Part shown: piece after piece, positions 1-64,000 of the stretch
Position numbering within the stretch: position 1 is the first letter of the stretch
Layout of the letters: every line of letters starts with the position of its first letter
Source of the DNA: Candidatus Oxydemutator sp.
GTDB taxonomy: Bacteria; Pseudomonadota; Gammaproteobacteria; Poriferisulfidales; Oxydemutatoraceae
Assembly (NCBI GenBank): GCA_965203445.1
Contig: OZ241883.1
Span: 1,920,001 to 1,984,000, forward strand
Length of the DNA: 64,000 nt
Reading direction: 5' to 3'
Position numbers and translations under genes: made by a program
The notes under the pieces: generated by a model
What the model was told of the DNA's origin: nothing
The model's database searches: none
The model's input: only the letters and a program-made list of their open reading frames with translations

Positions 1-93
1 TTGCCACGACTGGATGTAAAGGCTATGCTCAGGTTCGAGCAATAACTCCTTGAGTAAAAGAGGTTTTCCGAGGTAGGCAGCGAGGCGGCACAT
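1..93 (-). CDS. egtC: Ergothioneine biosynthesis protein EgtC / class II glutamine amidotransferase, 5' part only (runs off window start)
   Basis: Manual translation from ATG at 93: MCRLAAYLGKPLLLKELLLEPEHSLYIQSWQ; N-terminal Cys2 nucleophile and PEHSL.QSW motif; divergent from egtD. Confidence 0.8.
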   Translation of the reverse strand, partial: MCRLAAYLGKPLLLKELLLEPEHSLYIQSWQ

Positions 94-180
94 GCAACCA
101 TTATATAGCGGCCGCAAAACGACGTCGCCTGATGCGTGTTATCATAGCTTCGTCGAAGTGCCCGTCAGCGCTCCAAAAAG

Positions 181-1185
181 ATGAAGCAGCCAGCCGCCGA
201 GAAGGAACGGCCTTTTTCGTGTACCGACGTCGAGCCGCGTCTTGCGGTGCGCACGCTGGCGGAAGACGTCCTGGAAGGGCTGTTCAGCACGCCGCGCACG
301 CTGCCCCCGAAGTACTTCTATGACACCGAGGGTTCGCGCCTTTTCGACCGCATCTGCGACACCGAGGAATACTATCTGACGCGCACCGAGAGCGCCCTGC
401 TGCGGCAGTGCGCCGACGAGATCGTGCGCCGCGTCCGCCCCGACCACATTATCGAGTTCGGCAGCGGCCTGTCGCGCAAAAGCCGCTTTCTGCTGGACGC
501 CTGCGCGCGCCAGGGCCTGCGTTGCACCTACTGGCCGATGGACATCTGCCGCGACGTGGTCGAGGAGGCGGGGCGACGGCTGATGGACGAGTATCCGTGG
601 CTGCGCGTGCGCGCCCTGATCGGGGACTACGGCGCCGGTCTCGGCAACGTCGCTCTGGCCGGCGGCAGACGCCTGGGCGTGTTTCTGGGCAGCACGATAG
701 GCAATTTCGACGCCGCCGAGGCGGTTCGGTTCTTGACCGACGTGCGCTCGCTGCTGGGCGCCGGCGGCATGCTGCTGTTGGGCGCCGACCGCGTCAAGCG
801 CACGGCCGTGCTGAACGCGGCCTACGACGACGCCGCCGGCCTGACCGCGCGCTTCAACCGCAACGTGCTGAACGTGTTGAACGGGGAGCTGGGCGCCGAT
901 TTCGTGTCGGACAATTTCGAGCATCGCGCATTCTTCGACGAGCACCAGAGGCACGTCGAAATGCATCTGGTGGCGGGCACCTCCCAGCGGGTATATTTTG
1001 GATGCCTTGCGCGCTATCTTGAAATGGATGCCGGCGACTCGATCCGCACCGAGACCAGCCGCAAGTTCACCGACGACTGCCTGTCCACGCTGTTCCGGCA
1101 GAGCGGCTTTATCGTCGACAAGCACTACGTGTCGGACGACGATTACTTCTCGGTCGTGCTGGGGTGCGTCGGCGATGTTTCGTGA
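181..1185 (+). CDS. egtD: L-histidine N-alpha-methyltransferase
   Basis: LPPKYFYDxEGSRLFDRICxTEEYYLTRTE, EFGSG, FLGSTIGNF, AYDDAAGLTARFN, IRTETSRKF motifs. Confidence 0.93.
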   Translation: MKQPAAEKERPFSCTDVEPRLAVRTLAEDVLEGLFSTPRTLPPKYFYDTEGSRLFDRICDTEEYYLTRTESALLRQCADEIVRRVRPDHIIEFGSGLSRKSRFLLDACARQGLRCTYWPMDICRDVVEEAGRRLMDEYPWLRVRALIGDYGAGLGNVALAGGRRLGVFLGSTIGNFDAAEAVRFLTDVRSLLGAGGMLLLGADRVKRTAVLNAAYDDAAGLTARFNRNVLNVLNGELGADFVSDNFEHRAFFDEHQRHVEMHLVAGTSQRVYFGCLARYLEMDAGDSIRTETSRKFTDDCLSTLFRQSGFIVDKHYVSDDDYFSVVLGCVGDVS

Positions 1186-1206
1186 CGGAATCCGCAAGGC
1201 GTCCAC

Positions 1207-1905
1207 GTGAGCGCCGCCGAGATCCTGGTGGTGGACGATGAACCGGCGGTCTGCGAAATGCTTTATTTCGCGCTCGGCGGCGAAGGCTATCGCGTAAGCC
1301 GGGCGTTCGACGCCGGCCAGGCGCTCGACAAGATACGCCGCCACGTGCCGGACCTCGTGTTGATAGACTGGATGATGCCCGGCATGAGCGGCGTCGGTCT
1401 GGTGCGCAGCATCCGCGCCAATCCCGCGACGCGCGATCTGCCGATCATCATGGTGACCGCGAAAACCGACGAGGATCATAGAATCGCCGGCCTGTCCGCG
1501 GGTGCCGACGATTACGTGACAAAACCGTTCTTCAAGCGCGAGCTGAGCGCGCGCATCAAGGCCCTGCTGCGGCGCACGAAGCCCCACAAGGGCTTGGAAA
1601 AAGTTGAAAGCGGCGCGCTCTCGCTCGACCCAATCCAGCGTCGCCTGGAGATCGCCGGGCGGCCGGTCGCAATCGGCCCGACCGAGTTCGACCTGTTGCA
1701 TTTTCTGGTGCTCCAGCCGAAACGCGTGTTCACGCGCCGGCGCATACTCGACGCCGTCTGGGGCATAGACAAGTTCGTCGAGGAGCGCACCGTGGACGTC
1801 TCGATCGGCAGGCTGCGCAAGGCGCTGACCGCTTGCGGCTACGCCGGCGCCGTCGTCACCGTGCGCGGCGTCGGCTATTGTTTCCAGCCGCCGACGGCGC
1901 GGTGA
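1207..1905 (+). CDS. phoB: Phosphate regulon response regulator (OmpR family)
   Basis: Receiver domain (VVDDE, IDWMMP, GADDYVTKPF) plus winged helix (EERTVDVSIGRLRK, TVRGVGY); next to phoR and pst genes. Confidence 0.92.
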   Translation: MSAAEILVVDDEPAVCEMLYFALGGEGYRVSRAFDAGQALDKIRRHVPDLVLIDWMMPGMSGVGLVRSIRANPATRDLPIIMVTAKTDEDHRIAGLSAGADDYVTKPFFKRELSARIKALLRRTKPHKGLEKVESGALSLDPIQRRLEIAGRPVAIGPTEFDLLHFLVLQPKRVFTRRRILDAVWGIDKFVEERTVDVSIGRLRKALTACGYAGAVVTVRGVGYCFQPPTAR

Positions 1906-3224
1906 TGCGGGAATTACTGCGCCACGGTCTGCTTCCGCTATCGCTTTTTGTCGCCGCCGGACTGTCGCTCGGCGCGGTTTTCGGCCACGTCGCGGCGTTC
2001 GGATTTCTGGCGCTGCTGCTGTTTTCGCTGCTCCAGCTGCGCCAGCTGTACCGCCTGCGCCAGTGGCTCGCAAAGCGCGCTCCAGTGGCGCCTAGCGGCG
2101 TCGGCGGGCTGTGGTCGAGCGTCTATGCGGCTATCGCCGAATGGCTGCACGAGGGCGGCGGCGAGGAGCAGGGCGCGGTGCGCGACTTGGCGCTCCTCGA
2201 AGAGACGGGGGGCGGGCGCGGCTTGGTGTTGACGCGCGAGGACGGGGACATCGTCTGGTTCAATCGCGCGGCCGCGGCGCTGCTCGGCCTGAAGTCCGAT
2301 CAGGATCGCGGCGCCAACGTTTTCCATCTGATACGCAATCCCGATTTTTTGCGATGCTACTCCGAGGATCGTTTCGGGCACACCGTCGAGATGACGACGT
2401 CGGCGTCGTCTTTTTCCGGCGTTTGCGTGCTGCCGTACGCCCGCCGCCACCGGCTGATTTTGGTGGACGACCTGTCGCGCTTGCAGAAGCTCGAGACGAT
2501 GAACCGCGACTTGATAGCGAACGTCTCGCACGAATTGCGCTCGCCGCTTACGGTCGTGCTGGGTTATCTCGACGTGCTCGACGAGGCCTGCGAGCGCGGC
2601 GTGGACCGGCGCCTCGACGCGGCGCTGGTCAACATGCGCGGGCAGGGCGTGCGCATGCAGCGCATCGTAAGCGATCTGCTCGAACTGAGCGAACTCGACG
2701 TGATGGCGCGCGAACAAGGGGACGCCGACGTCGTCGACATAGGCGGTCTGGCGACGACGCTTGCGCGCGACGTCCGCGAACTCGATCCCGACGGGCACTG
2801 CCGCGTCGTTACGCGCGTCGCCCGTGGTTTCGGCGTTCGCGGCGACCGCGCCAGGCTGCACAGCGCGTTCTCGAACCTGGTCGGCAACGCCGTGCGCTAT
2901 TCCCCGGGCGGCGGCGCGATCACGTTGTCGTGGGAGCGCGACGCCGAAGGCGGCGCCCGTTTTTGCGTCGCCGACGAAGGCGTCGGCATCGAGGCCCACC
3001 ACCTGCCGCGCCTGACCGAGCGCTTCTACCGGGCCGACAAGGATCGTTCGCGCACGACCGGCGGCACCGGTCTCGGCCTGGCCATCGTCAAGCACGTGCT
3101 GAACCGCCACGACGCGAAGTTGGAGATCGCAAGCGCGCCCGGCAAAGGCAGCACGTTCTGCTGTCGTTTCCCGGCGGCGCGCGTGGCCGAGATCGGGGAC
3201 GCCGTCAGCCGAAACGCCCGGTGA
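1905..3224 (+). CDS. phoR: Phosphate regulon sensor histidine kinase
   Basis: N-terminal TM segments, PAS-like region, [13 protein letters not shown]-box, [24 protein letters not shown]; ATG overlaps phoB TGA. Confidence 0.92.
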
Positions 3225-4008
3225 TGTACTGCTCGGTCAGCACGTGGCGCGGGTCGGTAAAGATGGTCTCGGTCTTCTCGACCTCGACGAGGTTGCCCAG
3301 GTGGAAGTAGGCGGTGCGCTGCGACACGCGCGACGCCTGTTGCAGCGAATGGGTGACGATAAGAATCGCGTAGTTTTGCCGTAGTTCGTCTATCAATTCC
3401 TCGATCTTGGCGGTGGCTATCGGATCGAGCGACGAGCACGGTTCGTCCATCAGGATGACTTCCGGGTTGACCGCGATCGCGCGTGCGATGCACAGCCGCT
3501 GTTGCTGACCGCCCGACAGGCCGGTACCCGGCTGGTTCAGGCGTTCTGCGACCTCGTGCAGCAAACCGGCCTTTTCGAGGCTGGTGTGGACGATTTCGTC
3601 GAGTTCGTAGCGGTCCCTGGCGAGGCCGTGGATGCGCGGCCCGTAGGCGACGTTGTCGTAGATGGACTTCGGGAACGGGTTGGGCTTCTGAAACACCATG
3701 CCGACGCGCGCGCGCAACTCTACGGTGTCCATCCTGCGGTCGTAGATGTTCTTGCCGTCGAGGGTCACGGTGCCGCTGACGCGACAGTCCTCTATCGTGT
3801 CGTTCATGCGGTTCAAGCAGCGCAGGAAGGTGGATTTGCCGCAGCCCGACGGCCCGATCATCGCGATGACCTCGTTGTTGGCGATGTCGAGGCTGACGTT
3901 CTTGATCGCATGCTTGTCGCCGTAGTAGACGTTCATGTCGCGCACCTGCATGTATGGATTGGCGACGGCGATGGTGCCGACGGTCTCGATTTTTTCCTGG
4001 CTGTCCAT
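3205..4008 (-). CDS. pstB: Phosphate ABC transporter ATP-binding protein
   Basis: [45 protein letters not shown]-terminus. Confidence 0.96.
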
Positions 4009-4041
4009 TCGTTTGTCCGTCCGGTTGCGTTTGGCGCCGGC

Positions 4042-5352
4042 CTACCAGCGGTTCTCGAACGTCTTTCTGAGTATCACCGCGCTCAGGTTCATGACGATCA
4101 AAAACGCCAGCAACACCAGCGTGGCGGCGGCCGCGAGTTCGGTAAAGGAACGTTCGGCCTGGTTCGCCCACAGGTAGATTTGCACCGGCAGGGCGGTCGC
4201 CGGATCGGTGAAATTGCCGGGCACGTCGACGATAAACGCGACCATGCCGATCATCAGCAGCGGTGCACTTTCGCCGAGCGCCTGGGCCATGCCGATGACG
4301 GCGCCGGTCAGGATGCCCGGCATCGCCAGCGGCAGCACGTGGTGGAGTATCGTCTGCGTCGGCGACGCGCCGACGGCCAGCGCGGCCTGGCGTATGGACG
4401 ACGGCACCGCCTTCAGCGCGGCGCGCGCGGCGATGATAATCGTGGGCAGGGTCATCAGCGCGAGCACGATGCCGCCGACCAGCGAGGCCGAGCGCGGCAG
4501 TCCGAAAAAGTTCAGGAACACCGCGAGTCCGAGCAGCCCAAAGATGATCGAGGGCACCGCCGCCAGGTTGTTGATGTTGACCTCGATGAGATCGGTCAGG
4601 CGGTTTTTCGGCGCGAACTCCTCGAGGTAGACGGCGGTCGCGATGCCGATGGGGAAGGACAGCAAAAACGCGACCAACAGCGCGAAGAACGAACCGGTCA
4701 ACGCGCCCAATATGCCCGCCTGCTCGGGTTCCCTGGAATCGCCGCGCGTGAAGAAATTGCGGTTGAGGCGCCGCTCGATCCTGCCGGCGGCCGCCAGTTC
4801 GTCGAGCCACGCGATCTGCTCGTCGGTGACGCGGCGGCTGTCCTGCGCGAGCGCGCGGTCTATCCTGCCTTTGGCGAACAGGTCGGCCTCGTCGTCGGCC
4901 AGCGCGTAGAACGTCACCGCGCCGCGCCCGATCAGCGACGGGTCGGCGGCGATTTGCGCGCGCAGATCGTAGGCGGCGCCGGAACTGACGAGTTTGCGCA
5001 GGGCCTTGCGCTCGCGCCGCGAGCGCGCCTCGGGAAACAGCGCCAGCAGCGAACGGTTGACGAGGGCGCGGTAGTCGGCGCGCTCGAGCGCCTCTTGCGA
5101 GGGCTGCCGCGAGGCGTCGTATCCGGGGAAGTCCTCCGCCGCAAGGACGACGTCGAGACGGAAGAACGTCTGCGAGAAGGCGCCGTGGCCGGCCATGATG
5201 AGCGACGAGAACAGCAACACCACGAACGACAGACCGAGCACGACCGCCGCCAGCCCCACCCTCCGAAAGCGTCTTTCCGCGCGGTAGCGGTGCGCCAGGC
5301 TGGCGCGCACCTTGGTCAAGGTCGGCGTCGCGGCCTTATTCGTATTGTTCAC
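4042..5352 (-). CDS. pstA: Phosphate ABC transporter permease PstA
   Basis: YLEEFAPKN, EVNINNLAAVPSIIFGLLG, ALGESAPLL motifs; start codon overlaps pstC end and is uncertain. Confidence 0.92.
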   Translation of the reverse strand: MNNTNKAATPTLTKVRASLAHRYRAERRFRRVGLAAVVLGLSFVVLLFSSLIMAGHGAFSQTFFRLDVVLAAEDFPGYDASRQPSQEALERADYRALVNRSLLALFPEARSRRERKALRKLVSSGAAYDLRAQIAADPSLIGRGAVTFYALADDEADLFAKGRIDRALAQDSRRVTDEQIAWLDELAAAGRIERRLNRNFFTRGDSREPEQAGILGALTGSFFALLVAFLLSFPIGIATAVYLEEFAPKNRLTDLIEVNINNLAAVPSIIFGLLGLAVFLNFFGLPRSASLVGGIVLALMTLPTIIIAARAALKAVPSSIRQAALAVGASPTQTILHHVLPLAMPGILTGAVIGMAQALGESAPLLMIGMVAFIVDVPGNFTDPATALPVQIYLWANQAERSFTELAAAATLVLLAFLIVMNLSAVILRKTFENRW

Positions 5353-6574
5353 GGTAACGGCGCACGATCTGTAGCGCGATGACGTTCAAGAGCAGGGTGA
5401 TGGCGAACAGCGTCAGGCCCAAGGCGAAGGCGGCCAGGGTCTTGGGGCTGTCGAATTCCTGGTCGCCGGTCAACAGCGAGACGATTTGCACGGTGACGGT
5501 GGTGACCGATTCGAGCGGGTTGGCGGTCAGGCGCGCCGACAGGCCGGCGGCCATGACGACGATCATGGTTTCGCCGATGGCGCGCGAGACCGCGAGCAGC
5601 AGCCCGCCGATGATGCCGGGCAGCGCCGCCGGCAACACCACCTTGCGCACCGTCTCCGAACGCGTCGCGCCGAGCGCGCGGGAACCGTCGCGCAGGCTCT
5701 TGGGGACCGCGACGATGACGTCGTCGGACAGCGAGCAGATGAATGGAATCAGCATGACGCCCATGACCGTGCCCGCGGCCAGCGCGCTTTCGGAGGAACC
5801 GGCGAGGCCGAACGACGTCGCCGCGTCGCGGATCGTCGGCGCCACCCACAACACCGCGAAGAATCCATAGACCACGGTCGGTATGCCGGCCAGAATCTCG
5901 AGCGTCGGCTTGGCGTAAGAGCGGATGCGTTCGTTGGCGTATTCGCCGAGGTAGATCGCGGACATCAGGCCGAGCGGCGCCGCCAGCAGCATCGCGACGA
6001 GCGAGATCAGCAGCGTGCCGGCGAGCAGCGGCACCGCGCCGAAGGCACCGGAGGAACCGACCTGATCCTCGCGGATGGCCATTTGCGGACTCCACTCGAG
6101 ACCGAACAGAAACTCGACGATGGGCACCAAGCCGAAGAACTGCATCGCCTCGAACAGCACCGACAGCACAATGCCTATGGTCGTGAACACCGCGATGGTC
6201 GAGCACGTCAGCAGGCCGTTTTTGATTAGGCGCTCGATGCTCCTGCGCGAGTTGTAGGTCGGGCGCAGGCGGCGCTGGCTGAAGGTGAGCGCAGCGCCCA
6301 GCGTCAACGCGAGCAGCGTGACCAGTCCCAGGTGGCCGCCCGTCTGAAAAGGATTGCGCACGGCGTCGGGCAGGCGCGGCTCGATAATCAGATACAGCAC
6401 CACCACCGACAACGCCGGAAGCGCGCACCACAAAGCCGCGTACCAGCCGTAATAGACCGGGCGCGATTTGCACGCGCCGTGCCCGGATGCAAAGCGGGTC
6501 GCGCGCCAGGACGCAATAGCATAGGCCGCGCCGCTGATTGCGAGGGTGGCGAGTGTGATCTGGGTAAGGTTCAT
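5336..6574 (-). CDS. pstC: Phosphate ABC transporter permease PstC
   Basis: EILAGIPTVVYGFF, SRAIGETMIVVMAAG, GDQEFDSPKTLAAFALG. Confidence 0.93.
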   Translation of the reverse strand: MNLTQITLATLAISGAAYAIASWRATRFASGHGACKSRPVYYGWYAALWCALPALSVVVLYLIIEPRLPDAVRNPFQTGGHLGLVTLLALTLGAALTFSQRRLRPTYNSRRSIERLIKNGLLTCSTIAVFTTIGIVLSVLFEAMQFFGLVPIVEFLFGLEWSPQMAIREDQVGSSGAFGAVPLLAGTLLISLVAMLLAAPLGLMSAIYLGEYANERIRSYAKPTLEILAGIPTVVYGFFAVLWVAPTIRDAATSFGLAGSSESALAAGTVMGVMLIPFICSLSDDVIVAVPKSLRDGSRALGATRSETVRKVVLPAALPGIIGGLLLAVSRAIGETMIVVMAAGLSARLTANPLESVTTVTVQIVSLLTGDQEFDSPKTLAAFALGLTLFAITLLLNVIALQIVRRYREQYE

Positions 6575-6609
6575 CGGGTGAAAAGCCTTATCAGATAAGG
6601 ATAAATAGC

Positions 6610-6631
6610 AAATATGTCTTATTTATGACAA
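6610..6631 (-). promoter_or_regulatory. Pho box-like PhoB binding site upstream of pstC
   Basis: Minus strand TTGTCATAAAT-AAGACATATTT: two 11-bp units resembling the CTGTCATA(A/T)A(T/A) consensus, 35 bp upstream of pstC start. Confidence 0.6.
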
Positions 6632-6638
6632 CAGCAAT

Positions 6639-6686
6639 TTGACACCTCATCCAAAACAGTTTAGACTGGTCGCCGACCAATCTGAA
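6639..6686 (+). promoter_or_regulatory. Sigma70 promoter of the TA operon with overlapping operator palindrome
   Basis: TTGACA(6639-6644)-17 nt-TAGACT(6662-6667); imperfect palindrome TTTAGACTGGTCG-c-CGACCAATCTGAA (6660-6686) covers the -10. Confidence 0.65.
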
Positions 6687-6698
6687 TGGAGGCAAAAA

Positions 6699-6971
6699 AT
6701 GTCTGAGATCGGTGCTTACGAGGCAAAGACCAATCTTTCACGATTGCTGGACAAGGTGCGCGACGGCGAACAGTTTGTCATTACCCGCCACGGCCAGCCC
6801 GTGGCCGAACTGATTCCCTTCTCGCGCATCGGCGCGGACGCGATGCGCCGCGTCGTTTCCGAGCTGCGCGAGACGCGCTCGGCATTGGCGGATTCCGGCC
6901 TGCGGCTTGGGCAGTTGTTGGGCGAGGGCGAGAGCCTGCGCGACTTGACCCGTCGCGGGCAGCGTTTTTGA
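6699..6971 (+). CDS. Type II antitoxin, Phd/YefM family
   Basis: MSEIGAYEAKTNLSRLLDKVRDGEQFVITRHGQPVAELIP; GGAGG RBS before ATG 6699. Confidence 0.9.
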   Translation: MSEIGAYEAKTNLSRLLDKVRDGEQFVITRHGQPVAELIPFSRIGADAMRRVVSELRETRSALADSGLRLGQLLGEGESLRDLTRRGQRF

Positions 6972-7399
6972 ACTACCCGTTCGTGCTTGATGCTTCGGTG
7001 GCGTTGTCGTGGCTGCTGCCGGACGAAAGTAACGCGGCCGCGGACTCGCTGCTTGATGAAGTCATCCTGCAACCGGCCTTGGCCCCGGCGCTGTGGTCGT
7101 TCGAGATGAACAACGCGGTGCTCGCGGCGCGTCGCGCCGGGCGCATTGACGAGACCATGCACGAACGGCTGCGTGGCCACGTGGCCGTCCTGCCGGTCGA
7201 GTTCGACGCGATTTTTTCGCACGCGACGATGGAAAAGGCCGCGTCTCTTGCGATGCGCCACGACTTGAGCGTGTACGACGCCGTTTATCTGGAACTGGCG
7301 GCGCGCCGCTCGCTGCCGCTGGCCACGCTGGATCGCGCCTTGGCGAACGCCGCGCGCGCCGAGCGGATCGCCGTGTTGCCCGCGGCCGTCCCTCGATAG
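6968..7399 (+). CDS. vapC: VapC-family PIN-domain toxin
   Basis: VLDASVALSW, LSVYDAVYLELA, LATLD PIN motifs; overlaps antitoxin stop. Confidence 0.88.
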   Translation: MNYPFVLDASVALSWLLPDESNAAADSLLDEVILQPALAPALWSFEMNNAVLAARRAGRIDETMHERLRGHVAVLPVEFDAIFSHATMEKAASLAMRHDLSVYDAVYLELAARRSLPLATLDRALANAARAERIAVLPAAVPR

Positions 7400-7402
7400 C
7401 GT

Positions 7403-8446
7403 TCAAACGAGCAACTTCCACGACAGCGGGGTTCCGCGCGCGACGTCGCAGGCGACGCTCCTGCCCAACACTTCGTCCAGGTGTTTCGGCGCCAAGCCGC
7501 GCCCGGGGCGGATGCTGCGCACGTTGTCCGCCGTAAGCGTCTCGCTGGCGCGCACGTCCTTAACCACATAGAGCGAACGGCGGAATTGCAGCGCGTCGCG
7601 CTCGCCGGTTTTCACCCCGTAGGCGACCTTGCCGGCGCACTCCCACGCGGTTTTTACGCCGCGGCACAGTTTTTTCAGGGCCGCCGGCTCCAACGAGAAA
7701 CTGTCGTCCGGGCCGCCGTCGTCGCGGCTCAGCGTGAAGTGTTTCTCGATGATATTGGCGCCGAGGGCGGCCGCGGCGATTGCGGTGGCGTCGTCCGTAG
7801 TGTGGTCGGACAGGCCGACGGGAACGTCGAAGCGCCGCGCCATGTCGGCGATGACGCCGAGGCTGTAGTCGCCGGGAGCCGCGGGGTAGGCGCTTACGCA
7901 GTGCAGCAGCGCGAGTTCGCGGCACCCGGCGGCGCGCGCGGCGGCCACCGCCTCCTCGATCTCGCCGAGATCGGAGGCGCCGGTCGACAGGATCAGCGGC
8001 TTGCCGGTGGCCGCGGCGCGACCGATCAGCGCCACGTCGCCCAGCTCGAACGACGCGATCTTGTAGGCCGGAACCGCAAGCCGCTCCAGATACTCCACGG
8101 CGCTTGCGTCGAACGGCGAACTGAACGCGGTCAGCCCCAGTTCGCGCGCGCGCGCAAACAGCGGTTCGTGCCATTCCCACGGCATCTGCGCCCACGTGTA
8201 TAGTTCGTAGAGCGATTTGCCGCTCCACAATCCGCCGGCCTGAAACTCCGGCGCGTCGCAATCTATGGTCATCGTGTCGGCGCGGTAGGTCTGCAACTTG
8301 ACCGCCTCGGCCCCGGCCTCGGCGGCCACCTCGACCAGCCGCAACGCCCGCTCAAGGCTGCCGTTGTGGTTCGCCGACAACTCGGCGACGACGTACGGAG
8401 GATACCCGCGGCCAAGCCGACGCTGATTGATGGCGATGGAATGCAC
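7403..8446 (-). CDS. pseI: Pseudaminic acid synthase (NeuB family)
   Basis: AELSANHNGSL, KLQTYRADTMTID, YKIASFE, GLSDHT, EKHFTL, GGPDDSFSLEP, C-terminal SAF domain (RSIRPG). Confidence 0.85.
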   Translation of the reverse strand: MHSIAINQRRLGRGYPPYVVAELSANHNGSLERALRLVEVAAEAGAEAVKLQTYRADTMTIDCDAPEFQAGGLWSGKSLYELYTWAQMPWEWHEPLFARARELGLTAFSSPFDASAVEYLERLAVPAYKIASFELGDVALIGRAAATGKPLILSTGASDLGEIEEAVAAARAAGCRELALLHCVSAYPAAPGDYSLGVIADMARRFDVPVGLSDHTTDDATAIAAAALGANIIEKHFTLSRDDGGPDDSFSLEPAALKKLCRGVKTAWECAGKVAYGVKTGERDALQFRRSLYVVKDVRASETLTADNVRSIRPGRGLAPKHLDEVLGRSVACDVARGTPLSWKLLV

Positions 8447-8609
8447 GTTGCTCTCGGGGCGGCCTTAAAAGCGGCTTGGGGCGCCCGGGGCGGCCTGAGT
8501 CGGCCTGCCTCGGGGCAGCCTCAAAGAATTATACTCCGGCCCATCAACATGGCACCAGAAAGGACTCGCCACCGCCGGCCCGTTGCTGATGGAAGGCAAG
8601 GGTGCGCGT

Positions 8610-8637
8610 TTGTCCAGAATGTTTCTGGCCCTATACA
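8610..8637. mobile_element. Isolated IS481-family terminal inverted repeat
   Basis: Reverse complement TGTATAGGGCCAGAAACATTCTGGACAA matches the element end at 35666-35693 at 26/28 positions. Confidence 0.7.
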
Positions 8638-9000
8638 CGCTGTTTTCAACGGTGGTGCACGGACAACACTTTGCGCGATCTGTTGGTGGACCTGGCCAAC
8701 GACTTGCGCAAGGAAGGGGCCGTGGACGAGAGTGAGTGTTTTATTGACGGGATGTTCCCCCCGGCCAAAGGGGTCGGCGCGGAGATAGACGGGACCGAGC
8801 GCGGGAAAGGCGTCAGAATCATGGCCATAGTGGATCGGCATGGTCTGCCGTTGTCGGTCAGTACGCACGCGGCGAACCACCACGAAGTGACCTTGGTGCG
8901 GTTGAGTTTTGACTTTTACATGATAGAAGCGAAGCCGAAGAACCTGATAGGGGATTGCGCTTATGATGGCGACGGCTTGGATGAAGATCTGCGCGCTTGA
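8638..9000 (+). pseudogene. IS5-family transposase internal fragment
   Basis: Nearly identical peptide (FQRWC.DNTLRDLLVDLANDLRKEG...GLPLSVSTHAANHHEVTLV) to the intact IS5 transposase at 62813-63586; both ends missing. Confidence 0.88.
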
Positions 9001-9002
9001 AA

Positions 9003-9044
9003 CCCTTCCCTCTGGGAGAGGGTGGCCGCAGGCCGGGTGATGGG
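9003..9044. repeat. REP-like palindromic element
   Basis: CCCTTCCCTCTGGGAGAGGG...GGGTGATGGG resembles the widespread CCCTCTCCC-nnn-GGGAGAGGG intergenic repeat. Confidence 0.45.
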
Positions 9045-9160
9045 CTGCATTTCGCTTTTCGGGGTTTGCCTTCGCTCCAGCGCGGTTCAACGCCGGATGA
9101 CGTGTACGATGGGATTATCCCACGAATGACGGCACGGGACGGCGGTTGCCGTCTTTGTAG

Positions 9161-12100
9161 CTAATAATCGCACAGCCGTCCGTCCACCGTCATCAACAGC
9201 GACACCCGCAGCTTGCGCCCGGGGTACAGCTTGGCCACACCGTCCCGGTAGCACAGCATCTGCTCGCGACAGTCTTCGAGCAGTTTTTGCGGGTCGTAGC
9301 GGCGGTGGGTTTTGTAGTCCACGAGCCAGGCCGCGTCGGCGCTGACGCACAAGCGGTCAAGCGTGCCGAAGACTTGTTCGTCGTCGCGCTGGTAGAGCAG
9401 CGGCATCTCGTTGAACACGCGCTGATACAGCCCGTCCGTGAACAGCTCGGACAATCGCGGTTCGCGCACCAGCTCCCACGCCTCGCGCACCCAGGCGTCA
9501 AGCTGGTCATGCGGTTCGTGTCGTTCGTCGGCGAGGCGCCGCCGCAGCGCGTCGGGATCGCCGCAGGCGCACGTGTTCAAGAGTTCCAGAGCGCGGTGGA
9601 TGAGTGCGCCGCGCGCCGCGCCGTCTTCGTGTTCCGAACCATGGGCGTGGCCGGGGGCGCCGTCGCCGCGCCGCTCGATTCGGCTCGGGTTGCGCTCGAC
9701 CGCGATCCGAGGTGCCGCGACCTCCGTCGTCGGCGCCGTCGTCTCTTGCTCCGCGTGCCGCTCCTGAGTGGGCGCTTGGCGCGAGTGCGCGCCGATGCGC
9801 GCAAGCGCGTCGTCGCCGAGCAGGCCGTCGTCGCCGGCCGCGTCGCGCAGCCGTTGATACCAGTTCGCCTCGCTTGCCTTGCCGTTCGCGGACACGAACA
9901 GATACTGCTTCGCGCGCGTCAACCCTACGTAGAGCAGGTTGACGTCTTCGCGTTCCTCGTTCCGTTTGCGTTTTTCCACCAGTTCGCGCAACGCGCCGCC
10001 GCGCTCGCTGGCAACGGGCAGCAACGCCAAATCGCGCGGCCTCTCCTCGGCGGACGGCCAGTCCACCAGCGCCCCGTAGGTTTCCTTGCGCGATCTGCGA
10101 AAGGCGCAATCCACCAGGAACACGATCGGTGCCTCCAATCCCTTGGCGCCGTGTATGGACAACAGTCGCACGCAGTCGCCGTCGTCCGCCGCCGGCGCGT
10201 CGGCGCGCGCACCGGCGAGGCGTCTCGCGTTTTTCAGATGCGTGAGCAGGCGCGCGCAGTCGGGGTAGCGGCCGCTGTGCAGGTCGAGCGCGTATTCGAG
10301 GAACGAGTCGAGATTGCGGCGCACGCGCTCGCGTTCCTGCTCCGGCACCGACGCGCGGTAGCGGCGCACCAGGTCGGCCTCGTTATAAATCCGATCCAGC
10401 AGGTCGTGCGGCGGCAGCCGATCATACAGTCGTTCCCACTCTTCCAGCTGCTCGGCGATGGCATGCCACGGCGCGCCGCCGCCGTTCCCGCCGAGGCGCG
10501 CGAGCTTGTCACGCCAGCAATCGCCCGGCGCGCGAGCGATGGCAAGCAATTGTTCGTCGCCCAGCGAGTAAATCGGCGAGCGCAGCACCTGGGCGAGGGC
10601 GTCGTCGCGGTATGGGTTTCGCAGAAATTCCAGCAGTGCGATCAGGTCCGACGCCTCCAGGCTGGTCACAAAGTTTTGCTCGCGCGCGCTGACCGAGGGA
10701 ACGCCGGCGGTGCGCAACGCCTGCAAGAACACCGGATAATGCGTCGTCTGTCGCGCGAGTATCATCGCGTCGCGCCACTGAAACTCGCGCACTTGTTCGT
10801 GTTCTCTGATGGGAAGTCGGTTTTCCCTGAGTTGGACGATGGTGCGCGCGATTTCTTTCGCCTCGCGCCGCGCCGCGAACTGCGATTCCGCGAGCGGCTC
10901 CCGCAACGGGTTGCGCCATTCCTGCTGCGGCGCCTTTTCCGCCTGGTGCAACTCGAACACGCGCACGCCGCCGTCGGTGTCGCAAAACGTGTCGTGCGTC
11001 GCAAAACCGGCGGGCGCCGTCGGGCCTTCTTTTCCGGCGGCCCCGCCGAAAACGCGGTTGACGAACTCGATCACGGCGCGCGCCGAGCGGCGCGACTTGT
11101 CCATTGTCGGGTGCAGGCTGTCCGGACGTCTTTGCCGCAGCCAATCGTCGGCTTCGTGCTGCAATTCCGGGTCGGCTCGGCGGAAACCGTAGATGGACTG
11201 CTTGACGTCGCCGACGATGAACAGGCTGCCGCCCTCGCGCGACACGATCTCGCAGAGCAAGGGTTCCAGCAGGCGCCATTGGGTCGGATTGGTGTCCTGG
11301 AATTCGTCAATCAACACGTGCTCGATGCGGTTGGCCAGGCGTTCCTGCGGGTCGTGCCCATCGCGCAGCAGCCGTTCGCCCATGAACTCGAGGTCGTCGA
11401 AATCGAGCAGGCCGTTGTCGCGCTTCAGATCGGCGTATATGTCGCAAAGGCGCCTGCCGGCGCGCCACCACGCGGCGTTCAGCCGCTCGTTGTCGCGTCG
11501 CAGCAGGCGTTCGTGTACATTGCCGAGGTCCTCGACGAGCGCGCGATGTTCCAGGCTCAGCCGTGCCGCGTTTTCCTCGCCGAGCGCTTTGACCAGCGGT
11601 TTGCCGCCGGGTTCGCGGCGCGGTTTGCCGCCGGCTTGATAAAAGCATGCCCGCAATTCCACGAAGGCTGCGCGGTCTAGCGTCTCGCGCACCGCCAGCG
11701 CATGCAGCCGTTCGGCCCGTCGAAGATTGGTCTCCGTCTTGTGTCTTGCAATCAATTCGGCGTAGCCCGCGACGCGCGCGCGCGCCTGCTCGCTCCAGAA
11801 TCCCCCCAGCACTTCGGCGCAGCCGCCGCCATCCGCCGATTTCGGCCGCTCGCCGCCGCCTTGCACGTAAGCCTGCCAATCGTTTCGGTGCCGCAGAAAC
11901 TCCTCGAGCGCGCCGCGTGCGTTGTCTACCCCGTTGCACAGATCGAACAGCGTGTCGAGCGCGCGCGCGCATTCGTCGTCCCCGTGCGTGACTTCGGCGA
12001 ACAGCTGTTCCACCGCCTGCACGCGCAACAAGCCTTCGAGCGCCTCGGCCAGCTGAAAGTTCAGCGGCGCCTCGGTCTGCATCGGAAACAATCGCAGTAT

Positions 12101-12484
12101 CTGCTGACAGAAGGCGTGGAAAGTCGTGATCTGCACCGGTTCCGGCGCACGCAGCAGTTCCTCGTACAGGTTCATCGCGCGCGCGCGAACCGGCCCCGTA
12201 TCACGCGCGCCGATCTCGCGCAGCGACTTGCGCAGATCTTCGGCGTTCATCGCACTCCACTCCAGCAGCCGCGCCATCAAGCGCTCGCGCATCTCGTCGG
12301 CGGCCTTGTTCGTGAACGTTATCGCGAGAATCGAGGCCGGCACGCGCCGCTCCAACAGCAGGCGCAACAGGCGCGACACCAGCAGCCAGGTTTTGCCGGT
12401 GCCCGCCGACGCCGACACGACGCCGCTGGCTTCGGGCGCCAGGATCGCAAGGGCGTCGGTCGCGGTGTCTTTCGAGGTTTTCAT
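9161..12484 (-). CDS. addA: AddA/RecB-like UvrD-family helicase-nuclease
   Basis: ASAGTGKT, ITFTNKAA, IDEFQDTN, VGDVKQSIYGFR, SIHGAKGLE, LYVGLTRA; C-terminal nuclease DRL...VDYKT. Confidence 0.82.
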   Translation of the reverse strand: MKTSKDTATDALAILAPEASGVVSASAGTGKTWLLVSRLLRLLLERRVPASILAITFTNKAADEMRERLMARLLEWSAMNAEDLRKSLREIGARDTGPVRARAMNLYEELLRAPEPVQITTFHAFCQQILRLFPMQTEAPLNFQLAEALEGLLRVQAVEQLFAEVTHGDDECARALDTLFDLCNGVDNARGALEEFLRHRNDWQAYVQGGGERPKSADGGGCAEVLGGFWSEQARARVAGYAELIARHKTETNLRRAERLHALAVRETLDRAAFVELRACFYQAGGKPRREPGGKPLVKALGEENAARLSLEHRALVEDLGNVHERLLRRDNERLNAAWWRAGRRLCDIYADLKRDNGLLDFDDLEFMGERLLRDGHDPQERLANRIEHVLIDEFQDTNPTQWRLLEPLLCEIVSREGGSLFIVGDVKQSIYGFRRADPELQHEADDWLRQRRPDSLHPTMDKSRRSARAVIEFVNRVFGGAAGKEGPTAPAGFATHDTFCDTDGGVRVFELHQAEKAPQQEWRNPLREPLAESQFAARREAKEIARTIVQLRENRLPIREHEQVREFQWRDAMILARQTTHYPVFLQALRTAGVPSVSAREQNFVTSLEASDLIALLEFLRNPYRDDALAQVLRSPIYSLGDEQLLAIARAPGDCWRDKLARLGGNGGGAPWHAIAEQLEEWERLYDRLPPHDLLDRIYNEADLVRRYRASVPEQERERVRRNLDSFLEYALDLHSGRYPDCARLLTHLKNARRLAGARADAPAADDGDCVRLLSIHGAKGLEAPIVFLVDCAFRRSRKETYGALVDWPSAEERPRDLALLPVASERGGALRELVEKRKRNEEREDVNLLYVGLTRAKQYLFVSANGKASEANWYQRLRDAAGDDGLLGDDALARIGAHSRQAPTQERHAEQETTAPTTEVAAPRIAVERNPSRIERRGDGAPGHAHGSEHEDGAARGALIHRALELLNTCACGDPDALRRRLADERHEPHDQLDAWVREAWELVREPRLSELFTDGLYQRVFNEMPLLYQRDDEQVFGTLDRLCVSADAAWLVDYKTHRRYDPQKLLEDCREQMLCYRDGVAKLYPGRKLRVSLLMTVDGRLCDY

Positions 12485-12528
12485 ACGGCGGCAATGCGGG
12501 GATAATAGCAGGCCGCCCGCGAACGCCG

Positions 12529-14406
12529 ATGCCTAGCCGACCTCGAAAACAGCGGTACGACGCCGCCGACATAGAAATCCTGAGTGGCCTCGAACCGGTG
12601 CGCAAGCGCCCGGAGATGTTCACCGACACGTCCGACCCGACGCATCTCGTGCAGGAGGCGGTGGACAACGGCGTGGACGAGGCGCTGGCCGGGTACGCGA
12701 CGCGGGTCGAGGTGACGTTGCACGACGACGGTTCGGTCACGGTCGCCGATGACGGGCGTGGTATGCCGGTGGACCCGCACCCGTCGCGCAAACGGCCCGG
12801 TGTCGAGGTCATCCTGACGACGCTGCACGCCGGCAGCAAGTTCTCGGGGCGCCACTACCATTTCGCCGGCGGCCTGCACGGCGTCGGTATCTCGATAGTC
12901 AACGCGCTGTCGTCGCGCCTTGAGGTGCGCGTTAAGCGCGGCGGCAAGGAATACGGCATGGCTTTTGAGAGCGGGCGCCGGACCTCGGAGTTGAAGGTCC
13001 TGCGCGGCCTGAAAAAGCGCGACACCGGCACCGAGATCCGCTTTTGGCCCGACCCGGAATTTTTCGACGGGTCCGAGTTCCAGACCGACAAGCTGAAGAA
13101 CCTGCTGAAAGCCAAGGCCGTGCTATGCGCCGGCCTGACGACCCGTCTTTGCTCGGAGGACGCGGGCGAGCTGCAACGCTGCCGCTACGAGGACGGCCTG
13201 CGGCAGTATTTCACCGAGCGTTGCGGCGACGCCGCGGCGTTGCTGGAGCAGGATTTCTGCGGGCGCCACGAGTCCCAGGCGCAGGAGTTGCATTGGTGCC
13301 TGAACTGGTTCGACGCCGACGCTGGCGCGCCCGCCGAGAGCTTCGTCAATCTCGTGCCGACGCCGCAGGGCGGCAGTCACGTGTCGGGGCTGCGCACCGG
13401 GCTGACCGAGGCGCTACGCGAGTTCGCCGAGCTGCACAACCTGCTGCCGCGCGGCGCTTCTTTCGCGCCCGACGACGTCTGGCGGCGCATCGGCTTCGTG
13501 CTGTCGCTGAAGCTCGAGCAGCCGCGTTTCGCCGGCCAGACCAAGGAGCGTCTGGCGTCGAGAGAGGGCGGCGCGTTGACGCAAAAGCTGGTGCGCGACG
13601 CTTTCAGCCTGTGGCTCAGCGCGCAGCCGGCGACCGGCGGGGCGCTGGTCGAGCTGGTGCTGGAGGACGCGCAGGCGCGCAAACGCAGGAAGACGACGAA
13701 GCGCGCGCGCGTTTCCGGCCCGCGCCTGCCCGGCAAATTGGCCGACTGCCTTGCCGGCGACGTCGAGGAGTCCGAGCTGTTTTTGGTCGAGGGTGATTCC
13801 GCCGGCGGCTCGGCGAAGCAGGCGCGCGACAAGGCGTTTCAGGCGGTGCTGCCGCTGCGCGGCAAGATCCTGAACACCTGGGAGAGCGACACCGGCGAGA
13901 TCCTCGACTCGAAGGAGATCAACGACATTGCGACCGCGATAAACGTCGCGCCGGGCGGCGCCGACCTGAGCCGCCTGCGCTACGGCAAAATCTGCGTCCT
14001 CGCCGACGCCGACTCCGACGGCCTGCATATCTCGACGCTGCTGATCGCGCTGTTCCTGAAACATTTCCGCCCGCTGGTCGAGGCGCGCAGAATCTTCGTC
14101 GCGATGCCGCCGTTGTTTCGGATAGACGCCGGCAAAGACGTGTACTACGCACAGGATGAAAAAGACCGCGACGCGTTGCTGGCGAAGATAACCGGCGGAG
14201 CGCGGGTAATTCGCTTCAAAGGGTTGGGTGAGATGAACCCCGCGCAACTGCGTGAATCCACTATGGCGCCGGCGAGCCGTCGCCTGATGCAACTGACCTG
14301 CGACGACGATCCGCTGCCGTTGATGAACATGTTGCTCGAAAAGAAACGCTCGCCGGAGAGAAAGCGCTGGCTCGAGGCGGAAGGCGCACGCGCCGATCTT
14401 GTCTGA
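12529..14406 (+). CDS. parE: DNA topoisomerase IV subunit B
   Basis: GLEPVRKRP, GGLHGVGISIVNALS, VEGDSAGGSAKQARD, PLRGKILN, DADSDGLHI, RFKGLGEMN; no GyrB insertion. Confidence 0.95.
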   Translation: MPSRPRKQRYDAADIEILSGLEPVRKRPEMFTDTSDPTHLVQEAVDNGVDEALAGYATRVEVTLHDDGSVTVADDGRGMPVDPHPSRKRPGVEVILTTLHAGSKFSGRHYHFAGGLHGVGISIVNALSSRLEVRVKRGGKEYGMAFESGRRTSELKVLRGLKKRDTGTEIRFWPDPEFFDGSEFQTDKLKNLLKAKAVLCAGLTTRLCSEDAGELQRCRYEDGLRQYFTERCGDAAALLEQDFCGRHESQAQELHWCLNWFDADAGAPAESFVNLVPTPQGGSHVSGLRTGLTEALREFAELHNLLPRGASFAPDDVWRRIGFVLSLKLEQPRFAGQTKERLASREGGALTQKLVRDAFSLWLSAQPATGGALVELVLEDAQARKRRKTTKRARVSGPRLPGKLADCLAGDVEESELFLVEGDSAGGSAKQARDKAFQAVLPLRGKILNTWESDTGEILDSKEINDIATAINVAPGGADLSRLRYGKICVLADADSDGLHISTLLIALFLKHFRPLVEARRIFVAMPPLFRIDAGKDVYYAQDEKDRDALLAKITGGARVIRFKGLGEMNPAQLRESTMAPASRRLMQLTCDDDPLPLMNMLLEKKRSPERKRWLEAEGARADLV

Positions 14407-14424
14407 TGTCCGCGCCGCCGCATT
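14385..14424 (+). repeat. 40-bp direct repeat, left copy (parE stop / HAD start junction)
   Basis: CGCACGCGCCGATCTTGTCTGATGTCCGCGCCGCCGCATT; 38/40 identical to 17736-17775. Confidence 0.92.
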
Positions 14425-14539
14425 TGCGGTTTTGGGGGTCGGTGCAGCGCCGCTGCATTGAGTGTCTTGCGTTATCATAGTGTGTGGCGATGCTTATCGA
14501 ATGCCCGCCGCGCGAACCATGCCGGAAGAGAATCCACAT

Positions 14540-15637
14540 ATGACTGCCGCGTCGGACGCTGAGCAAACCGAGCAGGTTGAAGGTCTGGGGGGAGATCAGC
14601 TTGGTTTATTGGGTGGCTACCCGATAGACGCCTTGATGATCCGCACCGAGGCTCGTACGGTACATGACGTATTGCGCCGAATAGAAAAGGGCATGTTCGT
14701 CATGGACCCCGATTTTCAGCGTGACTTTATCTGGAACAAAGACAAGCAGAGCAAGCTGATCGAGTCGGTCATGATGAGAATCCCTCTGCCGGTGTTCTAT
14801 CTGGCCGAAGACGACAATGGACGTATGGTGGTGGTGGATGGTCTACAAAGGCTTTCGACTTTTCAGCGTTTTGTGAACAATGATCTTCGTCTCAAGCTTC
14901 CAGAGCATTCAGAATTGGACAAACAACACTTCCGGGATTTGCATCCCAAGCTCCAGAATCGCGTCGAGGATTGCAACCTGATCCTCTATGTCATTGATGC
15001 CAAAGTTCCCGAGCAAACCCGCCTGGACATCTTTGAGCGCGTCAACAGCGGCGTGCCTCTGACTCGGCAGCAGATGCGCAACTCCTTGTACATGGGGGAG
15101 GCGACGCGATTTCTGAAGAAGCAATCCCAAGAGGAAATCTTTGTCAAGGCAACCGGAAGCAGCCTGAAGTCCTCGACGATGAGAGATCGTGAATTTGTCA
15201 ACCGGTTCTGCTCGTTTCAGATCCTGGGGCTTGAGGATTACAAAGACATGGATCAGTTTTTGGCGGCCGGCCTTAAGAAAATGAATGATCAGCAGGCTTC
15301 TTTGCCGGCGTTGTCCTTGCAGCTCAAGACCACGCTCGAAAACAATTACCGCCTGTTTGGTAGGCATGCTTTCAGGAGACATCGTCGAGACCAGGAGAGA
15401 CGCAGCGTGATCAATGCCTCTCTTTGGGACGTAATGTCAACGGGTCTTTCCCGCTACCCGCAGGGACTGGTGTTGAGCAAGGCCGATGAGATGAGGAGCG
15501 CGTTTTACCGACTCATAGAGAATGAGGAATTTGTGCCCGCGATCATGCACAGTACCAGCAATATCAAGCGGATAAAATGCCGTTTCTCGATGGCCGACGC
15601 GATGTTCAAAGAGGTGTTCGGTGCTGACACGGCTTGA
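14540..15637 (+). CDS. DUF262 (ParB/Srx-like) protein, Menshen NsnA-like
   Basis: PDFQRDFIW, QSKLIES..MRIPLP, VVDGLQRLST, IFERVNSG DUF262 motifs; start could also be 14519. Confidence 0.85.
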   Translation: MTAASDAEQTEQVEGLGGDQLGLLGGYPIDALMIRTEARTVHDVLRRIEKGMFVMDPDFQRDFIWNKDKQSKLIESVMMRIPLPVFYLAEDDNGRMVVVDGLQRLSTFQRFVNNDLRLKLPEHSELDKQHFRDLHPKLQNRVEDCNLILYVIDAKVPEQTRLDIFERVNSGVPLTRQQMRNSLYMGEATRFLKKQSQEEIFVKATGSSLKSSTMRDREFVNRFCSFQILGLEDYKDMDQFLAAGLKKMNDQQASLPALSLQLKTTLENNYRLFGRHAFRRHRRDQERRSVINASLWDVMSTGLSRYPQGLVLSKADEMRSAFYRLIENEEFVPAIMHSTSNIKRIKCRFSMADAMFKEVFGADTA

Positions 15638-16775
15638 GCTGAGCCTCTTCAAATGTTTTAAGCGACTGCGGCTGCCCTTGGCGCCGCTGACCCTTCTGAC
15701 CGGGGCGAACGCCTCCGGCAAGTCGTCCGTCTTGCAGGCCCTGGTGCTGCTGCACCAGACTATGCGCGAACACGAATGGGCGACGCGGCTTGCGCTCAAT
15801 GGAACCGTAGTCCGGTTGGGCGCCACGCCGGACGTCGTCAACGAGGTGTTCGGGCGGGGCGGCTTCGAGATCATGTTGACGGATGACGAGAATGACTACG
15901 GCTGGACGTTCGAGGGAGACAGGCGCGACATGTCTCTGGCGGTTCGGCGCGTCGTTGTCAATGAGCAGGCGCTCGAGACGCCACGTGAGTTGCGCTACTT
16001 GTTGCCCCTCGACAAAAAATTGGAAGAGGCGGTCGCATCGCTGGTCGGGCGCTTACACGGCTTGACTTATATCACTGCCGAACGGGTGGCACCTCAGGAG
16101 GCGTACGCCCTCGAGGATCCGCTGGTCGTGAACGTCGTGGGGCCTAAGGGGGAGCACGCGGTGAGCGTGTTGCATTGGGGGCGCGATGCAGACGTGCCGG
16201 ACGCTCTTGCTTTGCCGGAAATTCCCCCCAGACGATTTCACCAGATCGAGGCGCGCATGCGAACTTTCTTTCCGGGCTGCTCCTTGGACGTACAACGGGC
16301 GCCGCGCACAGGCGCCGTGACTTTGGGTTTGCGCACGTCGGATGACACGGAATTCCACCGCCCGGTTCACACCGGATTTGGCCTTACGCAGTGCCTGCCC
16401 ATCGTGGTGGCCGCCCTGTCCGCGTCCAAAGGCGATATTATTTTGATAGAAAACCCGGAAGTGCATCTCCATCCCGCTGGCCAAGCGCTGATGGGGGAGT
16501 TCATGGCCGAGGTCGCGAGTGCCGGAATGCAGATATTCGTCGAGACGCACAGCGATCACGTGCTGAACGGCGTTCGGCGTGCGGTTAAACAAGGTCTGCT
16601 GGCTCCGGATCAAGTGGCGACTCATTTTTTCCGCCCGCGTTCCGCCGGCGACCCCCAGGTAATCAGCCCCGCAATGGACGCTTTCGGCAACCTCGACTCC
16701 TGGCCGCAAGGGTTTTTCGACCAATTCGACAAGGATGCAAACTATTTCGCGGGCTGGGGGGAAGAAGGAAACTGA
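15621..16775 (+). CDS. ABC/AAA ATPase with C-terminal DUF3696, Menshen NsnB-like
   Basis: Walker A GANASGKS, GFGLTQ signature, IENPEVHLHP Walker B/D-loop, ETHSDH, C-terminal GNLDSWPQGFFDQ. Confidence 0.87.
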   Translation: MLTRLELSLFKCFKRLRLPLAPLTLLTGANASGKSSVLQALVLLHQTMREHEWATRLALNGTVVRLGATPDVVNEVFGRGGFEIMLTDDENDYGWTFEGDRRDMSLAVRRVVVNEQALETPRELRYLLPLDKKLEEAVASLVGRLHGLTYITAERVAPQEAYALEDPLVVNVVGPKGEHAVSVLHWGRDADVPDALALPEIPPRRFHQIEARMRTFFPGCSLDVQRAPRTGAVTLGLRTSDDTEFHRPVHTGFGLTQCLPIVVAALSASKGDIILIENPEVHLHPAGQALMGEFMAEVASAGMQIFVETHSDHVLNGVRRAVKQGLLAPDQVATHFFRPRSAGDPQVISPAMDAFGNLDSWPQGFFDQFDKDANYFAGWGEEGN

Positions 16776-16776
16776 C

Positions 16777-17730
16777 GTGGAGCTTCTCTTCAACGACCTC
16801 TCGATCCATGGACAGTTTCACGACCTTGCGACCTTCGAGCAGGCGATTGGGCGCGTGATGTCCATTCGGGAACTGGCGCGTCGCTATGGACGGGAATTGC
16901 AGTGCCACCGCAACGTTGCTTCTGCATCCGTGATGAGTGATATGCCGATGCAGAAGGCGGTTCAGCGCCTGAGCAGGGACAAGTGTACTGCGCTGATGCT
17001 CTGGCTGACGCGCCACGGGCCTTTCTGGGAGGACGTTCGGCGACATGGTGGCGACGATTTGCTGGAATGCAATGGTGGCGTTGTCACGAACCACGCGCTC
17101 GGGGAGGCGGCTTATTGCCTTCTGCACGGCATTGACTGCCACGTCGTGAGTATGGAGCCGTCCGCGTGGCTGTCCTCGCCCCTGGAGGTGGATTGGCACG
17201 AGAATGAATCGGTGAAGAGCGTCGGTGTTCCCAACTATTGGAAAGTGAACAAGGTGCAGGCCACCCTCGACGAGGCTTCCGTGCCGCCTTCCACGTGGGA
17301 CGACGTGCAGCGGGAGGCAAAGCAGAAATACTTCAACCTGACGTTTCTGCCGGACAGTTTTGCGCCGTTGCAAGGACACCCCTTCGGCAAAAGCGCGGCC
17401 AGGAATTTGTTGCTGCGTCTGGCCGTTCTGCACGAGCTCAAAAATTGTTCTGACGAGCACGGCAATCGCACCGCCAAGGGGCACGAGTTATACCGGAAAC
17501 ATTTTACCGGTGACAACGCTTGGTTTTCCGACTCCTCGGACACCGAGAAGGCCACTTTCAGGAAGGAACTCACGTTTCCGCATCCGGAGATTGCCGGGGC
17601 TGCTTTGTTCTGCACGTGGCACGGCAAGGTACGGGCGCCTCAACTGCCGTTGCGCGTCCACTTCTCGACGCCAGGTGCCGACAAGCCGCTCTACGTGGCG
17701 TACGTCGGACCTAAGATCACCAAGAAGTAG
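16777..17730 (+). CDS. Hypothetical third-gene effector (NsnC-like position), possible RelE-like nuclease C-terminus
   Basis: GTG start 1 nt after ATPase stop; C-terminal WHGK...LRVHF...LYVAYVGPK pattern; function inferred from context. Confidence 0.6.
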   Translation: MELLFNDLSIHGQFHDLATFEQAIGRVMSIRELARRYGRELQCHRNVASASVMSDMPMQKAVQRLSRDKCTALMLWLTRHGPFWEDVRRHGGDDLLECNGGVVTNHALGEAAYCLLHGIDCHVVSMEPSAWLSSPLEVDWHENESVKSVGVPNYWKVNKVQATLDEASVPPSTWDDVQREAKQKYFNLTFLPDSFAPLQGHPFGKSAARNLLLRLAVLHELKNCSDEHGNRTAKGHELYRKHFTGDNAWFSDSSDTEKATFRKELTFPHPEIAGAALFCTWHGKVRAPQLPLRVHFSTPGADKPLYVAYVGPKITKK

Positions 17731-17735
17731 AAAGA

Positions 17736-17775
17736 CGCACGCGCCGATCTTGTGTGATGTCCGCGCCGCCACATT
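17736..17775 (+). repeat. 40-bp direct repeat, right copy
   Basis: CGCACGCGCCGATCTTGTGTGATGTCCGCGCCGCCACATT; encodes ARADLV-stop like the ParE C-terminus and supplies the HAD ATG. Confidence 0.92.
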
Positions 17776-18686
17776 CGATGACGCCGCCGTTTTCGCAGAA
17801 CGTGATCGCGATGATCTGGGATTTCGACAAGACTTTGATTCCCGGAGACATGCAGCGCGTGTTGTTCGACGCCTACGGCGTGGACGAGGACGAGTTCTGG
17901 CGCGACGTCAACGCGCTGCCCGAACGCTATCGCGAGCGCGGTTGCGGGCAGGTGACGGTGGAGTTGTTGTATTTGAATCGGATACTCGACTACGTCGCCG
18001 CCGGCAGGTTTCCCGATTTATCGAACGAGCGGCTGGTGGAACTCGGACGCGGTATCGCGTTTTATCCCGGCTTGCCCGACTTTTTTGAGCGCGTCAAGAC
18101 GCTGCTCGAGGCCGAAAAATACCGGCGCCATGAATTGAAGATCGAACACTACGTCGTCAGCACCGGGCTCAAAAAACTGATCGAGGGCAGCGCGCTCGCC
18201 GCGCATCTCGACGGCATCTGGGGCTGCGAGTTTCTCGAGAGCGACGACGAGCCGCGCCGCATTGCGCGCATCGGCTACGTGCTAGACGATACCACCAAGA
18301 CGCGCGCGGTGTTCGAGATCAACAAGGGCGTCAACAAAAACGCGCGCATCAGCGTCAACGACTCGATAGGGCACGACAAGCGCCGCGTGCCGATTGCGCA
18401 GATGATCTATATCGCCGACGGTCCCAGCGACGTGCCGGTGTTCTCGGTCGTCAAGCGCGAAGGCGGCAAGACGTTCGGCGTGTTCAGCCCCGAGCGCCAC
18501 GACGTCGCGTGCCGCCTGTTGGAGCAGGAGCGCGTGCACGCGATCGCGCGCGCCGACTACCGGGCGGGCACCGACGCCTCGATGTGGCTCGAGCGCGCGC
18601 TCGCCCAGATCGCCGACCGCGTCATAGAGCGGCGCACCCGGTTGTTGGAGACCAGCGTCGGCCGAGCGCCGACCCACGCCGGCTGA
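17757..18686 (+). CDS. HAD-superfamily hydrolase
   Basis: Motif I WDFDKTL, motif II VSTG, motif IV YIADGPSDVP. Confidence 0.85.
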   Translation: MSAPPHSMTPPFSQNVIAMIWDFDKTLIPGDMQRVLFDAYGVDEDEFWRDVNALPERYRERGCGQVTVELLYLNRILDYVAAGRFPDLSNERLVELGRGIAFYPGLPDFFERVKTLLEAEKYRRHELKIEHYVVSTGLKKLIEGSALAAHLDGIWGCEFLESDDEPRRIARIGYVLDDTTKTRAVFEINKGVNKNARISVNDSIGHDKRRVPIAQMIYIADGPSDVPVFSVVKREGGKTFGVFSPERHDVACRLLEQERVHAIARADYRAGTDASMWLERALAQIADRVIERRTRLLETSVGRAPTHAG

Positions 18687-18689
18687 GCC

Positions 18690-20963
18690 TTGGCGCGCCG
18701 CGTGAAAAAGAGCGCGCCGGAGACGGTGCGCCGGCGCGTCGAGCAGACTTCGATAGAGCGCTTCGCCGAGCGCGCCTACCTGAACTATTCGATGTACGTG
18801 ATCCTCGATCGCGCGCTGCCGTACCTGGGCGACGGCCTGAAGCCGGTACAGCGGCGCATCGTGTACGCGATGTCGGAACTCGGCCTGAATGCCGGCACCA
18901 AGCCGAAGAAATCGGCGCGCACGATAGGTGACGTCATCGGCAAATACCATCCGCACGGCGACGGTGCGAGTTACGAGGCAATGGTGCTGATGGCGCAGCC
19001 GTTCGCGTTTCGTTATCCGCTGGTCGAGGGGCAGGGCAACTGGGGATCGGCCGACGACCCGAAGTCGTTCGCCGCGATGCGCTACACCGAGTCGCGCCTG
19101 ACGCCGTATTGCGGCGCGTTGCTCGACGAACTCGACCAGGGCACCGTCGCCTGGCGCCCGAACTTCGACGGCACGTTGCAGGAACCGGAAATCCTGCCGG
19201 CGAAACTGCCGAACGTGCTGCTCAACGGCGCCTCCGGCATCGCCGTCGGCATGGCCACCGACGTCCCGCCGCACAACGCGCGCGAGGTCGTGGCCGCCTG
19301 CGTCAGGCTGTTGCAGAACTCGCGCACCGGCACCGACGAGCTGCTCGCGTGCGTGCGCGGGCCGGATTACCCGAGCGGCGGCGAGATCATCAACGCGCGC
19401 GATGAGATCCGCCGCATCTACGAGACCGGCGCCGGCATGATACGAGTGCGCGCGACCTACGAGATCGAGGGGCGCAACGTCGTCGTCACGTCGCTGCCGT
19501 TCCAGGTCGCGGGCGGGCGCGTCATGGCGCAGCTGTTCGCGCAAATGCAGGGCGACATGCGCGGCCTGATCAAGGACCTGCGCGACGAGTCCGACGAATC
19601 TCATCCGGTGCGCATCGTCATCGCGCCGCGCGCCCGCGACGTGCCGGCGCACGATCTGATGTCGTTTCTGTTCGCCGCCACCGACCTCGAGCGCGGTTAC
19701 CGCGTGAACCTGAACGTCATTGACGTGGACGGCAAGCCGCGCGTGATGAACCTGAAGGAGATGCTGCGGGCGTGGCTTGAGTTCAGGATGGAGACGGTGC
19801 GCCGCCGCCTGCAATGGCGGCTTGCGAAAGTCGAGGAGCGTCTCGAGATCCTGCGCGGGCTGCTGACGGTGCATTTGAACGCGGATGAGGTCGTGCGCAT
19901 CGTGCGCCGCGAGGAGCGCCCGGAAGAAGTCCTGAAGAGGCGTTTCGACCTGAGCGACAACCAGGCGCGCGCGATTTTGGACATGCGCCTGAGGCGGCTG
20001 AACCGGATAGAAAAGATCGAAATCGAGCGCGAACTCGGCGAACTCGACGCCGAGCGCGGCCAGCTCCGGGTGCGCCTGTCGTCGCCGCGCCGCCTGAAGA
20101 CGCTGGTCAAAAAGGAGTTGCAGCGCGCCGCCGAAATCTGGGGTGACGAGCGCCGCACGCGGCTGGTCGAACGCACCGGGGCCAGGGCCTACAAGCCGCG
20201 CGTGGCCGCCGCCTCCGAGCCGCGGACCGTGGTGCTGTCGCGGCAGGGCTGGGTGCGCGCGCTCGGTGGCCGCGACGTTGATCCGCGCGAGTTGGAATAC
20301 CGCGCCGGCGACGGCTTTCTCGACTGTGCCGAAGGCGAGTCCGGCGACACCGCGCTGTTCCTCGATTCCGCCGGGCGTTGCTACAGCCTGCCGGCGCATA
20401 CGTTGCCGTCGCGCGGGCGCAGCGAACCGTTGAGCAGTCGTTTCCGCGTCGCCGACGCCGCCGATTTTGTATGCGTGTTGAGCGGCGACGGCGGCGAACG
20501 CTGCCTCGTCGCAAGCAGTTTCGGTTACGGATTTGTGACGACGCTCGAGCAACTGTCGGCGCGCAGCCGCTCAGGCAAGCAGGTCATGAGCCTGCCCGCC
20601 GGCGCCGTCGCGCTCGGCGCGTTCAAGATGGCCGATCCGTCATCGTCGTACGTCCTGGTGCTCACGTCGGAGGGGTATCTGTTAGTGGTCGCAGCAGTCG
20701 AGATACCGGAACTTGCGAAAGGCAAGGGCAACAAGATCATCCAGATACCGCGCGAGCGCCTGCGCGAGCGGCGCGAGCACTTGGCGCACGCCGCCTGCAT
20801 GGGCGAGGGCGCCGTCGCCGAGTTGCACGCGGGCCGGCGCGTCAAGCGGTTCGGCTTCGATGAATTGCAGTATTATATCGGCGCCCGCGGTCGGCGCGGG
20901 CGCATGCTGCCGCGGCCGTGGCGCCGCCCCGACCGCGTTCGCATCATCGAGGAGAACCAATGA
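18690..20963 (+). CDS. parC: DNA topoisomerase IV subunit A
   Basis: [31 protein letters not shown] active-site Tyr, [14 protein letters not shown] in the CTD. Confidence 0.94.
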
Positions 20964-21844
20964 GAATAGCCCTGTTTCTGGCGACCAACCTGGCGATAGT
21001 CTTCGTCCTCAACCTCACCCTGAGCGTGCTCGGCGTCGAGCATTGGCTGACGCAGACCGAGGCCGGCATCAACGTGACCGGCCTGCTGATCATCTCGGCG
21101 GCGTTCGGCATGATCGGTTCGCTGGTGTCGCTGGCGCTGTCGAAGTCCATGGCCAAGCGCTCGATGGGGGTGCGCGTGCTCACGCCAAAACGGGCGAATC
21201 CGACCGAGCACTGGCTGCTCGAGACCGTCGCGCGGCAGGCGCAACGGGCCGGCGTCGCGACGCCCGAGGTCGGCGTTTTTTCATCGCCGCAGCCAAACGC
21301 CTTCGCCACCGGCATGTTCCGCGACAAGGCGCTGGTCGCGGTCAGCGAGGGCCTGCTCGCGCAGATGGAGCGCGACGAGGTCGAGGCGGTGCTGGGGCAC
21401 GAGGTCAGCCACGTCGCCAACGGCGACATGGTTACCTTGGCCTTGATCCAGGGCGTCGTCAACACGTTCGTTATTTTCCTGTCGCGCCTGGTCGGACACG
21501 TGGTGGATCGCGCGGTGTTCAAATCGCGCGGCTTCGGCCCCGGCTATTTCGTCACCGTGATCATTACCCAGATAGTGCTGTCCATCTTTGCGACGATGAT
21601 CGTGATGTGGTTTTCGCGTCGCCGCGAGTTTCGCGCCGACTACGGCGGCGCGAAACTCGCCGGACGCGACAACATGATCGCCGCGCTGCGGCGGCTGCAA
21701 CGGGCGCATGCAAGCGAGGATCTGCCGGGCGAGATGGCCGCGTTCGGCATCTCCGGCGCCGTGTCCGGCGGCGTGCGCAGACTGTTGACGAGCCACCCGC
21801 CGCTTGCGCGGCGCATCGCCGCGCTCGAGCGCCTCGAGACCTAG
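20960..21844 (+). CDS. htpX: Membrane zinc protease HtpX
   Basis: [47 protein letters not shown]. Confidence 0.95.
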
Positions 21845-21860
21845 CCTGCCGCGGAAACAG

Positions 21861-23345
21861 GTGAACGTAAAGCTGACGGCGCTGGTCGCCGGCCCGCTGG
21901 CGGCGGCGTTCGCGTACTGGTGGCTGCCTGACGCCTATACCGACGTCGAGGGCGTGCGGCGGGCGTTTTCGTCGCAAAGCAAGGCCGTGATCGCGGTGCT
22001 GCTGTGGATGGCGATCTGGTGGTTTCTCGAGGCGGTGCACGTCGCGGCCACCGGGCTGCTGCCGCTGGTGTTGTTTCCGTTGTTCTCGATACTCGAGATG
22101 CAGCCGACCGCCAACGCCTATGCGTCGAGCGTGATCTTCCTGCTGCTCGGCGGCTTCATCATCGGCCTCTCGATGCAGCGCTGGGGACTGGACAAGCGCG
22201 TCGCGCTGATGATCCTGGCGCGCGTCGGCGACAGGCCGGGACGCTTGGTGCTGGGTTTCATGCTGATCAGCGGCGTGCTCAGCGCGTTCATCTCGAACAC
22301 CGCGACCACCGCGATGCTGCTGCCGATCGCGATCAACGTCGTCGCTTTGCTCGATCACGAGCACGAGGAGGGCGCCGACACCCGCAAATTCGCGTTGTGT
22401 GTGATGCTCGGCGTCGCCTACGCGGCCAGCCTCGGCGGCATCACGACGATCATCGGCACCGCGCCCAATGCGTTCGCCTCGGCCTTCCTGGACGACACGT
22501 TGGGGCGCGCGATCGGTTTCGCCGACTGGAGCTTCATTGCGTTGCCGGTAACCGTCGTGATGCTGCCGTTGACGTGGTTGCTGTTGACGCGCGTGATCTA
22601 CCGGCTGCCGGCGACGCCGATTGCGCGCAGCCGCGAGATGCTGGAGCAGGAGTTGCGCGAGTTGCCTCGGATCGAGCGCGGCGGCTGGATCACGCTGTCG
22701 GTATTCGCGCTGACGGTGGTGCTGTGGATGACGAGGCCGCTGTTGCAGGACCTCGAGATAACGCTCGCCTCCGGCGCCGTCAGGCCGCTCGCCGGGCTGT
22801 CCGACGCCGGCATCGCGATGCTCGCGGCGGTGCTGCTGTTCGTGCTGCCGGCGGGGCGGCGGCGCATGACGATGGACTGGGAGACCGCCAGGCGCCTGCC
22901 GTGGGAGATCGTGCTGCTGTTCGGTGGCGGCGTCGCGCTCGCGCGCGGTATCAAGGCCAGCGGCGTGGATTCGATTCTCGGCGCGCAAGCCTCGGCGCTC
23001 GCCGGGCTGCCGGAGTTCGTGATCATCGCCTCGGTCGTCGCGCTGGTCGTGTTCCTGACCGAGTTCACGTCGAACACCGCGACGACGACCGCGCTGGTGC
23101 CGATCTTCGCCGCGCTCGCCGCGGCCCTGGGGCTCGATCCGGTTCCGGTTACACTGGCGACCGCGATGGCGGCGAGCTGCGCTTTTATGATGCCGGTGGC
23201 AACGCCGCCGAACGCGATCGTGTTTGGTTCCGGCTACATCCGCATCCACGAGATGATCAGGGCCGGTTTCGCGCTGAATCTCGTGGTCATTCCGATCATT
23301 GCGCTGATCGTGTATTTCTGGATAGGGCGGGTGCTGGGTTCTTAG
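21861..23345 (+). CDS. DASS/SLC13 family di-/tricarboxylate or sulfate:sodium symporter
   Basis: Multiple TM helices; two SNT motifs (ISNTAT, TSNTAT), IGTAPN, FMMPVATPPNAIVF. Confidence 0.9.
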   Translation: MNVKLTALVAGPLAAAFAYWWLPDAYTDVEGVRRAFSSQSKAVIAVLLWMAIWWFLEAVHVAATGLLPLVLFPLFSILEMQPTANAYASSVIFLLLGGFIIGLSMQRWGLDKRVALMILARVGDRPGRLVLGFMLISGVLSAFISNTATTAMLLPIAINVVALLDHEHEEGADTRKFALCVMLGVAYAASLGGITTIIGTAPNAFASAFLDDTLGRAIGFADWSFIALPVTVVMLPLTWLLLTRVIYRLPATPIARSREMLEQELRELPRIERGGWITLSVFALTVVLWMTRPLLQDLEITLASGAVRPLAGLSDAGIAMLAAVLLFVLPAGRRRMTMDWETARRLPWEIVLLFGGGVALARGIKASGVDSILGAQASALAGLPEFVIIASVVALVVFLTEFTSNTATTTALVPIFAALAAALGLDPVPVTLATAMAASCAFMMPVATPPNAIVFGSGYIRIHEMIRAGFALNLVVIPIIALIVYFWIGRVLGS

Positions 23346-23355
23346 GGTTGCGCGT

Positions 23356-24336
23356 TCAGGCGAGTACGCTCTTGGCTTGTGCACCGGCCGTCTCGCGAAC
23401 CAATTTCGGCACCAGGTAGCCGGGCAGGCGGGCGCCCAACTCGCGCATCAGCACGCGCGCCGTAGCCTCGGTCACCTCGAAATGGGCGGCGCCGCGCACG
23501 CGGTCCAGCAGGTGCAGATAGTACGGCAATACGCCGGCGTCGAAGCAGCGCAGGCACAGTCGCGCCAGTACTTCGGCGCCGTCGTTGACGCCGCGCAGCA
23601 GCACCGCCTGGTTCAGCAGCGTCCAGTGCCGCATCCGGTGCAGCGCGGAGCGCACCTCGTCGTTGATCTCGTTCGGATGGTTGGCGTGGATCACGAGTAT
23701 GTACGGCTTCGCGCGCCGTCTCGACCAGGCGATCAGCGCGTCGTCGAGGCGCGCCGGTTCCGCCACCGGCAGCCGCGTGTGTATGCGCACGCGCGCGACG
23801 TGGGGCACCGCCTCCAGGCGTTCGCACAGATCGAACAGCTTATGGTTCGCAAGCGTCAGCGGGTCGCCGCCGCTTACGATGACTTCCTCGACGTCCGGAT
23901 GGTTTTCGATGTACGCGACGGCCGCCCGTAAGCGCCTCGCGCCGCCGTGCTCGCGGTACGGAAAATGGCGGCGGAAGCAGTAGCGGCAGTGGATCGCGCA
24001 GGCGCCGGTCGCAATCAGCAGCACGCGGTGGCGGTACTTGCGGAGGATACCGCCGGCGGCGACGGCCTCGGCGTCTCCGGTCGGGTCGTCGCAGAAGCCG
24101 CCGGCTTCGGCGCGCTCGGCCAAAGACGGCAGCACCTGCCGCAGCAGCGGGTCGTCGGCGTCGCCCGGGGCCATCCGGGCGAGCCACGAGCGCGGCACCT
24201 TGAGCGGGAATTCGGGGCAGCTTTCGAGTATCCCGGCGCGCGTCCGGTGCTTCGGGAGACGCAGCGAAGAACACAATTCTTCGGCGTCCGTGACGGCGCC
24301 TCCCGGCTGGGGCAGTCGGCTTGTGTCCATCGGCAA
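23356..24336 (-). CDS. epmB: EF-P beta-lysylation lysine 2,3-aminomutase (radical SAM)
   Basis: CAIHCRYCFRRHFPY, SGGDPL, NQAVLLRGVND, PYYLHLLD; divergent from efp. Confidence 0.92.
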   Translation of the reverse strand: MPMDTSRLPQPGGAVTDAEELCSSLRLPKHRTRAGILESCPEFPLKVPRSWLARMAPGDADDPLLRQVLPSLAERAEAGGFCDDPTGDAEAVAAGGILRKYRHRVLLIATGACAIHCRYCFRRHFPYREHGGARRLRAAVAYIENHPDVEEVIVSGGDPLTLANHKLFDLCERLEAVPHVARVRIHTRLPVAEPARLDDALIAWSRRRAKPYILVIHANHPNEINDEVRSALHRMRHWTLLNQAVLLRGVNDGAEVLARLCLRCFDAGVLPYYLHLLDRVRGAAHFEVTEATARVLMRELGARLPGYLVPKLVRETAGAQAKSVLA

Positions 24337-24412
24337 TGACGTTCGGAATCCGGGCTGATCAAGACCCGCGGCAGGGTGAAAACCGCGTATGCGACCCTAT
24401 AATAGCGGCACC

Positions 24413-24982
24413 GTGGCAAAGTATAGCACCAACGAATTCCGAGGCGGCCTCAAGATCCTGCTCGACGGCGAGCCGTATGCGATCGTCGAAAACGAGTTCG
24501 TGAAGCCGGGCAAAGGGCAGGCGTTCAACCGCGTCAAGCTCAGGAACCTGCTGAATGGCCGCATCACGGACAAGACCTTCAAGTCGGGCGAGACCGTCGA
24601 GGCCGCCGACGTGATGGAGATCGAGCTGGGCTATCTGTATACCGACGGCACGCAGTGGCACTTCATGGACGCCGCCGGCTACGAGCAGTACGCCGCCGAC
24701 GGCCCGGCGATGGCCGAGGCGCGGCAATGGATCCGCGAGCAGGACGTGTGCACGGTGACGCTCTACGACGGGCGCCCGATCATGGTGGCGCCGCCGAACT
24801 TCGTCGAGCTCAAGGTTGTCGACACCGACCCGGGCGTGCGCGGCGACACCGCCAGCGGCGGCGTCAAGCCCGCGAAGCTGGAGACCGGCGCGGTGGTCAA
24901 GGTGCCGTTGTTCGTCGAGCAGGGCGAGGTGCTGAGGATAGACACCCGCAGCGGCGAATACGTCGGCCGGGTAAAGTCATAG
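24413..24982 (+). CDS. efp: Elongation factor P
   Basis: VKPGKGQAF (modifiable Lys), [19 protein letters not shown]. Confidence 0.96.
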
Positions 24983-25012
24983 CATGCCCGCGGGCGGTCA
25001 TTCATCGGAGCC

Positions 25013-25936
25013 TTGACCGGAAGCGGCGAGACTACGGCGCGCCTGCGCGCCCGCGCGGCGGCGATGGAGGCGGTGCGTGCTTTTTTTGCCGAGCGCGAGG
25101 TGCTCGAGGTCACGACCCCGTGCGTTATCGGCGCGCCGACGTGCGAGCCGGACGTTGCCGGCGTGCGCTGCGAGGACGGCTGGCTCAGGAGCTCGCCCGA
25201 GTTCGAGATGAAGCGGCTGCTGGCCGCCGGCAGCGGCGACGTGTGGCAGATGGGGCCGGCCTTTCGCGGCGGCGAGCGTGGCGCGCGCCATCGGCCCGAG
25301 TTCACGCTGATCGAGTGGTATCGCGTCGGCTGGGACTACCGGCGGCTGCTGGACGAGACCGCCGAATTGTTGTCGTGCCTGCTGCGTCCGCACGTGGCGC
25401 TCGCCGACTGCGTGCTGCTGCCGTACCGCGACGCCTTCATCGAAAGCTTCGGTGTTGATCCTTTCGGCGACGAGCGCCACGTGTGCACCGCGGCCGCGCG
25501 GCACGGGTGCGAGGGGTGCGACGCCGCCGCCGCGCTGGACTTCCTGCTCACGGTGCTGGCGGCCGAGCACCTTCCGCGCGACCGCCTCGTCGCGCTGCAT
25601 GATTTTCCGCCGCGACGGGCGGCGTATGCGCGCGTTGCGAACGAAGGTCGCGCAACCGCCCATGCACGGCGCTTTGAGATCTTCTACCGCGGCATCGAAC
25701 TGGCCGACGGCGCGCAGGAATGGACCGAGGCCGCCGACTACCGCGCGTGCTTCGCCGCCGACCGCACGCTGCGAGCGCTTCGAGGGATGCCGGTCACCGC
25801 GCCGGATGAGGCTTTCTTGTCCGCGCTCGAGCGGCGCGCCTTGCCGGAATGTGCCGGGGTCGCGGTCGGTTTCGAGCGTCTGCTGATGTGCATGAGCGGC
25901 GCCGAGGACATCGGGGAAGTTCTGGTCCTGCGGTAA
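25013..25936 (+). CDS. epmA: EF-P lysine aminoacylase (GenX/PoxA)
   Basis: SPEFEMKRLLAAG, FR.GE.G..H.PEFTLIEWYR, CAGVAVGFERLLM; follows efp; start uncertain. Confidence 0.87.
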   Translation: MTGSGETTARLRARAAAMEAVRAFFAEREVLEVTTPCVIGAPTCEPDVAGVRCEDGWLRSSPEFEMKRLLAAGSGDVWQMGPAFRGGERGARHRPEFTLIEWYRVGWDYRRLLDETAELLSCLLRPHVALADCVLLPYRDAFIESFGVDPFGDERHVCTAAARHGCEGCDAAAALDFLLTVLAAEHLPRDRLVALHDFPPRRAAYARVANEGRATAHARRFEIFYRGIELADGAQEWTEAADYRACFAADRTLRALRGMPVTAPDEAFLSALERRALPECAGVAVGFERLLMCMSGAEDIGEVLVLR

Positions 25937-26021
25937 CCTGCTGCGCCGCGACGATGGGTGCAGGCGTGCGCGAGGCAGGCAGTGCGCCTCCTGTGGCCCG
26001 CGACTGCCGCCCTCGAGTCGC

Positions 26022-26046
26022 TCATTACCCGCTTTCGCGGGAATGA
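26022..26046. repeat. REP-like hairpin (TCATTCCCGCGAAAGCGGG type)
   Basis: TCATTaCCCGC-TTTC-GCGGGAATGA hairpin; 17-bp core CCGCTTTCGCGGGAATG recurs at 30577-30593. Confidence 0.6.
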
Positions 26047-26112
26047 AGGACCTGAGGGCGGATTAAAGTATAATCACCCGGTCTGAACCGCTCCTTGTTT
26101 CCCGTTTCTTCG

Positions 26113-27294
26113 ATGACGAAATCCGCGTTTTTGCTGCTGGAAGACGGCACTCTGTTCGAGGGGCGCTCCATCGGCGATTCCGGATGCAGCGTCGGCGAGG
26201 TTGTGTTCAACACCGCGATGACGGGCTACCAGGAGATCCTGAGCGACCCCTCCTATGCACGCCAGATTGTCGCGTTGACCTGTCCGCACGTCGGCAATAC
26301 CGGCGTCAACGACGAGGATCAGGAAGCGGATCCGGTGCACGCCTCGGGCCTGATCGTGCGCGACTTGCCCGCGCGCGCGAGCAACTGGCGCAGCCAGGGC
26401 GAACTCGGGGAGTACCTGCGCCGCCGCGGCGTCGTCGCCGCCTGCGACGTGGATACGAGGCGTCTGACGCGCCACCTGCGGAGTTTCGGCGCCGCCAACG
26501 GCGTATTGTTCGATCAGGACGTGCCGCGCGCCGAGGCCGAGGCGGCGCTCGCCGGTTTCGCCGGCTTGCAAGGCATGGACCTGGCGAGGGTCGTGACCAC
26601 CGCGCGCGCGTACACCTGGGAACGGGGCTCGTGGCACTGGGGCGACGAGACCACCGAGGCCGCCCCTGAGGCGGGCAAGGCGCGCTATTCGGTCGTCGCC
26701 TACGACTTCGGCGTCAAGCGCAACATCCTGCGCATGTTGCGCCGCCAACGCTGCCGCGTCGAAGTCGTGCCGGCGACGACGTCGGCGACCCGGGTGCTCG
26801 CGCGCGCTCCGCACGGCGTGTTTCTGTCGAACGGGCCGGGCGATCCCGGGCCTTGCGACTACGCGATCGAGGCGATCCGCGAATTGCTCGACGCAAACGT
26901 GCCGCTGTTCGGCATCTGCCTCGGCCATCAGTTGCTGGCATTGGCCTGCGGGGCGCGCACCGAGAAGATGAAGTTCGGCCATCACGGGGCCAACCACCCG
27001 GTGCAGGAACTCGCCAGCGGGAAAGTGCTGATAACCAGCCAGAACCACGGTTTCTGCGTCGCCGAGGCGGGGCTGCCCGCGTGTCTGCGGGTGACGCACC
27101 GCTCGCTGTTCGACGGCACGTTGCAAGGGATACGCCACGTCGAGAAACCGGCGTTCGGCTTTCAGGGGCATCCCGAGGCAAGCCCCGGGCCGCACGACGT
27201 CTCCGGCCTGTTCGCGCGCTTTGCCGCGTTGATGGAACGATCCGAGGCGCGCCGCGCCGCCGGACGAGGGTCGGCCGCGCCCGGCGCGGCCTGA
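26113..27294 (+). CDS. carA: Carbamoyl-phosphate synthase small subunit
   Basis: [48 protein letters not shown]. Confidence 0.96.
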
Positions 27295-27297
27295 GCG

Positions 27298-30540
<3,243 letters not shown>

Positions 30541-30542
30541 GT

Positions 30543-30620
30543 CCGTCGCCGTCAGCGCCCCCCGGGCCGGTGCTTTCCGCTTTCGCGGGAATGGCGCACC
30601 GGAAGGGGCGCGGCGCGGCG
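30543..30620. repeat. Extended hairpin containing second REP-like core downstream of carB
   Basis: CCGGTGC...CCGCTTTCGCGG...GCACCGG nested within GCGCCCC/GGGGCGC arms. Confidence 0.5.
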
Positions 30621-30725
30621 GGGCAAGATGGGGAGCAGCACCGAGAAATCAGGGCGTGCGAACTGACGCGCTCTCTTTCTTATATAATGAGCGTTCGCGG
30701 CGCGCGCGACGGCGCGCACGTTACG

Positions 30726-31202
30726 ATGCAGAAGCGGACTCCTATCACCAGGCAGGGCGCGGACAAGTTGCGCGCTGAGTTGCAGCGCCTGAAGAACGAC
30801 GAGCGCCCGCGGGTGACCGCGGCCATCGCCGCCGCGCGCGAGCACGGCGATTTGAAGGAGAACGCCGAGTATCACGCCGCACGCGAGCGCCAGAGCCTGA
30901 TCGAGGGCCGTATCAAGGAGGTAGAGGCGTATCTGTCCGACTGCGAGGTGATAGACGTGGCGGCGCTGCGGCCCGACGGACGAATCGTGTTCGGCGCCAC
31001 CGTCGTGCTCTACGACGAGGAGCAGGATGCGCGCCTGACCTGCCGCATCGTCGGCGAACCGGAGGCCGACATCAAGAAGAATCTGGTCTCGGTCACGTCG
31101 CCGATTGCGCGCGCGCTGATCGGCAAGAGCGAGGGCGACGTCGCGGTGGTCAGTGCGCCGGGCGGCGAGAAGGCCTACGAGATAGAAAAGATATCCTATT
31201 GA
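30726..31202 (+). CDS. greA: Transcription elongation factor GreA
   Basis: [28 protein letters not shown]; follows carB. Confidence 0.95.
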
Positions 31203-31233
31203 CGCACCGCCTCCCGGGCCGCGGCCCGGGCGC

Positions 31234-33792
31234 TCAATCCTTCGGAGTTTCCGCCAGCTCTTTCAGACGGTAGAGCAGCTCCAGCGCCGTGCGCGGGCTT
31301 ACATTGTCGGGATTGGTCTCGCGCAGTTCGTCGCGCAACGCGTCGGCAGCGGCGCCCTCGGCGGCGGCCAGGCCCAGCGGCATTTGATCCGGGGCGCGCG
31401 CGAGCGCCGGGTTGTCGCTTTCCATCTGCGCCAGTTTCTTGCGCGCCGCCTCGATCACGGGCTTCGGGATGCCGGCGAGGCGCGCGACTTGCAGACCGTA
31501 GCTCTTGCTGGCGGCGCCCTCCTTGACCTTGTGCAGGAACACGATGTTCTCCTCGTGCTCGGCCGCGTCTATGTGGACGTTGTGCAGCGCGTCATGGTGC
31601 CCGGCGAGCGCGGTCAGCTCGAAGTAGTGGGTTGCGAACATCGTCAGCGAGCGGTTCACGCCGGCCAGGTGCGAGGCGCAGGCCCAGGCCAGGCTCAGGC
31701 CGTCGAAGGTGCCGGTGCCGCGCCCGATCTCATCCATCAGCACCAGGCTGTTCTCGGTCGCGTTGTTCAGGATGTTCGCGGCCTCGGTCATCTCGACCAT
31801 GAACGTCGAGCGTCCGGAGGCGATGTCGTCGGCGCCGCCGATGCGCGTGAAGATGCGGTCTATCGGCCCGATCTCGGCGTCGTCGGCGGGCACGAAGGCG
31901 CCGACGTGCGCGAGCAGCACGATCAGCGCGGTCTGGCGCATGTAGGTGGATTTGCCGCCCATGTTCGGGCCTGTGACGATCAACATGCGGCGCGTGTCGT
32001 CGAGCCGCAGGTCGTTCGGCACGAAGTCGCGCTCGAGGAAGCGCTCGACCACCGGATGGCGCCCGCCGCGTATAGTTATGCCCGCGCGCTCGAGGAAGCG
32101 CGGGCGCTTGTAGCCGTGGAGCCGCGCGCACCAGGCGAGCGCCGCCAGTACGTCGAGCGCCGCCAGCGCGCGCGCGCATTGTCCCAGTTGCGGCAGGCGC
32201 GGCACTATGCCTTCGAGCAGCTTGCGGTAGATTTTCTTCTCCTTCGCCAGCGCGCGTTCGCGCGCCGTGATCACGCGGCTCTCGAAGTCGCGCAGCCGCG
32301 GTAGCGTGAAGCGCTCGGTGTTCTTCAGCGTCTGCGTGCGGCGGTAGTCTTGCGGCACCTGGCCGGACTGCGATTTCGGCACTTCGATGTAGTAGCCGTG
32401 TACTTTGTTGTAGGCGACGCGCAGACTGGCGACGCCGGTGCGCTGCTTCTCGTTGTTCTCCAGCTCGAGCAGGTAGTGGTCGGCGTTGCGCACGAGGTCG
32501 CGCAACTCGTCGAGTTCGGCATCGTAGCCTTCGGCGATGACGCCGCCGTCGCGTACCGTCGCCGGCGGTTCCTCGACGATTGCGCGGCGCAGCTCCCCGG
32601 CCAACCGAGGTTGCGCCTCGAGATTCCCGCCGATGCGCCCTAGCAGCGCGGCGTCGCTTTCGGCTATCAGCGGCGCGATCTCCGGCAGCAGCTCGAGGGT
32701 CGCGCGCAATCCCGTCAGGTCGCGCGGACGCGCGCTTAGCAGCGCTAGGCGCGACGCGATGCGCTCGACGTCGTTGATCTTGCCGAGCAGCTCGCGCAAG
32801 GCTTCGAGGTCGGCGGAGTCGCCGTCCAGCAGCCACGTGATCGCCTCCTGGCGCGCCTCGAGGCGCTTGCGATCCTTCAGTGGCTGTCCGAACCAGCGCC
32901 GCAGGCAACGCGTGCCCATGGCCGAGCACGCGTGGTCGTGCACCGCTATCAGCGTGTGTTTGTCGTTCCCCGACATGGATTGGTCGATTTCCAGGCAGGC
33001 GCGGCTGGTCGCGTCCAGTTCGACGTAGTCCCGCTCGCGCTCGACGCTGATGCCGCGCAGATGCGGCAGCGCCGATCTTTGCGTGTCCTTGGCGTAGCGC
33101 AGCAGCGCGCCGGCGGCGCACACGCCGGCGCGCAGGTCCTCGCAGCCGAAGCCGGCGAGGTCTTGCGTCTGCAACTGCCGGCATAGCTCGTCACGGCAGT
33201 CGTCGTAGTCGAAATGCCACGGCGGTTGCGCGTGCGTGTCGCCCGGCAGCTGTCGGCACTGATCCTCGCTCGTCAGAATCTCGGCGGGTCGCAGGCGTTC
33301 GAGCTCGCTCATCAACGCCGCCTCGTCGCCGCATTCGCGCAGTACGAAACGCCCGCTGCTCAGTTCGAGCACCGCGAGGCCGAAGACGCCGTCACTGCGA
33401 TGGATCGCGGCCAGCAGGTTCTCGCGGCGCTCCTGTAGCAACGCCTCCTCGGTCAGCGTGCCCGGGGTGACGATGCGCGTGATCTCGCGCCTGACCGGGC
33501 CGCGCGCGCCCCTCGAGTCACCGATCTGGTCGCAGATCACGACCGAGTTGCCCAGGCGTACCAGGCGCGCGATGTACGAATCCGCCGAGTGCACCGGCAC
33601 GCCCGCCATCGGAATCGGATTGCCGCTCGATTGGCTGCGTGAAGTCAGCGTGATGTCGAGCAGGCGCGCGGCCTGCTCGGCGTCGCCGTAGAACAGCTCG
33701 TAAAAATCGCCCATCTGGTAGAACAGCAGCCAGTCGGGATACTCCGACTTGAGCTTCAGATAGCGTTGCATCGAGGGTGTGTGCTTTTCCAT
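31234..33792 (-). CDS. mutS: DNA mismatch repair protein MutS
   Basis: MGDFYELF, TPGT, TGPNMGGKSTYMRQ, STFMVEM, DEIGRGT, ATHYFEL. Confidence 0.97.
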   Translation of the reverse strand: MEKHTPSMQRYLKLKSEYPDWLLFYQMGDFYELFYGDAEQAARLLDITLTSRSQSSGNPIPMAGVPVHSADSYIARLVRLGNSVVICDQIGDSRGARGPVRREITRIVTPGTLTEEALLQERRENLLAAIHRSDGVFGLAVLELSSGRFVLRECGDEAALMSELERLRPAEILTSEDQCRQLPGDTHAQPPWHFDYDDCRDELCRQLQTQDLAGFGCEDLRAGVCAAGALLRYAKDTQRSALPHLRGISVERERDYVELDATSRACLEIDQSMSGNDKHTLIAVHDHACSAMGTRCLRRWFGQPLKDRKRLEARQEAITWLLDGDSADLEALRELLGKINDVERIASRLALLSARPRDLTGLRATLELLPEIAPLIAESDAALLGRIGGNLEAQPRLAGELRRAIVEEPPATVRDGGVIAEGYDAELDELRDLVRNADHYLLELENNEKQRTGVASLRVAYNKVHGYYIEVPKSQSGQVPQDYRRTQTLKNTERFTLPRLRDFESRVITARERALAKEKKIYRKLLEGIVPRLPQLGQCARALAALDVLAALAWCARLHGYKRPRFLERAGITIRGGRHPVVERFLERDFVPNDLRLDDTRRMLIVTGPNMGGKSTYMRQTALIVLLAHVGAFVPADDAEIGPIDRIFTRIGGADDIASGRSTFMVEMTEAANILNNATENSLVLMDEIGRGTGTFDGLSLAWACASHLAGVNRSLTMFATHYFELTALAGHHDALHNVHIDAAEHEENIVFLHKVKEGAASKSYGLQVARLAGIPKPVIEAARKKLAQMESDNPALARAPDQMPLGLAAAEGAAADALRDELRETNPDNVSPRTALELLYRLKELAETPKD

Positions 33793-33914
33793 CCCGTGGA
33801 CTCCCGCGTGATTGCAGTATAGCCCTAATGGGTCGGGGGCGGGGCCGCCGATTGCGGCCCCGGGGGAACGTGATTACGTGGATTTCCCGCGGATCTGCGC
33901 CACTGCCCGGGCGC

Positions 33915-34259
33915 TCAGCCGGGGGGCCAGGCCAGGGCGCGGCCGGCGAGCAGGTGGACGTGGAGGTGGAACACGCTCTGGCCGGCGTCGGCGCCGTTGT
34001 TGACAACGAGGCGGAAGTTTTCACCGACGTTCTCGGCGCGCGCGATGTCGCCGGCTTTCAGCAGCAGGTGTCCGAGCAGCGCACGGTCCTCGCCGGTGGC
34101 GTCGGCGATTTTTGCGATGGGTTTTCTGGGGATGATCAGGATGTGCGTGGGCGCCTGCGGATCGGCGTCGCGGAAGGCCATGCACAGGTCGTCCTCATAG
34201 ACGACGTCCGCCGGAATTTCGCGCGCGATGATCTTGCTGAAAATAGTTTGTTCGGCCAT
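33915..34259 (-). CDS. hinT: Histidine triad nucleotide-binding protein
   Basis: TIFSKII.REIPAD, GQSVFHLHVHLL HIT motif, WPPG end. Confidence 0.92.
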   Translation of the reverse strand: MAEQTIFSKIIAREIPADVVYEDDLCMAFRDADPQAPTHILIIPRKPIAKIADATGEDRALLGHLLLKAGDIARAENVGENFRLVVNNGADAGQSVFHLHVHLLAGRALAWPPG

Positions 34260-34305
34260 CGGAATAACCTCGTTCGTGCGATGGGCGGCACAGCATTACC
34301 AATGC

Positions 34306-34380
34306 TGTATAAGGCCAGCAACGTATATTCTGGGACAAACACGGTTTGAGCGCAACCCGAGACGCACTTCGAGTATGGCG
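34306..34380 (+). mobile_element. Highly eroded IS481-family left-end remnant
   Basis: TGTATAAGGCCAGCAAC resembles the IR at 35666; 34325-34365 is 33/41 identical to 35835-35875 (IFWDKHGLSATRDA vs IFWDNHGLPATQDA). Confidence 0.65.
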
Positions 34381-34443
34381 TGGGTTTGCTCTCCGGCCTG
34401 ATGGCATCCCAAGGCAAGGGAACGCCCCCGCGGGCGTTCCTGG

Positions 34444-35628
34444 TCATAGTGCGAGAACATACGGCTTCAAGTCAAAGGGTTCACCATGTGGAATAACAAT
34501 TTCGTCGCTTTGGGTGACGTGTATGTGCCAACCGGGCGATATTGTCGGGTTTCGATCTCTTGTTGCCTTGTGTAGCTTTGGCAGAATTGTCTCGAGAGTT
34601 TCAACGCCTACCGCATGGCAGTATTCTCGATTGTCGCCCGCCAGCAATAGAAAACCTTTCTCGGCCTGTTTCAGAAAATGATGACCCGGAAAACGAAAAG
34701 TGAACCAGAGTCTTTTATTTCTTTGATGAAGCTTTGATACTAAGACGACGGCTCTGACTTTTTTGTCGTCGGCGACAAACTGTACGCGTTTGCTGCGCAC
34801 CAGAGATACCTTCTCCCGCTTCCCCAAAGCACGGACGGCGCGTTTGCGAATATCTTCAGCCCACCTCCGACGTTCGGCCGTCGCCCCAGGCCTGGCTTCG
34901 TCGGTGTCGAACACCTCAGGCTCGGTCTCGTCGGTGTCGGAACGGTCTTGCGCCGCTGTGAACACTATGTCTATCAGCGCGTCGAGACGCGTGTATTCGA
35001 TGGGGCGCAGAACAGTTTGAATTTTTTTCGTGGTTTCCGATTCTTCCGATTCGATTTTCAGGTGTACCAGATCACACAATGCCTTGGCGCTGATAATACG
35101 AATTTCCCAGGCGTGACGCGAACCGCGGATCTGTGCCTCCAAGCCTCCCGTGTCCTGCCTTCCGACGACTAACAGAATGGAGGCATCTTTGGCGACCACG
35201 TCGTCTTCGACCAACTTGGCCTTGTAGCCGACTATCGTATCGAGATCAATCCTGTAGGCGTCCGTGGTTTTGACTTCGACGATGATCGTCCGACCGCGAT
35301 CATCCGATTTGTCCGCTCTCCATATGCCGTCTTGGCCCGGGCAACCGCTTTTGCCCCGGTAACGGCCGTTCTCCACCTCATACCCCAATCGCCGCCCTAA
35401 TTCATTGACGACGTCCTGTAACACGAGGCCGCCGTCGTCAAATTTTTTATTGTTCAAGCAGTACTCTATATGCCTGAACAGTTCCTCCGCCTCTATTGCG
35501 TGTATGAATTGGCGCAGTTCCTTCGAGCAGTCGCTATCGTCCTTCAGCCGGCCGTCCCCGGCTATGGCGACAATCTGGCTGATGTTTTTCTCCAGTATTT
35601 CCGGCGATTCCGGTTCCAATAAGGGCAC
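34444..35628 (-). CDS. Putative PD-(D/E)xK restriction-endonuclease-like protein
   Basis: LQDVVNELGRRLGY..., GQDGIW...IIVEVKTT catalytic-like pattern; visibly more AT-rich than neighbours. Confidence 0.6.
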   Translation of the reverse strand: MPLLEPESPEILEKNISQIVAIAGDGRLKDDSDCSKELRQFIHAIEAEELFRHIEYCLNNKKFDDGGLVLQDVVNELGRRLGYEVENGRYRGKSGCPGQDGIWRADKSDDRGRTIIVEVKTTDAYRIDLDTIVGYKAKLVEDDVVAKDASILLVVGRQDTGGLEAQIRGSRHAWEIRIISAKALCDLVHLKIESEESETTKKIQTVLRPIEYTRLDALIDIVFTAAQDRSDTDETEPEVFDTDEARPGATAERRRWAEDIRKRAVRALGKREKVSLVRSKRVQFVADDKKVRAVVLVSKLHQRNKRLWFTFRFPGHHFLKQAEKGFLLLAGDNREYCHAVGVETLETILPKLHKATRDRNPTISPGWHIHVTQSDEIVIPHGEPFDLKPYVLAL

Positions 35629-35665
35629 GTCAGTTTTCCTCTCAAAGGTATCGAGGGCAAAGTAT

Positions 35666-36018
35666 TGTACAGGGCCAGAAACATCCTGGACAATATCTTA
35701 GCCGCAGAAAGGTAGCCGACATGCAAATAAAGCACGTCGGCTACCGCGTCCCAGGGTTGCGTAAAATAGCTTCCTATGCAAACCGAATGGAGGCTATTAT
35801 GGCAACGAGTGCCGAACGCAAATACGACGCCCTCATATTCTGGGATAATCATGGCTTGCCTGCAACCCAAGACGCCATATGCCTTCAACGATGCGTTGTT
35901 CAGGTATCTGGAACGCTACAACGGCGAGCGCCCGCACCGGAGCCTGGGGAATATCACCCCGTGCCAAGCCATCCAAAAACAACTACCCCATTTGTCCAGA
36001 ATGTGGTGGCCCCGTACA
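35666..36018 (+). mobile_element. Internally deleted IS481-family element (353 bp, MITE-like)
   Basis: TGT...ACA ends with imperfect ~27-bp IRs (TGTACAGGGCCAGAAACATCCTGGACAA / TTGTCCAGAATGTGGTGGCCCCGTACA); keeps transposase N-terminus and C-terminal YNGERPHRSLG.ITP motif in different frames. Confidence 0.8.
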
Positions 36019-36076
36019 TCTGTTTCCATTTCGTTGTCTTTTCCGCTATAATCCGGCGCTGTAATCGGCGCCCGCG

Positions 36077-36106
36077 AAAAAAGGCCCCTTGCGAGGGGCC
36101 TTTTTT
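36077..36106. terminator. Bidirectional intrinsic terminator-like hairpin in the rimP leader
   Basis: AAAAAAGGCCCCT-TGCG-AGGGGCCTTTTTT. Confidence 0.75.
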
Positions 36107-36142
36107 GTGGGTATTTTCTGCGCTCCAAATGCGGGGAACGGC

Positions 36143-36616
36143 ATGGACAAAAACGGCTTGGCGGCCTTTATCAAGCCCGTCGTCGAGGCGATGGGCTATA
36201 TTTACTGGGGCAGCGAGTTCTCGGTGCACCGTCGCGGCGCCAGTCTGCGTGTTTTCATAGACCATGCCGGCGGCGTGACCTTAGACGATTGCAGCGCCGT
36301 CAGCGACCAGTTGAGCGGCGTCCTCGACGTCGAGGATCCGGTCAAAGGGCCGTACATCCTCGAGGTATCGTCGCCGGGCGTCGAGCGTCGCCTGATGAGC
36401 GCCGAACATTACCGCCGCTACCTGGGCAGCACCGTGAGCGTGCAAAGCGGCGTTGCGATCGGCGGCAGGAGAAACTTCAAGGGGCGCCTGGCCGGGATGG
36501 AGGACGGCGTCGTCACGCTCGAGACCGACGACGGCGCGGTCGAGCTGGCGCTCGCCTCGATTCGTCGCGCGCACCTGACGTTCGAGGGGGGCGTGAATCC
36601 CAAAGCGGCGCGATGA
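36143..36616 (+). CDS. rimP: Ribosome maturation factor RimP
   Basis: LRVFID..GGVTLDDC, DVEDP, YILEVSSPG.ER. Confidence 0.94.
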   Translation: MDKNGLAAFIKPVVEAMGYIYWGSEFSVHRRGASLRVFIDHAGGVTLDDCSAVSDQLSGVLDVEDPVKGPYILEVSSPGVERRLMSAEHYRRYLGSTVSVQSGVAIGGRRNFKGRLAGMEDGVVTLETDDGAVELALASIRRAHLTFEGGVNPKAAR

Positions 36617-38127
36617 AAGGCAGCGAAATACTCCTCGTCGTCGATTCCATGTACAACGAGAAGGACGTCGAGAAGGAGGAGATCTTCGGCGCGCTCGAGG
36701 CGGCGCTTGCGATGGCCACGCGCAAAAGCCAAGCGCACGACATGGACGTGCGCATCGAGATCGACCGCGACACCGGCGACTACCGCACCTTCCGGCGCTG
36801 GCAGGTTGTGGACGACGAGGACCCGGACTTTTTCTCGCCTGAGTTTCAGATGCTGCTGAGCGCGGCGCGCGACCTCAAACCGGAGGTCCAGCCGCAGGAG
36901 TACATCGAGGAGCCGATGGAGTCGCTGCCGCTCGGGCGCATCTCGGCGCACACCGCAAAACAGGTCATCGCGCAAAAGCTGCGCGAGGCCGAGCGCGCGC
37001 GCATCGCGTTGCTCTACCGCGACCGGGTCGGCACGCTGATCATGGGCGTCGCCAAGCGCGAGGACCACACCGGCCTGTACATAGACCTGGGCGGCAACGC
37101 CGAGGGTTTCGTGCCGCGCGAGGACATGATCCCGCGCGAGAACATGCGTCCCGGCAACCGCGTGCGCGCCTATCTGCGCGAGATCCGCGAGGAGACGCGC
37201 GGACCGCAGCTGATCCTGTCGCGCACCGTGCCCGAGTTACTGATCGAGCTGTTCAAGCTCGAGGTGCCCGAGGTCGGGCAGGGACTGATCGAGATCATGG
37301 GCGCCGCGCGCGATCCCGGTCTGCGCGCCAAGATCGCGGTGCGCTCGAACGACCCGCGCCTGGATCCGGTGGGCGCCTGCGTCGGCATGCGCGGTTCGCG
37401 CGTGCAGTCGGTGTCGAACGAGCTGTCGGGGGAGCGCATAGACATCATCATGTGGGACGAGAACCTGCCCAAGTACGTGATCAACGCGATGTCGCCGGCG
37501 CCGGTCGTCTCGATCGTGATAGACGAGGATCGCCACAGCATAGACATCGCGGTCGAGGAGGACAAGCAGCCGCAGGCCATCGGGCGCGGCGGCCAGAACG
37601 TCAAGCTCGCCGGGCGCCTGCTGAACTGGCACCTGAACGTGATCACGACGCAGCAGGCCGAGGAGAGGAGCGACGCCGAGTCGCGCAGCCTGCTCGACAT
37701 GTTCCGCGAGAAACTCGACGTGGACGAGGAGGTGGCGGCGATCCTGGTGCACGAGGGCTTCTCCAGCATAGAGGAGATAGCCTACGTGCCGGTGAAGGAG
37801 CTGGCGGCCGTCGAGGAGTTCGACCAGAACATCGTGGATGAGCTGCGCAACCGCGCCAGCGACGTGTTGCTGTCGCAGGCGATCTCCGGCGACGCCGGCG
37901 ACGGCGAGGACAGCCTGCCGCAGCAGGACCTGCTGGAGGTCGAGGGCGTGAACGAGACCATCGCCTACCGCCTCGCCGCGCACGGCATCTGCACGCGCGC
38001 GGCGCTGGCCGAGCAGGCCGTGGACGAACTGCTCGAGATCGAGGAGATGGACGAGAAGCAGGCGGCGGCGCTGATCATGGAAGCGCGGGCGCCGTGGTTT
38101 GAGGAGGCCGGCGACGGGCAGGGCTGA
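36613..38127 (+). CDS. nusA: Transcription termination/antitermination factor NusA
   Basis: S1 and KH domains (ARDPG.RAKIAV, DPVGACVGMRGSRVQ, AIGRGGQNV), C-terminal AR repeats. Confidence 0.96.
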   Translation: MKGSEILLVVDSMYNEKDVEKEEIFGALEAALAMATRKSQAHDMDVRIEIDRDTGDYRTFRRWQVVDDEDPDFFSPEFQMLLSAARDLKPEVQPQEYIEEPMESLPLGRISAHTAKQVIAQKLREAERARIALLYRDRVGTLIMGVAKREDHTGLYIDLGGNAEGFVPREDMIPRENMRPGNRVRAYLREIREETRGPQLILSRTVPELLIELFKLEVPEVGQGLIEIMGAARDPGLRAKIAVRSNDPRLDPVGACVGMRGSRVQSVSNELSGERIDIIMWDENLPKYVINAMSPAPVVSIVIDEDRHSIDIAVEEDKQPQAIGRGGQNVKLAGRLLNWHLNVITTQQAEERSDAESRSLLDMFREKLDVDEEVAAILVHEGFSSIEEIAYVPVKELAAVEEFDQNIVDELRNRASDVLLSQAISGDAGDGEDSLPQQDLLEVEGVNETIAYRLAAHGICTRAALAEQAVDELLEIEEMDEKQAAALIMEARAPWFEEAGDGQG

Positions 38128-40541
38128 TGTCCGAGGACACCGTACGCAAATTGGCCGAGACGGTCGGCAAGCCGGTCGAGAGCATGATAGAGCAACTGAT
38201 ACAGTCCGGCGCGCCGCGCAAGGCGCCGGACGACGTCGTCACCAAAGATGAGAAGATGCGCCTGATCCGCCATCTGAAGGACGCCAGGAGCGGCAAGGCC
38301 GGCGAGGGCCGGGTAACGCTGCGCCGCAAGAAGCTGTCGCAACTGGAGGTGCCGTCGGCGCAGGGTCGGCTCTCGAACACGGTCAGCGTCGAGTTTCGCA
38401 AGCGCCATTCGTACGTCGAGCGCGGCGCCGCCGAGAAGGAGAAGGAAAAAGAGAAGGAGCAAGCCGAGAACAAGAAGGCGGCGCGCGCGACGTCGAAGAA
38501 AACCTCGACCAAAAAGGCCGCGAGCGCCGAGGGCAAGCCCGCCGCCGCCTCCAAGCCCGCACCCCGGGCCGCGCCCTCCGCGCCCAGGCCGTCCAAGCCC
38601 AAGGCCAGATCCAAGGCGGCCAAGTCCGAGGCCGCGCCGACGCCCTCCGCCGCCGCCGCCCGCCGTCGCAAGCAACTGCACATCGCAAGCGACAAGCGCG
38701 GCAAGAGAAAGGTCAAGAAGAAGCGCAAGCGCCTGGTCAAGGTCGTCGCCTCCGGCAAACACGCCTTCGAGAAGCCGGTCGAACCGGTCAAGCGCGAAGT
38801 GTTCGTGCCCGAGAGCCTCACGGTTTCCGGGCTGGCCCAGCGCATGGCCATCAAGAGCGGCGAGTTGATCAAGCAGATGATGGACATGGGCATGATGGCG
38901 ACCATCAACCAGGCGCTCGACCAGGACACCGCGATTCTGATCGCCCAGGAGCTGGGTCATCGCGCGCGCGCCGAGAAGAAGGAGGACGCCGAGGCCGGCC
39001 TGACCGACGCCCTCGAATCGGTCGCCGGCGACGCGGTCGCGCGCCCGCCGGTGGTCATCGTCATGGGGCACGTGGATCACGGCAAGACTTCCCTGCTCGA
39101 CTGTATCCGCCGCACCAAGGTCAGCGCCGGCGAGGCCGGCGGCATCACCCAGCACATCGGCGCCTACCACGTGGACACCGGGCGCGGCACCGTGGTGTTT
39201 CTCGACACCCCCGGCCACGAGGCGTTCACGGCAATGCGCGCGCGCGGCGTGCGCATCACCGACGTCGCGGTGCTGGTCGTGGCCGCCGACGACGGCGTGA
39301 TGCCGCAGACGGTCGAGGCGATCGAGCACGCCAAGGCGGCCGAGGTGCCGGTCATCGTCGCCGTCAGCAAGGTGGACAAGGACGACGCCGACGTCGAGAG
39401 GGTCAAGTCCGGCCTGGCCGAGCACGGTCTGGTGTCCGAGGCGTGGGGCGGCGACAACATCTTCGTCGAGGTTTCGTCCAAGAGCGGCCAGGGAGTGGAC
39501 GCCCTGCTCGAGGCGATCGTGCTGCAATCGGAGATCATGGAACTGAAGGCGCCCGAACAGGGACCGGCGCGCGGCGTCATCATCGAGTCGTCGCTCGACA
39601 AGGGGCGCGGCGCGATTGCGACGATGCTGGTGCAGCAGGGCACCTTGAAAAAGGGCGACACGCTGCTGGCCGGCAACGAGTTCGGCAAGATCCGCGCGTT
39701 GTTGGACGAGGACGGCGAGCCCGTGTCGCAGGCGAAGCCCTCGATGCCGGCGCAGGTGCTGGGCTTGTCCGGTGCGCCGGCCGCGGGCGACGAGGCGCTG
39801 GTCGTGGGCAACGAGAAAAAGGCCAAGGAAGTGGCCGGCCTGCGCCGCGCGCGCACGCGCGAAAGCGCCCATGCGGCGCGCCGCCAGCCGCTGATCGGCG
39901 ACGGTTTCGACGCCGCCCTCGAGGAGACCAGGACTCTGAACCTGCTGATCAAGGGTGACGTGCAGGGAATGGTCGAGGCGCTGTGCGACGCGCTGATGAG
40001 GATCGAGAGCGCCGAGGTGCAGGTCAAGATCCTGTCGAGCGGCATCGGCGGCATCAACGTCTCCGACGTCAACCTGGCGGCGGCGTCACAGGCGCTGGTG
40101 ATCGGCTTCAACGTACGCGCCGACGGGCCGGCGCGCAAGACCGCGGTCGAGCAGGACGTCTCGATCCGCTACTACGGCGTCATCTACGAGCTGATGGACG
40201 ACGTGAAGAAGATGCTGAGCGACATGCTGGCGCCCGAGATCAAGGAGGAGATCGTCGGCATCGCCGAGGTCAGGCAGGTGTTCCGCTCGTCCAAATTGGG
40301 GGCGGTGGCCGGCTGCCAGGTCGTCGAGGGCGCCGTCAGGCGCGGCAGCCCGATCCGGGTGCTGCGCGACAACGTCGTCATCTTCGAGGGCGGTCTCGAA
40401 TCGCTGCGGCGCTTCAAGGACGACGTCGCCGAGGTGATCTCCGGCACCGAGTGCGGGGTTGCGGTCAAGGACTACAACGACGTCAAGGTCGGCGACCACA
40501 TCGAGGTCTATGAGAAGGTCGAGAAGCGGCGCACGCTGTGA
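38127..40541 (+). CDS. infB: Translation initiation factor IF-2
   Basis: MGHVDHGKTSLLD, GGITQHIGAY, DTPGHEAFTAMRARG, SLRRFKDDV.EV. Confidence 0.97.
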   Translation: MSEDTVRKLAETVGKPVESMIEQLIQSGAPRKAPDDVVTKDEKMRLIRHLKDARSGKAGEGRVTLRRKKLSQLEVPSAQGRLSNTVSVEFRKRHSYVERGAAEKEKEKEKEQAENKKAARATSKKTSTKKAASAEGKPAAASKPAPRAAPSAPRPSKPKARSKAAKSEAAPTPSAAAARRRKQLHIASDKRGKRKVKKKRKRLVKVVASGKHAFEKPVEPVKREVFVPESLTVSGLAQRMAIKSGELIKQMMDMGMMATINQALDQDTAILIAQELGHRARAEKKEDAEAGLTDALESVAGDAVARPPVVIVMGHVDHGKTSLLDCIRRTKVSAGEAGGITQHIGAYHVDTGRGTVVFLDTPGHEAFTAMRARGVRITDVAVLVVAADDGVMPQTVEAIEHAKAAEVPVIVAVSKVDKDDADVERVKSGLAEHGLVSEAWGGDNIFVEVSSKSGQGVDALLEAIVLQSEIMELKAPEQGPARGVIIESSLDKGRGAIATMLVQQGTLKKGDTLLAGNEFGKIRALLDEDGEPVSQAKPSMPAQVLGLSGAPAAGDEALVVGNEKKAKEVAGLRRARTRESAHAARRQPLIGDGFDAALEETRTLNLLIKGDVQGMVEALCDALMRIESAEVQVKILSSGIGGINVSDVNLAAASQALVIGFNVRADGPARKTAVEQDVSIRYYGVIYELMDDVKKMLSDMLAPEIKEEIVGIAEVRQVFRSSKLGAVAGCQVVEGAVRRGSPIRVLRDNVVIFEGGLESLRRFKDDVAEVISGTECGVAVKDYNDVKVGDHIEVYEKVEKRRTL

Positions 40542-40549
40542 CCGTTGCG

Positions 40550-40894
40550 ATGGCCGAATCATCCCGACGCCTGCGCGTCGCCGCGATGCTGCGGCGGGAA
40601 CTGTCGTCGCTGCTGCGCCACGCGGTTGACGACCCCAGGCTGCGTGGCGTGGCCGTCACCGACGTCGAAGTCACCCCCGATCTGTCGCTCGCCAAAGTCT
40701 ATCTCGGCGTCGCCGACGACGCCGCCTCGGAGCAGGCGTTGCAAGGCGCCGCCATGGCCCGCGGATTTTTGAGGAAGCAGCTGGCGTCGTCCCTGTATCT
40801 GCGCGCGGTGCCCAGGCTGGCGTTCAAGATCGATCCGGCGTTCGCGGCCGCCGCGCGCATCGAGGATTTGCTCGCGGGTGAGGAGCGCGTCTGA
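40550..40894 (+). CDS. rbfA: Ribosome-binding factor A
   Basis: DPRL..V.VTDVEVTPDLSLAKVY, GFLR, LR.VP.L.F; operon position. Confidence 0.92.
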   Translation: MAESSRRLRVAAMLRRELSSLLRHAVDDPRLRGVAVTDVEVTPDLSLAKVYLGVADDAASEQALQGAAMARGFLRKQLASSLYLRAVPRLAFKIDPAFAAAARIEDLLAGEERV

Positions 40895-40906
40895 GGTGCC
40901 ACGCGC

Positions 40907-41794
40907 ATGGGGACGTTCCCGCAACACGGTTTGCTGGCGCTGGACAAGCCGCGCGGCCTCAGTTCGGCGGCCGCCGTCGCGCGCGTCAGAAGGAGGTTCG
41001 GCGCGGCCCGGGTCGGGCATTGCGGCACCCTCGATCCCGCGGCCGAGGGTCTGTTGGTGATCGGTCTTGGACGGGGCACGCGGGTGTTGCCCTATTTGTC
41101 GGCGCAACGCAAGCGGTATCAGGCGTGCGTGCGTCTCGGCGTGCGCACGGCGACCGCGGACTGCGAGGGCGAGTGGCTGGAGCGCAGGCCGTACCGGGTG
41201 CCGCAGGCGCGGCAACTGTGCCGCCTGTTCGACGATTTTTGCGGCGAGATAACGCAGGTGGCGCCGATGTATTCGGCCTTGAAACACCGCGGGCGGCGTC
41301 TCTATCAGCTGGCGCGCAGCGGCCAGGCGGCGCCGCTTAAGCGGCGCCGGGTGTTCGTGTATGCGCTGCGCCTGCGCCACGTCCACGGCGACGGTTTTTG
41401 CTTCGACGTGGAGTGTTCGCAGGGCACCTACGTGCGGACGCTGGCGGAGGACCTGGGCGCGCGTCTCGGCAGCGTGGCTTACCTGAGCCGCCTGCGGCGC
41501 ACCAGGATCGGTTCGTTCTCGTCGGCACGCGCACTGCCGCTGGCGGCGCTCGAGGAGTGCGGCGACGAGGCGCTTGCGCGATGCGTCGTCGCGCCGGACG
41601 AAGGGCTGGCGGACTTGCCTGAGGTCGTGCTCGACCGCGAGCGCGGCGAACGCTTCTGCCTCGGCCAGGCGGTGGGCGCGGCGCCGTCGCCGCCCGCCGG
41701 TACGTGCCGGGTCTATGGCGAGGCGCGGCGCTTTTTGGGAATCGCCGTCGCCGACGGCGCGCGCCTGCGTCCGCGGCGAGTGTTCGCCGGATGA
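40907..41794 (+). CDS. truB: tRNA pseudouridine(55) synthase
   Basis: LDKPRG, GHCGTLDP.AEG, PMYSALK, CSQGTYVRTL. Confidence 0.93.
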   Translation: MGTFPQHGLLALDKPRGLSSAAAVARVRRRFGAARVGHCGTLDPAAEGLLVIGLGRGTRVLPYLSAQRKRYQACVRLGVRTATADCEGEWLERRPYRVPQARQLCRLFDDFCGEITQVAPMYSALKHRGRRLYQLARSGQAAPLKRRRVFVYALRLRHVHGDGFCFDVECSQGTYVRTLAEDLGARLGSVAYLSRLRRTRIGSFSSARALPLAALEECGDEALARCVVAPDEGLADLPEVVLDRERGERFCLGQAVGAAPSPPAGTCRVYGEARRFLGIAVADGARLRPRRVFAG

Positions 41795-41878
41795 GGCGGG
41801 CGGCCGTCGCCCGGCACTCGCCGCTGTTGTCGGTTCATGCCGGATGATATACACTTGCAGCCTTACAAAAGGGATCAA

Positions 41879-42148
41879 ATGGCTTTACGAACTGAAGAGA
41901 AAAGCACAATCATCGGCCGCTACCGCCGCTCCGACAAAGACACCGGATCGGCCGAGGTCCAGGTTGCATTGCTGACTACGAGAATCAATTCTCTGCAAGA
42001 TCATTTTGCCCGGCACAAACACGACCATCATTCACGCAGGGGTCTGTTGAAGATGGTCAACGCAAGGCGCAAGCTGCTTGATTATTTGAAAGCGAGAGAC
42101 GTCGCTCGTTACCAGAAACTGATTGCCTCGTTGAAGCTGCGCCGCTGA
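41879..42148 (+). CDS. rpsO: 30S ribosomal protein S15
   Basis: [32 protein letters not shown]. Confidence 0.97.
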
Positions 42149-42285
42149 CGCGGTGCGCTTAGGCGCGCGGCGGCGGCTGGCCGGGGCACTCGATTTTTCG
42201 GTGCGCGCGCGGATGCGGGCGCTCGGACGAGGCGCTGCAAGAACGGCGACGACTCTACGGACCTCACGACTTGCAAGGTGGTGAG

Positions 42286-44373
42286 ATGAAGACTGTAGTC
42301 AAAAAATTCCAATACGGCGCGCACGACGTCGTTCTCGAAAGCGGCGCGCTCGCCCGTCAGGCGGACGGCGCGGTGCTGGTCAACGTGGCCGATACGGTGG
42401 TGCTGGTAACCGCGGTGTGCCGACGCGACGGCGCCGAGCAGCGCGATTTTCTGCCGCTCACGGTCAACTACCAGGAGCGCACCTACGCGGCGGGCAAGAT
42501 CCCGGGCGGTTTCTTCAGGCGCGAGGGGCGCCCGAGCGAGAAGGAGATCCTGATCTGTCGCCTGATCGACCGCCCGATGCGGCCGTTGTTTCCGCCTGGC
42601 TTCACCCAGGACGTGCAGATCGTTGCCACGGTCATGTCGCTCAACCCCGAGGTGGACGCGGACGTGCCGGCGCTGCTCGGGGCGTCGGCGGCGATGGCGA
42701 CTTCCGGCATTCCGTTCGACGGCCCGATCGGCGCCGCGCGCATCGGTTTTCACGACGAGCACTACGTGCTGAACCCGACGCTGTCGCAACTGGCGACCTC
42801 GGATCTCGATCTGGTGGTTGCCGGCACCGAGGGCGCGGTACTGATGGTCGAGTCGCAGGCGAAGCGGCTGACCGAGGCGCAGATGTTGGGCGCGGTGGAC
42901 TTCGGTCACCGCCAGATGCAGACCGCCATCGCCGCCATCAAGGAATTCGCCGCCGAGGTCGGGCGGCAGCCGTGGGCGTGGCAGCCGCCGGCGCGTGACG
43001 AGGCGCTGGCGGACGAGGTCGGGCGCCGTTGCAGCGACGGAATCGGCGAGGCCTACCGCGTGCGCGACAAACAGGAACGCCAGCAGCGGCTCGAGCAGTT
43101 GCGCGCTGATGCGGTGGCCGCGCTGGCGCCGGATGAGGACGGCGGCGACGCGGACAAAAAGTCACAGGTGCTCAAGGATTTCTCGAAACTGGAGAAAGAA
43201 ATCGTCCGCGCAAGCATACTCCAGGGAGAGAGGCGCATAGACGGCCGCGACACCCGCACCGTGCGCCCGATTCAGATCAGGACCAACCAACTGCCGCGCG
43301 CCCACGGCGACGCGCTGTTCACGCGCGGCGAGACCCAGGCCGTGGTCGCGGTGACCCTGGGCACCGACCGCGACGCGCAGATCATAGATAACATCGAAGG
43401 CGAGTCGCGCGACCGTTTCATGATGCACTACAACTTTCCCCCGTACTGCGTTGGCGAGACGGGTTTTATGGGGTCTCCGAAGCGGCGCGAAATCGGGCAC
43501 GGGCGTCTCGCCAAGCGCGGGCTGCTCGCGGTCATGCCGAGCAAGGAGGAGTTTCCCTACGTGTTGCGCGTGGTCTCGGAAGTCACCGAATCGAACGGTT
43601 CGAGCTCGATGGCCTCGGTGTGCGGCGCGAGCCTCGCGCTGATGGCGGCGGGCGTGCCGGTCAAGGCGTCGGTGGCGGGCATCGCGATGGGCCTGATCAT
43701 AGAAGGCGACAAGTTCGCGGTGCTGACCGACATCATGGGCGACGAGGATCATTTCGGCGACATGGACTTCAAGGTGGCGGGCACCGCCGACGGCGTCACC
43801 GCGCTGCAAATGGACATCAAGGTCGGCGGGGTGACGTCCGAGATCATGGCGGTCGCGCTCGAGCGCGCGCGCGAGGGGCGCCTGCACGTCCTGGAAAAAA
43901 TGAACGAGGCGCTGGCGGCGCCGCAGGAAATGTCGAAATACGCGCCGCGTCTCCTGACGATGCGCATCAAGCCGGCCAAGATCCGCGAGGTGATCGGCAA
44001 AGGAGGCTCGACGATACGCTCGATCACCGAGGACACCGGCGCCACCGTGGACATAGACGACGACGGCGTGGTGACCATCGCCTCCGCCGACCGCGACGCG
44101 GCCGCCAATGCCAAAAAACGGATAGAGGACATCATCGCCGACGTCGAAGTGGGCAAGATCTACGACGGCACCGTCGCCCGCATCGTCGAATTCGGCGCGT
44201 TCGTCACGATCTTGCCGGGGCGCGACGGGCTGGTGCATATCTCGCAGATCTCGGAGCAGCGCGTCGAGTCGGTCAGCGACGAGCTGAGCGAGGGCGACCG
44301 GATAAGGGTCAAGGTGCTGGACGTGGATCGCCAGGGGCGCATACGTCTGAGCATGAGAGAGTTGGATGGCTGA
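42286..44373 (+). CDS. pnp: Polyribonucleotide nucleotidyltransferase
   Basis: [45 protein letters not shown] and S1 domains. Confidence 0.97.
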
Positions 44374-44809
44374 AGGCGGCCCGCGGCGACGGCTGGCGGA
44401 GGGTGGTCGCAAGGCGCCCGGCAAAGTAGTCCGAAGCAACGAGGAATGGCGCGCGCTCCTGAGCGAACGACAATACCGGGTCTGTCGCCTGCGCGACACC
44501 GAGCCGGCGTTCGCCAACGCCTACCACGACTGCGAAGAGGCGGGCGTATACCATTGTGTCTGCTGCCAGGCGCCGTTGTTCTCATCCGACGCAAAGTTCG
44601 ACTCCGGCACCGGGTGGCCTAGTTTTTCGGCGGCGTTGGATGGTTCGTATATAGACACCGCCATAGACCACTCCCACGGCATGACCCGCATCGAAGTATC
44701 GTGCGCGGCCTGCGACGCCCACCTGGGGCACGTTTTCTCCGATGGAGCGGCGCCGACCGGCGCGCGCTACTGCATCAATTCGGCGGCGCTGGCCCTCAGA
44801 AGGAAGTGA
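44366..44809 (+). CDS. msrB: Peptide-methionine (R)-S-oxide reductase
   Basis: [25 protein letters not shown]. Confidence 0.94.
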
Positions 44810-44913
44810 GCGCCGGGGCGTTCGGGGATATGGTAAGATGACGAACCATAACGCTGGTTCCGGTAACCGCCGATCCGGCGTTCCGATACAGGAGAAACAA
44901 AAGGAGAAACACC

Positions 44914-45093
44914 ATGATAGTGAAATGGGATGAAAACACCTGCATTCATGCGGGCAAATGTGTCCAGGGCTTGCCCACCGTATTCAAAGTGGTGGACGGA
45001 AAATTCGAGATTGATCAGTCGGGCGCCAGCGAGCAATCCATCCGCGACCAGGTCGCCGAGTGCCCGTCCGGTGCGTTGACAATCGAAGAGTAA
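44914..45093 (+). CDS. Small (4Fe-4S)-binding protein, YjdI-like divergent mono-cluster (59 aa, not in ORF track)
   Basis: Manual translation MIVKWDENTCIHAGKCVQGLPTVF...QVAECPSGALTIEE; AAGGAG RBS; CIHAGxC...CPSGAL signature. Confidence 0.85.
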   Translation: MIVKWDENTCIHAGKCVQGLPTVFKVVDGKFEIDQSGASEQSIRDQVAECPSGALTIEE

Positions 45094-45303
45094 CCCTATA
45101 CGACTGCGCGCGCCTGATGCTGTAGTCGGGCGCGTGCGCCCAAGCGGCGTTGTTTTCCTCACCAATATTTCCATTCGATGCGTGAATCCCAAGGCCACCG
45201 TTCCCGGCAACTCCCGCAACGACGGCCTTGTTCGTTCACGCTCCCCGATCAGGGAAAAATCCTCGCCGCTTCGCCGCGCGGGGTCTGAACAAAAGCGCTA
45301 GCG

Positions 45304-46383
45304 ATGTTCGATTTTTTCAGCCGCAAGAAAGACCATGACGCGGTAATCAACTCGCGCACCCGCGTCACCGTGAAGGCCGGACAGAACCTTCTGGCGGCGG
45401 CGTTGGAGGCGGGCCTGGACTGGCCGCACGATTGCCGCGTCGGCAGTTGCGGCACGTGCCGTTGCAGGCTGAAGGCCGGGAAGATAAAAGCGCTTTCCGA
45501 CTTCACCTACGTTCTGACTGGCGAGCAGTTGCGCGACGGCGTGATTCTGGCCTGCCAGGCGGCGCTCAAGAGTGACGTCGAGGTCGAGGTCGCCCTGGGG
45601 GACGGCCGCGCCGGGATTGCGACGCTGGAGCGGCGGGCCGTGCTGGCCAGGAGCAGAGCCTTGACGCACGACATCCTCGAGTTGACGCTGGCCTGCGACG
45701 AACCGCTTCCCGACGGCATCATCGCCGGCCAATACGCGGAGATCGGCTACCACGGCCTGAGCAAGCCGCGCTCCTATTCCTTTGCAAAGTCCCCCGCGAA
45801 CGAGGAGCACGCGCAGCTGACGTTCTACGTCCGCCACGTGCCGGGCGGGGAATTCACCGACTGGCTTTTCGCCGAGGACCGCACCGGCGCGCGCCTGACG
45901 GTCACGTTGCCTTTCGGCAGCTTTCACCTGCACGACGCCGACGCGCCGATGATCTGCATCGCCGGCGGCAGCGGCATCAGCGCGATCAAGGCGATACTCG
46001 AGCACGCCTGCGACGCCGGCGTCGCCCGCGACGTTTATTTTCTGTTCGGCGCGCGCGCGCAGCGCGATCTGTACTGCCGTGCCGAGATCCGCGACATCAA
46101 GGAGCGCTGGAACAAAGCCCACGCCTTCGAGTTCGTCGAGGTGTTGTCCGACGAGCCCGCGGACAGCGACTGGAGCGGGCCGCGCGGCTTCGTCACGGAG
46201 TATCTGCGCGCCTCTTATATCGAGTCGAAGCGTCTCGACGTGACGCAGTGCCAGGGCTATTTGTGCGGGCCGCCGCCGATGATAGACGCGGGCATCGAAC
46301 TCCTCACGCAATCGGGCATGCCTGAGGAGCGGATTTTCTACGACAAATTTTTGGATGCGAGCACTCTTCCCGGCGGGCGCTGA
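45304..46383 (+). CDS. 2Fe-2S ferredoxin:NAD(P)H reductase, XylA/CymAb-type monooxygenase electron-transfer component
   Basis: PHDCRVGSCGTC...LACQ plant-type 2Fe-2S domain, RSYS FAD motif, AGGSGI NAD motif, YLCGPPPM. Confidence 0.88.
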   Translation: MFDFFSRKKDHDAVINSRTRVTVKAGQNLLAAALEAGLDWPHDCRVGSCGTCRCRLKAGKIKALSDFTYVLTGEQLRDGVILACQAALKSDVEVEVALGDGRAGIATLERRAVLARSRALTHDILELTLACDEPLPDGIIAGQYAEIGYHGLSKPRSYSFAKSPANEEHAQLTFYVRHVPGGEFTDWLFAEDRTGARLTVTLPFGSFHLHDADAPMICIAGGSGISAIKAILEHACDAGVARDVYFLFGARAQRDLYCRAEIRDIKERWNKAHAFEFVEVLSDEPADSDWSGPRGFVTEYLRASYIESKRLDVTQCQGYLCGPPPMIDAGIELLTQSGMPEERIFYDKFLDASTLPGGR

Positions 46384-46413
46384 GCGCGGCCTCTGACGGC
46401 GCCCGCGCCTGGC

Positions 46414-47061
46414 TCACACCGAGGCCATCTGCCTTTCTCTGATTTCGTCCAGGGTCTTGCAGTCTATGCACATGGTCGCGGTCGGGCGCGCCTCGAGGCG
46501 GCTGATGCCGATTTCTACGCCGCATAGCTCGCAATGGCCGTACTCGTTGTTGTCTATTCGGGCGATCGCCTGGTCTATTTTCCTGAGGAGCTTGCGTTCG
46601 CGGTCGCGTTCCCGCAACTCGAGGCTGAAGCCTTCTTCCTGAGTGGCGCGGTCGGCCGAGTCCGCGTAGTTGTTGGAATCGGTTTTCATGTGGATGACCG
46701 TGCGGTCCACTTCCTGCATCAAGGCTTCTTTCCAGGAGATCATCAGCTTGCGAAAGTGTTCCAGTTGTCTGCGGTTCATGTACTTTTCGCCTTTCCTTCT
46801 CTTGTAGGGCTTGACGCCGCCCGCCGCCGCGCCGCCGCGCCGCGCGGGCGTACGCGCGCTGGTTTTCTTTCTGGTCGCGGCGGTTTTTCCGGCTGCGCTC
46901 GCGGGCGCCTTGCCGGCCGCGTGCGCGCTCCTGGGCGCTCGCTTCTTGGGCGCCTGCTTTTTGGCGGGCGCTTTTTTGGCGCCGGGCGCCTTTTTTTTGG
47001 CGGCGGTCACGGCGGTTTTGCGCGTGACTCTCCTGGTCGCTTTCTTGATTGTCTTTGGCAT
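46414..47061 (-). CDS. dksA: RNA polymerase-binding protein DksA with Lys/Ala-rich N-terminal extension
   Basis: DSADRATQEE, RDRERKL, zinc finger CELC...RLEARPTA..CIDCK. Confidence 0.94.
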   Translation of the reverse strand: MPKTIKKATRRVTRKTAVTAAKKKAPGAKKAPAKKQAPKKRAPRSAHAAGKAPASAAGKTAATRKKTSARTPARRGGAAAGGVKPYKRRKGEKYMNRRQLEHFRKLMISWKEALMQEVDRTVIHMKTDSNNYADSADRATQEEGFSLELRERDRERKLLRKIDQAIARIDNNEYGHCELCGVEIGISRLEARPTATMCIDCKTLDEIRERQMASV

Positions 47062-47115
47062 CGTTTCCTTTTATCAATTTATAGGCGGCCGCGCAAGCGG
47101 CGGCAGGGCCGGCGT

Positions 47116-48447
47116 TCAGGTTACTTTTACGGCGATTTCGCCGTCTGCGACGAGAATCTCCAAAGGCTGGTCTTTGTGCACGCTCGCTACCGAACGAATG
47201 ACGCGCCCTTGCTTGTCCGTGGCTATCGCGTAGCCACGCTTCAGGGTCGCGCGCGGGCCCAGCGCGTCCAGCCTGGCGGCCACTTTTTCCAATGCGTGCA
47301 TTTTACCCGAAACGAGTTTGTCCATCACCGACGACAATTCGCGGGCGTTGCGCCGCAGGCGACCCGTATGCATCCTGACCAGGGCACGGGGGTTGGCGCG
47401 CGCCAGCAAGGCGTTCGCGTGTCCGTAGCGCAGGCGTTCGGCGGACAGGCGATTTTTCGCACCGGCGCCGAGCCTCTCCTGGAGTTCGTCGAATTGCCGC
47501 GTCAGGTTGCGCACGCGAATCGCCGGGTGGAAACGCAGCAGGTCGTCGTGCAGTCGCTTTGCGCGCCGGCGGTCGTCGGCGACCGCGGTGCGCATGAGGC
47601 GCGCCAGCCGCCGCGCGAGTTCGAGCAGCCGGCCGCCGGTCGCGGCCGCGTCGGGACTGGCCCGCGCGGCCGCGGCCGACGGCGTCGGCGCGCGGTAGTC
47701 GCTTGCGAAGTCGGCGATCGTGAAGTCGATCTCGTGGCCGACCCCGCTTACCACCGGCAGCCGCGACGCGACGATCGCGCGCGCGACGCTCTCGTCGTTG
47801 AAAGCCTGCAAGTCCTCGAGCGATCCGCCGCCGCGCACCAGCAACAGCAGCTCGGCGGCGCCGTGGCGGTTTGCAAGCTCGAGCGCCCCGACGACGCCGG
47901 CGACGGCGCCCGCGCCTTGCACCGGCGTCGGATAGACGATCAGGCGGATCATCGCGCAGCGCTTGCGCACGACCGCGACGACGTCGCGCAGCGCGGCCGC
48001 GTCCGGCGAGGTGACGACGCCGAGCGTGCGCGGCCACGGCGGCAGCGGCCGTTTGCGCGCCTGGTCGAAAAGACCCTCGCGGTCGAGTTTTTGTTTCAGC
48101 GCCTCGAAGCGGCGCTGCAACTCGCCGACCCCGGCCGCCTCCATGCGTTCGACGATCAGCTGCAACTCGCCGCGCGGTTCGTAACAATCGGGCCTGGCGC
48201 GCACGATCACCCGTTCGCCGTTTTCGGGCGCGGCCGCAAGCGCCCGGTTTTTGCCGCGAAACATCGCGCAGCGAATTTGCGCGTAGTGATCCTTGACGGT
48301 GAAGTACATGTGGCCGGAGGCGGCGACCACGAAATTGGAGATCTCACCCTCCAGCCACAGCGGCGCGGTGTAGTCGCGCGCCAGCATCCGGCGCAGCTCG
48401 CCGAGCAGGCGGCTGACCGTATAGACGTCGGTTGTGGCGGGCTTCAT
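47116..48447 (-). CDS. xseA: Exodeoxyribonuclease VII large subunit
   Basis: [54 protein letters not shown]. Confidence 0.94.
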
Positions 48448-48592
48448 CGTCGTTTGCCGGAGGCGTCGCTGTGGTGGTTCCGGGTGCGGGGTTTCGGGTC
48501 GCGCCCCCGGGAGGTCTCCTTCGGGGTATGCTAAAATTGTATTGTCGCATAGGCCGGGGCATTTCCATACCCGGCTTGTTCGATCCGGTATC

Positions 48593-50053
48593 ATGGAACG
48601 CTTACGGGAAGCCCTCACTTTCGACGACGTTCTCCTGGTGCCCGGCTATTCCGAGGTGCTGCCCGCCGACACCGACCTGCGCACGCGCCTGACGCGCGAG
48701 ATTTCCCTGAATATCCCGCTGGTGTCGGCGGCCATGGACACCGTCACCGAAGCCGCGCTTGCGATTGCGATGGCCCAGGAAGGCGGCCTGGGTTTCATCC
48801 ACAGGAACATGGCGCTCGAGCGACAGGCGGACGAGGTCAGGCGCGTCAAGAAATTCGAGAGCGGCGTCATCAGCGACCCGATTACCGTGCCCCTCGCGGC
48901 CACGGTCAGCGAGGTTCTCGCACTGATGAGGCAACACGACGTCTCCGGCGTGCCCGTGGTCGAGGGCAAAAACCTGGTCGGCATAGTTACCCACAGGGAC
49001 CTGCGTTTCGAGGTGCGCATGAACGAGGCGGTGGCCTCGGTGATGACGCCCAAGGAGCGCCTGGTCACGGTCGCCGAGGGCGCCGACAAGGACGAGGTGC
49101 TGCGCCTGCTGCACGAGCACCGCATAGAGAAAATGCCGGTGGTCAACGATGAGTTTCAGTTGCGCGGACTGATCACGGTCAAGGATTTCCAGAAATCGGT
49201 GCAATATCCGAACGCCTGCAAGGACGCGAGCGGGCGCCTGCGCGTCGGCGCCGCCGTCGGCATAGGCGGCGACACCTTGGAGCGCGCCGGGGCGTTGATT
49301 GCGGCCGGGGCCGACGCCATCGCGGTCGACACCGCGCACGGCTTCGCCCGCAGCGTGCTGGACGTCGTGCGCGACCTGAGGGCGGCCTTTCCCGAGGCGC
49401 AGATCGTCGCCGGCAACGTCGCCACCTCGGAGGCCGCGGCGAAACTGGTCGAGATGGGCGCCGACGCGATCAAGGTGGGCATAGGCCCAGGCTCGATCTG
49501 CACGACGCGCATCGTCGCCGGCGTCGGCATTCCGCAGTTCACCGCGATTCGGCAGGTGGCCTCGGGCGTGGGCGAGGACACGCCGGTGATCGCCGACGGC
49601 GGCGTCCGCTTCTCGGGCGACGTCGCAAAGGCGCTCGCCGCCGGCGCCTCGGCGGTCATGATCGGCGGCCTGTTCGCCGGCGCCGAGGAGGCGCCCGGCG
49701 GCATCGAGTTGTACCAGGGGCGCTCGTACAAATCCTACCGCGGCATGGGTTCGCTGGCGGCGATGCAACGCGAGGTCAGCGACCGCTATTTCCAGTCCGC
49801 CGCCGACGCCGACGGCGCTAAGCTCGTGCCCGAGGGCATCGAGGGCCGCGTTCCGTATTGCGGCGTCCTGTCCGACATCGTCTATCAGTTGCTGGGCGGC
49901 GTGCGCTCGAGCATGGGCTATCTGGGTTGTGCCGACGTGCGCGAGATGCATCGCAAGGCGAGTTTCGTGCGCATCACCGCGGCGGGCATGAAGGAGAGCC
50001 ACGTCCACGACGTGACGATCACCAAAGAGGCGCCGAATTACCACGCCGGCTGA
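48593..50053 (+). CDS. guaB: IMP dehydrogenase
   Basis: [42 protein letters not shown]. Confidence 0.96.
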
Positions 50054-50070
50054 GCACGGACTTGCGGCAC

Positions 50071-51621
50071 ATGCGCGAGGCGCGGACACAAGACAAAGTC
50101 GCAATCATAGATTTCGGCTCCCAGTACACGCAGCTGATCGCGCGTCGCGTGCGCGAGATCGGCGTCTATAGCGAGATTTTTCCGTACACCGCGCGCGCCG
50201 GCGAAGTGCGCGGGTTCGCCCCCAAATGCCTGATTCTGTCGGGCGGCCCCGAGTCGGTGACCGTGGGCGAGGCGCCGCAGCCCGGCTTCGACGTCACCTC
50301 CCTCGGCGCGCCGGTGCTCGGCATCTGCTACGGCATGCAGTGGCTGGCCTCGCACCTGGGCGGCAGGGTCGAGGCCGCCCGGCACCGCGAGTTCGGCAGC
50401 GCCGACGTCACGATCACGAGGCCGACGCGGCTACTCGGCGACGGCGGCGCCGGCGCGTTGCAGACGTGGATGTCGCACGGCGACCGCGTGACCGCGCTGC
50501 CGCCCGGTTTTGCGGGCGTGGCCCGCAGCCGCTCCTCGCCGATCGCGGCGATGGCCGACGAGCAGCGCGCGATCTACGGCTTGCAGTTTCACCCGGAAGT
50601 GGCGCACACGCCGCGCGGGCCGGAGATCCTGCGCCGCTTCGTGTGCGACGTCGCCGGCTGCCGGCGGAATTGGGTCGCCCGCGGCATCGTCCACGAGAGC
50701 GTGCGTCGCATCCGCGAGCGGGTCGGCGGCGAGCAGGTGGTGCTGGGGCTTTCGGGCGGCGTGGATTCCGCGGTCGCGGCGCTGCTGATACGCCGGGCGA
50801 TCGGCGATCAGCTGCACTGCGTGTTCATAGACAACGGCCTGTTGCGCCACGGCGAGCAGCGGCAAGTGCGCGATACCTTTTCGCGGCATTTCGGCGTGGA
50901 CTTGCGCGTGGTCGAGGCCGCCGACGTCTTTTTGAAAAAACTGCAAGGGGTGACGGATCCCGAGCAAAAACGCAGGATCATCGGCGCCCTGTTCGTGGAG
51001 TTGTTCGAGGAGCAGGCGCGCACCATCGAAGACGCGCGTTGGCTGGCGCAGGGCACGATCTATCCCGACGTGATCGAGTCGGCGAAGCGCCAGGGCGCCC
51101 ACCTCATCAAGTCGCACCACAACGTCGCCGGACTGCCGGAGAAGATGCGGCTGAAACTGTTGGAACCGCTCGCCGGGTTGTTCAAGGACGAGGTGCGCGC
51201 GGTCGGCGCCGAGTTGGGCCTGGCAGCCGAGTTTATAAGCCGGCATCCTTTTCCGGGGCCCGGCCTCGCGGTGCGCGTGATCGGCGAGATCGACGCCCGG
51301 GCGCTCGACCTGTTGCGCCGCGCCGACGCCGTCTTCATCGAGGAACTGCGCAGCCGCGGTCTGTACGAGCGGGTGGCCCAGGCGTTTGCGGTTCTTCTGC
51401 CGGTGCGCTCGGTCGGCGTCATGGGCGACGGCAGGCACTACGGGCGCGTCGTCGTGCTGCGCGCGGTTGAGACCGACGACTTTATGACCGCGCGCTGCGC
51501 CCGCTTCCCCGACGGTTTCATCGAGGGCGTGTCGCACAGAATCGTCAATGAGGTGCCGGGCGTCTCGCGCGTCTGCTACGACGTGAGCGGCAAGCCGCCG
51601 GCCACCATCGAGTGGGAATGA
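50071..51621 (+). CDS. guaA: GMP synthase (glutamine-hydrolysing)
   Basis: [48 protein letters not shown]. Confidence 0.97.
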
Positions 51622-52103
51622 GGCACCCGGCGCCCGGGCCGGCGCCCGAAGCGGCGCGCGACGATTTCCATTGTATGCGGCTTGCGTTGGCCGAGGCGCG
51701 CGCCGCCCAGCGCCTGGGAGAGGTGCCGGTGGGCGCGGTGGTCGTGCATCGGGGCGCGGTCATAGCGCGTGGGCGCAATACCTCCATCGCCGACGGCGAT
51801 CCGTCGGCGCACGCCGAGATCGTCGCGTTGCGCGCGGCCGGGCGCCGGCTGGCCAATTACCGCCTGAACGACGCCGTGCTCTACGTGACCCTGGAACCCT
51901 GCGTGATGTGCTTTGCGGCGATGGTGCACGCGCGCATCGCGCGCCTGGTCTATGGCGCGGCCGATCCGGCGACGGGCGCCTTGAGCGGCGCTTTTCAACT
52001 GGAAGGCCACCCGGCTTTCAACCATGCTTTTGCGGTGACCGGCGGCGTGCTCGAGGCCGAATGCGGCGGCGTGCTCAAGGCTTTCTTCGACGCCCGGCGA
52101 TAG
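51618..52103 (+). CDS. tadA: tRNA adenosine(34) deaminase
   Basis: [19 protein letters not shown]. Confidence 0.93.
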
Positions 52104-52127
52104 CCGCCGGCGCGTCGCGGCACAATC

Positions 52128-53603
52128 TCACAGAGGCGCCGGCGCAACGGCGTTCAGGCGCGCCGGTCTCGGTATCCTGGTGGAAACGTCGCCTTCGAGC
52201 CGGTCCATCAGGCGCCGGTAGCTGCGGATGTTTCTGACGTAGAGCAGCGTGTCGCCGCCGCGCGGTTTGCCGTGGCGCGCGGCGCGGTACCAGCGCGGCC
52301 GTTGCAACAGGCGCAGCGCTTTTTTCAGATCCGGCCACGACGCGGGGTTGGCGCCTTGGCGCGCGGCAAGTTCCATCGCGTCCGCGGCGTGGCCGTAGCC
52401 GGAGTTGTACGCGACCAGCGCCAGCCACGTGCGATCCGGTTCGGGAACGCCGGCGGGAACCTTCTCCTTCATCGCCAGGAAATGGCGGGCGCCGCCGAGG
52501 ATGCTCGCGTAGGCGTCGGCGCGGTCTTCGACGCCGTAGTGTTCGGCGGTGTCGCGCGTCAGCATCATCATGCCCCTGACGCCGGTCGGCGACACCGCGC
52601 CGGGATCCCAGTGGGACTCTTGATAGGCGACCGCGGCGAGTAGTTTCCAGTTCACTTTGTACAGCGCGGCCGCGCGCCGGAATAGATCGCGATACTTGGG
52701 CAGTTCGGCGTCGGCCGATTCGAGAAAGGTGAGTTTGTCGGCGTACGCGAGCGGCGTTCCGTGCAGCTGGTGCTTGTCGAGCAGACGCTCGAGCTCGCCG
52801 TCGCGCTTCACGCCCTCGAAGAAATCCGCGACCGCCGCGGCCAGTTTCGTGGGCGCGTCTTGCCGCAACAGCCACGCCACCGGCAGCGCGCCCGGCACCT
52901 CGAATGCGACCTTGACGTAGGGGTAGAACGGGCGCGACGCCGCGAGTTCGCTCGAGTCGGCGATGGTGTAGCGGATCAGGCCGAGGTTGAGCCACTCGAT
53001 CAGCTCGTGCGAATCGGTGTTTTCGCGGACGTACCAGTCGCCGGCGGCGTGCGTCTTCTGCTTCGCCGCGGCCAGGGTCTCGAGGTGGCTTGGGTGGGGG
53101 CTTACGTCCACGTCTTCCAGCGCCACCGTCTCCAGCGCGGCGGGGGGCGCGTCGGGGTGGCGGTAGATGAACTGCTGGCTGACCTGGTAGTAGGGGGGCG
53201 ACGAGGCGAAGCGTTGTTCCAGCGTCTCGGTGACACTCAAGGCGCCGGCGGCGATCTGCACTTGGCCGTCCTCCAGCAGTGCAAGCGCCTCGGCGACCGT
53301 GACCGTCGGGATGATTTCGAGCGCGCCCTCGTATTCCGCCGCGAACGCCTCGAGCAAGTCGTGATCAAGGCCGACCGGGCGTTGCTCCAGCCAGTAGTAG
53401 CCGGCGGGGTTGGCGCGCACCGCGACCCTGACGCGCCCGGCGGATTCCTCCTCCTGCTCTGGCGCCGGCTGGTGGCCGCATCCGGCCAGGATCGCGGCGA
53501 TCAGAAATGCCGCTGTTTTCGGGGGGGACGTTTGCGCACGATGCCGCGCGTGCGCGCTGCGCTCTGATGTCTTGCATTTAATATGTGCTTGTTTATTCAT
53601 CAC
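52128..53603 (-). CDS. mltF: Membrane-bound lytic murein transglycosylase F
   Basis: Lipobox LAGC, SBP-like N-domain, YQESHW..AVSPTGVRGMMMLT, AYNSG; conserved position next to tadA; start uncertain. Confidence 0.88.
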   Translation of the reverse strand: MMNKQAHIKCKTSERSAHARHRAQTSPPKTAAFLIAAILAGCGHQPAPEQEEESAGRVRVAVRANPAGYYWLEQRPVGLDHDLLEAFAAEYEGALEIIPTVTVAEALALLEDGQVQIAAGALSVTETLEQRFASSPPYYQVSQQFIYRHPDAPPAALETVALEDVDVSPHPSHLETLAAAKQKTHAAGDWYVRENTDSHELIEWLNLGLIRYTIADSSELAASRPFYPYVKVAFEVPGALPVAWLLRQDAPTKLAAAVADFFEGVKRDGELERLLDKHQLHGTPLAYADKLTFLESADAELPKYRDLFRRAAALYKVNWKLLAAVAYQESHWDPGAVSPTGVRGMMMLTRDTAEHYGVEDRADAYASILGGARHFLAMKEKVPAGVPEPDRTWLALVAYNSGYGHAADAMELAARQGANPASWPDLKKALRLLQRPRWYRAARHGKPRGGDTLLYVRNIRSYRRLMDRLEGDVSTRIPRPARLNAVAPAPL

Positions 53604-53846
53604 TTATTGATCTTTTCCGGCGACGGCGCCTCTTTCCGGCGACGGTGCACCGCATATAATTTAAGTTATAGTACGACCGCAAGCCCATCCCCCGATTCGG
53701 AGCGCTCCCTCTATATACTATGCCCCGGATTGTTCTTGTCACACCCTTGTTACATATAGGGTAATTTGTGCTACTATACCCCCCATCAGATTACCACCCT
53801 CGTGGTGGTATCTGGTAATGAGTAATTACCTAGGAGGTACTCGTTT

Positions 53847-55037
53847 ATGAAAAAACTCTTAATTAATACGCGCTACTTCTTCGCGCCTCTGTTAATCCTG
53901 GTTGCCATGTTCGGCGTAATGCTGGGTGGCATATTCAACTGGGTCGGAGTTGCGTTGCTGGTAGCGGGTATATTCATCGATACCGCGATGAAGTTTCAGA
54001 GTCGGGGTGCCGGAGTTGATGGAGATGGGAATACCCTGGGTATTCCAGCGCTGCAAAACGGCGTCATGTACATCATGCTTCCGGTGTTCGTCCTGCTCCA
54101 GGTCGTCCTGGCTTGGCGCATTTTCCAGTACGTCACGGGAGTTCCGGTGGAAGTAACCGGAATGCTGTGGGGCGTATTGCCGATGACGAACGGCATCACG
54201 GGTCTGGATCTGATCGGCGCCACGTGCTCCATCGGTATCTTTGCCGGCATCGGCATTATCTACGGCCACGAACTGTCCCATACCAAGGGTTTCGGGTTCA
54301 TCATCTCGAGGCTGATGATGGGGCTGTCCGGTTCGGCCCATTTCTGCTACGCCCACGTGTATAACCACCACCTGGAACTGGCGTCGGAAGATGATCCGGC
54401 GACGGCGCCGCGTGGCCGGACGATATACGGGCACCTGCCGCTCAGCTATTTCGGGCAGTCCAAGTTTCTGCTTGAGATGGAACAGGCGCGGCTGAAGAAA
54501 ATGGGGGTTCCGTTCCTGTCGTGGCAAAACCGTTGGATTCGCGGCTTCATGATGAGCCTGCCTTCCCTGGCCCTGTTCTTCTGGGCAGGAGGCTGGGTCG
54601 GCGTAGGCTGTCTGGCCATCGTGTGGATCATTTCCAATTTTGAACTGGAAGCGTTGAACTTCCTGGAGCACTACGGCTTGATCCGCGAGAAGGGACTGCC
54701 GATAGACTATCGCCATTCGTGGGATAACTCCACGGCGTTCACGAGCTGGTTCTTCATCGAGATTGGTCGCCAGGCCGATCACCACGACCGCGGAGAAACT
54801 CACTTCTGGGAGCTGGACGAAGTGGATGCGCCCAACACTGGTTGGGGCTACTTCACTTTGTTTGCCATGGCATTGGTTCCACCGCTGTGGAAGATGTACA
54901 TGAAAAAGCGGCTGGCTGCCTGGGATGAGCATCATGCGAGCGATGGCGAGAAGGAAATCGCCCGTCGCATCAACGAAAAAACCGGTTTCGCCGGCACGGC
55001 GAAACCAGGGGATACGCTCTCCGCGACCGCGGCGTAA
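53847..55037 (+). CDS. Integral-membrane non-heme diiron monooxygenase (AlkB/XylM-like, fatty acid desaturase superfamily)
   Basis: TM helices; His boxes HELSH, HVYNHH, NFLEHYG, and IGRQADHH; DPATAPRG motif; AGGAGG RBS. Confidence 0.88.
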   Translation: MKKLLINTRYFFAPLLILVAMFGVMLGGIFNWVGVALLVAGIFIDTAMKFQSRGAGVDGDGNTLGIPALQNGVMYIMLPVFVLLQVVLAWRIFQYVTGVPVEVTGMLWGVLPMTNGITGLDLIGATCSIGIFAGIGIIYGHELSHTKGFGFIISRLMMGLSGSAHFCYAHVYNHHLELASEDDPATAPRGRTIYGHLPLSYFGQSKFLLEMEQARLKKMGVPFLSWQNRWIRGFMMSLPSLALFFWAGGWVGVGCLAIVWIISNFELEALNFLEHYGLIREKGLPIDYRHSWDNSTAFTSWFFIEIGRQADHHDRGETHFWELDEVDAPNTGWGYFTLFAMALVPPLWKMYMKKRLAAWDEHHASDGEKEIARRINEKTGFAGTAKPGDTLSATAA

Positions 55038-55064
55038 TTCACGTCCGACTGGATGTCATAATTT

Positions 55065-55104
55065 CCCGCCTGCCCCGGAACTCTCGCCGGGGCAGGTGGG
55101 CTTT
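55065..55104 (+). terminator. Strong stem-loop after the monooxygenase gene
   Basis: CCCGCCTGCCCCGG-loop-CCGGGGCAGGTGGG followed by a short T run; terminator or mRNA stabiliser. Confidence 0.6.
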
Positions 55105-55165
55105 ATGAGCGATTCGGTCAATACACTAAACAACATTTTCAGGAGTAACCTTTCAGGAGAAAATA

Positions 55166-55825
55166 ATGGCTGTTGGAGATAGCTTGCGTAACCGTGTCCA
55201 ACTGTGGGGCGCGCCCGGATGCGTGAATACGGCGAAATGCCTGTTCACGGCGGGAGAAAAAGGCATGGACGTGACGACGATAATGTTCGATCCCTCTTCC
55301 TCCGAAGTAAAGTCGAGATCGCCGCTTGGTCTCGGTCCTATACTTTGTCATAGGGATTTTGTGGTAGTCGGACACGTGGCCGTCATGTCGTACATGGACG
55401 ACAAGGGATTTGGACCGTCCCTGATGATTAGAAACGGAGTCGTCCGCGCGTTGCAGCATCAGTGGTCGCACTACACCACCGACGCCGTGCAGCCCGCGAT
55501 GGAAGCGGACGATGAAGGCGCGCTGGGAAGCGCTTTCGACCAGCTGAACGACCGGCTGAACGAGCGCGGCGGCAACATACGCGGCGATTTTATCTGCGGG
55601 GACTTTTCGCTCGCCGATATTCACTGGGCCGCGTGCGCGAACATGTTGATCGCCAAAGGCAAGGGTTCGATTGTGGACGGCCGCCCGGCCGTCGCCAAAT
55701 GGTGGGGCTTGGTCAAGGAACATCCGAGCACCAGCAAGGAGAACATCAGGGCATTCGAATGTATGCCGACCCAGGCGGATATTCAATCCAATACCCTGCG
55801 CGACATCAATATTCACAACAACTGA
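55166..55825 (+). CDS. Glutathione S-transferase-like protein
   Basis: SPLGLGP cis-Pro-like segment, C-terminal FICGDFSLADIHW N-capping motif, 219 aa; AGGAG RBS. Confidence 0.75.
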   Translation: MAVGDSLRNRVQLWGAPGCVNTAKCLFTAGEKGMDVTTIMFDPSSSEVKSRSPLGLGPILCHRDFVVVGHVAVMSYMDDKGFGPSLMIRNGVVRALQHQWSHYTTDAVQPAMEADDEGALGSAFDQLNDRLNERGGNIRGDFICGDFSLADIHWAACANMLIAKGKGSIVDGRPAVAKWWGLVKEHPSTSKENIRAFECMPTQADIQSNTLRDINIHNN

Positions 55826-55851
55826 AACCACCGGATAATAAGGAGACGCGA

Positions 55852-56046
55852 ATGTTCAAGATAGTGGTCGCAATGCTCGTATGGTCCGGAGCGCTGGGTT
55901 ATGGTCTGTGGATGCTGGGCGTCCAGAACCACATGCATGATCCGCTATGGGCGATAGGTACCGGACTGGCTTTGCTGATTGGGCTCATGGTCAACGTCGT
56001 GCTGTTTTCCAAACTGCACGGCAACAAACCATGGGAATGGTTCTAA
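55852..56046 (+). CDS. Small two-TM membrane protein (64 aa), unknown function
   Basis: AAGGAG RBS; MFKIVVAMLVWSGALGYGLWML...HMHDPLWAIGTGLALLIGLMVNVVLF; tight operon spacing. Confidence 0.7.
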   Translation: MFKIVVAMLVWSGALGYGLWMLGVQNHMHDPLWAIGTGLALLIGLMVNVVLFSKLHGNKPWEWF

Positions 56047-56077
56047 AATGATTTTTCAACAACTACGGAGAAGTATA

Positions 56078-57508
56078 ATGAAAAAATCACAAATGACGTC
56101 GTCAGCAGCAAAGGGTCTGGTTCTCACCGTCTCCTTTTTGCTGATGCCGCTGGCCGCGGTGGCGGGGCCGTATGGATACGACTTGCACAACGTGCTGTCA
56201 CCGAAGGCCGCCGGCATGGCGGGCACGACGATCGCGGGACCGGGAGCAGGCCCGGTCGAGGCGGTCTATGGAAACCCCGCCAACCTCGCCGATTTCTTCG
56301 TCTCGAGGACCGGACAGACTGCGGGAACGCAGTTCACGTTCGGGGCGACGTTGTACCATCCGGAGGCTATTGCGAAGCATGGGGATCGGAATGTAGCAGC
56401 CCCTGGAACTAATGCTGCTAATAACCCCTGTATCACGTGTTTGGCTGGAGGCGCAGCGTTTCGTGAAAGATCTCAGGCTGAATCTTATGCGGTGCCGCAG
56501 GTTGGCTTTACCCAGGATCTTTCCGGGCTCGGCATACCTGTTGTCTTAGGCGGCGGTTTGTCGGCGGTTTCCGGCATCGGTGTAGATTGGCGCAGCAATC
56601 CGAACGCATTGGGTGTCGGTGCCGAATTCATTGTACTGGGAATCAACCTGGGAGCGGGTTATGAAGTGTCCCCGGCTATGGATGTGGGTGTTGCGGCGAC
56701 TATCAGTTACGCGATGCTTGAAGCCGGTTTGGCCGGGACCTCTGGGCAAGCGCATGATTATGGGATTCGCGGCACTCTCGGGGCGGATTATCACCTGACC
56801 GACTCGACCGACGTCGGGTTTTACGTTCAGAGCGAATTGCGGCACAACTGGAATGACTTTGTTTTGCTGAGTAATGAACCGCTATTAAATGCTGGTGGTC
56901 AGCCGACAGGTTTCGGTCGTATTCAGGCTGCTCAATATTCTGATCTGGATATTGAGCAACCGGCTAACCTTGCCTTTGGCATTTCACACAAATTCACCGA
57001 TGACCTGCGTATTGCGGCTGATGTAATCTATAAAAAATGGAGCGAGGCCGCCTTCTGGGAAAGGATTTACCATGATCAGACCGCGTTCTCGATTGGTGGT
57101 GAGTATGACATGGGTCCTTGGACGTTTCGGGCCGGCTACGGTTATGCGAATGATCCGAACCGCGACACGCCGAAGGGTGGTGCATTAGAAGGGAATGATT
57201 TCATTTGTACTGGATCACCACCGGCCAATGGCGCATGCCTGCCGTTGGCTGGTCCGCTTGGTACTGCGGTGTGGAGCTGGGTTCAGGCGATGGAAGGTCC
57301 TGTCATTTATGAACATCGTGTCAGCGCCGGCTTTACGTACCATGGTTTCTTGGCGCCGTTCCTGAATCTGGATGTGCACGTCGCACATCAAATGCAGGAA
57401 GACAGAGACTTCAGTGTCCCCGATTTCGGTCCGCTTAATTTTACAGATCACACCGAACTCGACGTCCAGTCCTGGCACGGAGGCTTCGCGCTGACCTGGG
57501 CGTTTTAA
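56078..57508 (+). CDS. FadL/TodX/OmpP1-family outer-membrane channel for hydrophobic substrates
   Basis: Signal peptide, GMAG...NPA hatch motif, amphipathic beta strands, RAGYGY, C-terminal Phe. Confidence 0.85.
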   Translation: MKKSQMTSSAAKGLVLTVSFLLMPLAAVAGPYGYDLHNVLSPKAAGMAGTTIAGPGAGPVEAVYGNPANLADFFVSRTGQTAGTQFTFGATLYHPEAIAKHGDRNVAAPGTNAANNPCITCLAGGAAFRERSQAESYAVPQVGFTQDLSGLGIPVVLGGGLSAVSGIGVDWRSNPNALGVGAEFIVLGINLGAGYEVSPAMDVGVAATISYAMLEAGLAGTSGQAHDYGIRGTLGADYHLTDSTDVGFYVQSELRHNWNDFVLLSNEPLLNAGGQPTGFGRIQAAQYSDLDIEQPANLAFGISHKFTDDLRIAADVIYKKWSEAAFWERIYHDQTAFSIGGEYDMGPWTFRAGYGYANDPNRDTPKGGALEGNDFICTGSPPANGACLPLAGPLGTAVWSWVQAMEGPVIYEHRVSAGFTYHGFLAPFLNLDVHVAHQMQEDRDFSVPDFGPLNFTDHTELDVQSWHGGFALTWAF

Positions 57509-57531
57509 CTACTACTACGGAGGGCAGCACT

Positions 57532-57804
57532 ATGCCTAAATTCATCATAGAGAGGGAAATCCCCAATGCGGGTTCCCTGTCCCAATCGGAGCTGCAAGGC
57601 GTCGCTCAGAAGTCGTGCAGCATCCTGAAGGACATGGGGCCGCAGATCCAATGGGTCGAAAGCCAAGTCACGGACGACAAGGTGTACTGCACGTACATCG
57701 CTCCCGACGAGGAGATGATCAGAAAACATGCAGAAGCCGGCGGCTTCCCAGCAAACAAAATATCAATGGTAAAAAGAACGATTGACCCAACAACGTCGGA
57801 ATAA
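57532..57804 (+). CDS. DUF4242 family protein
   Basis: MPKFIIEREIP.AG.LS, QWVES.VTDDKVYC.Y.APDEE.IR.HA..GGFPAN. Confidence 0.88.
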   Translation: MPKFIIEREIPNAGSLSQSELQGVAQKSCSILKDMGPQIQWVESQVTDDKVYCTYIAPDEEMIRKHAEAGGFPANKISMVKRTIDPTTSE

Positions 57805-57852
57805 CATACGAGAGATCATCAACATGGTAATACTCATAAGGTAGCGTTCATT

Positions 57853-57890
57853 ATCGGGTTGTCTCTTTTCCAAGAGACAACCCGATTTTT
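57853..57890 (+). terminator. Intrinsic terminator closing the monooxygenase cluster
   Basis: ATCGGGTTGTCTCTT-TTCC-AAGAGACAACCCGAT followed by a T run. Confidence 0.8.
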
Positions 57891-57931
57891 ATGTACGATT
57901 CATCAAAACCCAACCAGATCGGAGAGCCAGC

Positions 57932-58349
57932 ATGCCAGAACATAAAACCACGAAAGTCCTATTCCTCTTTTTCATAATACTGTCCTTATCCGCCTGTAGC
58001 ATTGGCATTGGTAGCGGGCGGCTCTATACCTCACCAGGAGTATCTTTAGAAGGTGTTAAATCAATTTTTGGTAAACACTATGATGATATAGATGAGATGG
58101 CTGAGCAGGAGCAGATAGAAGATATTGATGCCCTTATCGCAGACATATTTGATGGAGACCCTAACTCTTTTCAAGAAGCGACAGCGGTTCGCTCTGTCTG
58201 TAAATCGGGAGATGCAAAGAAGCAGGCTTTGTCTCGGAGCTCAACAGACGATGAAGATGCAGAGAAGCAGGCTTTGTCTCGAAGCTCAACAGAGACGAGG
58301 ACATGCTATAGGAATGAATTGCAAAATCTTATCCTGGGTAGATCAGAAA
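57932..58349 (+). pseudogene. Lipoprotein gene, 5' half (interrupted by IS1595 element)
   Basis: Lipobox LSAC (Cys22); frame continues into 60974-61494 when the IS and one TSD are removed. Confidence 0.85.
58211..58293 (+). repeat. 45-bp-period in-frame tandem duplication
   Basis: DAKKQALSRSSTDDE / DAEKQALSRSSTE; units start at 58211 and 58256. Confidence 0.85.
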
Positions 58350-58376
58350 GGGAATTATATACTTAAATCTACAAAA

Positions 58377-58556
58377 TCAGCGTTTAACCAGTTTCCATTT
58401 CTGGTGTAATTCTTCTTCTGTAGGCTTCTTATTTTCGTATTTGGCACGCTTCTTTATCGGTTTGAGTAAAACCCCTTTTATCGCAGATTCAAACTCCTCC
58501 ATAGAGATGGGTTTATAATCATCCGGGTTAAGTCCTTTTGGTTTTTTGTCGGTCAT
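58377..58556 (-). CDS. Small basic hypothetical protein (59 aa, not in ORF track), IS passenger
   Basis: AGGAG RBS; MTDKKPKGLNPDDYKPISMEEFESAIKGVLLKPIKKRAKYENKKPTEEELHQKWKLVKR; stop abuts the TIR. Confidence 0.65.
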   Translation of the reverse strand: MTDKKPKGLNPDDYKPISMEEFESAIKGVLLKPIKKRAKYENKKPTEEELHQKWKLVKR

Positions 58557-58564
58557 ATGAACTC

Positions 58565-59875
58565 CTATGCCGTCTTTCTGCCAAAGGTTATCTTGCGTTT
58601 CAGCAATTTCTCGCGGGCGGCGATTTTGGCCATCAGGTAATCCATAGGCCTATCACCCTTTATACGATTGCAGTTGCCACATAGCAGTTGGTAATTGCCG
58701 TAGGTATCCTGCCCGCCCTTGTTCTTGGGCACTATATGGTCTATTTCCAGATTCTCGTAGTTGTCCATGCCACAGGCATTGCATATCTTGCCGTATTCCT
58801 TTCCCAATCTCTTCTTTACTTGCTTCTTGTTCTTGGCATCAACTATATCCGTTATCTCTATATCCGTTCTGATCGGCACATCGGTTCTATGGACAAAATC
58901 TTTGAACAATCCGGCTTCATCGGACAATCTATCCACTACCAACTCGGCAGACTTCTTTTCAATATCTATTCCTATCCATCTGCGTTGTAATTGTTGCGCC
59001 GCAACCATTGTTGTTGCACATCCACAAAAAGGGTCCAAAACCACATTGCCTTTGTTGCTGCTTGCCTTAATGATCCGTTCAAGCAGGGCCAACGGTTTCT
59101 GCGTGGGGTAACCCAAACGCTCTTTTGATGTCCTACCAACCGCGTCCATGTTCCAATAGTCCCTACAACCCGTCATTGTGTAATATCCCCGTTCGTCCTT
59201 ATACAATTTTATGTTGGTCTTTGAAAAAAGGATATTCTGATAGGTTCCATGCTCATCACTAAGCGTTTTGTTCTTCTTGGAATGTCTTAATTGCCCTGTC
59301 AGGTATGACCTATCTTGCGGTATGTTGAAATTGTATTTCTTGCTTTTGCTGTAAAACAAAATTACATCGTGCTTCCGGCCGAAGAATCTTTTACTTGCTC
59401 CACCAGTCCGATAACACCAAAGAATTTCATTCAGAAAATTATTCTTGCCGAATACTCTATCGCAGATAATTTTCAAGTAGTGACTTGCTGTTTGATCACA
59501 ATGTAAGTAAAGACTGCCTGTAGGTTTCAACACCCTATGCATCTCCAGTATTCTTTGGGTCATGTAAGTAAGATACGCCATCATCGCCTTGCTATGCAGT
59601 ATTTCTACTGCTTCTATATACTGAACAAGATACGGGTAGTCATTCACCATTCTTTCCAGGTACGCCTCGTCAACGTCCTTCCAACTCCACATGTCCTTGA
59701 AAGAAGCACCGGCCGCCTTGCTGCCTATCGGTGCCGAATAAAACCGCTTGCTATTGAACGGGGGGTCAAGGTAAATCAAATCAACCGATTCACTGTTCAT
59801 CCCGTTCAGCACGTACAGGCAATCCCCAGTGAACAAGATATTCCTTTGTAAATCAAGGGGTTGCCCCCCCCGCAC
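58565..59875 (-). CDS. N6A/N4C DNA methyltransferase (beta-class motif order) fused to C-terminal HNH endonuclease
   Basis: YLDPPF (motif IV) precedes YPTQKP...VLDPFCGCAT (motif I); C-terminal CNAC...IDHIVP..GG....NYQLLC..CN..K. Confidence 0.9.
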   Translation of the reverse strand: MRGGQPLDLQRNILFTGDCLYVLNGMNSESVDLIYLDPPFNSKRFYSAPIGSKAAGASFKDMWSWKDVDEAYLERMVNDYPYLVQYIEAVEILHSKAMMAYLTYMTQRILEMHRVLKPTGSLYLHCDQTASHYLKIICDRVFGKNNFLNEILWCYRTGGASKRFFGRKHDVILFYSKSKKYNFNIPQDRSYLTGQLRHSKKNKTLSDEHGTYQNILFSKTNIKLYKDERGYYTMTGCRDYWNMDAVGRTSKERLGYPTQKPLALLERIIKASSNKGNVVLDPFCGCATTMVAAQQLQRRWIGIDIEKKSAELVVDRLSDEAGLFKDFVHRTDVPIRTDIEITDIVDAKNKKQVKKRLGKEYGKICNACGMDNYENLEIDHIVPKNKGGQDTYGNYQLLCGNCNRIKGDRPMDYLMAKIAAREKLLKRKITFGRKTA

Positions 59876-59906
59876 TATATGTAGTAGGTGCCACGGGTCT
59901 GGCCGG

Positions 59907-60830
59907 TTATGTGGTTAGTTCTTTGTACGAGATGCGCTTGCCTCCCATGCCCTGCACAAGCGATTCCATCCGATCAATAGTATCCACTTCGCAGTTGCCC
60001 TCGTTCAGGCGGAACGAGAACTCATCCACATAGCGATGCAGATGTTTCTTGCTGACATGGTGGAAGGTGCCGTGCACGCCTCTTTTCAGCAACGCCCACA
60101 CCGACTCGATACTGTTCGTATGAACCATGCCATCTACATACCTATTAGCGGAATGGTTGATGGCTTCATGTGTGTATCCTTGTAGTCCCGTATAGGCGCC
60201 ATGCTCATCAGTGAACACTCTTGAACCTTTCTCAATATTATCGTAGATAACATTCTGTAAAGTATGTTTATCGGTGTTGCCCACCGGCATCGCCTTCACA
60301 CGGCCTTTGCGCTCACGCATACCAAGTACAGGTGTTTTGCCGATAGTTCCCCGTCCGGCCTTCAGTTTCTTGTTCTCATGCTTGTTCCGTTCCATGCCCC
60401 CTATGTAGGCCTCATCCACTTCCACAATATGCGACAACTTGAACTCCCCCTGCTTGCAGGCCTCGCGGATGCGCTGCAACATATACCATGAAGACTTTTG
60501 GGTGATACCCAACTCTTTTGACAACTGCAAAGATGATATGCCCTTGCGTGCCGTCAACACGGCATAGATGGCTATGGCCCATTTGCGAATCCCAATTTTG
60601 GATGCGTGCATAACGGAACCCGTCTTAACAGTGAATGCCTTGCGACAATCCTTATGCCAGTATGTGAACTTTTTGCCCTTGTACGGGTTGATATTATCCA
60701 TGCCCCCGCAATGCGGGCACACCGGCTTGCCCTCCCATCTTGAACGTTCAAGCCAGGCAACAGCCTTGCGCTCGGTGCCGAACATGGAAGACAACTCTAT
60801 TATGCTAATCGTATTTGCTATTCTTTTCAT
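59907..60830 (-). CDS. IS1595-family (ISXO2-like DDE) transposase
   Basis: Zn ribbon CPHC...HKDC, KGISSLQL HTH, VEVDEAYIGG, TDE, HTNSIES, HHVSKKHL.RY..EF.FR.N. Confidence 0.94.
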   Translation of the reverse strand: MKRIANTISIIELSSMFGTERKAVAWLERSRWEGKPVCPHCGGMDNINPYKGKKFTYWHKDCRKAFTVKTGSVMHASKIGIRKWAIAIYAVLTARKGISSLQLSKELGITQKSSWYMLQRIREACKQGEFKLSHIVEVDEAYIGGMERNKHENKKLKAGRGTIGKTPVLGMRERKGRVKAMPVGNTDKHTLQNVIYDNIEKGSRVFTDEHGAYTGLQGYTHEAINHSANRYVDGMVHTNSIESVWALLKRGVHGTFHHVSKKHLHRYVDEFSFRLNEGNCEVDTIDRMESLVQGMGGKRISYKELTT

Positions 60831-60867
60831 GGCTTTTCTCCTCTCAATCAATCTCTGTTTGTAGATT

Positions 60868-60897
60868 ATTATACTGATATTATAATGTGTGTGTCAA
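60868..60897 (-). promoter_or_regulatory. Consensus sigma70 promoter of the IS1595 transposase/passenger operon
   Basis: Minus strand TTGACA-18 nt-TATAAT. Confidence 0.75.
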
Positions 60898-60973
60898 CCC
60901 TGCCCCTTTCTTATTGATATACAAAGGAATTATGGAACCTTTGTAGATTTAAGTATATAATTCCCATCAGAAA

Positions 60974-61494
60974 CCCGGTGTGGCAGATTTTTGCAGCATC
61001 TTAGGGGACAAAGTTCAGATCTTCATTATACTTTGGGAATCGCGTCCGTCGTAGCAGGTGCGTTCGCGACAGTTATTGAGCATGCCAAAACCGCCCAGAA
61101 GTTTTCCGGAGTATCTGCTGCTGCAACTGGAATCAGGGCGGAATATGACCAGAGTTATTTCAACCAATTGCTGATAAATACGATCGAAGGAGGTATCAGT
61201 AAAAAACGCAGGGAAATCAGGGATGAAATTGAGAAGAAGGCAAAGGGAGATATTAATACGTATGGCGTTAATCAGGCAGTTAAAGACGCGAGGCGGTATC
61301 ATGCCAGTTGTAATATTATTGCTGGGTTGAAAAAGGCAAGTGCAATTGATCATTCTATTGGCCTGAAGAAGTTTCAGGAGACGACCGAGGAGCTTAGGAA
61401 AGAAAGATTACGTATGCTAAAGGATCTAGAAGACCAAGAAAAAAAACAAGAAGAAGAAATAGAGGAGATCAAAAAACAAATAAACGGAGGGTAA
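60974..61494 (+). pseudogene. Lipoprotein gene, 3' half
   Basis: In-frame continuation ...LILGRSE|TRCGRFLQHL...; reconstructed protein 312 aa. Confidence 0.85.
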
Positions 61495-61577
61495 TAAACA
61501 ATCCTAGCGACGCGAATGATAATGAGGATGTAGCATAGTTTCTCGTTGGCTTGTTACAGCGGGTGTTCTGCCGTTTG

Positions 61578-62703
61578 TGACCTACCTCCCCTCAAGGAAT
61601 ACGAGGCGGGCGCCCGCATGGCGGATTTGTCTCGCAAATAGGGGGTCAGCGAGCAGAGTTTCTACCGCTGGAAGTCGAAGTATGGGGGAATGGATGTAAG
61701 CGAAGCGAGGCGCTTGAAGCAGTTGGAGGTGGAGAACGCCAAGTGGAAGCACCTGCTGGCGGAGGCGATATTAGACAAGAAGGCGTTGCAGGAGTTGGTA
61801 TCAAAAAAGTGGTGACGCCTGGGGCGCGCCGCCAGAACGTGCGGCACTTGGTGCGCCGCGACGTGGCGAGCGTGCGTCGGGCAGCACGTCCCTTGATGGG
61901 TTTGGTGGGATTGAGTCGTTCGGTGGCGCAGTATCGGCGCCACCGGCGAGGTCACGAGGCATTGCGAAGGCGTCTTTATGGAGTTGGCGCGGAAGTATCC
62001 GCGCTACGGGTATCTGACGCTGCACGGGCTGCTGCGTGCCGAAGGGCTGGTGGTGAACCGCAAGCGCACCTATCGCCTGTATTGCGAGCTAGGCTTGCAG
62101 GTGCGCCGGCAGCGGCGCAAGAAGCTGTCGCGCCCGCGCGTGGCGATACCGGCGCCCGGCGCCGCGAACCAGCACTGGTCTATGGACTTCGTATCGGATC
62201 AGTTGGCCTGCGGGCGCCGCTTTCGCATTCGGGGCGTCATAGACGACTACTCGCGCGAGTGCGTCGGTCAGATAGTGGGCACTTCGATAGGTAGCGAGCG
62301 CGTGGTTCGTTTCCCGGATGCTCTTGGCCAAAAGCGCGCGCTGCCCAAGACGCTGGTATGCGACAACGGGAGCAAGTTCGCCAGCAAAGCAATGTGTCTA
62401 TGGTCGAGAAGCAGCGGTGTGGAGTTGCACTTCATCCAACCCGGCAAGCCGGTGCACAATGTCTATGTGGGGCCTATGTGGAGAGTTTCAACGGGTTTGT
62501 GCGACGCCTGCCTGAACCAGCCCTGGTTCGCGGATTTGGGGGACGCCAAGCAGCTCATTGCCGACTGGCGCCATCACTACAACCACGTCAGGCCGCATAG
62601 TTCCTTGGGCTATGTAGCGCCAGCGGCATTCCTGAAGAAGGCCGCAGCCTGATACAATGGAATTTCTTTCAATGACTGCGACCCTAATTTAGGGGGAAGG
62701 TCA
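61578..62703 (+). mobile_element. Degenerate IS3-family (IS407-group-like) element
   Basis: TGACCT...AGGTCA ends; orfA lacks N-terminus and has TAG at 61639 (FYRWKSKYGG motif remains); A6G frameshift site at 61803-61809; orfB with WSMDF, DDYSRE, DNG, YN.VRPHSSLGY, frameshifted. Confidence 0.87.
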
Positions 62704-62761
62704 ATTTAGGGGGAAGGTCATTGAAAGAAAAGTTTTACGCAAAGGCCACAGATGAAAATAT

Positions 62762-63595
62762 GAACCTATCTCAAAATCAAATATCTGCTGATTATCGTGT
62801 ATGATCTATTGCATGGTACGATTGAGCGACGAGCAATGGGAACGCATACACAAGCACTTCCCAGAAGAGAACATCCCACCGGGTCGGGCCGGTCGCAAAC
62901 CAGTGCCGACAAGGAAGGTTCTCGAAGGCGTCCTGTGGATCCTCAACACGGGTGCGCAATGGAAGATGCTGCCGCAATGTTATCCGAATTACAAAACAGT
63001 TCACCGTCGTTTTCAACGGTGGTGTATGGACAACACCTTGCGCGATCTGTTGGTGGACTTGGCTAACGATTTACGCAAGGAAGGGATCGTGGACGAGAGG
63101 GAGTGTTATATAGATGGGATGTTTGCCGCGGCCAAAGGGGGTGGCGCCGAGGTGGGTAGGACGAAGCGCGGAAAAGGCGTCAGAATCATGGCCATAGTGG
63201 ATAAGCATGGTCTGCCGTTGTCGGTCAGTACGCACGCGGCGAACCATCACGAAGTGACCTTGGTGCAGTTGAGTTTTGACTTTTACATGATAGAGGCGAA
63301 GCCGAAGAACCTGATAGGGGATCGCGCCTATGATAGCGATGGTTTGGATGAGGAATTGCGCGCTTCGGGGATAGAGATGATAGCCCCGCACAAACGCAAT
63401 CGTAAGAAACGCAAGACCCAGGATGGTCGCAGACTGCGCCGTTACGAAAGACGCTGGATAGTGGAGAGAACTTTTGCATGGCTACAGTGGCAACGACGAG
63501 TGTTAACACGGTGGGAGTATTACGCGCATAACTTTTTTGGTTTTGTGCAGCTGGCTGCCATGATGATATTGATTAGGCAATTTTGAGATAGGTTC
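62762..63595 (+). mobile_element. IS5-family insertion sequence, apparently intact
   Basis: Perfect 16-bp TIR GAACCTATCTCAAAAT, flanked on both sides by AT; single transposase ORF. Confidence 0.9.
62813..63586 (+). CDS. IS5-family transposase
   Basis: LSDEQW, GVLWILNTGAQW, YIDG, GDRAYDSD, Y..RWIVERTFAWL. Confidence 0.92.
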   Translation: MVRLSDEQWERIHKHFPEENIPPGRAGRKPVPTRKVLEGVLWILNTGAQWKMLPQCYPNYKTVHRRFQRWCMDNTLRDLLVDLANDLRKEGIVDERECYIDGMFAAAKGGGAEVGRTKRGKGVRIMAIVDKHGLPLSVSTHAANHHEVTLVQLSFDFYMIEAKPKNLIGDRAYDSDGLDEELRASGIEMIAPHKRNRKKRKTQDGRRLRRYERRWIVERTFAWLQWQRRVLTRWEYYAHNFFGFVQLAAMMILIRQF

Positions 63596-63617
63596 ATGCA
63601 ATTCCTTGCCTCCTCGT

Positions 63618-64000
63618 ATGCGACACACGCGCGCCAGAAATAGGGGGAACCAAGCCGTCATCATCGCAAACCTCGTGCTGCTGGCGCTGGCGATGTTGTT
63701 GCCGGCGTCGCCGGCCACGGCGCAGGCGCGAGAGACCCAAGAGACCTACTACGTTCCGTTGGCGCTATCCGACACCGGCTTGTCGCCGGTCGGCGCCGCG
63801 TATTTCGGCGGTGTGCGCGATTATCTGGCGTTGTTGAACGAGCGTGACGGAGGCATCGGCGGCGTGCGCCTCGTCTGGGACGAGTGCGAGACTGAATACG
63901 ACCCGGCCCAGGGACTCGAGTGCTACCGGCTGCAACGCGACGGCGATCTGGGCGAACCCCTGTATTTCGACGCGCTGACGCTTTCTTTTCATCCGTTGGA
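63618..64000 (+). CDS. ABC transporter substrate-binding protein (branched-chain amino acid type), 5' part, runs off window end
   Basis: Manual translation: signal peptide then DYLALLNERDGGIGGVRLVWDECETEYD...GLECY. Confidence 0.78.
   Translation, partial: MRHTRARNRGNQAVIIANLVLLALAMLLPASPATAQARETQETYYVPLALSDTGLSPVGAAYFGGVRDYLALLNERDGGIGGVRLVWDECETEYDPAQGLECYRLQRDGDLGEPLYFDALTLSFHPL

Follow-up and report, generated by a model that had tools for sequence, protein, structure and literature searches.

How did a complete set of defence genes come to lie inside an essential, translationally coupled operon without breaking it, and are the repeats that flank it a working recombination site? These questions are raised by a 64,000-nucleotide stretch of the Candidatus Oxydemutator sp. 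genome (contig OZ241883.1, positions 1,920,001 to 1,984,000; hereafter the window, in whose coordinates all positions are given). All features described lie on the + strand. The operon opens with parE, encoding topoisomerase IV subunit B (12529–14406, 625 aa; TIGR01055 parE_Gneg, 789.5 bits against a cut-off of 723, plus Pfam domains), and ends with parC, encoding subunit A (18690–20963, 757 aa; TIGR01062 parC_Gneg, 882.5 bits against a cut-off of 628.9). Between the two lies a HAD-family hydrolase gene (17757–18686; PF12710; PADLOC PDC-S34, 8.4e-63), also identified by synteny, since a HAD gene holds this place in most of the family. All three host genes are whole, as the preliminary description had held for two of them.

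We asked what the DNA separating parE from the HAD gene encodes. Its 3307 bp hold a complete type I Menshen system, nsnA-nsnB-nsnC, as three adjacent, overlapping genes: nsnA, a ParB/DUF262-type gene with a GmrSD_N domain (14462–15637; PADLOC NsnA, 2e-109; PF03235, 1.9e-24); nsnB, an ABC-type ATPase with a DUF3696 tail (15621–16775; PADLOC NsnB, 3.8e-102; AAA_15, AAA_21 and DUF3696, the last at 1.2e-11), overlapping nsnA by 17 nt; and nsnC, the effector subunit (16735–17730; PADLOC NsnC PDLC03896, 5e-119), overlapping nsnB by 41 nt. Gene order and domain content are those of Menshen, with Pfam matches and near full-length PADLOC matches (NsnA residues 56–386 cover profile positions 42–383 of 385, NsnB residues 1–376 positions 1–342 of 345, and NsnC residues 16–331 positions 2–319 of 319). 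The cassette is a predicted anti-phage system. PMC12065111 defines type I as lacking an additional NsnA N-terminal domain, and proposes NsnA as DNA sensor, NsnB as ATPase regulator and NsnC mostly as RNase effector. It also infers extensive gene transfer of Menshen; 'mobile', 'integrase', 'direct repeat' and 'horizontal' are absent from its main text. GC content over 14400–17799 is 0.49–0.63, versus 0.645–0.70 in parE and 0.655–0.705 in parC. Even among its closest relatives NsnC reaches no more than 64% identity, and these are scattered over many phyla. A foreign origin is the best explanation of the cassette. Phage collections yielded no related DNA and plasmid collections only matches over 3% of the query; neither provided a vector.

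Misassembly does not explain the locus. A 12,730-bp contig that was built independently (run X5) covers 13998–18600, including both junctions, with 0 differences; a second contig (X6) spans the right junction, and a contig from a different study, belonging to a related lineage, bridges it over 17429–17946 at about 90% identity. With these three contigs in hand, a chimera or misassembly can practically be dismissed.

The cassette is bracketed by a direct repeat (14381–14424 and 17732–17775; 44 nt, 41/44 identical, spacing 3351; E = 3e-13 in self-BLAST), slightly longer than the 38/40 match first noticed at 14385–14424 and 17736–17775. A pattern matching both copies has two hits on the forward strand and no other in the whole 2,378,814-bp genome (reversed control, 0). 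The edges are sharp: the 136–185 nt beyond each end align locally at scores of 16 and 18 (shuffle median 16, 95th percentile 20). Of the duplicated target, 26 bp belong to the 3' end of parE and 18 bp to the start of the HAD gene. In the left copy, the last parE codons (GARADLV) and the TGA at 14404–14406 are functional, and the overlapping ATG at 14406 opens a non-functional copy of the first six HAD codons (MSAPPH). The right copy carries a non-functional parE tail (KDARADLV, TGA at 17755–17757) and the functional HAD start at ATG 17757, reading MSAPPHSMTPPFSQN. The TAG stop of nsnC lies 1 nt upstream of the right repeat, in frame with the parE-tail remnant, and 26 nt ahead of the HAD start codon. 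As had been proposed from the first inspection, deleting 3351 bp, one repeat together with the insert, restores a parE-HAD junction that is TGATG-coupled and resembles that of relatives. Of the three mismatches, one leaves the ancestral Gly codon in the functional parE copy and alters it in the remnant, and two leave the protein sequence of the functional copies unchanged. Such differences fit drift. The locus has the parts of a displaced-gene-tail scar: an intact upstream gene, cargo, a remnant gene tail that is drifting, and no recombinase.

The arrangement also suggests how the cassette might be expressed. The duplicated, parE-coupled HAD start opens a 24-codon remnant ORF (MSAPPHLRFWGSVQRRCIECLALS*, 14406–14480), which ends 20 nt ahead of the first nsnA ATG; the nsnA ORF opens at GTG 14462, and ATG 14501 is its likely start. 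The remnant ORF may serve as a ribosome relay into nsnA. Upstream of parE is a promoter-like site (12478–12506, TTTTCA-17-GATAAT, 9/12, a consensus match only), the one sigma-70-type match in 12000–21500, where 1.8 were expected. Terminator-like matches, 11 versus 9.5 expected, did not exceed chance. With a compact cassette that runs in the operon's direction and has no terminator, the Menshen genes are probably read from the parE transcript. Orientation and lack of terminator signal agree with the earlier suggestion of such a transcript.

Next, signs of a mobile element were examined. Pfam and PADLOC found no integrase, recombinase or transposase domain in the insert, and no inverted repeat at its ends was present among the 25 longest pairs, in agreement with the initial view of three defence genes alone. 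The nearest transposase trace is a fragment ~5.4 kb away. A transposon or IS was rejected: there are no transposase and no terminal inverted repeats, and the duplication is 44 bp rather than short and of fixed length. The preliminary description had instead read the repeats as attL/attR-like, used by a recombinase acting in trans; the element would then be integrase-less (cis-mobilizable or satellite) and served by a phage, plasmid or helper island. An intact gene, cargo and a displaced tail are indeed the architecture of 3'-end-targeting islands, and the cargo boundaries are tight. But PF00589 matches only two proteins in the genome, XerD at 376.6 bits and XerC at 336.6 bits, the serine recombinase/resolvase-type PF00239 has 0 matches genome-wide, and the repeat shows no dyad symmetry beyond chance in what is a weak test (best 6/9, equal to the shuffle mode; 9-nt arms, 6–8 nt spacer, 2000 shuffles). 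A cognate recombinase, inverted core arms and alternative cargo are all lacking, and with no vector in phage or plasmid collections we regard trans-acting site-specific recombination as improbable. XerC and XerD, the only tyrosine recombinases in the genome, could themselves have integrated an IMEX-type element at a dif-like site, IMEX elements being known to carry no integrase. This is a very remote prospect, the repeat having no two-arm inverted structure. A proteobacterial dif motif, which may not be that of this genome, was unmatched genome-wide at ≤3 mismatches, so the genome's own dif was not available for comparison.

Relatives tell whether the site is empty, occupied or exchanged. Among 13 relatives in the family with parE adjoining the HAD gene, none carries coding cargo at the junction (0/13), and all three congeners (3/3) are free of it. 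A metagenomic contig from a ~92% identical relative (X2; 1677 bp, depth 18.9) has the empty site, 14421 being joined in frame to 17790. The insert is not fixed among close relatives, and the comparison of parE-parC intervals suggested in the preliminary description yielded empty alleles and no alternative coding cargo. Nor did any excision product appear among the assembled contigs, from which rare variants drop out. A second metagenomic lineage (X1, ~91% identical) carries the same insertion, with a 2-nt deletion within the parE remnant. Its contigs differ from this genome at 159 of 1960 nt in the cassette and 55 of 540 nt in the flanks. By this comparison, the insertion is old and probably inherited, because it is common to both lineages at flank-like divergence. 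The occupied lineage is no closer to this genome than the empty one, which points to cassette loss, possibly by recombination between the repeats, or to inter-lineage transfer; either would mean some mobility.

Such mobility could be homology-driven, the second option of the preliminary description: the cassette would circulate with one parE/HAD junction copy or with flanks and enter RecA-dependently (Campbell-type or flank-mediated), leaving repeats that are host/donor hybrids. RecA, ComEC, DprA and a YifB/ComM-type ATPase are all encoded, and the cassette is present in X1 and missing from the equally close X2. Against this, the uptake genes also occur in non-competent control genomes, and between this genome and X1 the divergence of the cassette is close to that of its flanks. 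No raised-divergence or GC-shifted block borders it in parE or the HAD gene, where the GC dip is shared by empty relatives. Repeat mismatches pooled over five cases show no synonymous excess (codon positions 8/6/12; 8 synonymous versus 14 non-synonymous codons), and a prior founding event would still be needed to create the first duplication. We consider homology-driven transfer unlikely as the origin of the repeats; it may nevertheless have carried the cassette between relatives. The exchangeable defence hotspot proposed earlier finds no support in these alleles, nor in the repeat, whose longest perfect block is now 18 bp, below the RecA threshold of ~30 bp quoted in PMC2884548. The best explanation of both copies is that they are now decaying scars rather than a working att site.

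We asked whether similar duplications occur elsewhere. At the same junction in a sister genus, one genome (G016) has a cargo-free 272-bp tandem duplication (267/272, 0 bp inserted) with, as we read the alignment, GGA-type microhomology at the joint; another (G010) carries a repeat of 175 bp on either side of a non-coding dispersed element of 184 bp with 44 matches in that genome; in a third (G006), copies of the parE 3' end form a complex array. These duplications arose independently of the one flanking Menshen, and the cargo-free case argues further against an att site. Copies of an upstream gene tail also bracket Menshen cassettes outside this phylum, in two or more others; the genomes concerned include Dehalococcoidia and Vicinamibacterales. 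The repeats are the 249-bp tail of an alpha/beta-hydrolase gene (locus L056), the 73-bp tail of glyA (L116) and a 41-bp repeat (L092), and no integrase was found in the flanks of these three loci. Across 67 Menshen loci, four of the seven direct-repeat pairs at 2.5–5 kb spacing bracket the cassette, including all four short pairs. The cargo ends 24–34 nt past the nsnC stop in L056, L116 and L092 and 1 nt past it here. Parallel Menshen cassettes behind duplicated gene tails might be expected of a trans-mobilized element, but they duplicate different host genes over 41 to 249 bp, and no single att specificity fits. As a separate observation, other repeat-bracketed cassettes in the Oxydemutator genome were compared with congeners, which gave no confirmation of them as simple insertions.

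On balance we favour a one-off, duplicative, non-site-specific insertion of a foreign type I Menshen cassette that survived as the operon was spared. A promoterless 3.3-kb nsnABC cassette would have inserted once, in an ancestor of the lineage, at the coupled parE-stop/HAD-start junction, the event itself duplicating 44 bp of target. The likeliest process would be illegitimate or homology-assisted recombination, such as a template switch during replication or the displacement of a gene tail, with no part for a site-specific recombinase. The duplicated HAD start would have supplied the 24-codon relay ORF before nsnA. The insertion presumably survived because parE, the HAD gene and the essential parC are all spared by the duplication, and because a compact, terminator-free cassette lying in the operon's direction would do little harm. 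This mechanism is read from its scars; no intermediate, donor or junction microhomology was established at the Menshen insertion. The tight cargo ends would be easier to explain by a defined mobile unit or by a replacement gene tail supplied by the element, as integrase-borne islands do. More tentatively, the 44-bp duplication may be the mark of a general process of duplicative insertion that needs no recombinase, such as template switching into foreign DNA and back. Such a process would place promoterless defence cassettes immediately downstream of expressed housekeeping genes in integrase-less symbiont genomes and would unite the junction series with the tail-duplicating Menshen insertions.

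For the single locus the outcome is largely a sober one: an old scar is the better reading of the "att site", and the "hotspot" finds no support. Still, a complete predicted anti-phage system can sit in the essential, coupled parE-HAD-parC operon of an integrase-less genome without breaking it, and scars of this type recur both at the relatives' parE-HAD junction and at Menshen loci of other phyla. If the mechanism is common, part of the defence-gene flow in host-associated bacteria would bypass classical mobile elements and escape surveys that rely on integrases, transposases or defence islands; if the general process holds, immune genes could settle viably at operon junctions of essential genes.

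Among known systems, 3'-end-targeting islands, such as prophage e14, which reportedly displaces the gene tail of icd in E. coli, and the cis-mobilizable elements (CIMEs), which lack a recombinase, share with this locus the intact host gene, cargo and downstream remnant tail, CIMEs also sharing the lack of recombinase. They differ in that here neither element nor genome has an integrase, the repeat spans a gene-gene overlap rather than a single gene end and has no dyad, and relatives duplicated the same junction without cargo. FoSTeS/MMBIR-type template switching, a model whose name and properties come from eukaryotic genomics, resembles the graded series at one junction, with inserts of 0, 184 and 3307 bp in duplications of 272, 175 and 44 bp (G016, G010 and the Menshen locus); we found no bacterial example with foreign gene cargo. 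Homology-facilitated illegitimate recombination in natural transformation, which in a passage of PMC2884548 has a 100- to 100,000-fold advantage over purely illegitimate events, likewise brings in foreign DNA without a recombinase through one homologous anchor and one illegitimate join, but that passage describes segment replacement rather than flanking duplication, and neither parE nor the HAD gene shows a donor anchor tract. Compared with Menshen systems already described, the cassette agrees in its three genes, their order and their domain types; the sole difference is its setting, embedded in a topoisomerase IV operon.

Two direct copies of a 44-bp sequence (14381–14424 and 17732–17775, both on the + strand), recovered by reading the sequence and by a repeat finder, lie 3351 bp apart with 41 of 44 positions identical (E = 3e-13 by self-BLAST); the 38/40 match of the preliminary description (14385–14424/17736–17775) was reproduced within them. 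Local alignments outside both ends score at the shuffle median, so the repeat does not extend past 44 bp and its ends are sharp. The genome-wide search proposed in that description gave exactly two copies: a pattern covering both was found twice in the 2,378,814-bp single-contig genome, and a reversed-pattern control gave 0 matches. The left copy holds the true parE end (GARADLV, TGA 14404–14406) plus a non-functional duplicate of HAD codons 1–6, from which a 24-codon ORF (+ strand) runs to 14480. The right copy holds a non-functional parE tail (KDARADLV and TGA), directly behind the nsnC stop and in the same frame, plus the true HAD start at 17757. The copies differ at repeat positions 4, 23 and 40. 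At one of these, a Gly codon conserved in congeners is kept in the functional parE copy and reads Asp in the remnant; in the functional copies the remaining two changes are silent, and as a pattern of substitutions the three mismatches fit drift. Since the longest perfect block, 18 bp, is shorter than the ~30-bp RecA threshold quoted in PMC2884548, homologous recombination should now remove the cassette precisely with low efficiency.

The 3307-bp insert between the copies contains three co-oriented overlapping genes that match PADLOC profiles nearly end to end (NsnA 2e-109, NsnB 3.8e-102, NsnC 5e-119), so the three defence-type genes claimed earlier make up a complete Menshen set. Pfam assigns a GmrSD_N domain of DUF262 type to the first gene and AAA_15, AAA_21 and DUF3696 to the second. 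Judged by gene content, the insert is a type I Menshen system as PMC12065111 defines type I; the proposal made there is that NsnA is a DNA sensor, NsnB an ABC-ATPase regulator and NsnC mostly an RNase effector. No recombinase, transposase or terminal inverted repeat was found within the insert, as had been stated. Its GC content is 0.49–0.63, vs ~0.65–0.70 in parE and parC, and in a species-level genome collection no NsnC relative exceeds 64% identity, the nearest being spread over many phyla. A search for a vector came back without one: in the plasmid collection similar DNA was limited to 2 plasmids that matched over 3% of the query, in DUF262, and there was none in the phage collection. The neighbourhood consists of housekeeping genes and no defence island. 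An AddA-like helicase-nuclease (9161–12484, − strand; 1107 aa, UvrD-type with a C-terminal PD-(D/E)XK nuclease domain) is divergent from parE, phosphate ABC-transporter (pst-type) genes and neuB lie in the surroundings, and an M48-family peptidase gene lies behind parC. The transposase trace nearest to the cassette is a DDE_Tnp_1 fragment at 8743–8994, in a 136-aa open frame; an rve-type gene (62161–62451) and a DDE_Tnp_1 gene (63110–63562) are away from it. We conclude that the cassette is a genuine defence system, complete and unusually placed.

The HAD gene is present in 19/19 species genomes of the family, and in 13 relatives it follows parE directly (G001–G003, of the same genus, and G004, G006, G007, G008, G010, G011, G013, G014, G016 and G018, whose contig ends before parC). 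A coding insert was found at none of these 13 parE-HAD junctions, which supplies the empty sites sought in related genomes and leaves the proposed exchangeable defence hotspot with no coding cargo among these relatives. In the eight junctions that were read, stop and start overlap as TAATG, TGATG, ATGA or GTGA. Two sources for the flanks were considered and rejected. Import from a divergent donor is opposed by identity profiles against G001–G003, which contain no divergent block beside the cassette, and empty relatives share the drop in GC where parE ends and HAD begins. A replacement tail from another lineage would show as a synonymous bias in the repeat mismatches; pooled over 5 cases there was none (codon positions 8/6/12; 8 synonymous vs 14 non-synonymous codons, small numbers).

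Gene order suggests that the HAD gene itself entered the parE-parC junction in an older insertion: in the four genomes examined of another family (f2) parE abuts parC without HAD, in genus g3 the HAD gene is elsewhere in 5/5 genomes, and no metagenome HAD locus has parE or parC beside it. The HAD-based search of metagenome contigs returned 69 loci, 68 of them confirmed by tblastn (45–60% identity, bar one very short fragment), with parE, parC or Nsn genes beside HAD in 0/68, so that they give no information on the parE-HAD junction; many of the contigs are short. The HAD loci behind this side observation are L041–L044, L125–L128, L130 and L144–L211. Separately, the HAD-family gene (17757–18686) matches the PADLOC candidate defence family PDC-S34 (8.4e-63).

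Public metagenome runs contained both occupied and empty alleles. X5 and X6, which are probably the source sample, carry the insertion, and a 12,730-bp contig spans 13998–18600 with 0 differences. The duplication was thereby reproduced, and the possibility that an assembler created it, raised earlier, retains practically no credence. No empty joint was seen in X5/X6 contigs, which drop rare variants and hence are not evidence against excision; the exact junction pattern had 0 matches in metagenome contigs. Run X2, which belongs to a different study, contributes a 1677-bp contig (depth 18.9) that matches 13839–14421 with 40 differences and resumes at 17790–18599 with 79; the two parts are joined by 26 other letters, and HAD stays in frame. 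The contig represents an empty site in a ~92%-identical relative. Other organisms may be the source of the low-depth X2 contigs (2–4x) that match stretches of the cassette at ~88% identity. X1, the sponge metagenome of a third study, has contigs ~89–96% identical that cover the cassette (five records, 159 differences over 1960 nt), and a 541-bp contig joins nsnC, the right repeat and HAD (17429–17946), with a 2-nt deletion at 17751 within the parE remnant. Because the cassette is about as diverged from X1 as the flanks are (55 differences/540 nt in flank contigs), the comparison indicates that the insertion is no younger than the split between this genome's lineage and X1, and has probably been inherited since. 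X2 is empty yet equally close, so it branched off earlier, or lost the cassette, or the cassette moved between lineages. Homology-driven transfer of the cassette among relatives would provide such movement; it would still need a founding event, and we regard it as a doubtful account of the locus.

The preliminary description had read the repeat as an attL/attR-like site used by a trans-acting recombinase. Such a mobilised element would account for the tight ends of the cargo, but the only tyrosine recombinases genome-wide are XerD (TIGR02225, 376.6 bits) and XerC (TIGR02224, 336.6 bits), no serine recombinase was found in the genome, and the repeat contains no dyad symmetry beyond chance; we consider this origin decidedly unlikely. 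DDE transposases occur elsewhere in the genome. Integration by XerCD at a dif site is opposed by the same lack of a dyad and is very improbable; a proteobacterial dif motif had 0 matches in the genome at ≤3 mismatches, leaving the repeat without a dif site of this genome for comparison. Literature searches found nothing tying parE/parC to an integrated defence island hotspot and nothing relevant on integrase-less, direct-repeat-bracketed defence cassettes. Neither the "att site" reading nor the "exchangeable hotspot" reading is supported.

The same junction has been duplicated in the sister genus g4. G016 (L040) has a head-to-tail 272-bp duplication (267/272 identical) that takes in ~215 bp from the parE end and ~57 bp from the HAD start and holds no inserted DNA, and in G010 (L036) two 175-bp repeat copies, 85.7% identical, enclose a segment of 184 bp. 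The enclosed segment is one copy of a dispersed element (~170 bp) that has 44 matches within G010 but is absent from G006, G013 and G016; copies at L036 9762–9945 and 8472–8642 are inverted on either side of HAD. Of 20 other G010 copies (L213–L232), 2 lie between direct repeats (of 137 bp and 25 bp), 7 are next to tandem repeats and 11 have no such feature. G006 (L037) has several partial parE 3' copies, and G013 has no parE/HAD junction duplication. The g4 duplications arose independently and without gene cargo. Elsewhere in the operon, the ~950-bp HAD-parC spacer of G011 (L133, about 3500–4450) consists of tandemly arrayed units that repeat the parC start (MASSKQHELNG...).

We propose a one-off, recombinase-independent duplicative insertion, in which the target from 26 bp before to 18 bp after the parE stop would have been copied onto both sides of the incoming DNA. 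This could have occurred by a template switch during replication, out to foreign DNA and back again, which the graded series at the same junction (0, 184 and 3307 bp inserted) supports, or by homology-assisted illegitimate recombination; both routes are plausible, and selection would then have filtered the outcome. With a stop/start overlap inside an operon ending in essential parC, an insertion would persist only if the junction was duplicated, the cassette co-directional and no terminator present. Terminator-like matches number 11 vs 9.5 expected, and the sole promoter-like match is before parE; we infer that Menshen may be expressed from the parE transcript, with a putative ribosome hand-over via the 24-codon remnant ORF. 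RecA, ComEC, DprA and a YifB/ComM-type ATPase are present, but these genes lend weak support, because the same families were found in non-competent control genomes.

Similar footprints were found at other Menshen loci. Among 67 such loci outside the family with full flanks there were 7 direct-repeat pairs at 2.5–5 kb spacing; four, all short, bracket the cassette, and the other three are 300–900-bp repeats in two loci. Among the clearest cases, L056 (3285–3533/7025–7273) repeats the terminal 249 bp of an alpha/beta-hydrolase gene and L116 (3558–3630/6976–7047) the terminal 69 bp of glyA with 4 bp more, and in L116 Menshen lies between glyA and a YjeF-type gene; L092 has a weaker 41-bp pair, from the flank scan only (3479–3519/7003–7043), with Menshen between urea-transporter and urease genes. 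In these Dehalococcoidia and Vicinamibacterales genomes Menshen sits behind co-oriented housekeeping genes (alpha/beta hydrolase, glyA and urea ABC transporter, respectively), a copy of the upstream gene's tail lies 24–34 bp past nsnC, and no integrase was seen in the flanks. The window's own genome has 12 unique two-copy direct repeats with copies 0.5–40 kb apart, several of which bracket defence-like genes and duplicate a neighbouring gene's 3' end. Outside the window, L135–L138 hold defence-like genes within unique direct repeats of 55–145 bp; the bracketed genes in this genome include Fic, a trypsin-like peptidase, N6/N4 DNA methylases, AAA_21 ATPases and a ThsB-TIR-like gene. In congeners the flanks of these bracketed cassettes are absent or, in G001, separated by ~29 kb and in a different orientation, which does not confirm them as simple insertions. 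As a lead, the recurrence of this duplication footprint merits a systematic survey. In kind, the cassette is both a Menshen system and an islet that lacks an integrase and has a displaced gene tail.

Follow-up and report, generated by a model that had tools for sequence, protein, structure and literature searches.

An AlkB-fold monooxygenase operon linked to methanethiol oxidase, a candidate starting point of DMS catabolism

What does an operon oxidize that encodes a membrane monooxygenase together with a glutathione transferase (GST)-like protein and an outer-membrane channel? The question is raised by a locus in the window, by which we mean the whole 64,000-nucleotide stretch of Candidatus Oxydemutator sp. 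contig OZ241883.1 that was analyzed. The original prediction for this locus was a route of uptake, oxygenation and glutathione conjugation for a hydrophobic alkene, terpene, halogenated or organosulfur substrate. The features that bear on the answer are:

44914-45093, + strand: Fer4_19 ferredoxin-like gene (59 aa; Pfam Fer4_19, 6e-15; ribosome-binding site visible)
45304-46383, + strand: XylA-type NADH reductase (Pfam Fer2/FAD_binding_6/NAD_binding_1, that is, 2Fe-2S, FAD and NAD domains)
53847-55037, + strand: gene 1, predicted AlkB-fold membrane diiron monooxygenase (396 aa; Pfam FA_desaturase, 4.5e-26)
55065-55100, + strand: hairpin 3' of gene 1 (14 bp, GC-rich, -33.3 kcal/mol, z -6.0)
55166-55825, + strand: gene 2, GST-fold protein (219 aa; weak Pfam GST_C match, 0.0033)
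55852-56046, + strand: gene 3, two-helix membrane (2-TM) protein (64 aa, two hydrophobic segments)
56078-57508, + strand: gene 4, FadL/TodX-family outer-membrane channel (476 aa; Pfam Toluene_X, 1.5e-12)
57532-57804, + strand: gene 5, DUF4242/SCO4226-like protein (90 aa; PF14026, 3e-26)
57853-57886, + strand: terminator-like hairpin (15 bp, T tail, z -7.8)

The five genes form one conserved oxidative module and are indeed co-conserved. Of 260 GTDB loci, the 80 best include 23 with a GST-like gene, 23 with a 2-TM gene, 11 with FadL and 12 with DUF4242 (one of them weak, at 26%), and six loci keep the exact five-gene order of the window; across the order, the set is carried by 41 of 41 complete genomes. 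No NCBIfam family matched genes 1, 2, 3 and 5, and gene 3 belongs to no Pfam family. A GGAG-type ribosome-binding site lies 5' of each of the five starts. The hairpin after gene 1 was not equalled in stability by any of 200 shuffles and has no U-run, and a strong hairpin follows the monooxygenase stop codon in nine of the ten related loci folded (it is less clear in L002); it is likely an mRNA-stabilizing or step-down element, and the hairpin after gene 5 is an intrinsic terminator-like element. The gene layout, both hairpins and the clustering thus stand as originally described, as does the lack of alcohol or aldehyde dehydrogenase and rubredoxin genes, none of these families being matched in the five genes and the scanned flanking ORFs.

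What kind of enzyme is gene 1? Its AF2 model (pLDDT 93.9) matches the AlkB structures 8F6T (E 3.5e-16) and 8SBB (E 2.1e-13) in Foldseek with TM scores of 0.76-0.77; only AlkB matches the fold (E 1e-13 to 1e-16), with SCD1 at E 0.32. The histidine boxes and HYG motif are present, and identity to AlkB/XylM is 27-33%. On this modeled structure, we assign the product to the AlkB/XylM branch of the FADS-like membrane diiron superfamily, in agreement with the AlkB-type enzyme originally placed at the core of the module. In the tree, built with FastTree only and containing neither CymAa nor NtnM, the gene 1 clade is separate from AlkB (SH-like 100, long stem) and the XylM rows group on their own; the phylogenetic comparison proposed with AlkB, XylM and CymAa therefore sets the clade apart from the first two. 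At one iron-binding position of the third metal box (HxxHH in AlkB), all 222 close homologs carry Gln in place of His, whereas the 64 outgroup rows all have His. With respect to Fontimonas thermophila AlkB (PDB 8F6T/8SBB; 22-32% identity), eight of nine His ligands align, as do the HYG-motif Glu and the vestibule Leu (L274 equivalent; PMC10110569); in contrast, gene 1 has Gln at the H321 equivalent, Phe and Ile at the L315 and L318 equivalents, and no rubredoxin system. AlkB cannot do without any of its nine His (PMC10110569), so that the Gln variant may work differently. Membership of the AlkB alkane 1-monooxygenases was rejected given the separate clade, the box-3 Gln and a XylA-type reductase in place of a rubredoxin chain.

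The XylM/XylA system (pWW0, and its pNL1 homolog) is a parallel in organization, combining, as here, a membrane diiron hydroxylase, a single-chain 2Fe-2S/FAD/NADH reductase and a FadL-type channel. It attacks a methyl group, as we propose for gene 1, and XylM and gene 1 both have a Glu four residues ahead of the third box. However, gene 1 is only 27-29% identical to XylM, falls in a separate clade, which excludes it from the XylM group, has the box-3 His changed to Gln and, unlike XylM, belongs to a clade linked to the methanethiol oxidase gene mtoX. pWW0 carries adjacent benzyl alcohol and aldehyde dehydrogenases of an upper pathway, whereas the window cassette and the operon of genome G093 are without them. 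The 45304 reductase is 42-45% identical to XylA, and 51 of 53 genomes of the order have a single match to it. In 17 of the 80 best of 260 loci, its ortholog sits within the operon, flanked by the GST-like gene and the 2-TM gene, which makes the 45304 protein the likely partner of the monooxygenase, as had been suggested. Similarly, the 59-aa ferredoxin is 52% identical to the Methylophaga-type operon copy and present in 15 of the same 80 loci; its gene is a detached member of the system that lies within the operon in relatives.

In which metabolism does the operon take part? Within the genus Methylophaga, the monooxygenase occurs in 3 of 37 genomes and SBP56/mtoX in 3 of 37, these being the same three, and the two genes lie 8-22 kb apart in them. 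In a class-wide sample of genomes at least 90% complete, the monooxygenase was found in 17 of 400 scored genomes and mtoX in 32 of 401. There, mtoX is present in 16 of 17 monooxygenase carriers (9 of 10 families) versus 16 of 383 non-carriers, related genomes not being independent in these counts. Such one-way dependence on mtoX fits an enzyme that produces methanethiol. Same-strand runs from the monooxygenase into mtoX are seen in three families: monooxygenase-glbN-reductase-mtoX-sco/mauG and then frmA-fghA in G147; monooxygenase-ferredoxin-GST-reductase-2TM-FadL-mtoX-sco/mauG-tlpA, flanked by formate dehydrogenase and fhc genes, in G295; and monooxygenase-2TM-glbN-mtoX in G443. The host genome has mtoX (score 725.9, above the NCBIfam cut-off of 650), fae and dsrA, and gave no match to RuBisCO or to the NtaA/DmoA family model TIGR03860. 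Two relatives, G007 (1.2 Mb) and G048, keep the monooxygenase, mtoX and fae, but in neither does a PQQ methanol dehydrogenase match exceed the cut-off. Against this pattern, genome G440 (97% complete, in 280 contigs) carries the operon and gave no mtoX match, and no such match was obtained in 6 of 46 further genomes, five of them of 0.6-1.0 Mb.

Expression data from Methylophaga thiooxydans bear on the same question. The gene 1 protein is 70% identical to M. thiooxydans EEF81234.1, whose gene, we infer, is most likely MDMS009_226 (the supplement searched holds no accession linking the two, and G093 has a second desaturase-family gene), and MDMS009_226 is up approximately 136-fold on dimethyl sulfide (DMS; PMC6548844). 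Gene 5 is 72% identical to the G093 copy, which equals the printed MDMS009_82 letter for letter; on this sequence identity we regard gene 5 as the ortholog of MDMS009_82, which is up 9.33-fold on DMS at the protein level in proteomics of soluble fractions only (PMC6548844). In the same study, globin and reductase genes that are most likely orthologs are also DMS-induced, and the GST-like, 2-TM and operon FadL genes are not shown in Table S6, a selected list. We considered the induced porin MDMS009_906 as the operon FadL; it probably corresponds instead to a paralog (35%) that is encoded on the + strand in the vicinity of the second mtoX, next to genes for dihydrolipoamide dehydrogenase and a metallo-beta-lactamase. 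According to the authors, the enzyme of the first DMS step had yet to be identified, and there may be a monooxygenase (PMC6548844). Against a monooxygenase, Boden et al. 2010, as cited there, could not detect such an activity on DMS and proposed a methyltransferase, and the H4F enzyme MtdA is up 5.3-fold in the expression study. Genomic context and the expression data together indicate a role in DMS/methanethiol C1 metabolism.

We propose that gene 1 probably encodes a membrane diiron monooxygenase that starts DMS catabolism by the reaction DMS + O2 + NADH -> methanethiol + formaldehyde. From our own data, this reading draws on the AlkB fold, the box-3 His-to-Gln change, the conserved gene set, the co-occurrence and linkage with mtoX, and the mtoX, fae and dsrA of the host. 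DMS would enter through the FadL channel, and electrons from NADH would reach the diiron site through the 45304 reductase and perhaps the 59-aa ferredoxin; there, one S-methyl group would be hydroxylated to give the hemithioacetal CH3-S-CH2OH. Its breakdown would deliver methanethiol to MtoX and formaldehyde to Fae/H4MPT, and sulfide would go to reverse Dsr. More speculatively, the Cys-bearing GST-fold protein may act on the product, be it thiol or hemithioacetal, with no need to bind glutathione in the canonical way, the 2-TM peptide may be an accessory subunit in the membrane, and O2 may be supplied by the globin that relatives encode. We also find it rather likely that DMS monooxygenases evolved twice independently, the enzyme described here, with its eight-His/one-Gln centre, being the second; that it is the missing first DMS enzyme of Methylophaga; and that sponge-associated and streamlined marine Gammaproteobacteria have its gene in their core set. 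DmoAB of Hyphomicrobium sulfonivorans converts DMS to methanethiol and formaldehyde, the same net reaction as proposed here; DmoA, however, is a soluble flavin-dependent enzyme, and gene 1 is of a different fold and unrelated. No dmoA is reported for six Methylophaga genomes (PMC6548844). Our literature search, of sources other than subscription journals and bioRxiv supplements, found no assignment of the gene 1 family to DMS oxidation.

Might the enzyme oxygenate methyl-sulfur compounds, but by a different reaction or on a different substrate? It could convert DMS to DMSO, or demethylate or cleave another methanethiol precursor such as dimethyl disulfide, methylthio acids or larger methyl thioethers. 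All of the co-occurrence and linkage data point to methanethiol and not to DMS specifically, AlkB-type enzymes can sulfoxidize thioethers, and FadL channels usually serve larger hydrophobic molecules. We nevertheless consider this unlikely: a DMSO-forming enzyme would need no mtoX, which 16 of 17 carriers have, the operon is flanked by formaldehyde genes, and growth with DMS as the only source of carbon induces the likely ortholog (PMC6548844).

Methanethiol oxidation brings H2O2 or sulfide stress, and gene 1 might act on lipids, as a desaturase or hydroxylase, to keep membranes intact under it; we consider this improbable. Front-end desaturases typically have a Gln at the start of the third His box, the Pfam match of gene 1 is to FA_desaturase, and the gene lies near fabA in 40 of the 80 best of 260 loci, 36 of these with a MerR-type regulator. 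In G147, where no fabA was found, the monooxygenase is the sole desaturase-family match. The authors of the expression study themselves read the induction as membrane repair (PMC6548844). However, the fold matches AlkB only, and the enzyme is accompanied by a XylA-type reductase and an outer-membrane channel. Moreover, a separate desaturase-family gene is present in the host and in G093, which also has fabA, 34 of 37 Methylophaga-genus genomes have no match to the monooxygenase, and 16 mtoX carriers of the class sample are without it.

Returning to the proposed DMS monooxygenase, what is the role of its GST-fold companion? Gene 2 has the thioredoxin-like and all-helical GST fold and, in common with Cys-type glutathione transferases and SspA-like proteins, keeps the cis-Pro and the N-capping Asp. 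In cytosolic glutathione transferases, a Glu/Gln-Ser pair binds the gamma-glutamyl of glutathione. In the gene 2 family, by contrast, Gly replaces the Glu in 25 of 25 sequences and the next residue is variable, and Cys occupies the Phi-class catalytic Ser position in 24 of 25 (Cys19 in the window protein). Identity to solved GSTs is at most 22%, and the family has its own invariant DDKGFG and TSK motifs, unlike known GSTs; in the ESM Atlas, the protein falls in an unnamed cluster of its own and in generic GST clusters. An alkene, terpene or halogenated compound epoxidized and then conjugated, as in isoprene catabolism, where IsoA-F and IsoI likewise pair an oxygenase with a GST-fold protein, is very improbable despite the GST fold, the gshB of the host and a GST-like gene kept in 50 of 53 genomes of the order, because the Glu-Ser pair is lost and the gene was not found in the fetched stretches around the monooxygenase of G147, G374 and G443; furthermore, the isoprene oxygenase is a soluble diiron enzyme, the ORF listings show no IsoH/IsoG-type neighbors, the host has no frmA match, and the genomic context is C1-sulfur. 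Of the substrates first listed, organosulfur compounds are favored by that context and the DMS induction, and alkenes, terpenes and halogenated compounds are not supported.

DMS is a climate-active gas. It is the main biogenic sea-to-air sulfur flux, and microbial degradation affects that flux (PMC6548844). The starting enzyme of Methylophaga DMS use was still unidentified in 2019 and 2022 (PMC6548844, PMC9563715), and surveys therefore cannot count that DMS route. With this operon, the genes to test are defined in a strain that is in culture. If our proposal is correct, AlkB-family chemistry, here at an altered metal site, extends to a one-carbon substrate containing sulfur, and "alkane 1-monooxygenase" labels on such genes in marine metagenomes are misread as hydrocarbon degradation. 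Furthermore, an order that carries the set in all its complete genomes would live partly on DMS, these lineages would be an unrecognized DMS sink with a marker gene for it, and a GST-fold subunit would have been repurposed away from glutathione. Finally, we note that the GC3 of the cassette, 0.57-0.72, lies below that of host core genes, 0.83-0.88.

What reaction does the cassette serve? Inspection of ORFs, Pfam matches and upstream sequence in the window bore out the five genes and ribosome-binding sites of the original prediction, and folding against shuffles confirmed its hairpin after the first gene (z −6.0) and its terminator after the fifth (z −7.8). The cassette lies downstream of tadA-mltF, and the features discussed here are as follows.

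44914–45093, ferredoxin gene
45304–46383, XylA-type reductase gene
53785–53816, hairpin immediately preceding the ribosome-binding site of gene 1 (53780–53846 folds at z −2.9), possibly a regulatory element
53847–55037, plus strand, gene 1, monooxygenase
55166–55825, plus strand, gene 2, GST-like
55852–56046, plus strand, gene 3, 2-TM protein
56078–57508, plus strand, gene 4, FadL
57532–57804, plus strand, gene 5, DUF4242
57932–58366, low-GC ORF of 144 aa, internally repeated and hydrophobic in an N-terminal segment
58565–63586, low-GC island with a fusion of N6/N4 DNA methylase and HNH domain, an IS1595 transposase and more transposase-like ORFs

GC3 is 0.57–0.72 in the cassette versus 0.83–0.88 in host core genes, and the low-GC stretch with the methylase-HNH gene and IS elements comes after it. 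The 144-aa ORF has no Pfam match and no counterpart in the best 80 of 260 GTDB loci carrying monooxygenase relatives (the best 80 loci). Two more GC dips (0.54–0.60 versus a 0.66 background) lie at about 14–18 kb and 33–36 kb of the window.

Gene 1 is present in one copy in the host genome (2.38 Mb, one contig, containing the window). Its AF2 model (pLDDT 93.9) matches two AlkB structures only (TM 0.76–0.77), and the protein shares 26–33% identity with XylM, AlkB and their relatives. A search of 1.84 billion representatives returned one full-length close representative and clade fragments at 57–80% identity, the remaining long matches falling to 28–38%. In a 90-row FastTree, whose sampling comprised 23 chosen close matches and 57 chosen from 150 representatives, the 26 clade rows group apart from those of AlkB and XylM, their stem measuring 1.1 (support 100). 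In the third His box, Gln takes the place of the first His in 222/222 close homologs, and the outgroup has His in 64/64 rows; because the nine His that bind the AlkB irons are all indispensable, according to PMC10110569, this Gln is a real departure from AlkB. The separate clade and the Gln together exclude gene 1 from AlkB, and the separate clade excludes it from XylM; the architecture is like that of XylM/XylA. By this gene, the closest named relatives are MAGs titled Ca. Porisulfidus and Ca. Oxydemutatoraceae, and the named orthologs are EEF81234.1 of M. thiooxydans (70%) and SFJ80434.1 of M. sulfidovorans (68%). Away from its intact copy, one genome contains a fragment of 36 residues that shares 92% identity with the monooxygenase (G036:C1:657616–657723). 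Two others, G260 and G533, hold three and four clade copies, with identity down to 50%, and substrate may differ between these paralogs. In five of the best 80 loci, the monooxygenase has as a neighbour an 830-aa protein (L018 12221–14719) that combines a desaturase domain of AlkB-like type with a weak GlnE-like match.

The clade travels with mtoX, encoding methanethiol oxidase (SBP56). In Methylophaga, 3 of 37 genomes (completeness not given) carry the monooxygenase, and the same three carry mtoX. An even sample of the class, restricted to genomes at least 90% complete and with one (G353) unscored for the monooxygenase, contains the monooxygenase in 17/400 and mtoX in 32/401. Both occur in 16 genomes, in nine of ten families, the exception among carriers being G440, without an mtoX match; mtoX is found in 16/383 genomes lacking the monooxygenase. 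The Fisher value of 6e-19 overstates this association, since related genomes are not independent. Of 46 genomes chosen from the best 80 loci, mtoX was matched in 40, though only in part in three of these. In G147, G295 and G443, from three families, the monooxygenase runs into mtoX on one strand; the G147 run goes on to frmA-fghA, and the one in G295 lies between genes for formate dehydrogenase and fhc genes. The host encodes mtoX above the equivalog cut-off, together with sco/mauG, fae, a PQQ alcohol dehydrogenase, dsrA and gshB; RuBisCO, frmA and the NtaA/DmoA model gave no match there.

In genome G093, whose monooxygenase equals EEF81234.1 at 100% identity, the gene heads a minus-strand operon with the order monooxygenase-glbN-ferredoxin-GST-reductase-2TM-FadL-glbN2-DUF4242; an mtoX cluster lies 7.7 kb away. 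The DUF4242 product of this operon matches the MDMS009_82 sequence printed in PMC6548844, and from name, strand and neighbours the DMS-induced, desaturase-named MDMS009_226 of that paper is very probably the gene of EEF81234.1. DMS induction is published for likely orthologs of the cassette; a porin induced in the same study, MDMS009_906, probably represents a paralog of the operon FadL. [quoted passage not shown] PMC9563715 still described the gene as unidentified in 2022. Loci of the Methylophaga type (L090 39–2068; L089 3125–9849) are extended on both sides: upstream stand AAA+/VWA genes resembling NorQ/NorD, and downstream two further genes for GST-fold proteins, one resembling acyl-CoA dehydrogenase genes, a hydrolase of MetX-like type (58% homolog in the host) and a two-component system. 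Table S6 of PMC6548844 gives mtoX MDMS009_211 and _768 on strands that look interchanged when compared with their cluster neighbours.

The analysis shows the fold, the His-box motif, the set of genes, their linkage and the pathways of the host; substrate, product and the role of every subunit are inferred. We propose, as the probable reading, that DMS passes the outer membrane via FadL and that the diiron enzyme, with NADH electrons passed on by the reductase, hydroxylates one methyl group. The resulting hemithioacetal would yield methanethiol, to MtoX, and formaldehyde, to Fae. The proposed reaction is like that of DmoAB; DmoA membership is rejected, the fold matching AlkB structures only and the NtaA/DmoA model having no host match. 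In the literature searched, which left most subscription journals outside, we found no paper, PMC11685487 included, assigning this clade to DMS oxidation. We judge it unlikely that the enzyme uses a different methyl-sulfur compound or makes DMSO: the linkage to mtoX points to methanethiol and not to DMS in particular, yet the likely ortholog is induced on DMS, and DMSO formation would not require mtoX.

A lipid-modifying stress enzyme seems less likely again. The induced desaturase was interpreted as membrane repair in PMC6548844, and this reading is favoured by the adjacency of the monooxygenase to fabA and by G147, which has no fabA match or other desaturase match. The monooxygenase lies near fabA in 40 of the best 80 loci, mostly with a MerR-type regulator, and the GST-like gene in none of these 40. 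In such stand-alone copies (L013 6245–7783 and 39 other loci) fabA and the regulator, which has a weak B12-binding match, are divergent from the monooxygenase. The regulator is still present in the host (C1:1120419–1121363), where no fabA scored above cut-off.

The original prediction had glutathione conjugation follow oxygenation. Gene 2 has a GST fold (pLDDT 90.9) whose best structure matches are Phi-class at 22% identity or less, and its Cys19 (Cys in 24/25 sequences) aligns with the Phi-class catalytic Ser. At the Glu-Ser pair, the family has Gly throughout, followed by a residue that varies. In G147, G374 and G443, the 12–18 kb examined on either side of the monooxygenase and including it contain no gene-2 homolog. 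Canonical glutathione conjugation as the second step is therefore unlikely, and an epoxide-glutathione route highly improbable.

With respect to the proposed DMS oxidation, how intact is the gene set? Co-conservation held up: among the best 80 loci, the GST-like and 2-TM genes each occur in 23, DUF4242 in 12 and FadL in 11, and six repeat the exact order of the window. The 45304 reductase ortholog sits between the GST-like and 2-TM genes in 17. Loci of the L010 and L050 type read pnp-msrB-monooxygenase-(glbN)-ferredoxin-GST-reductase-2TM, then dksA-xseA-guaB; the window counterpart reads pnp-msrB-ferredoxin(44914)-reductase(45304)-dksA-xseA-guaB. The old pnp-msrB site has therefore retained exactly the two electron-transfer genes (44914–46383) missing from the cassette 7.5 kb away, a pattern suggesting reciprocal loss. 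The order comprises 53 genomes here: 51 have the monooxygenase, 51 SBP56/mtoX, 51 the reductase and 50 the GST-like gene, and each of the four is in 41/41 complete genomes. Finally, an uncharacterised pair, a molybdopterin oxidoreductase and an FAD/NAD/4Fe-4S reductase (L013 12061–15500), adjoins the monooxygenase in nine of the best 80 loci and is found elsewhere in the host, 75% conserved (C1:2183410–2186872); it is possibly a further step of methyl-sulfur metabolism.
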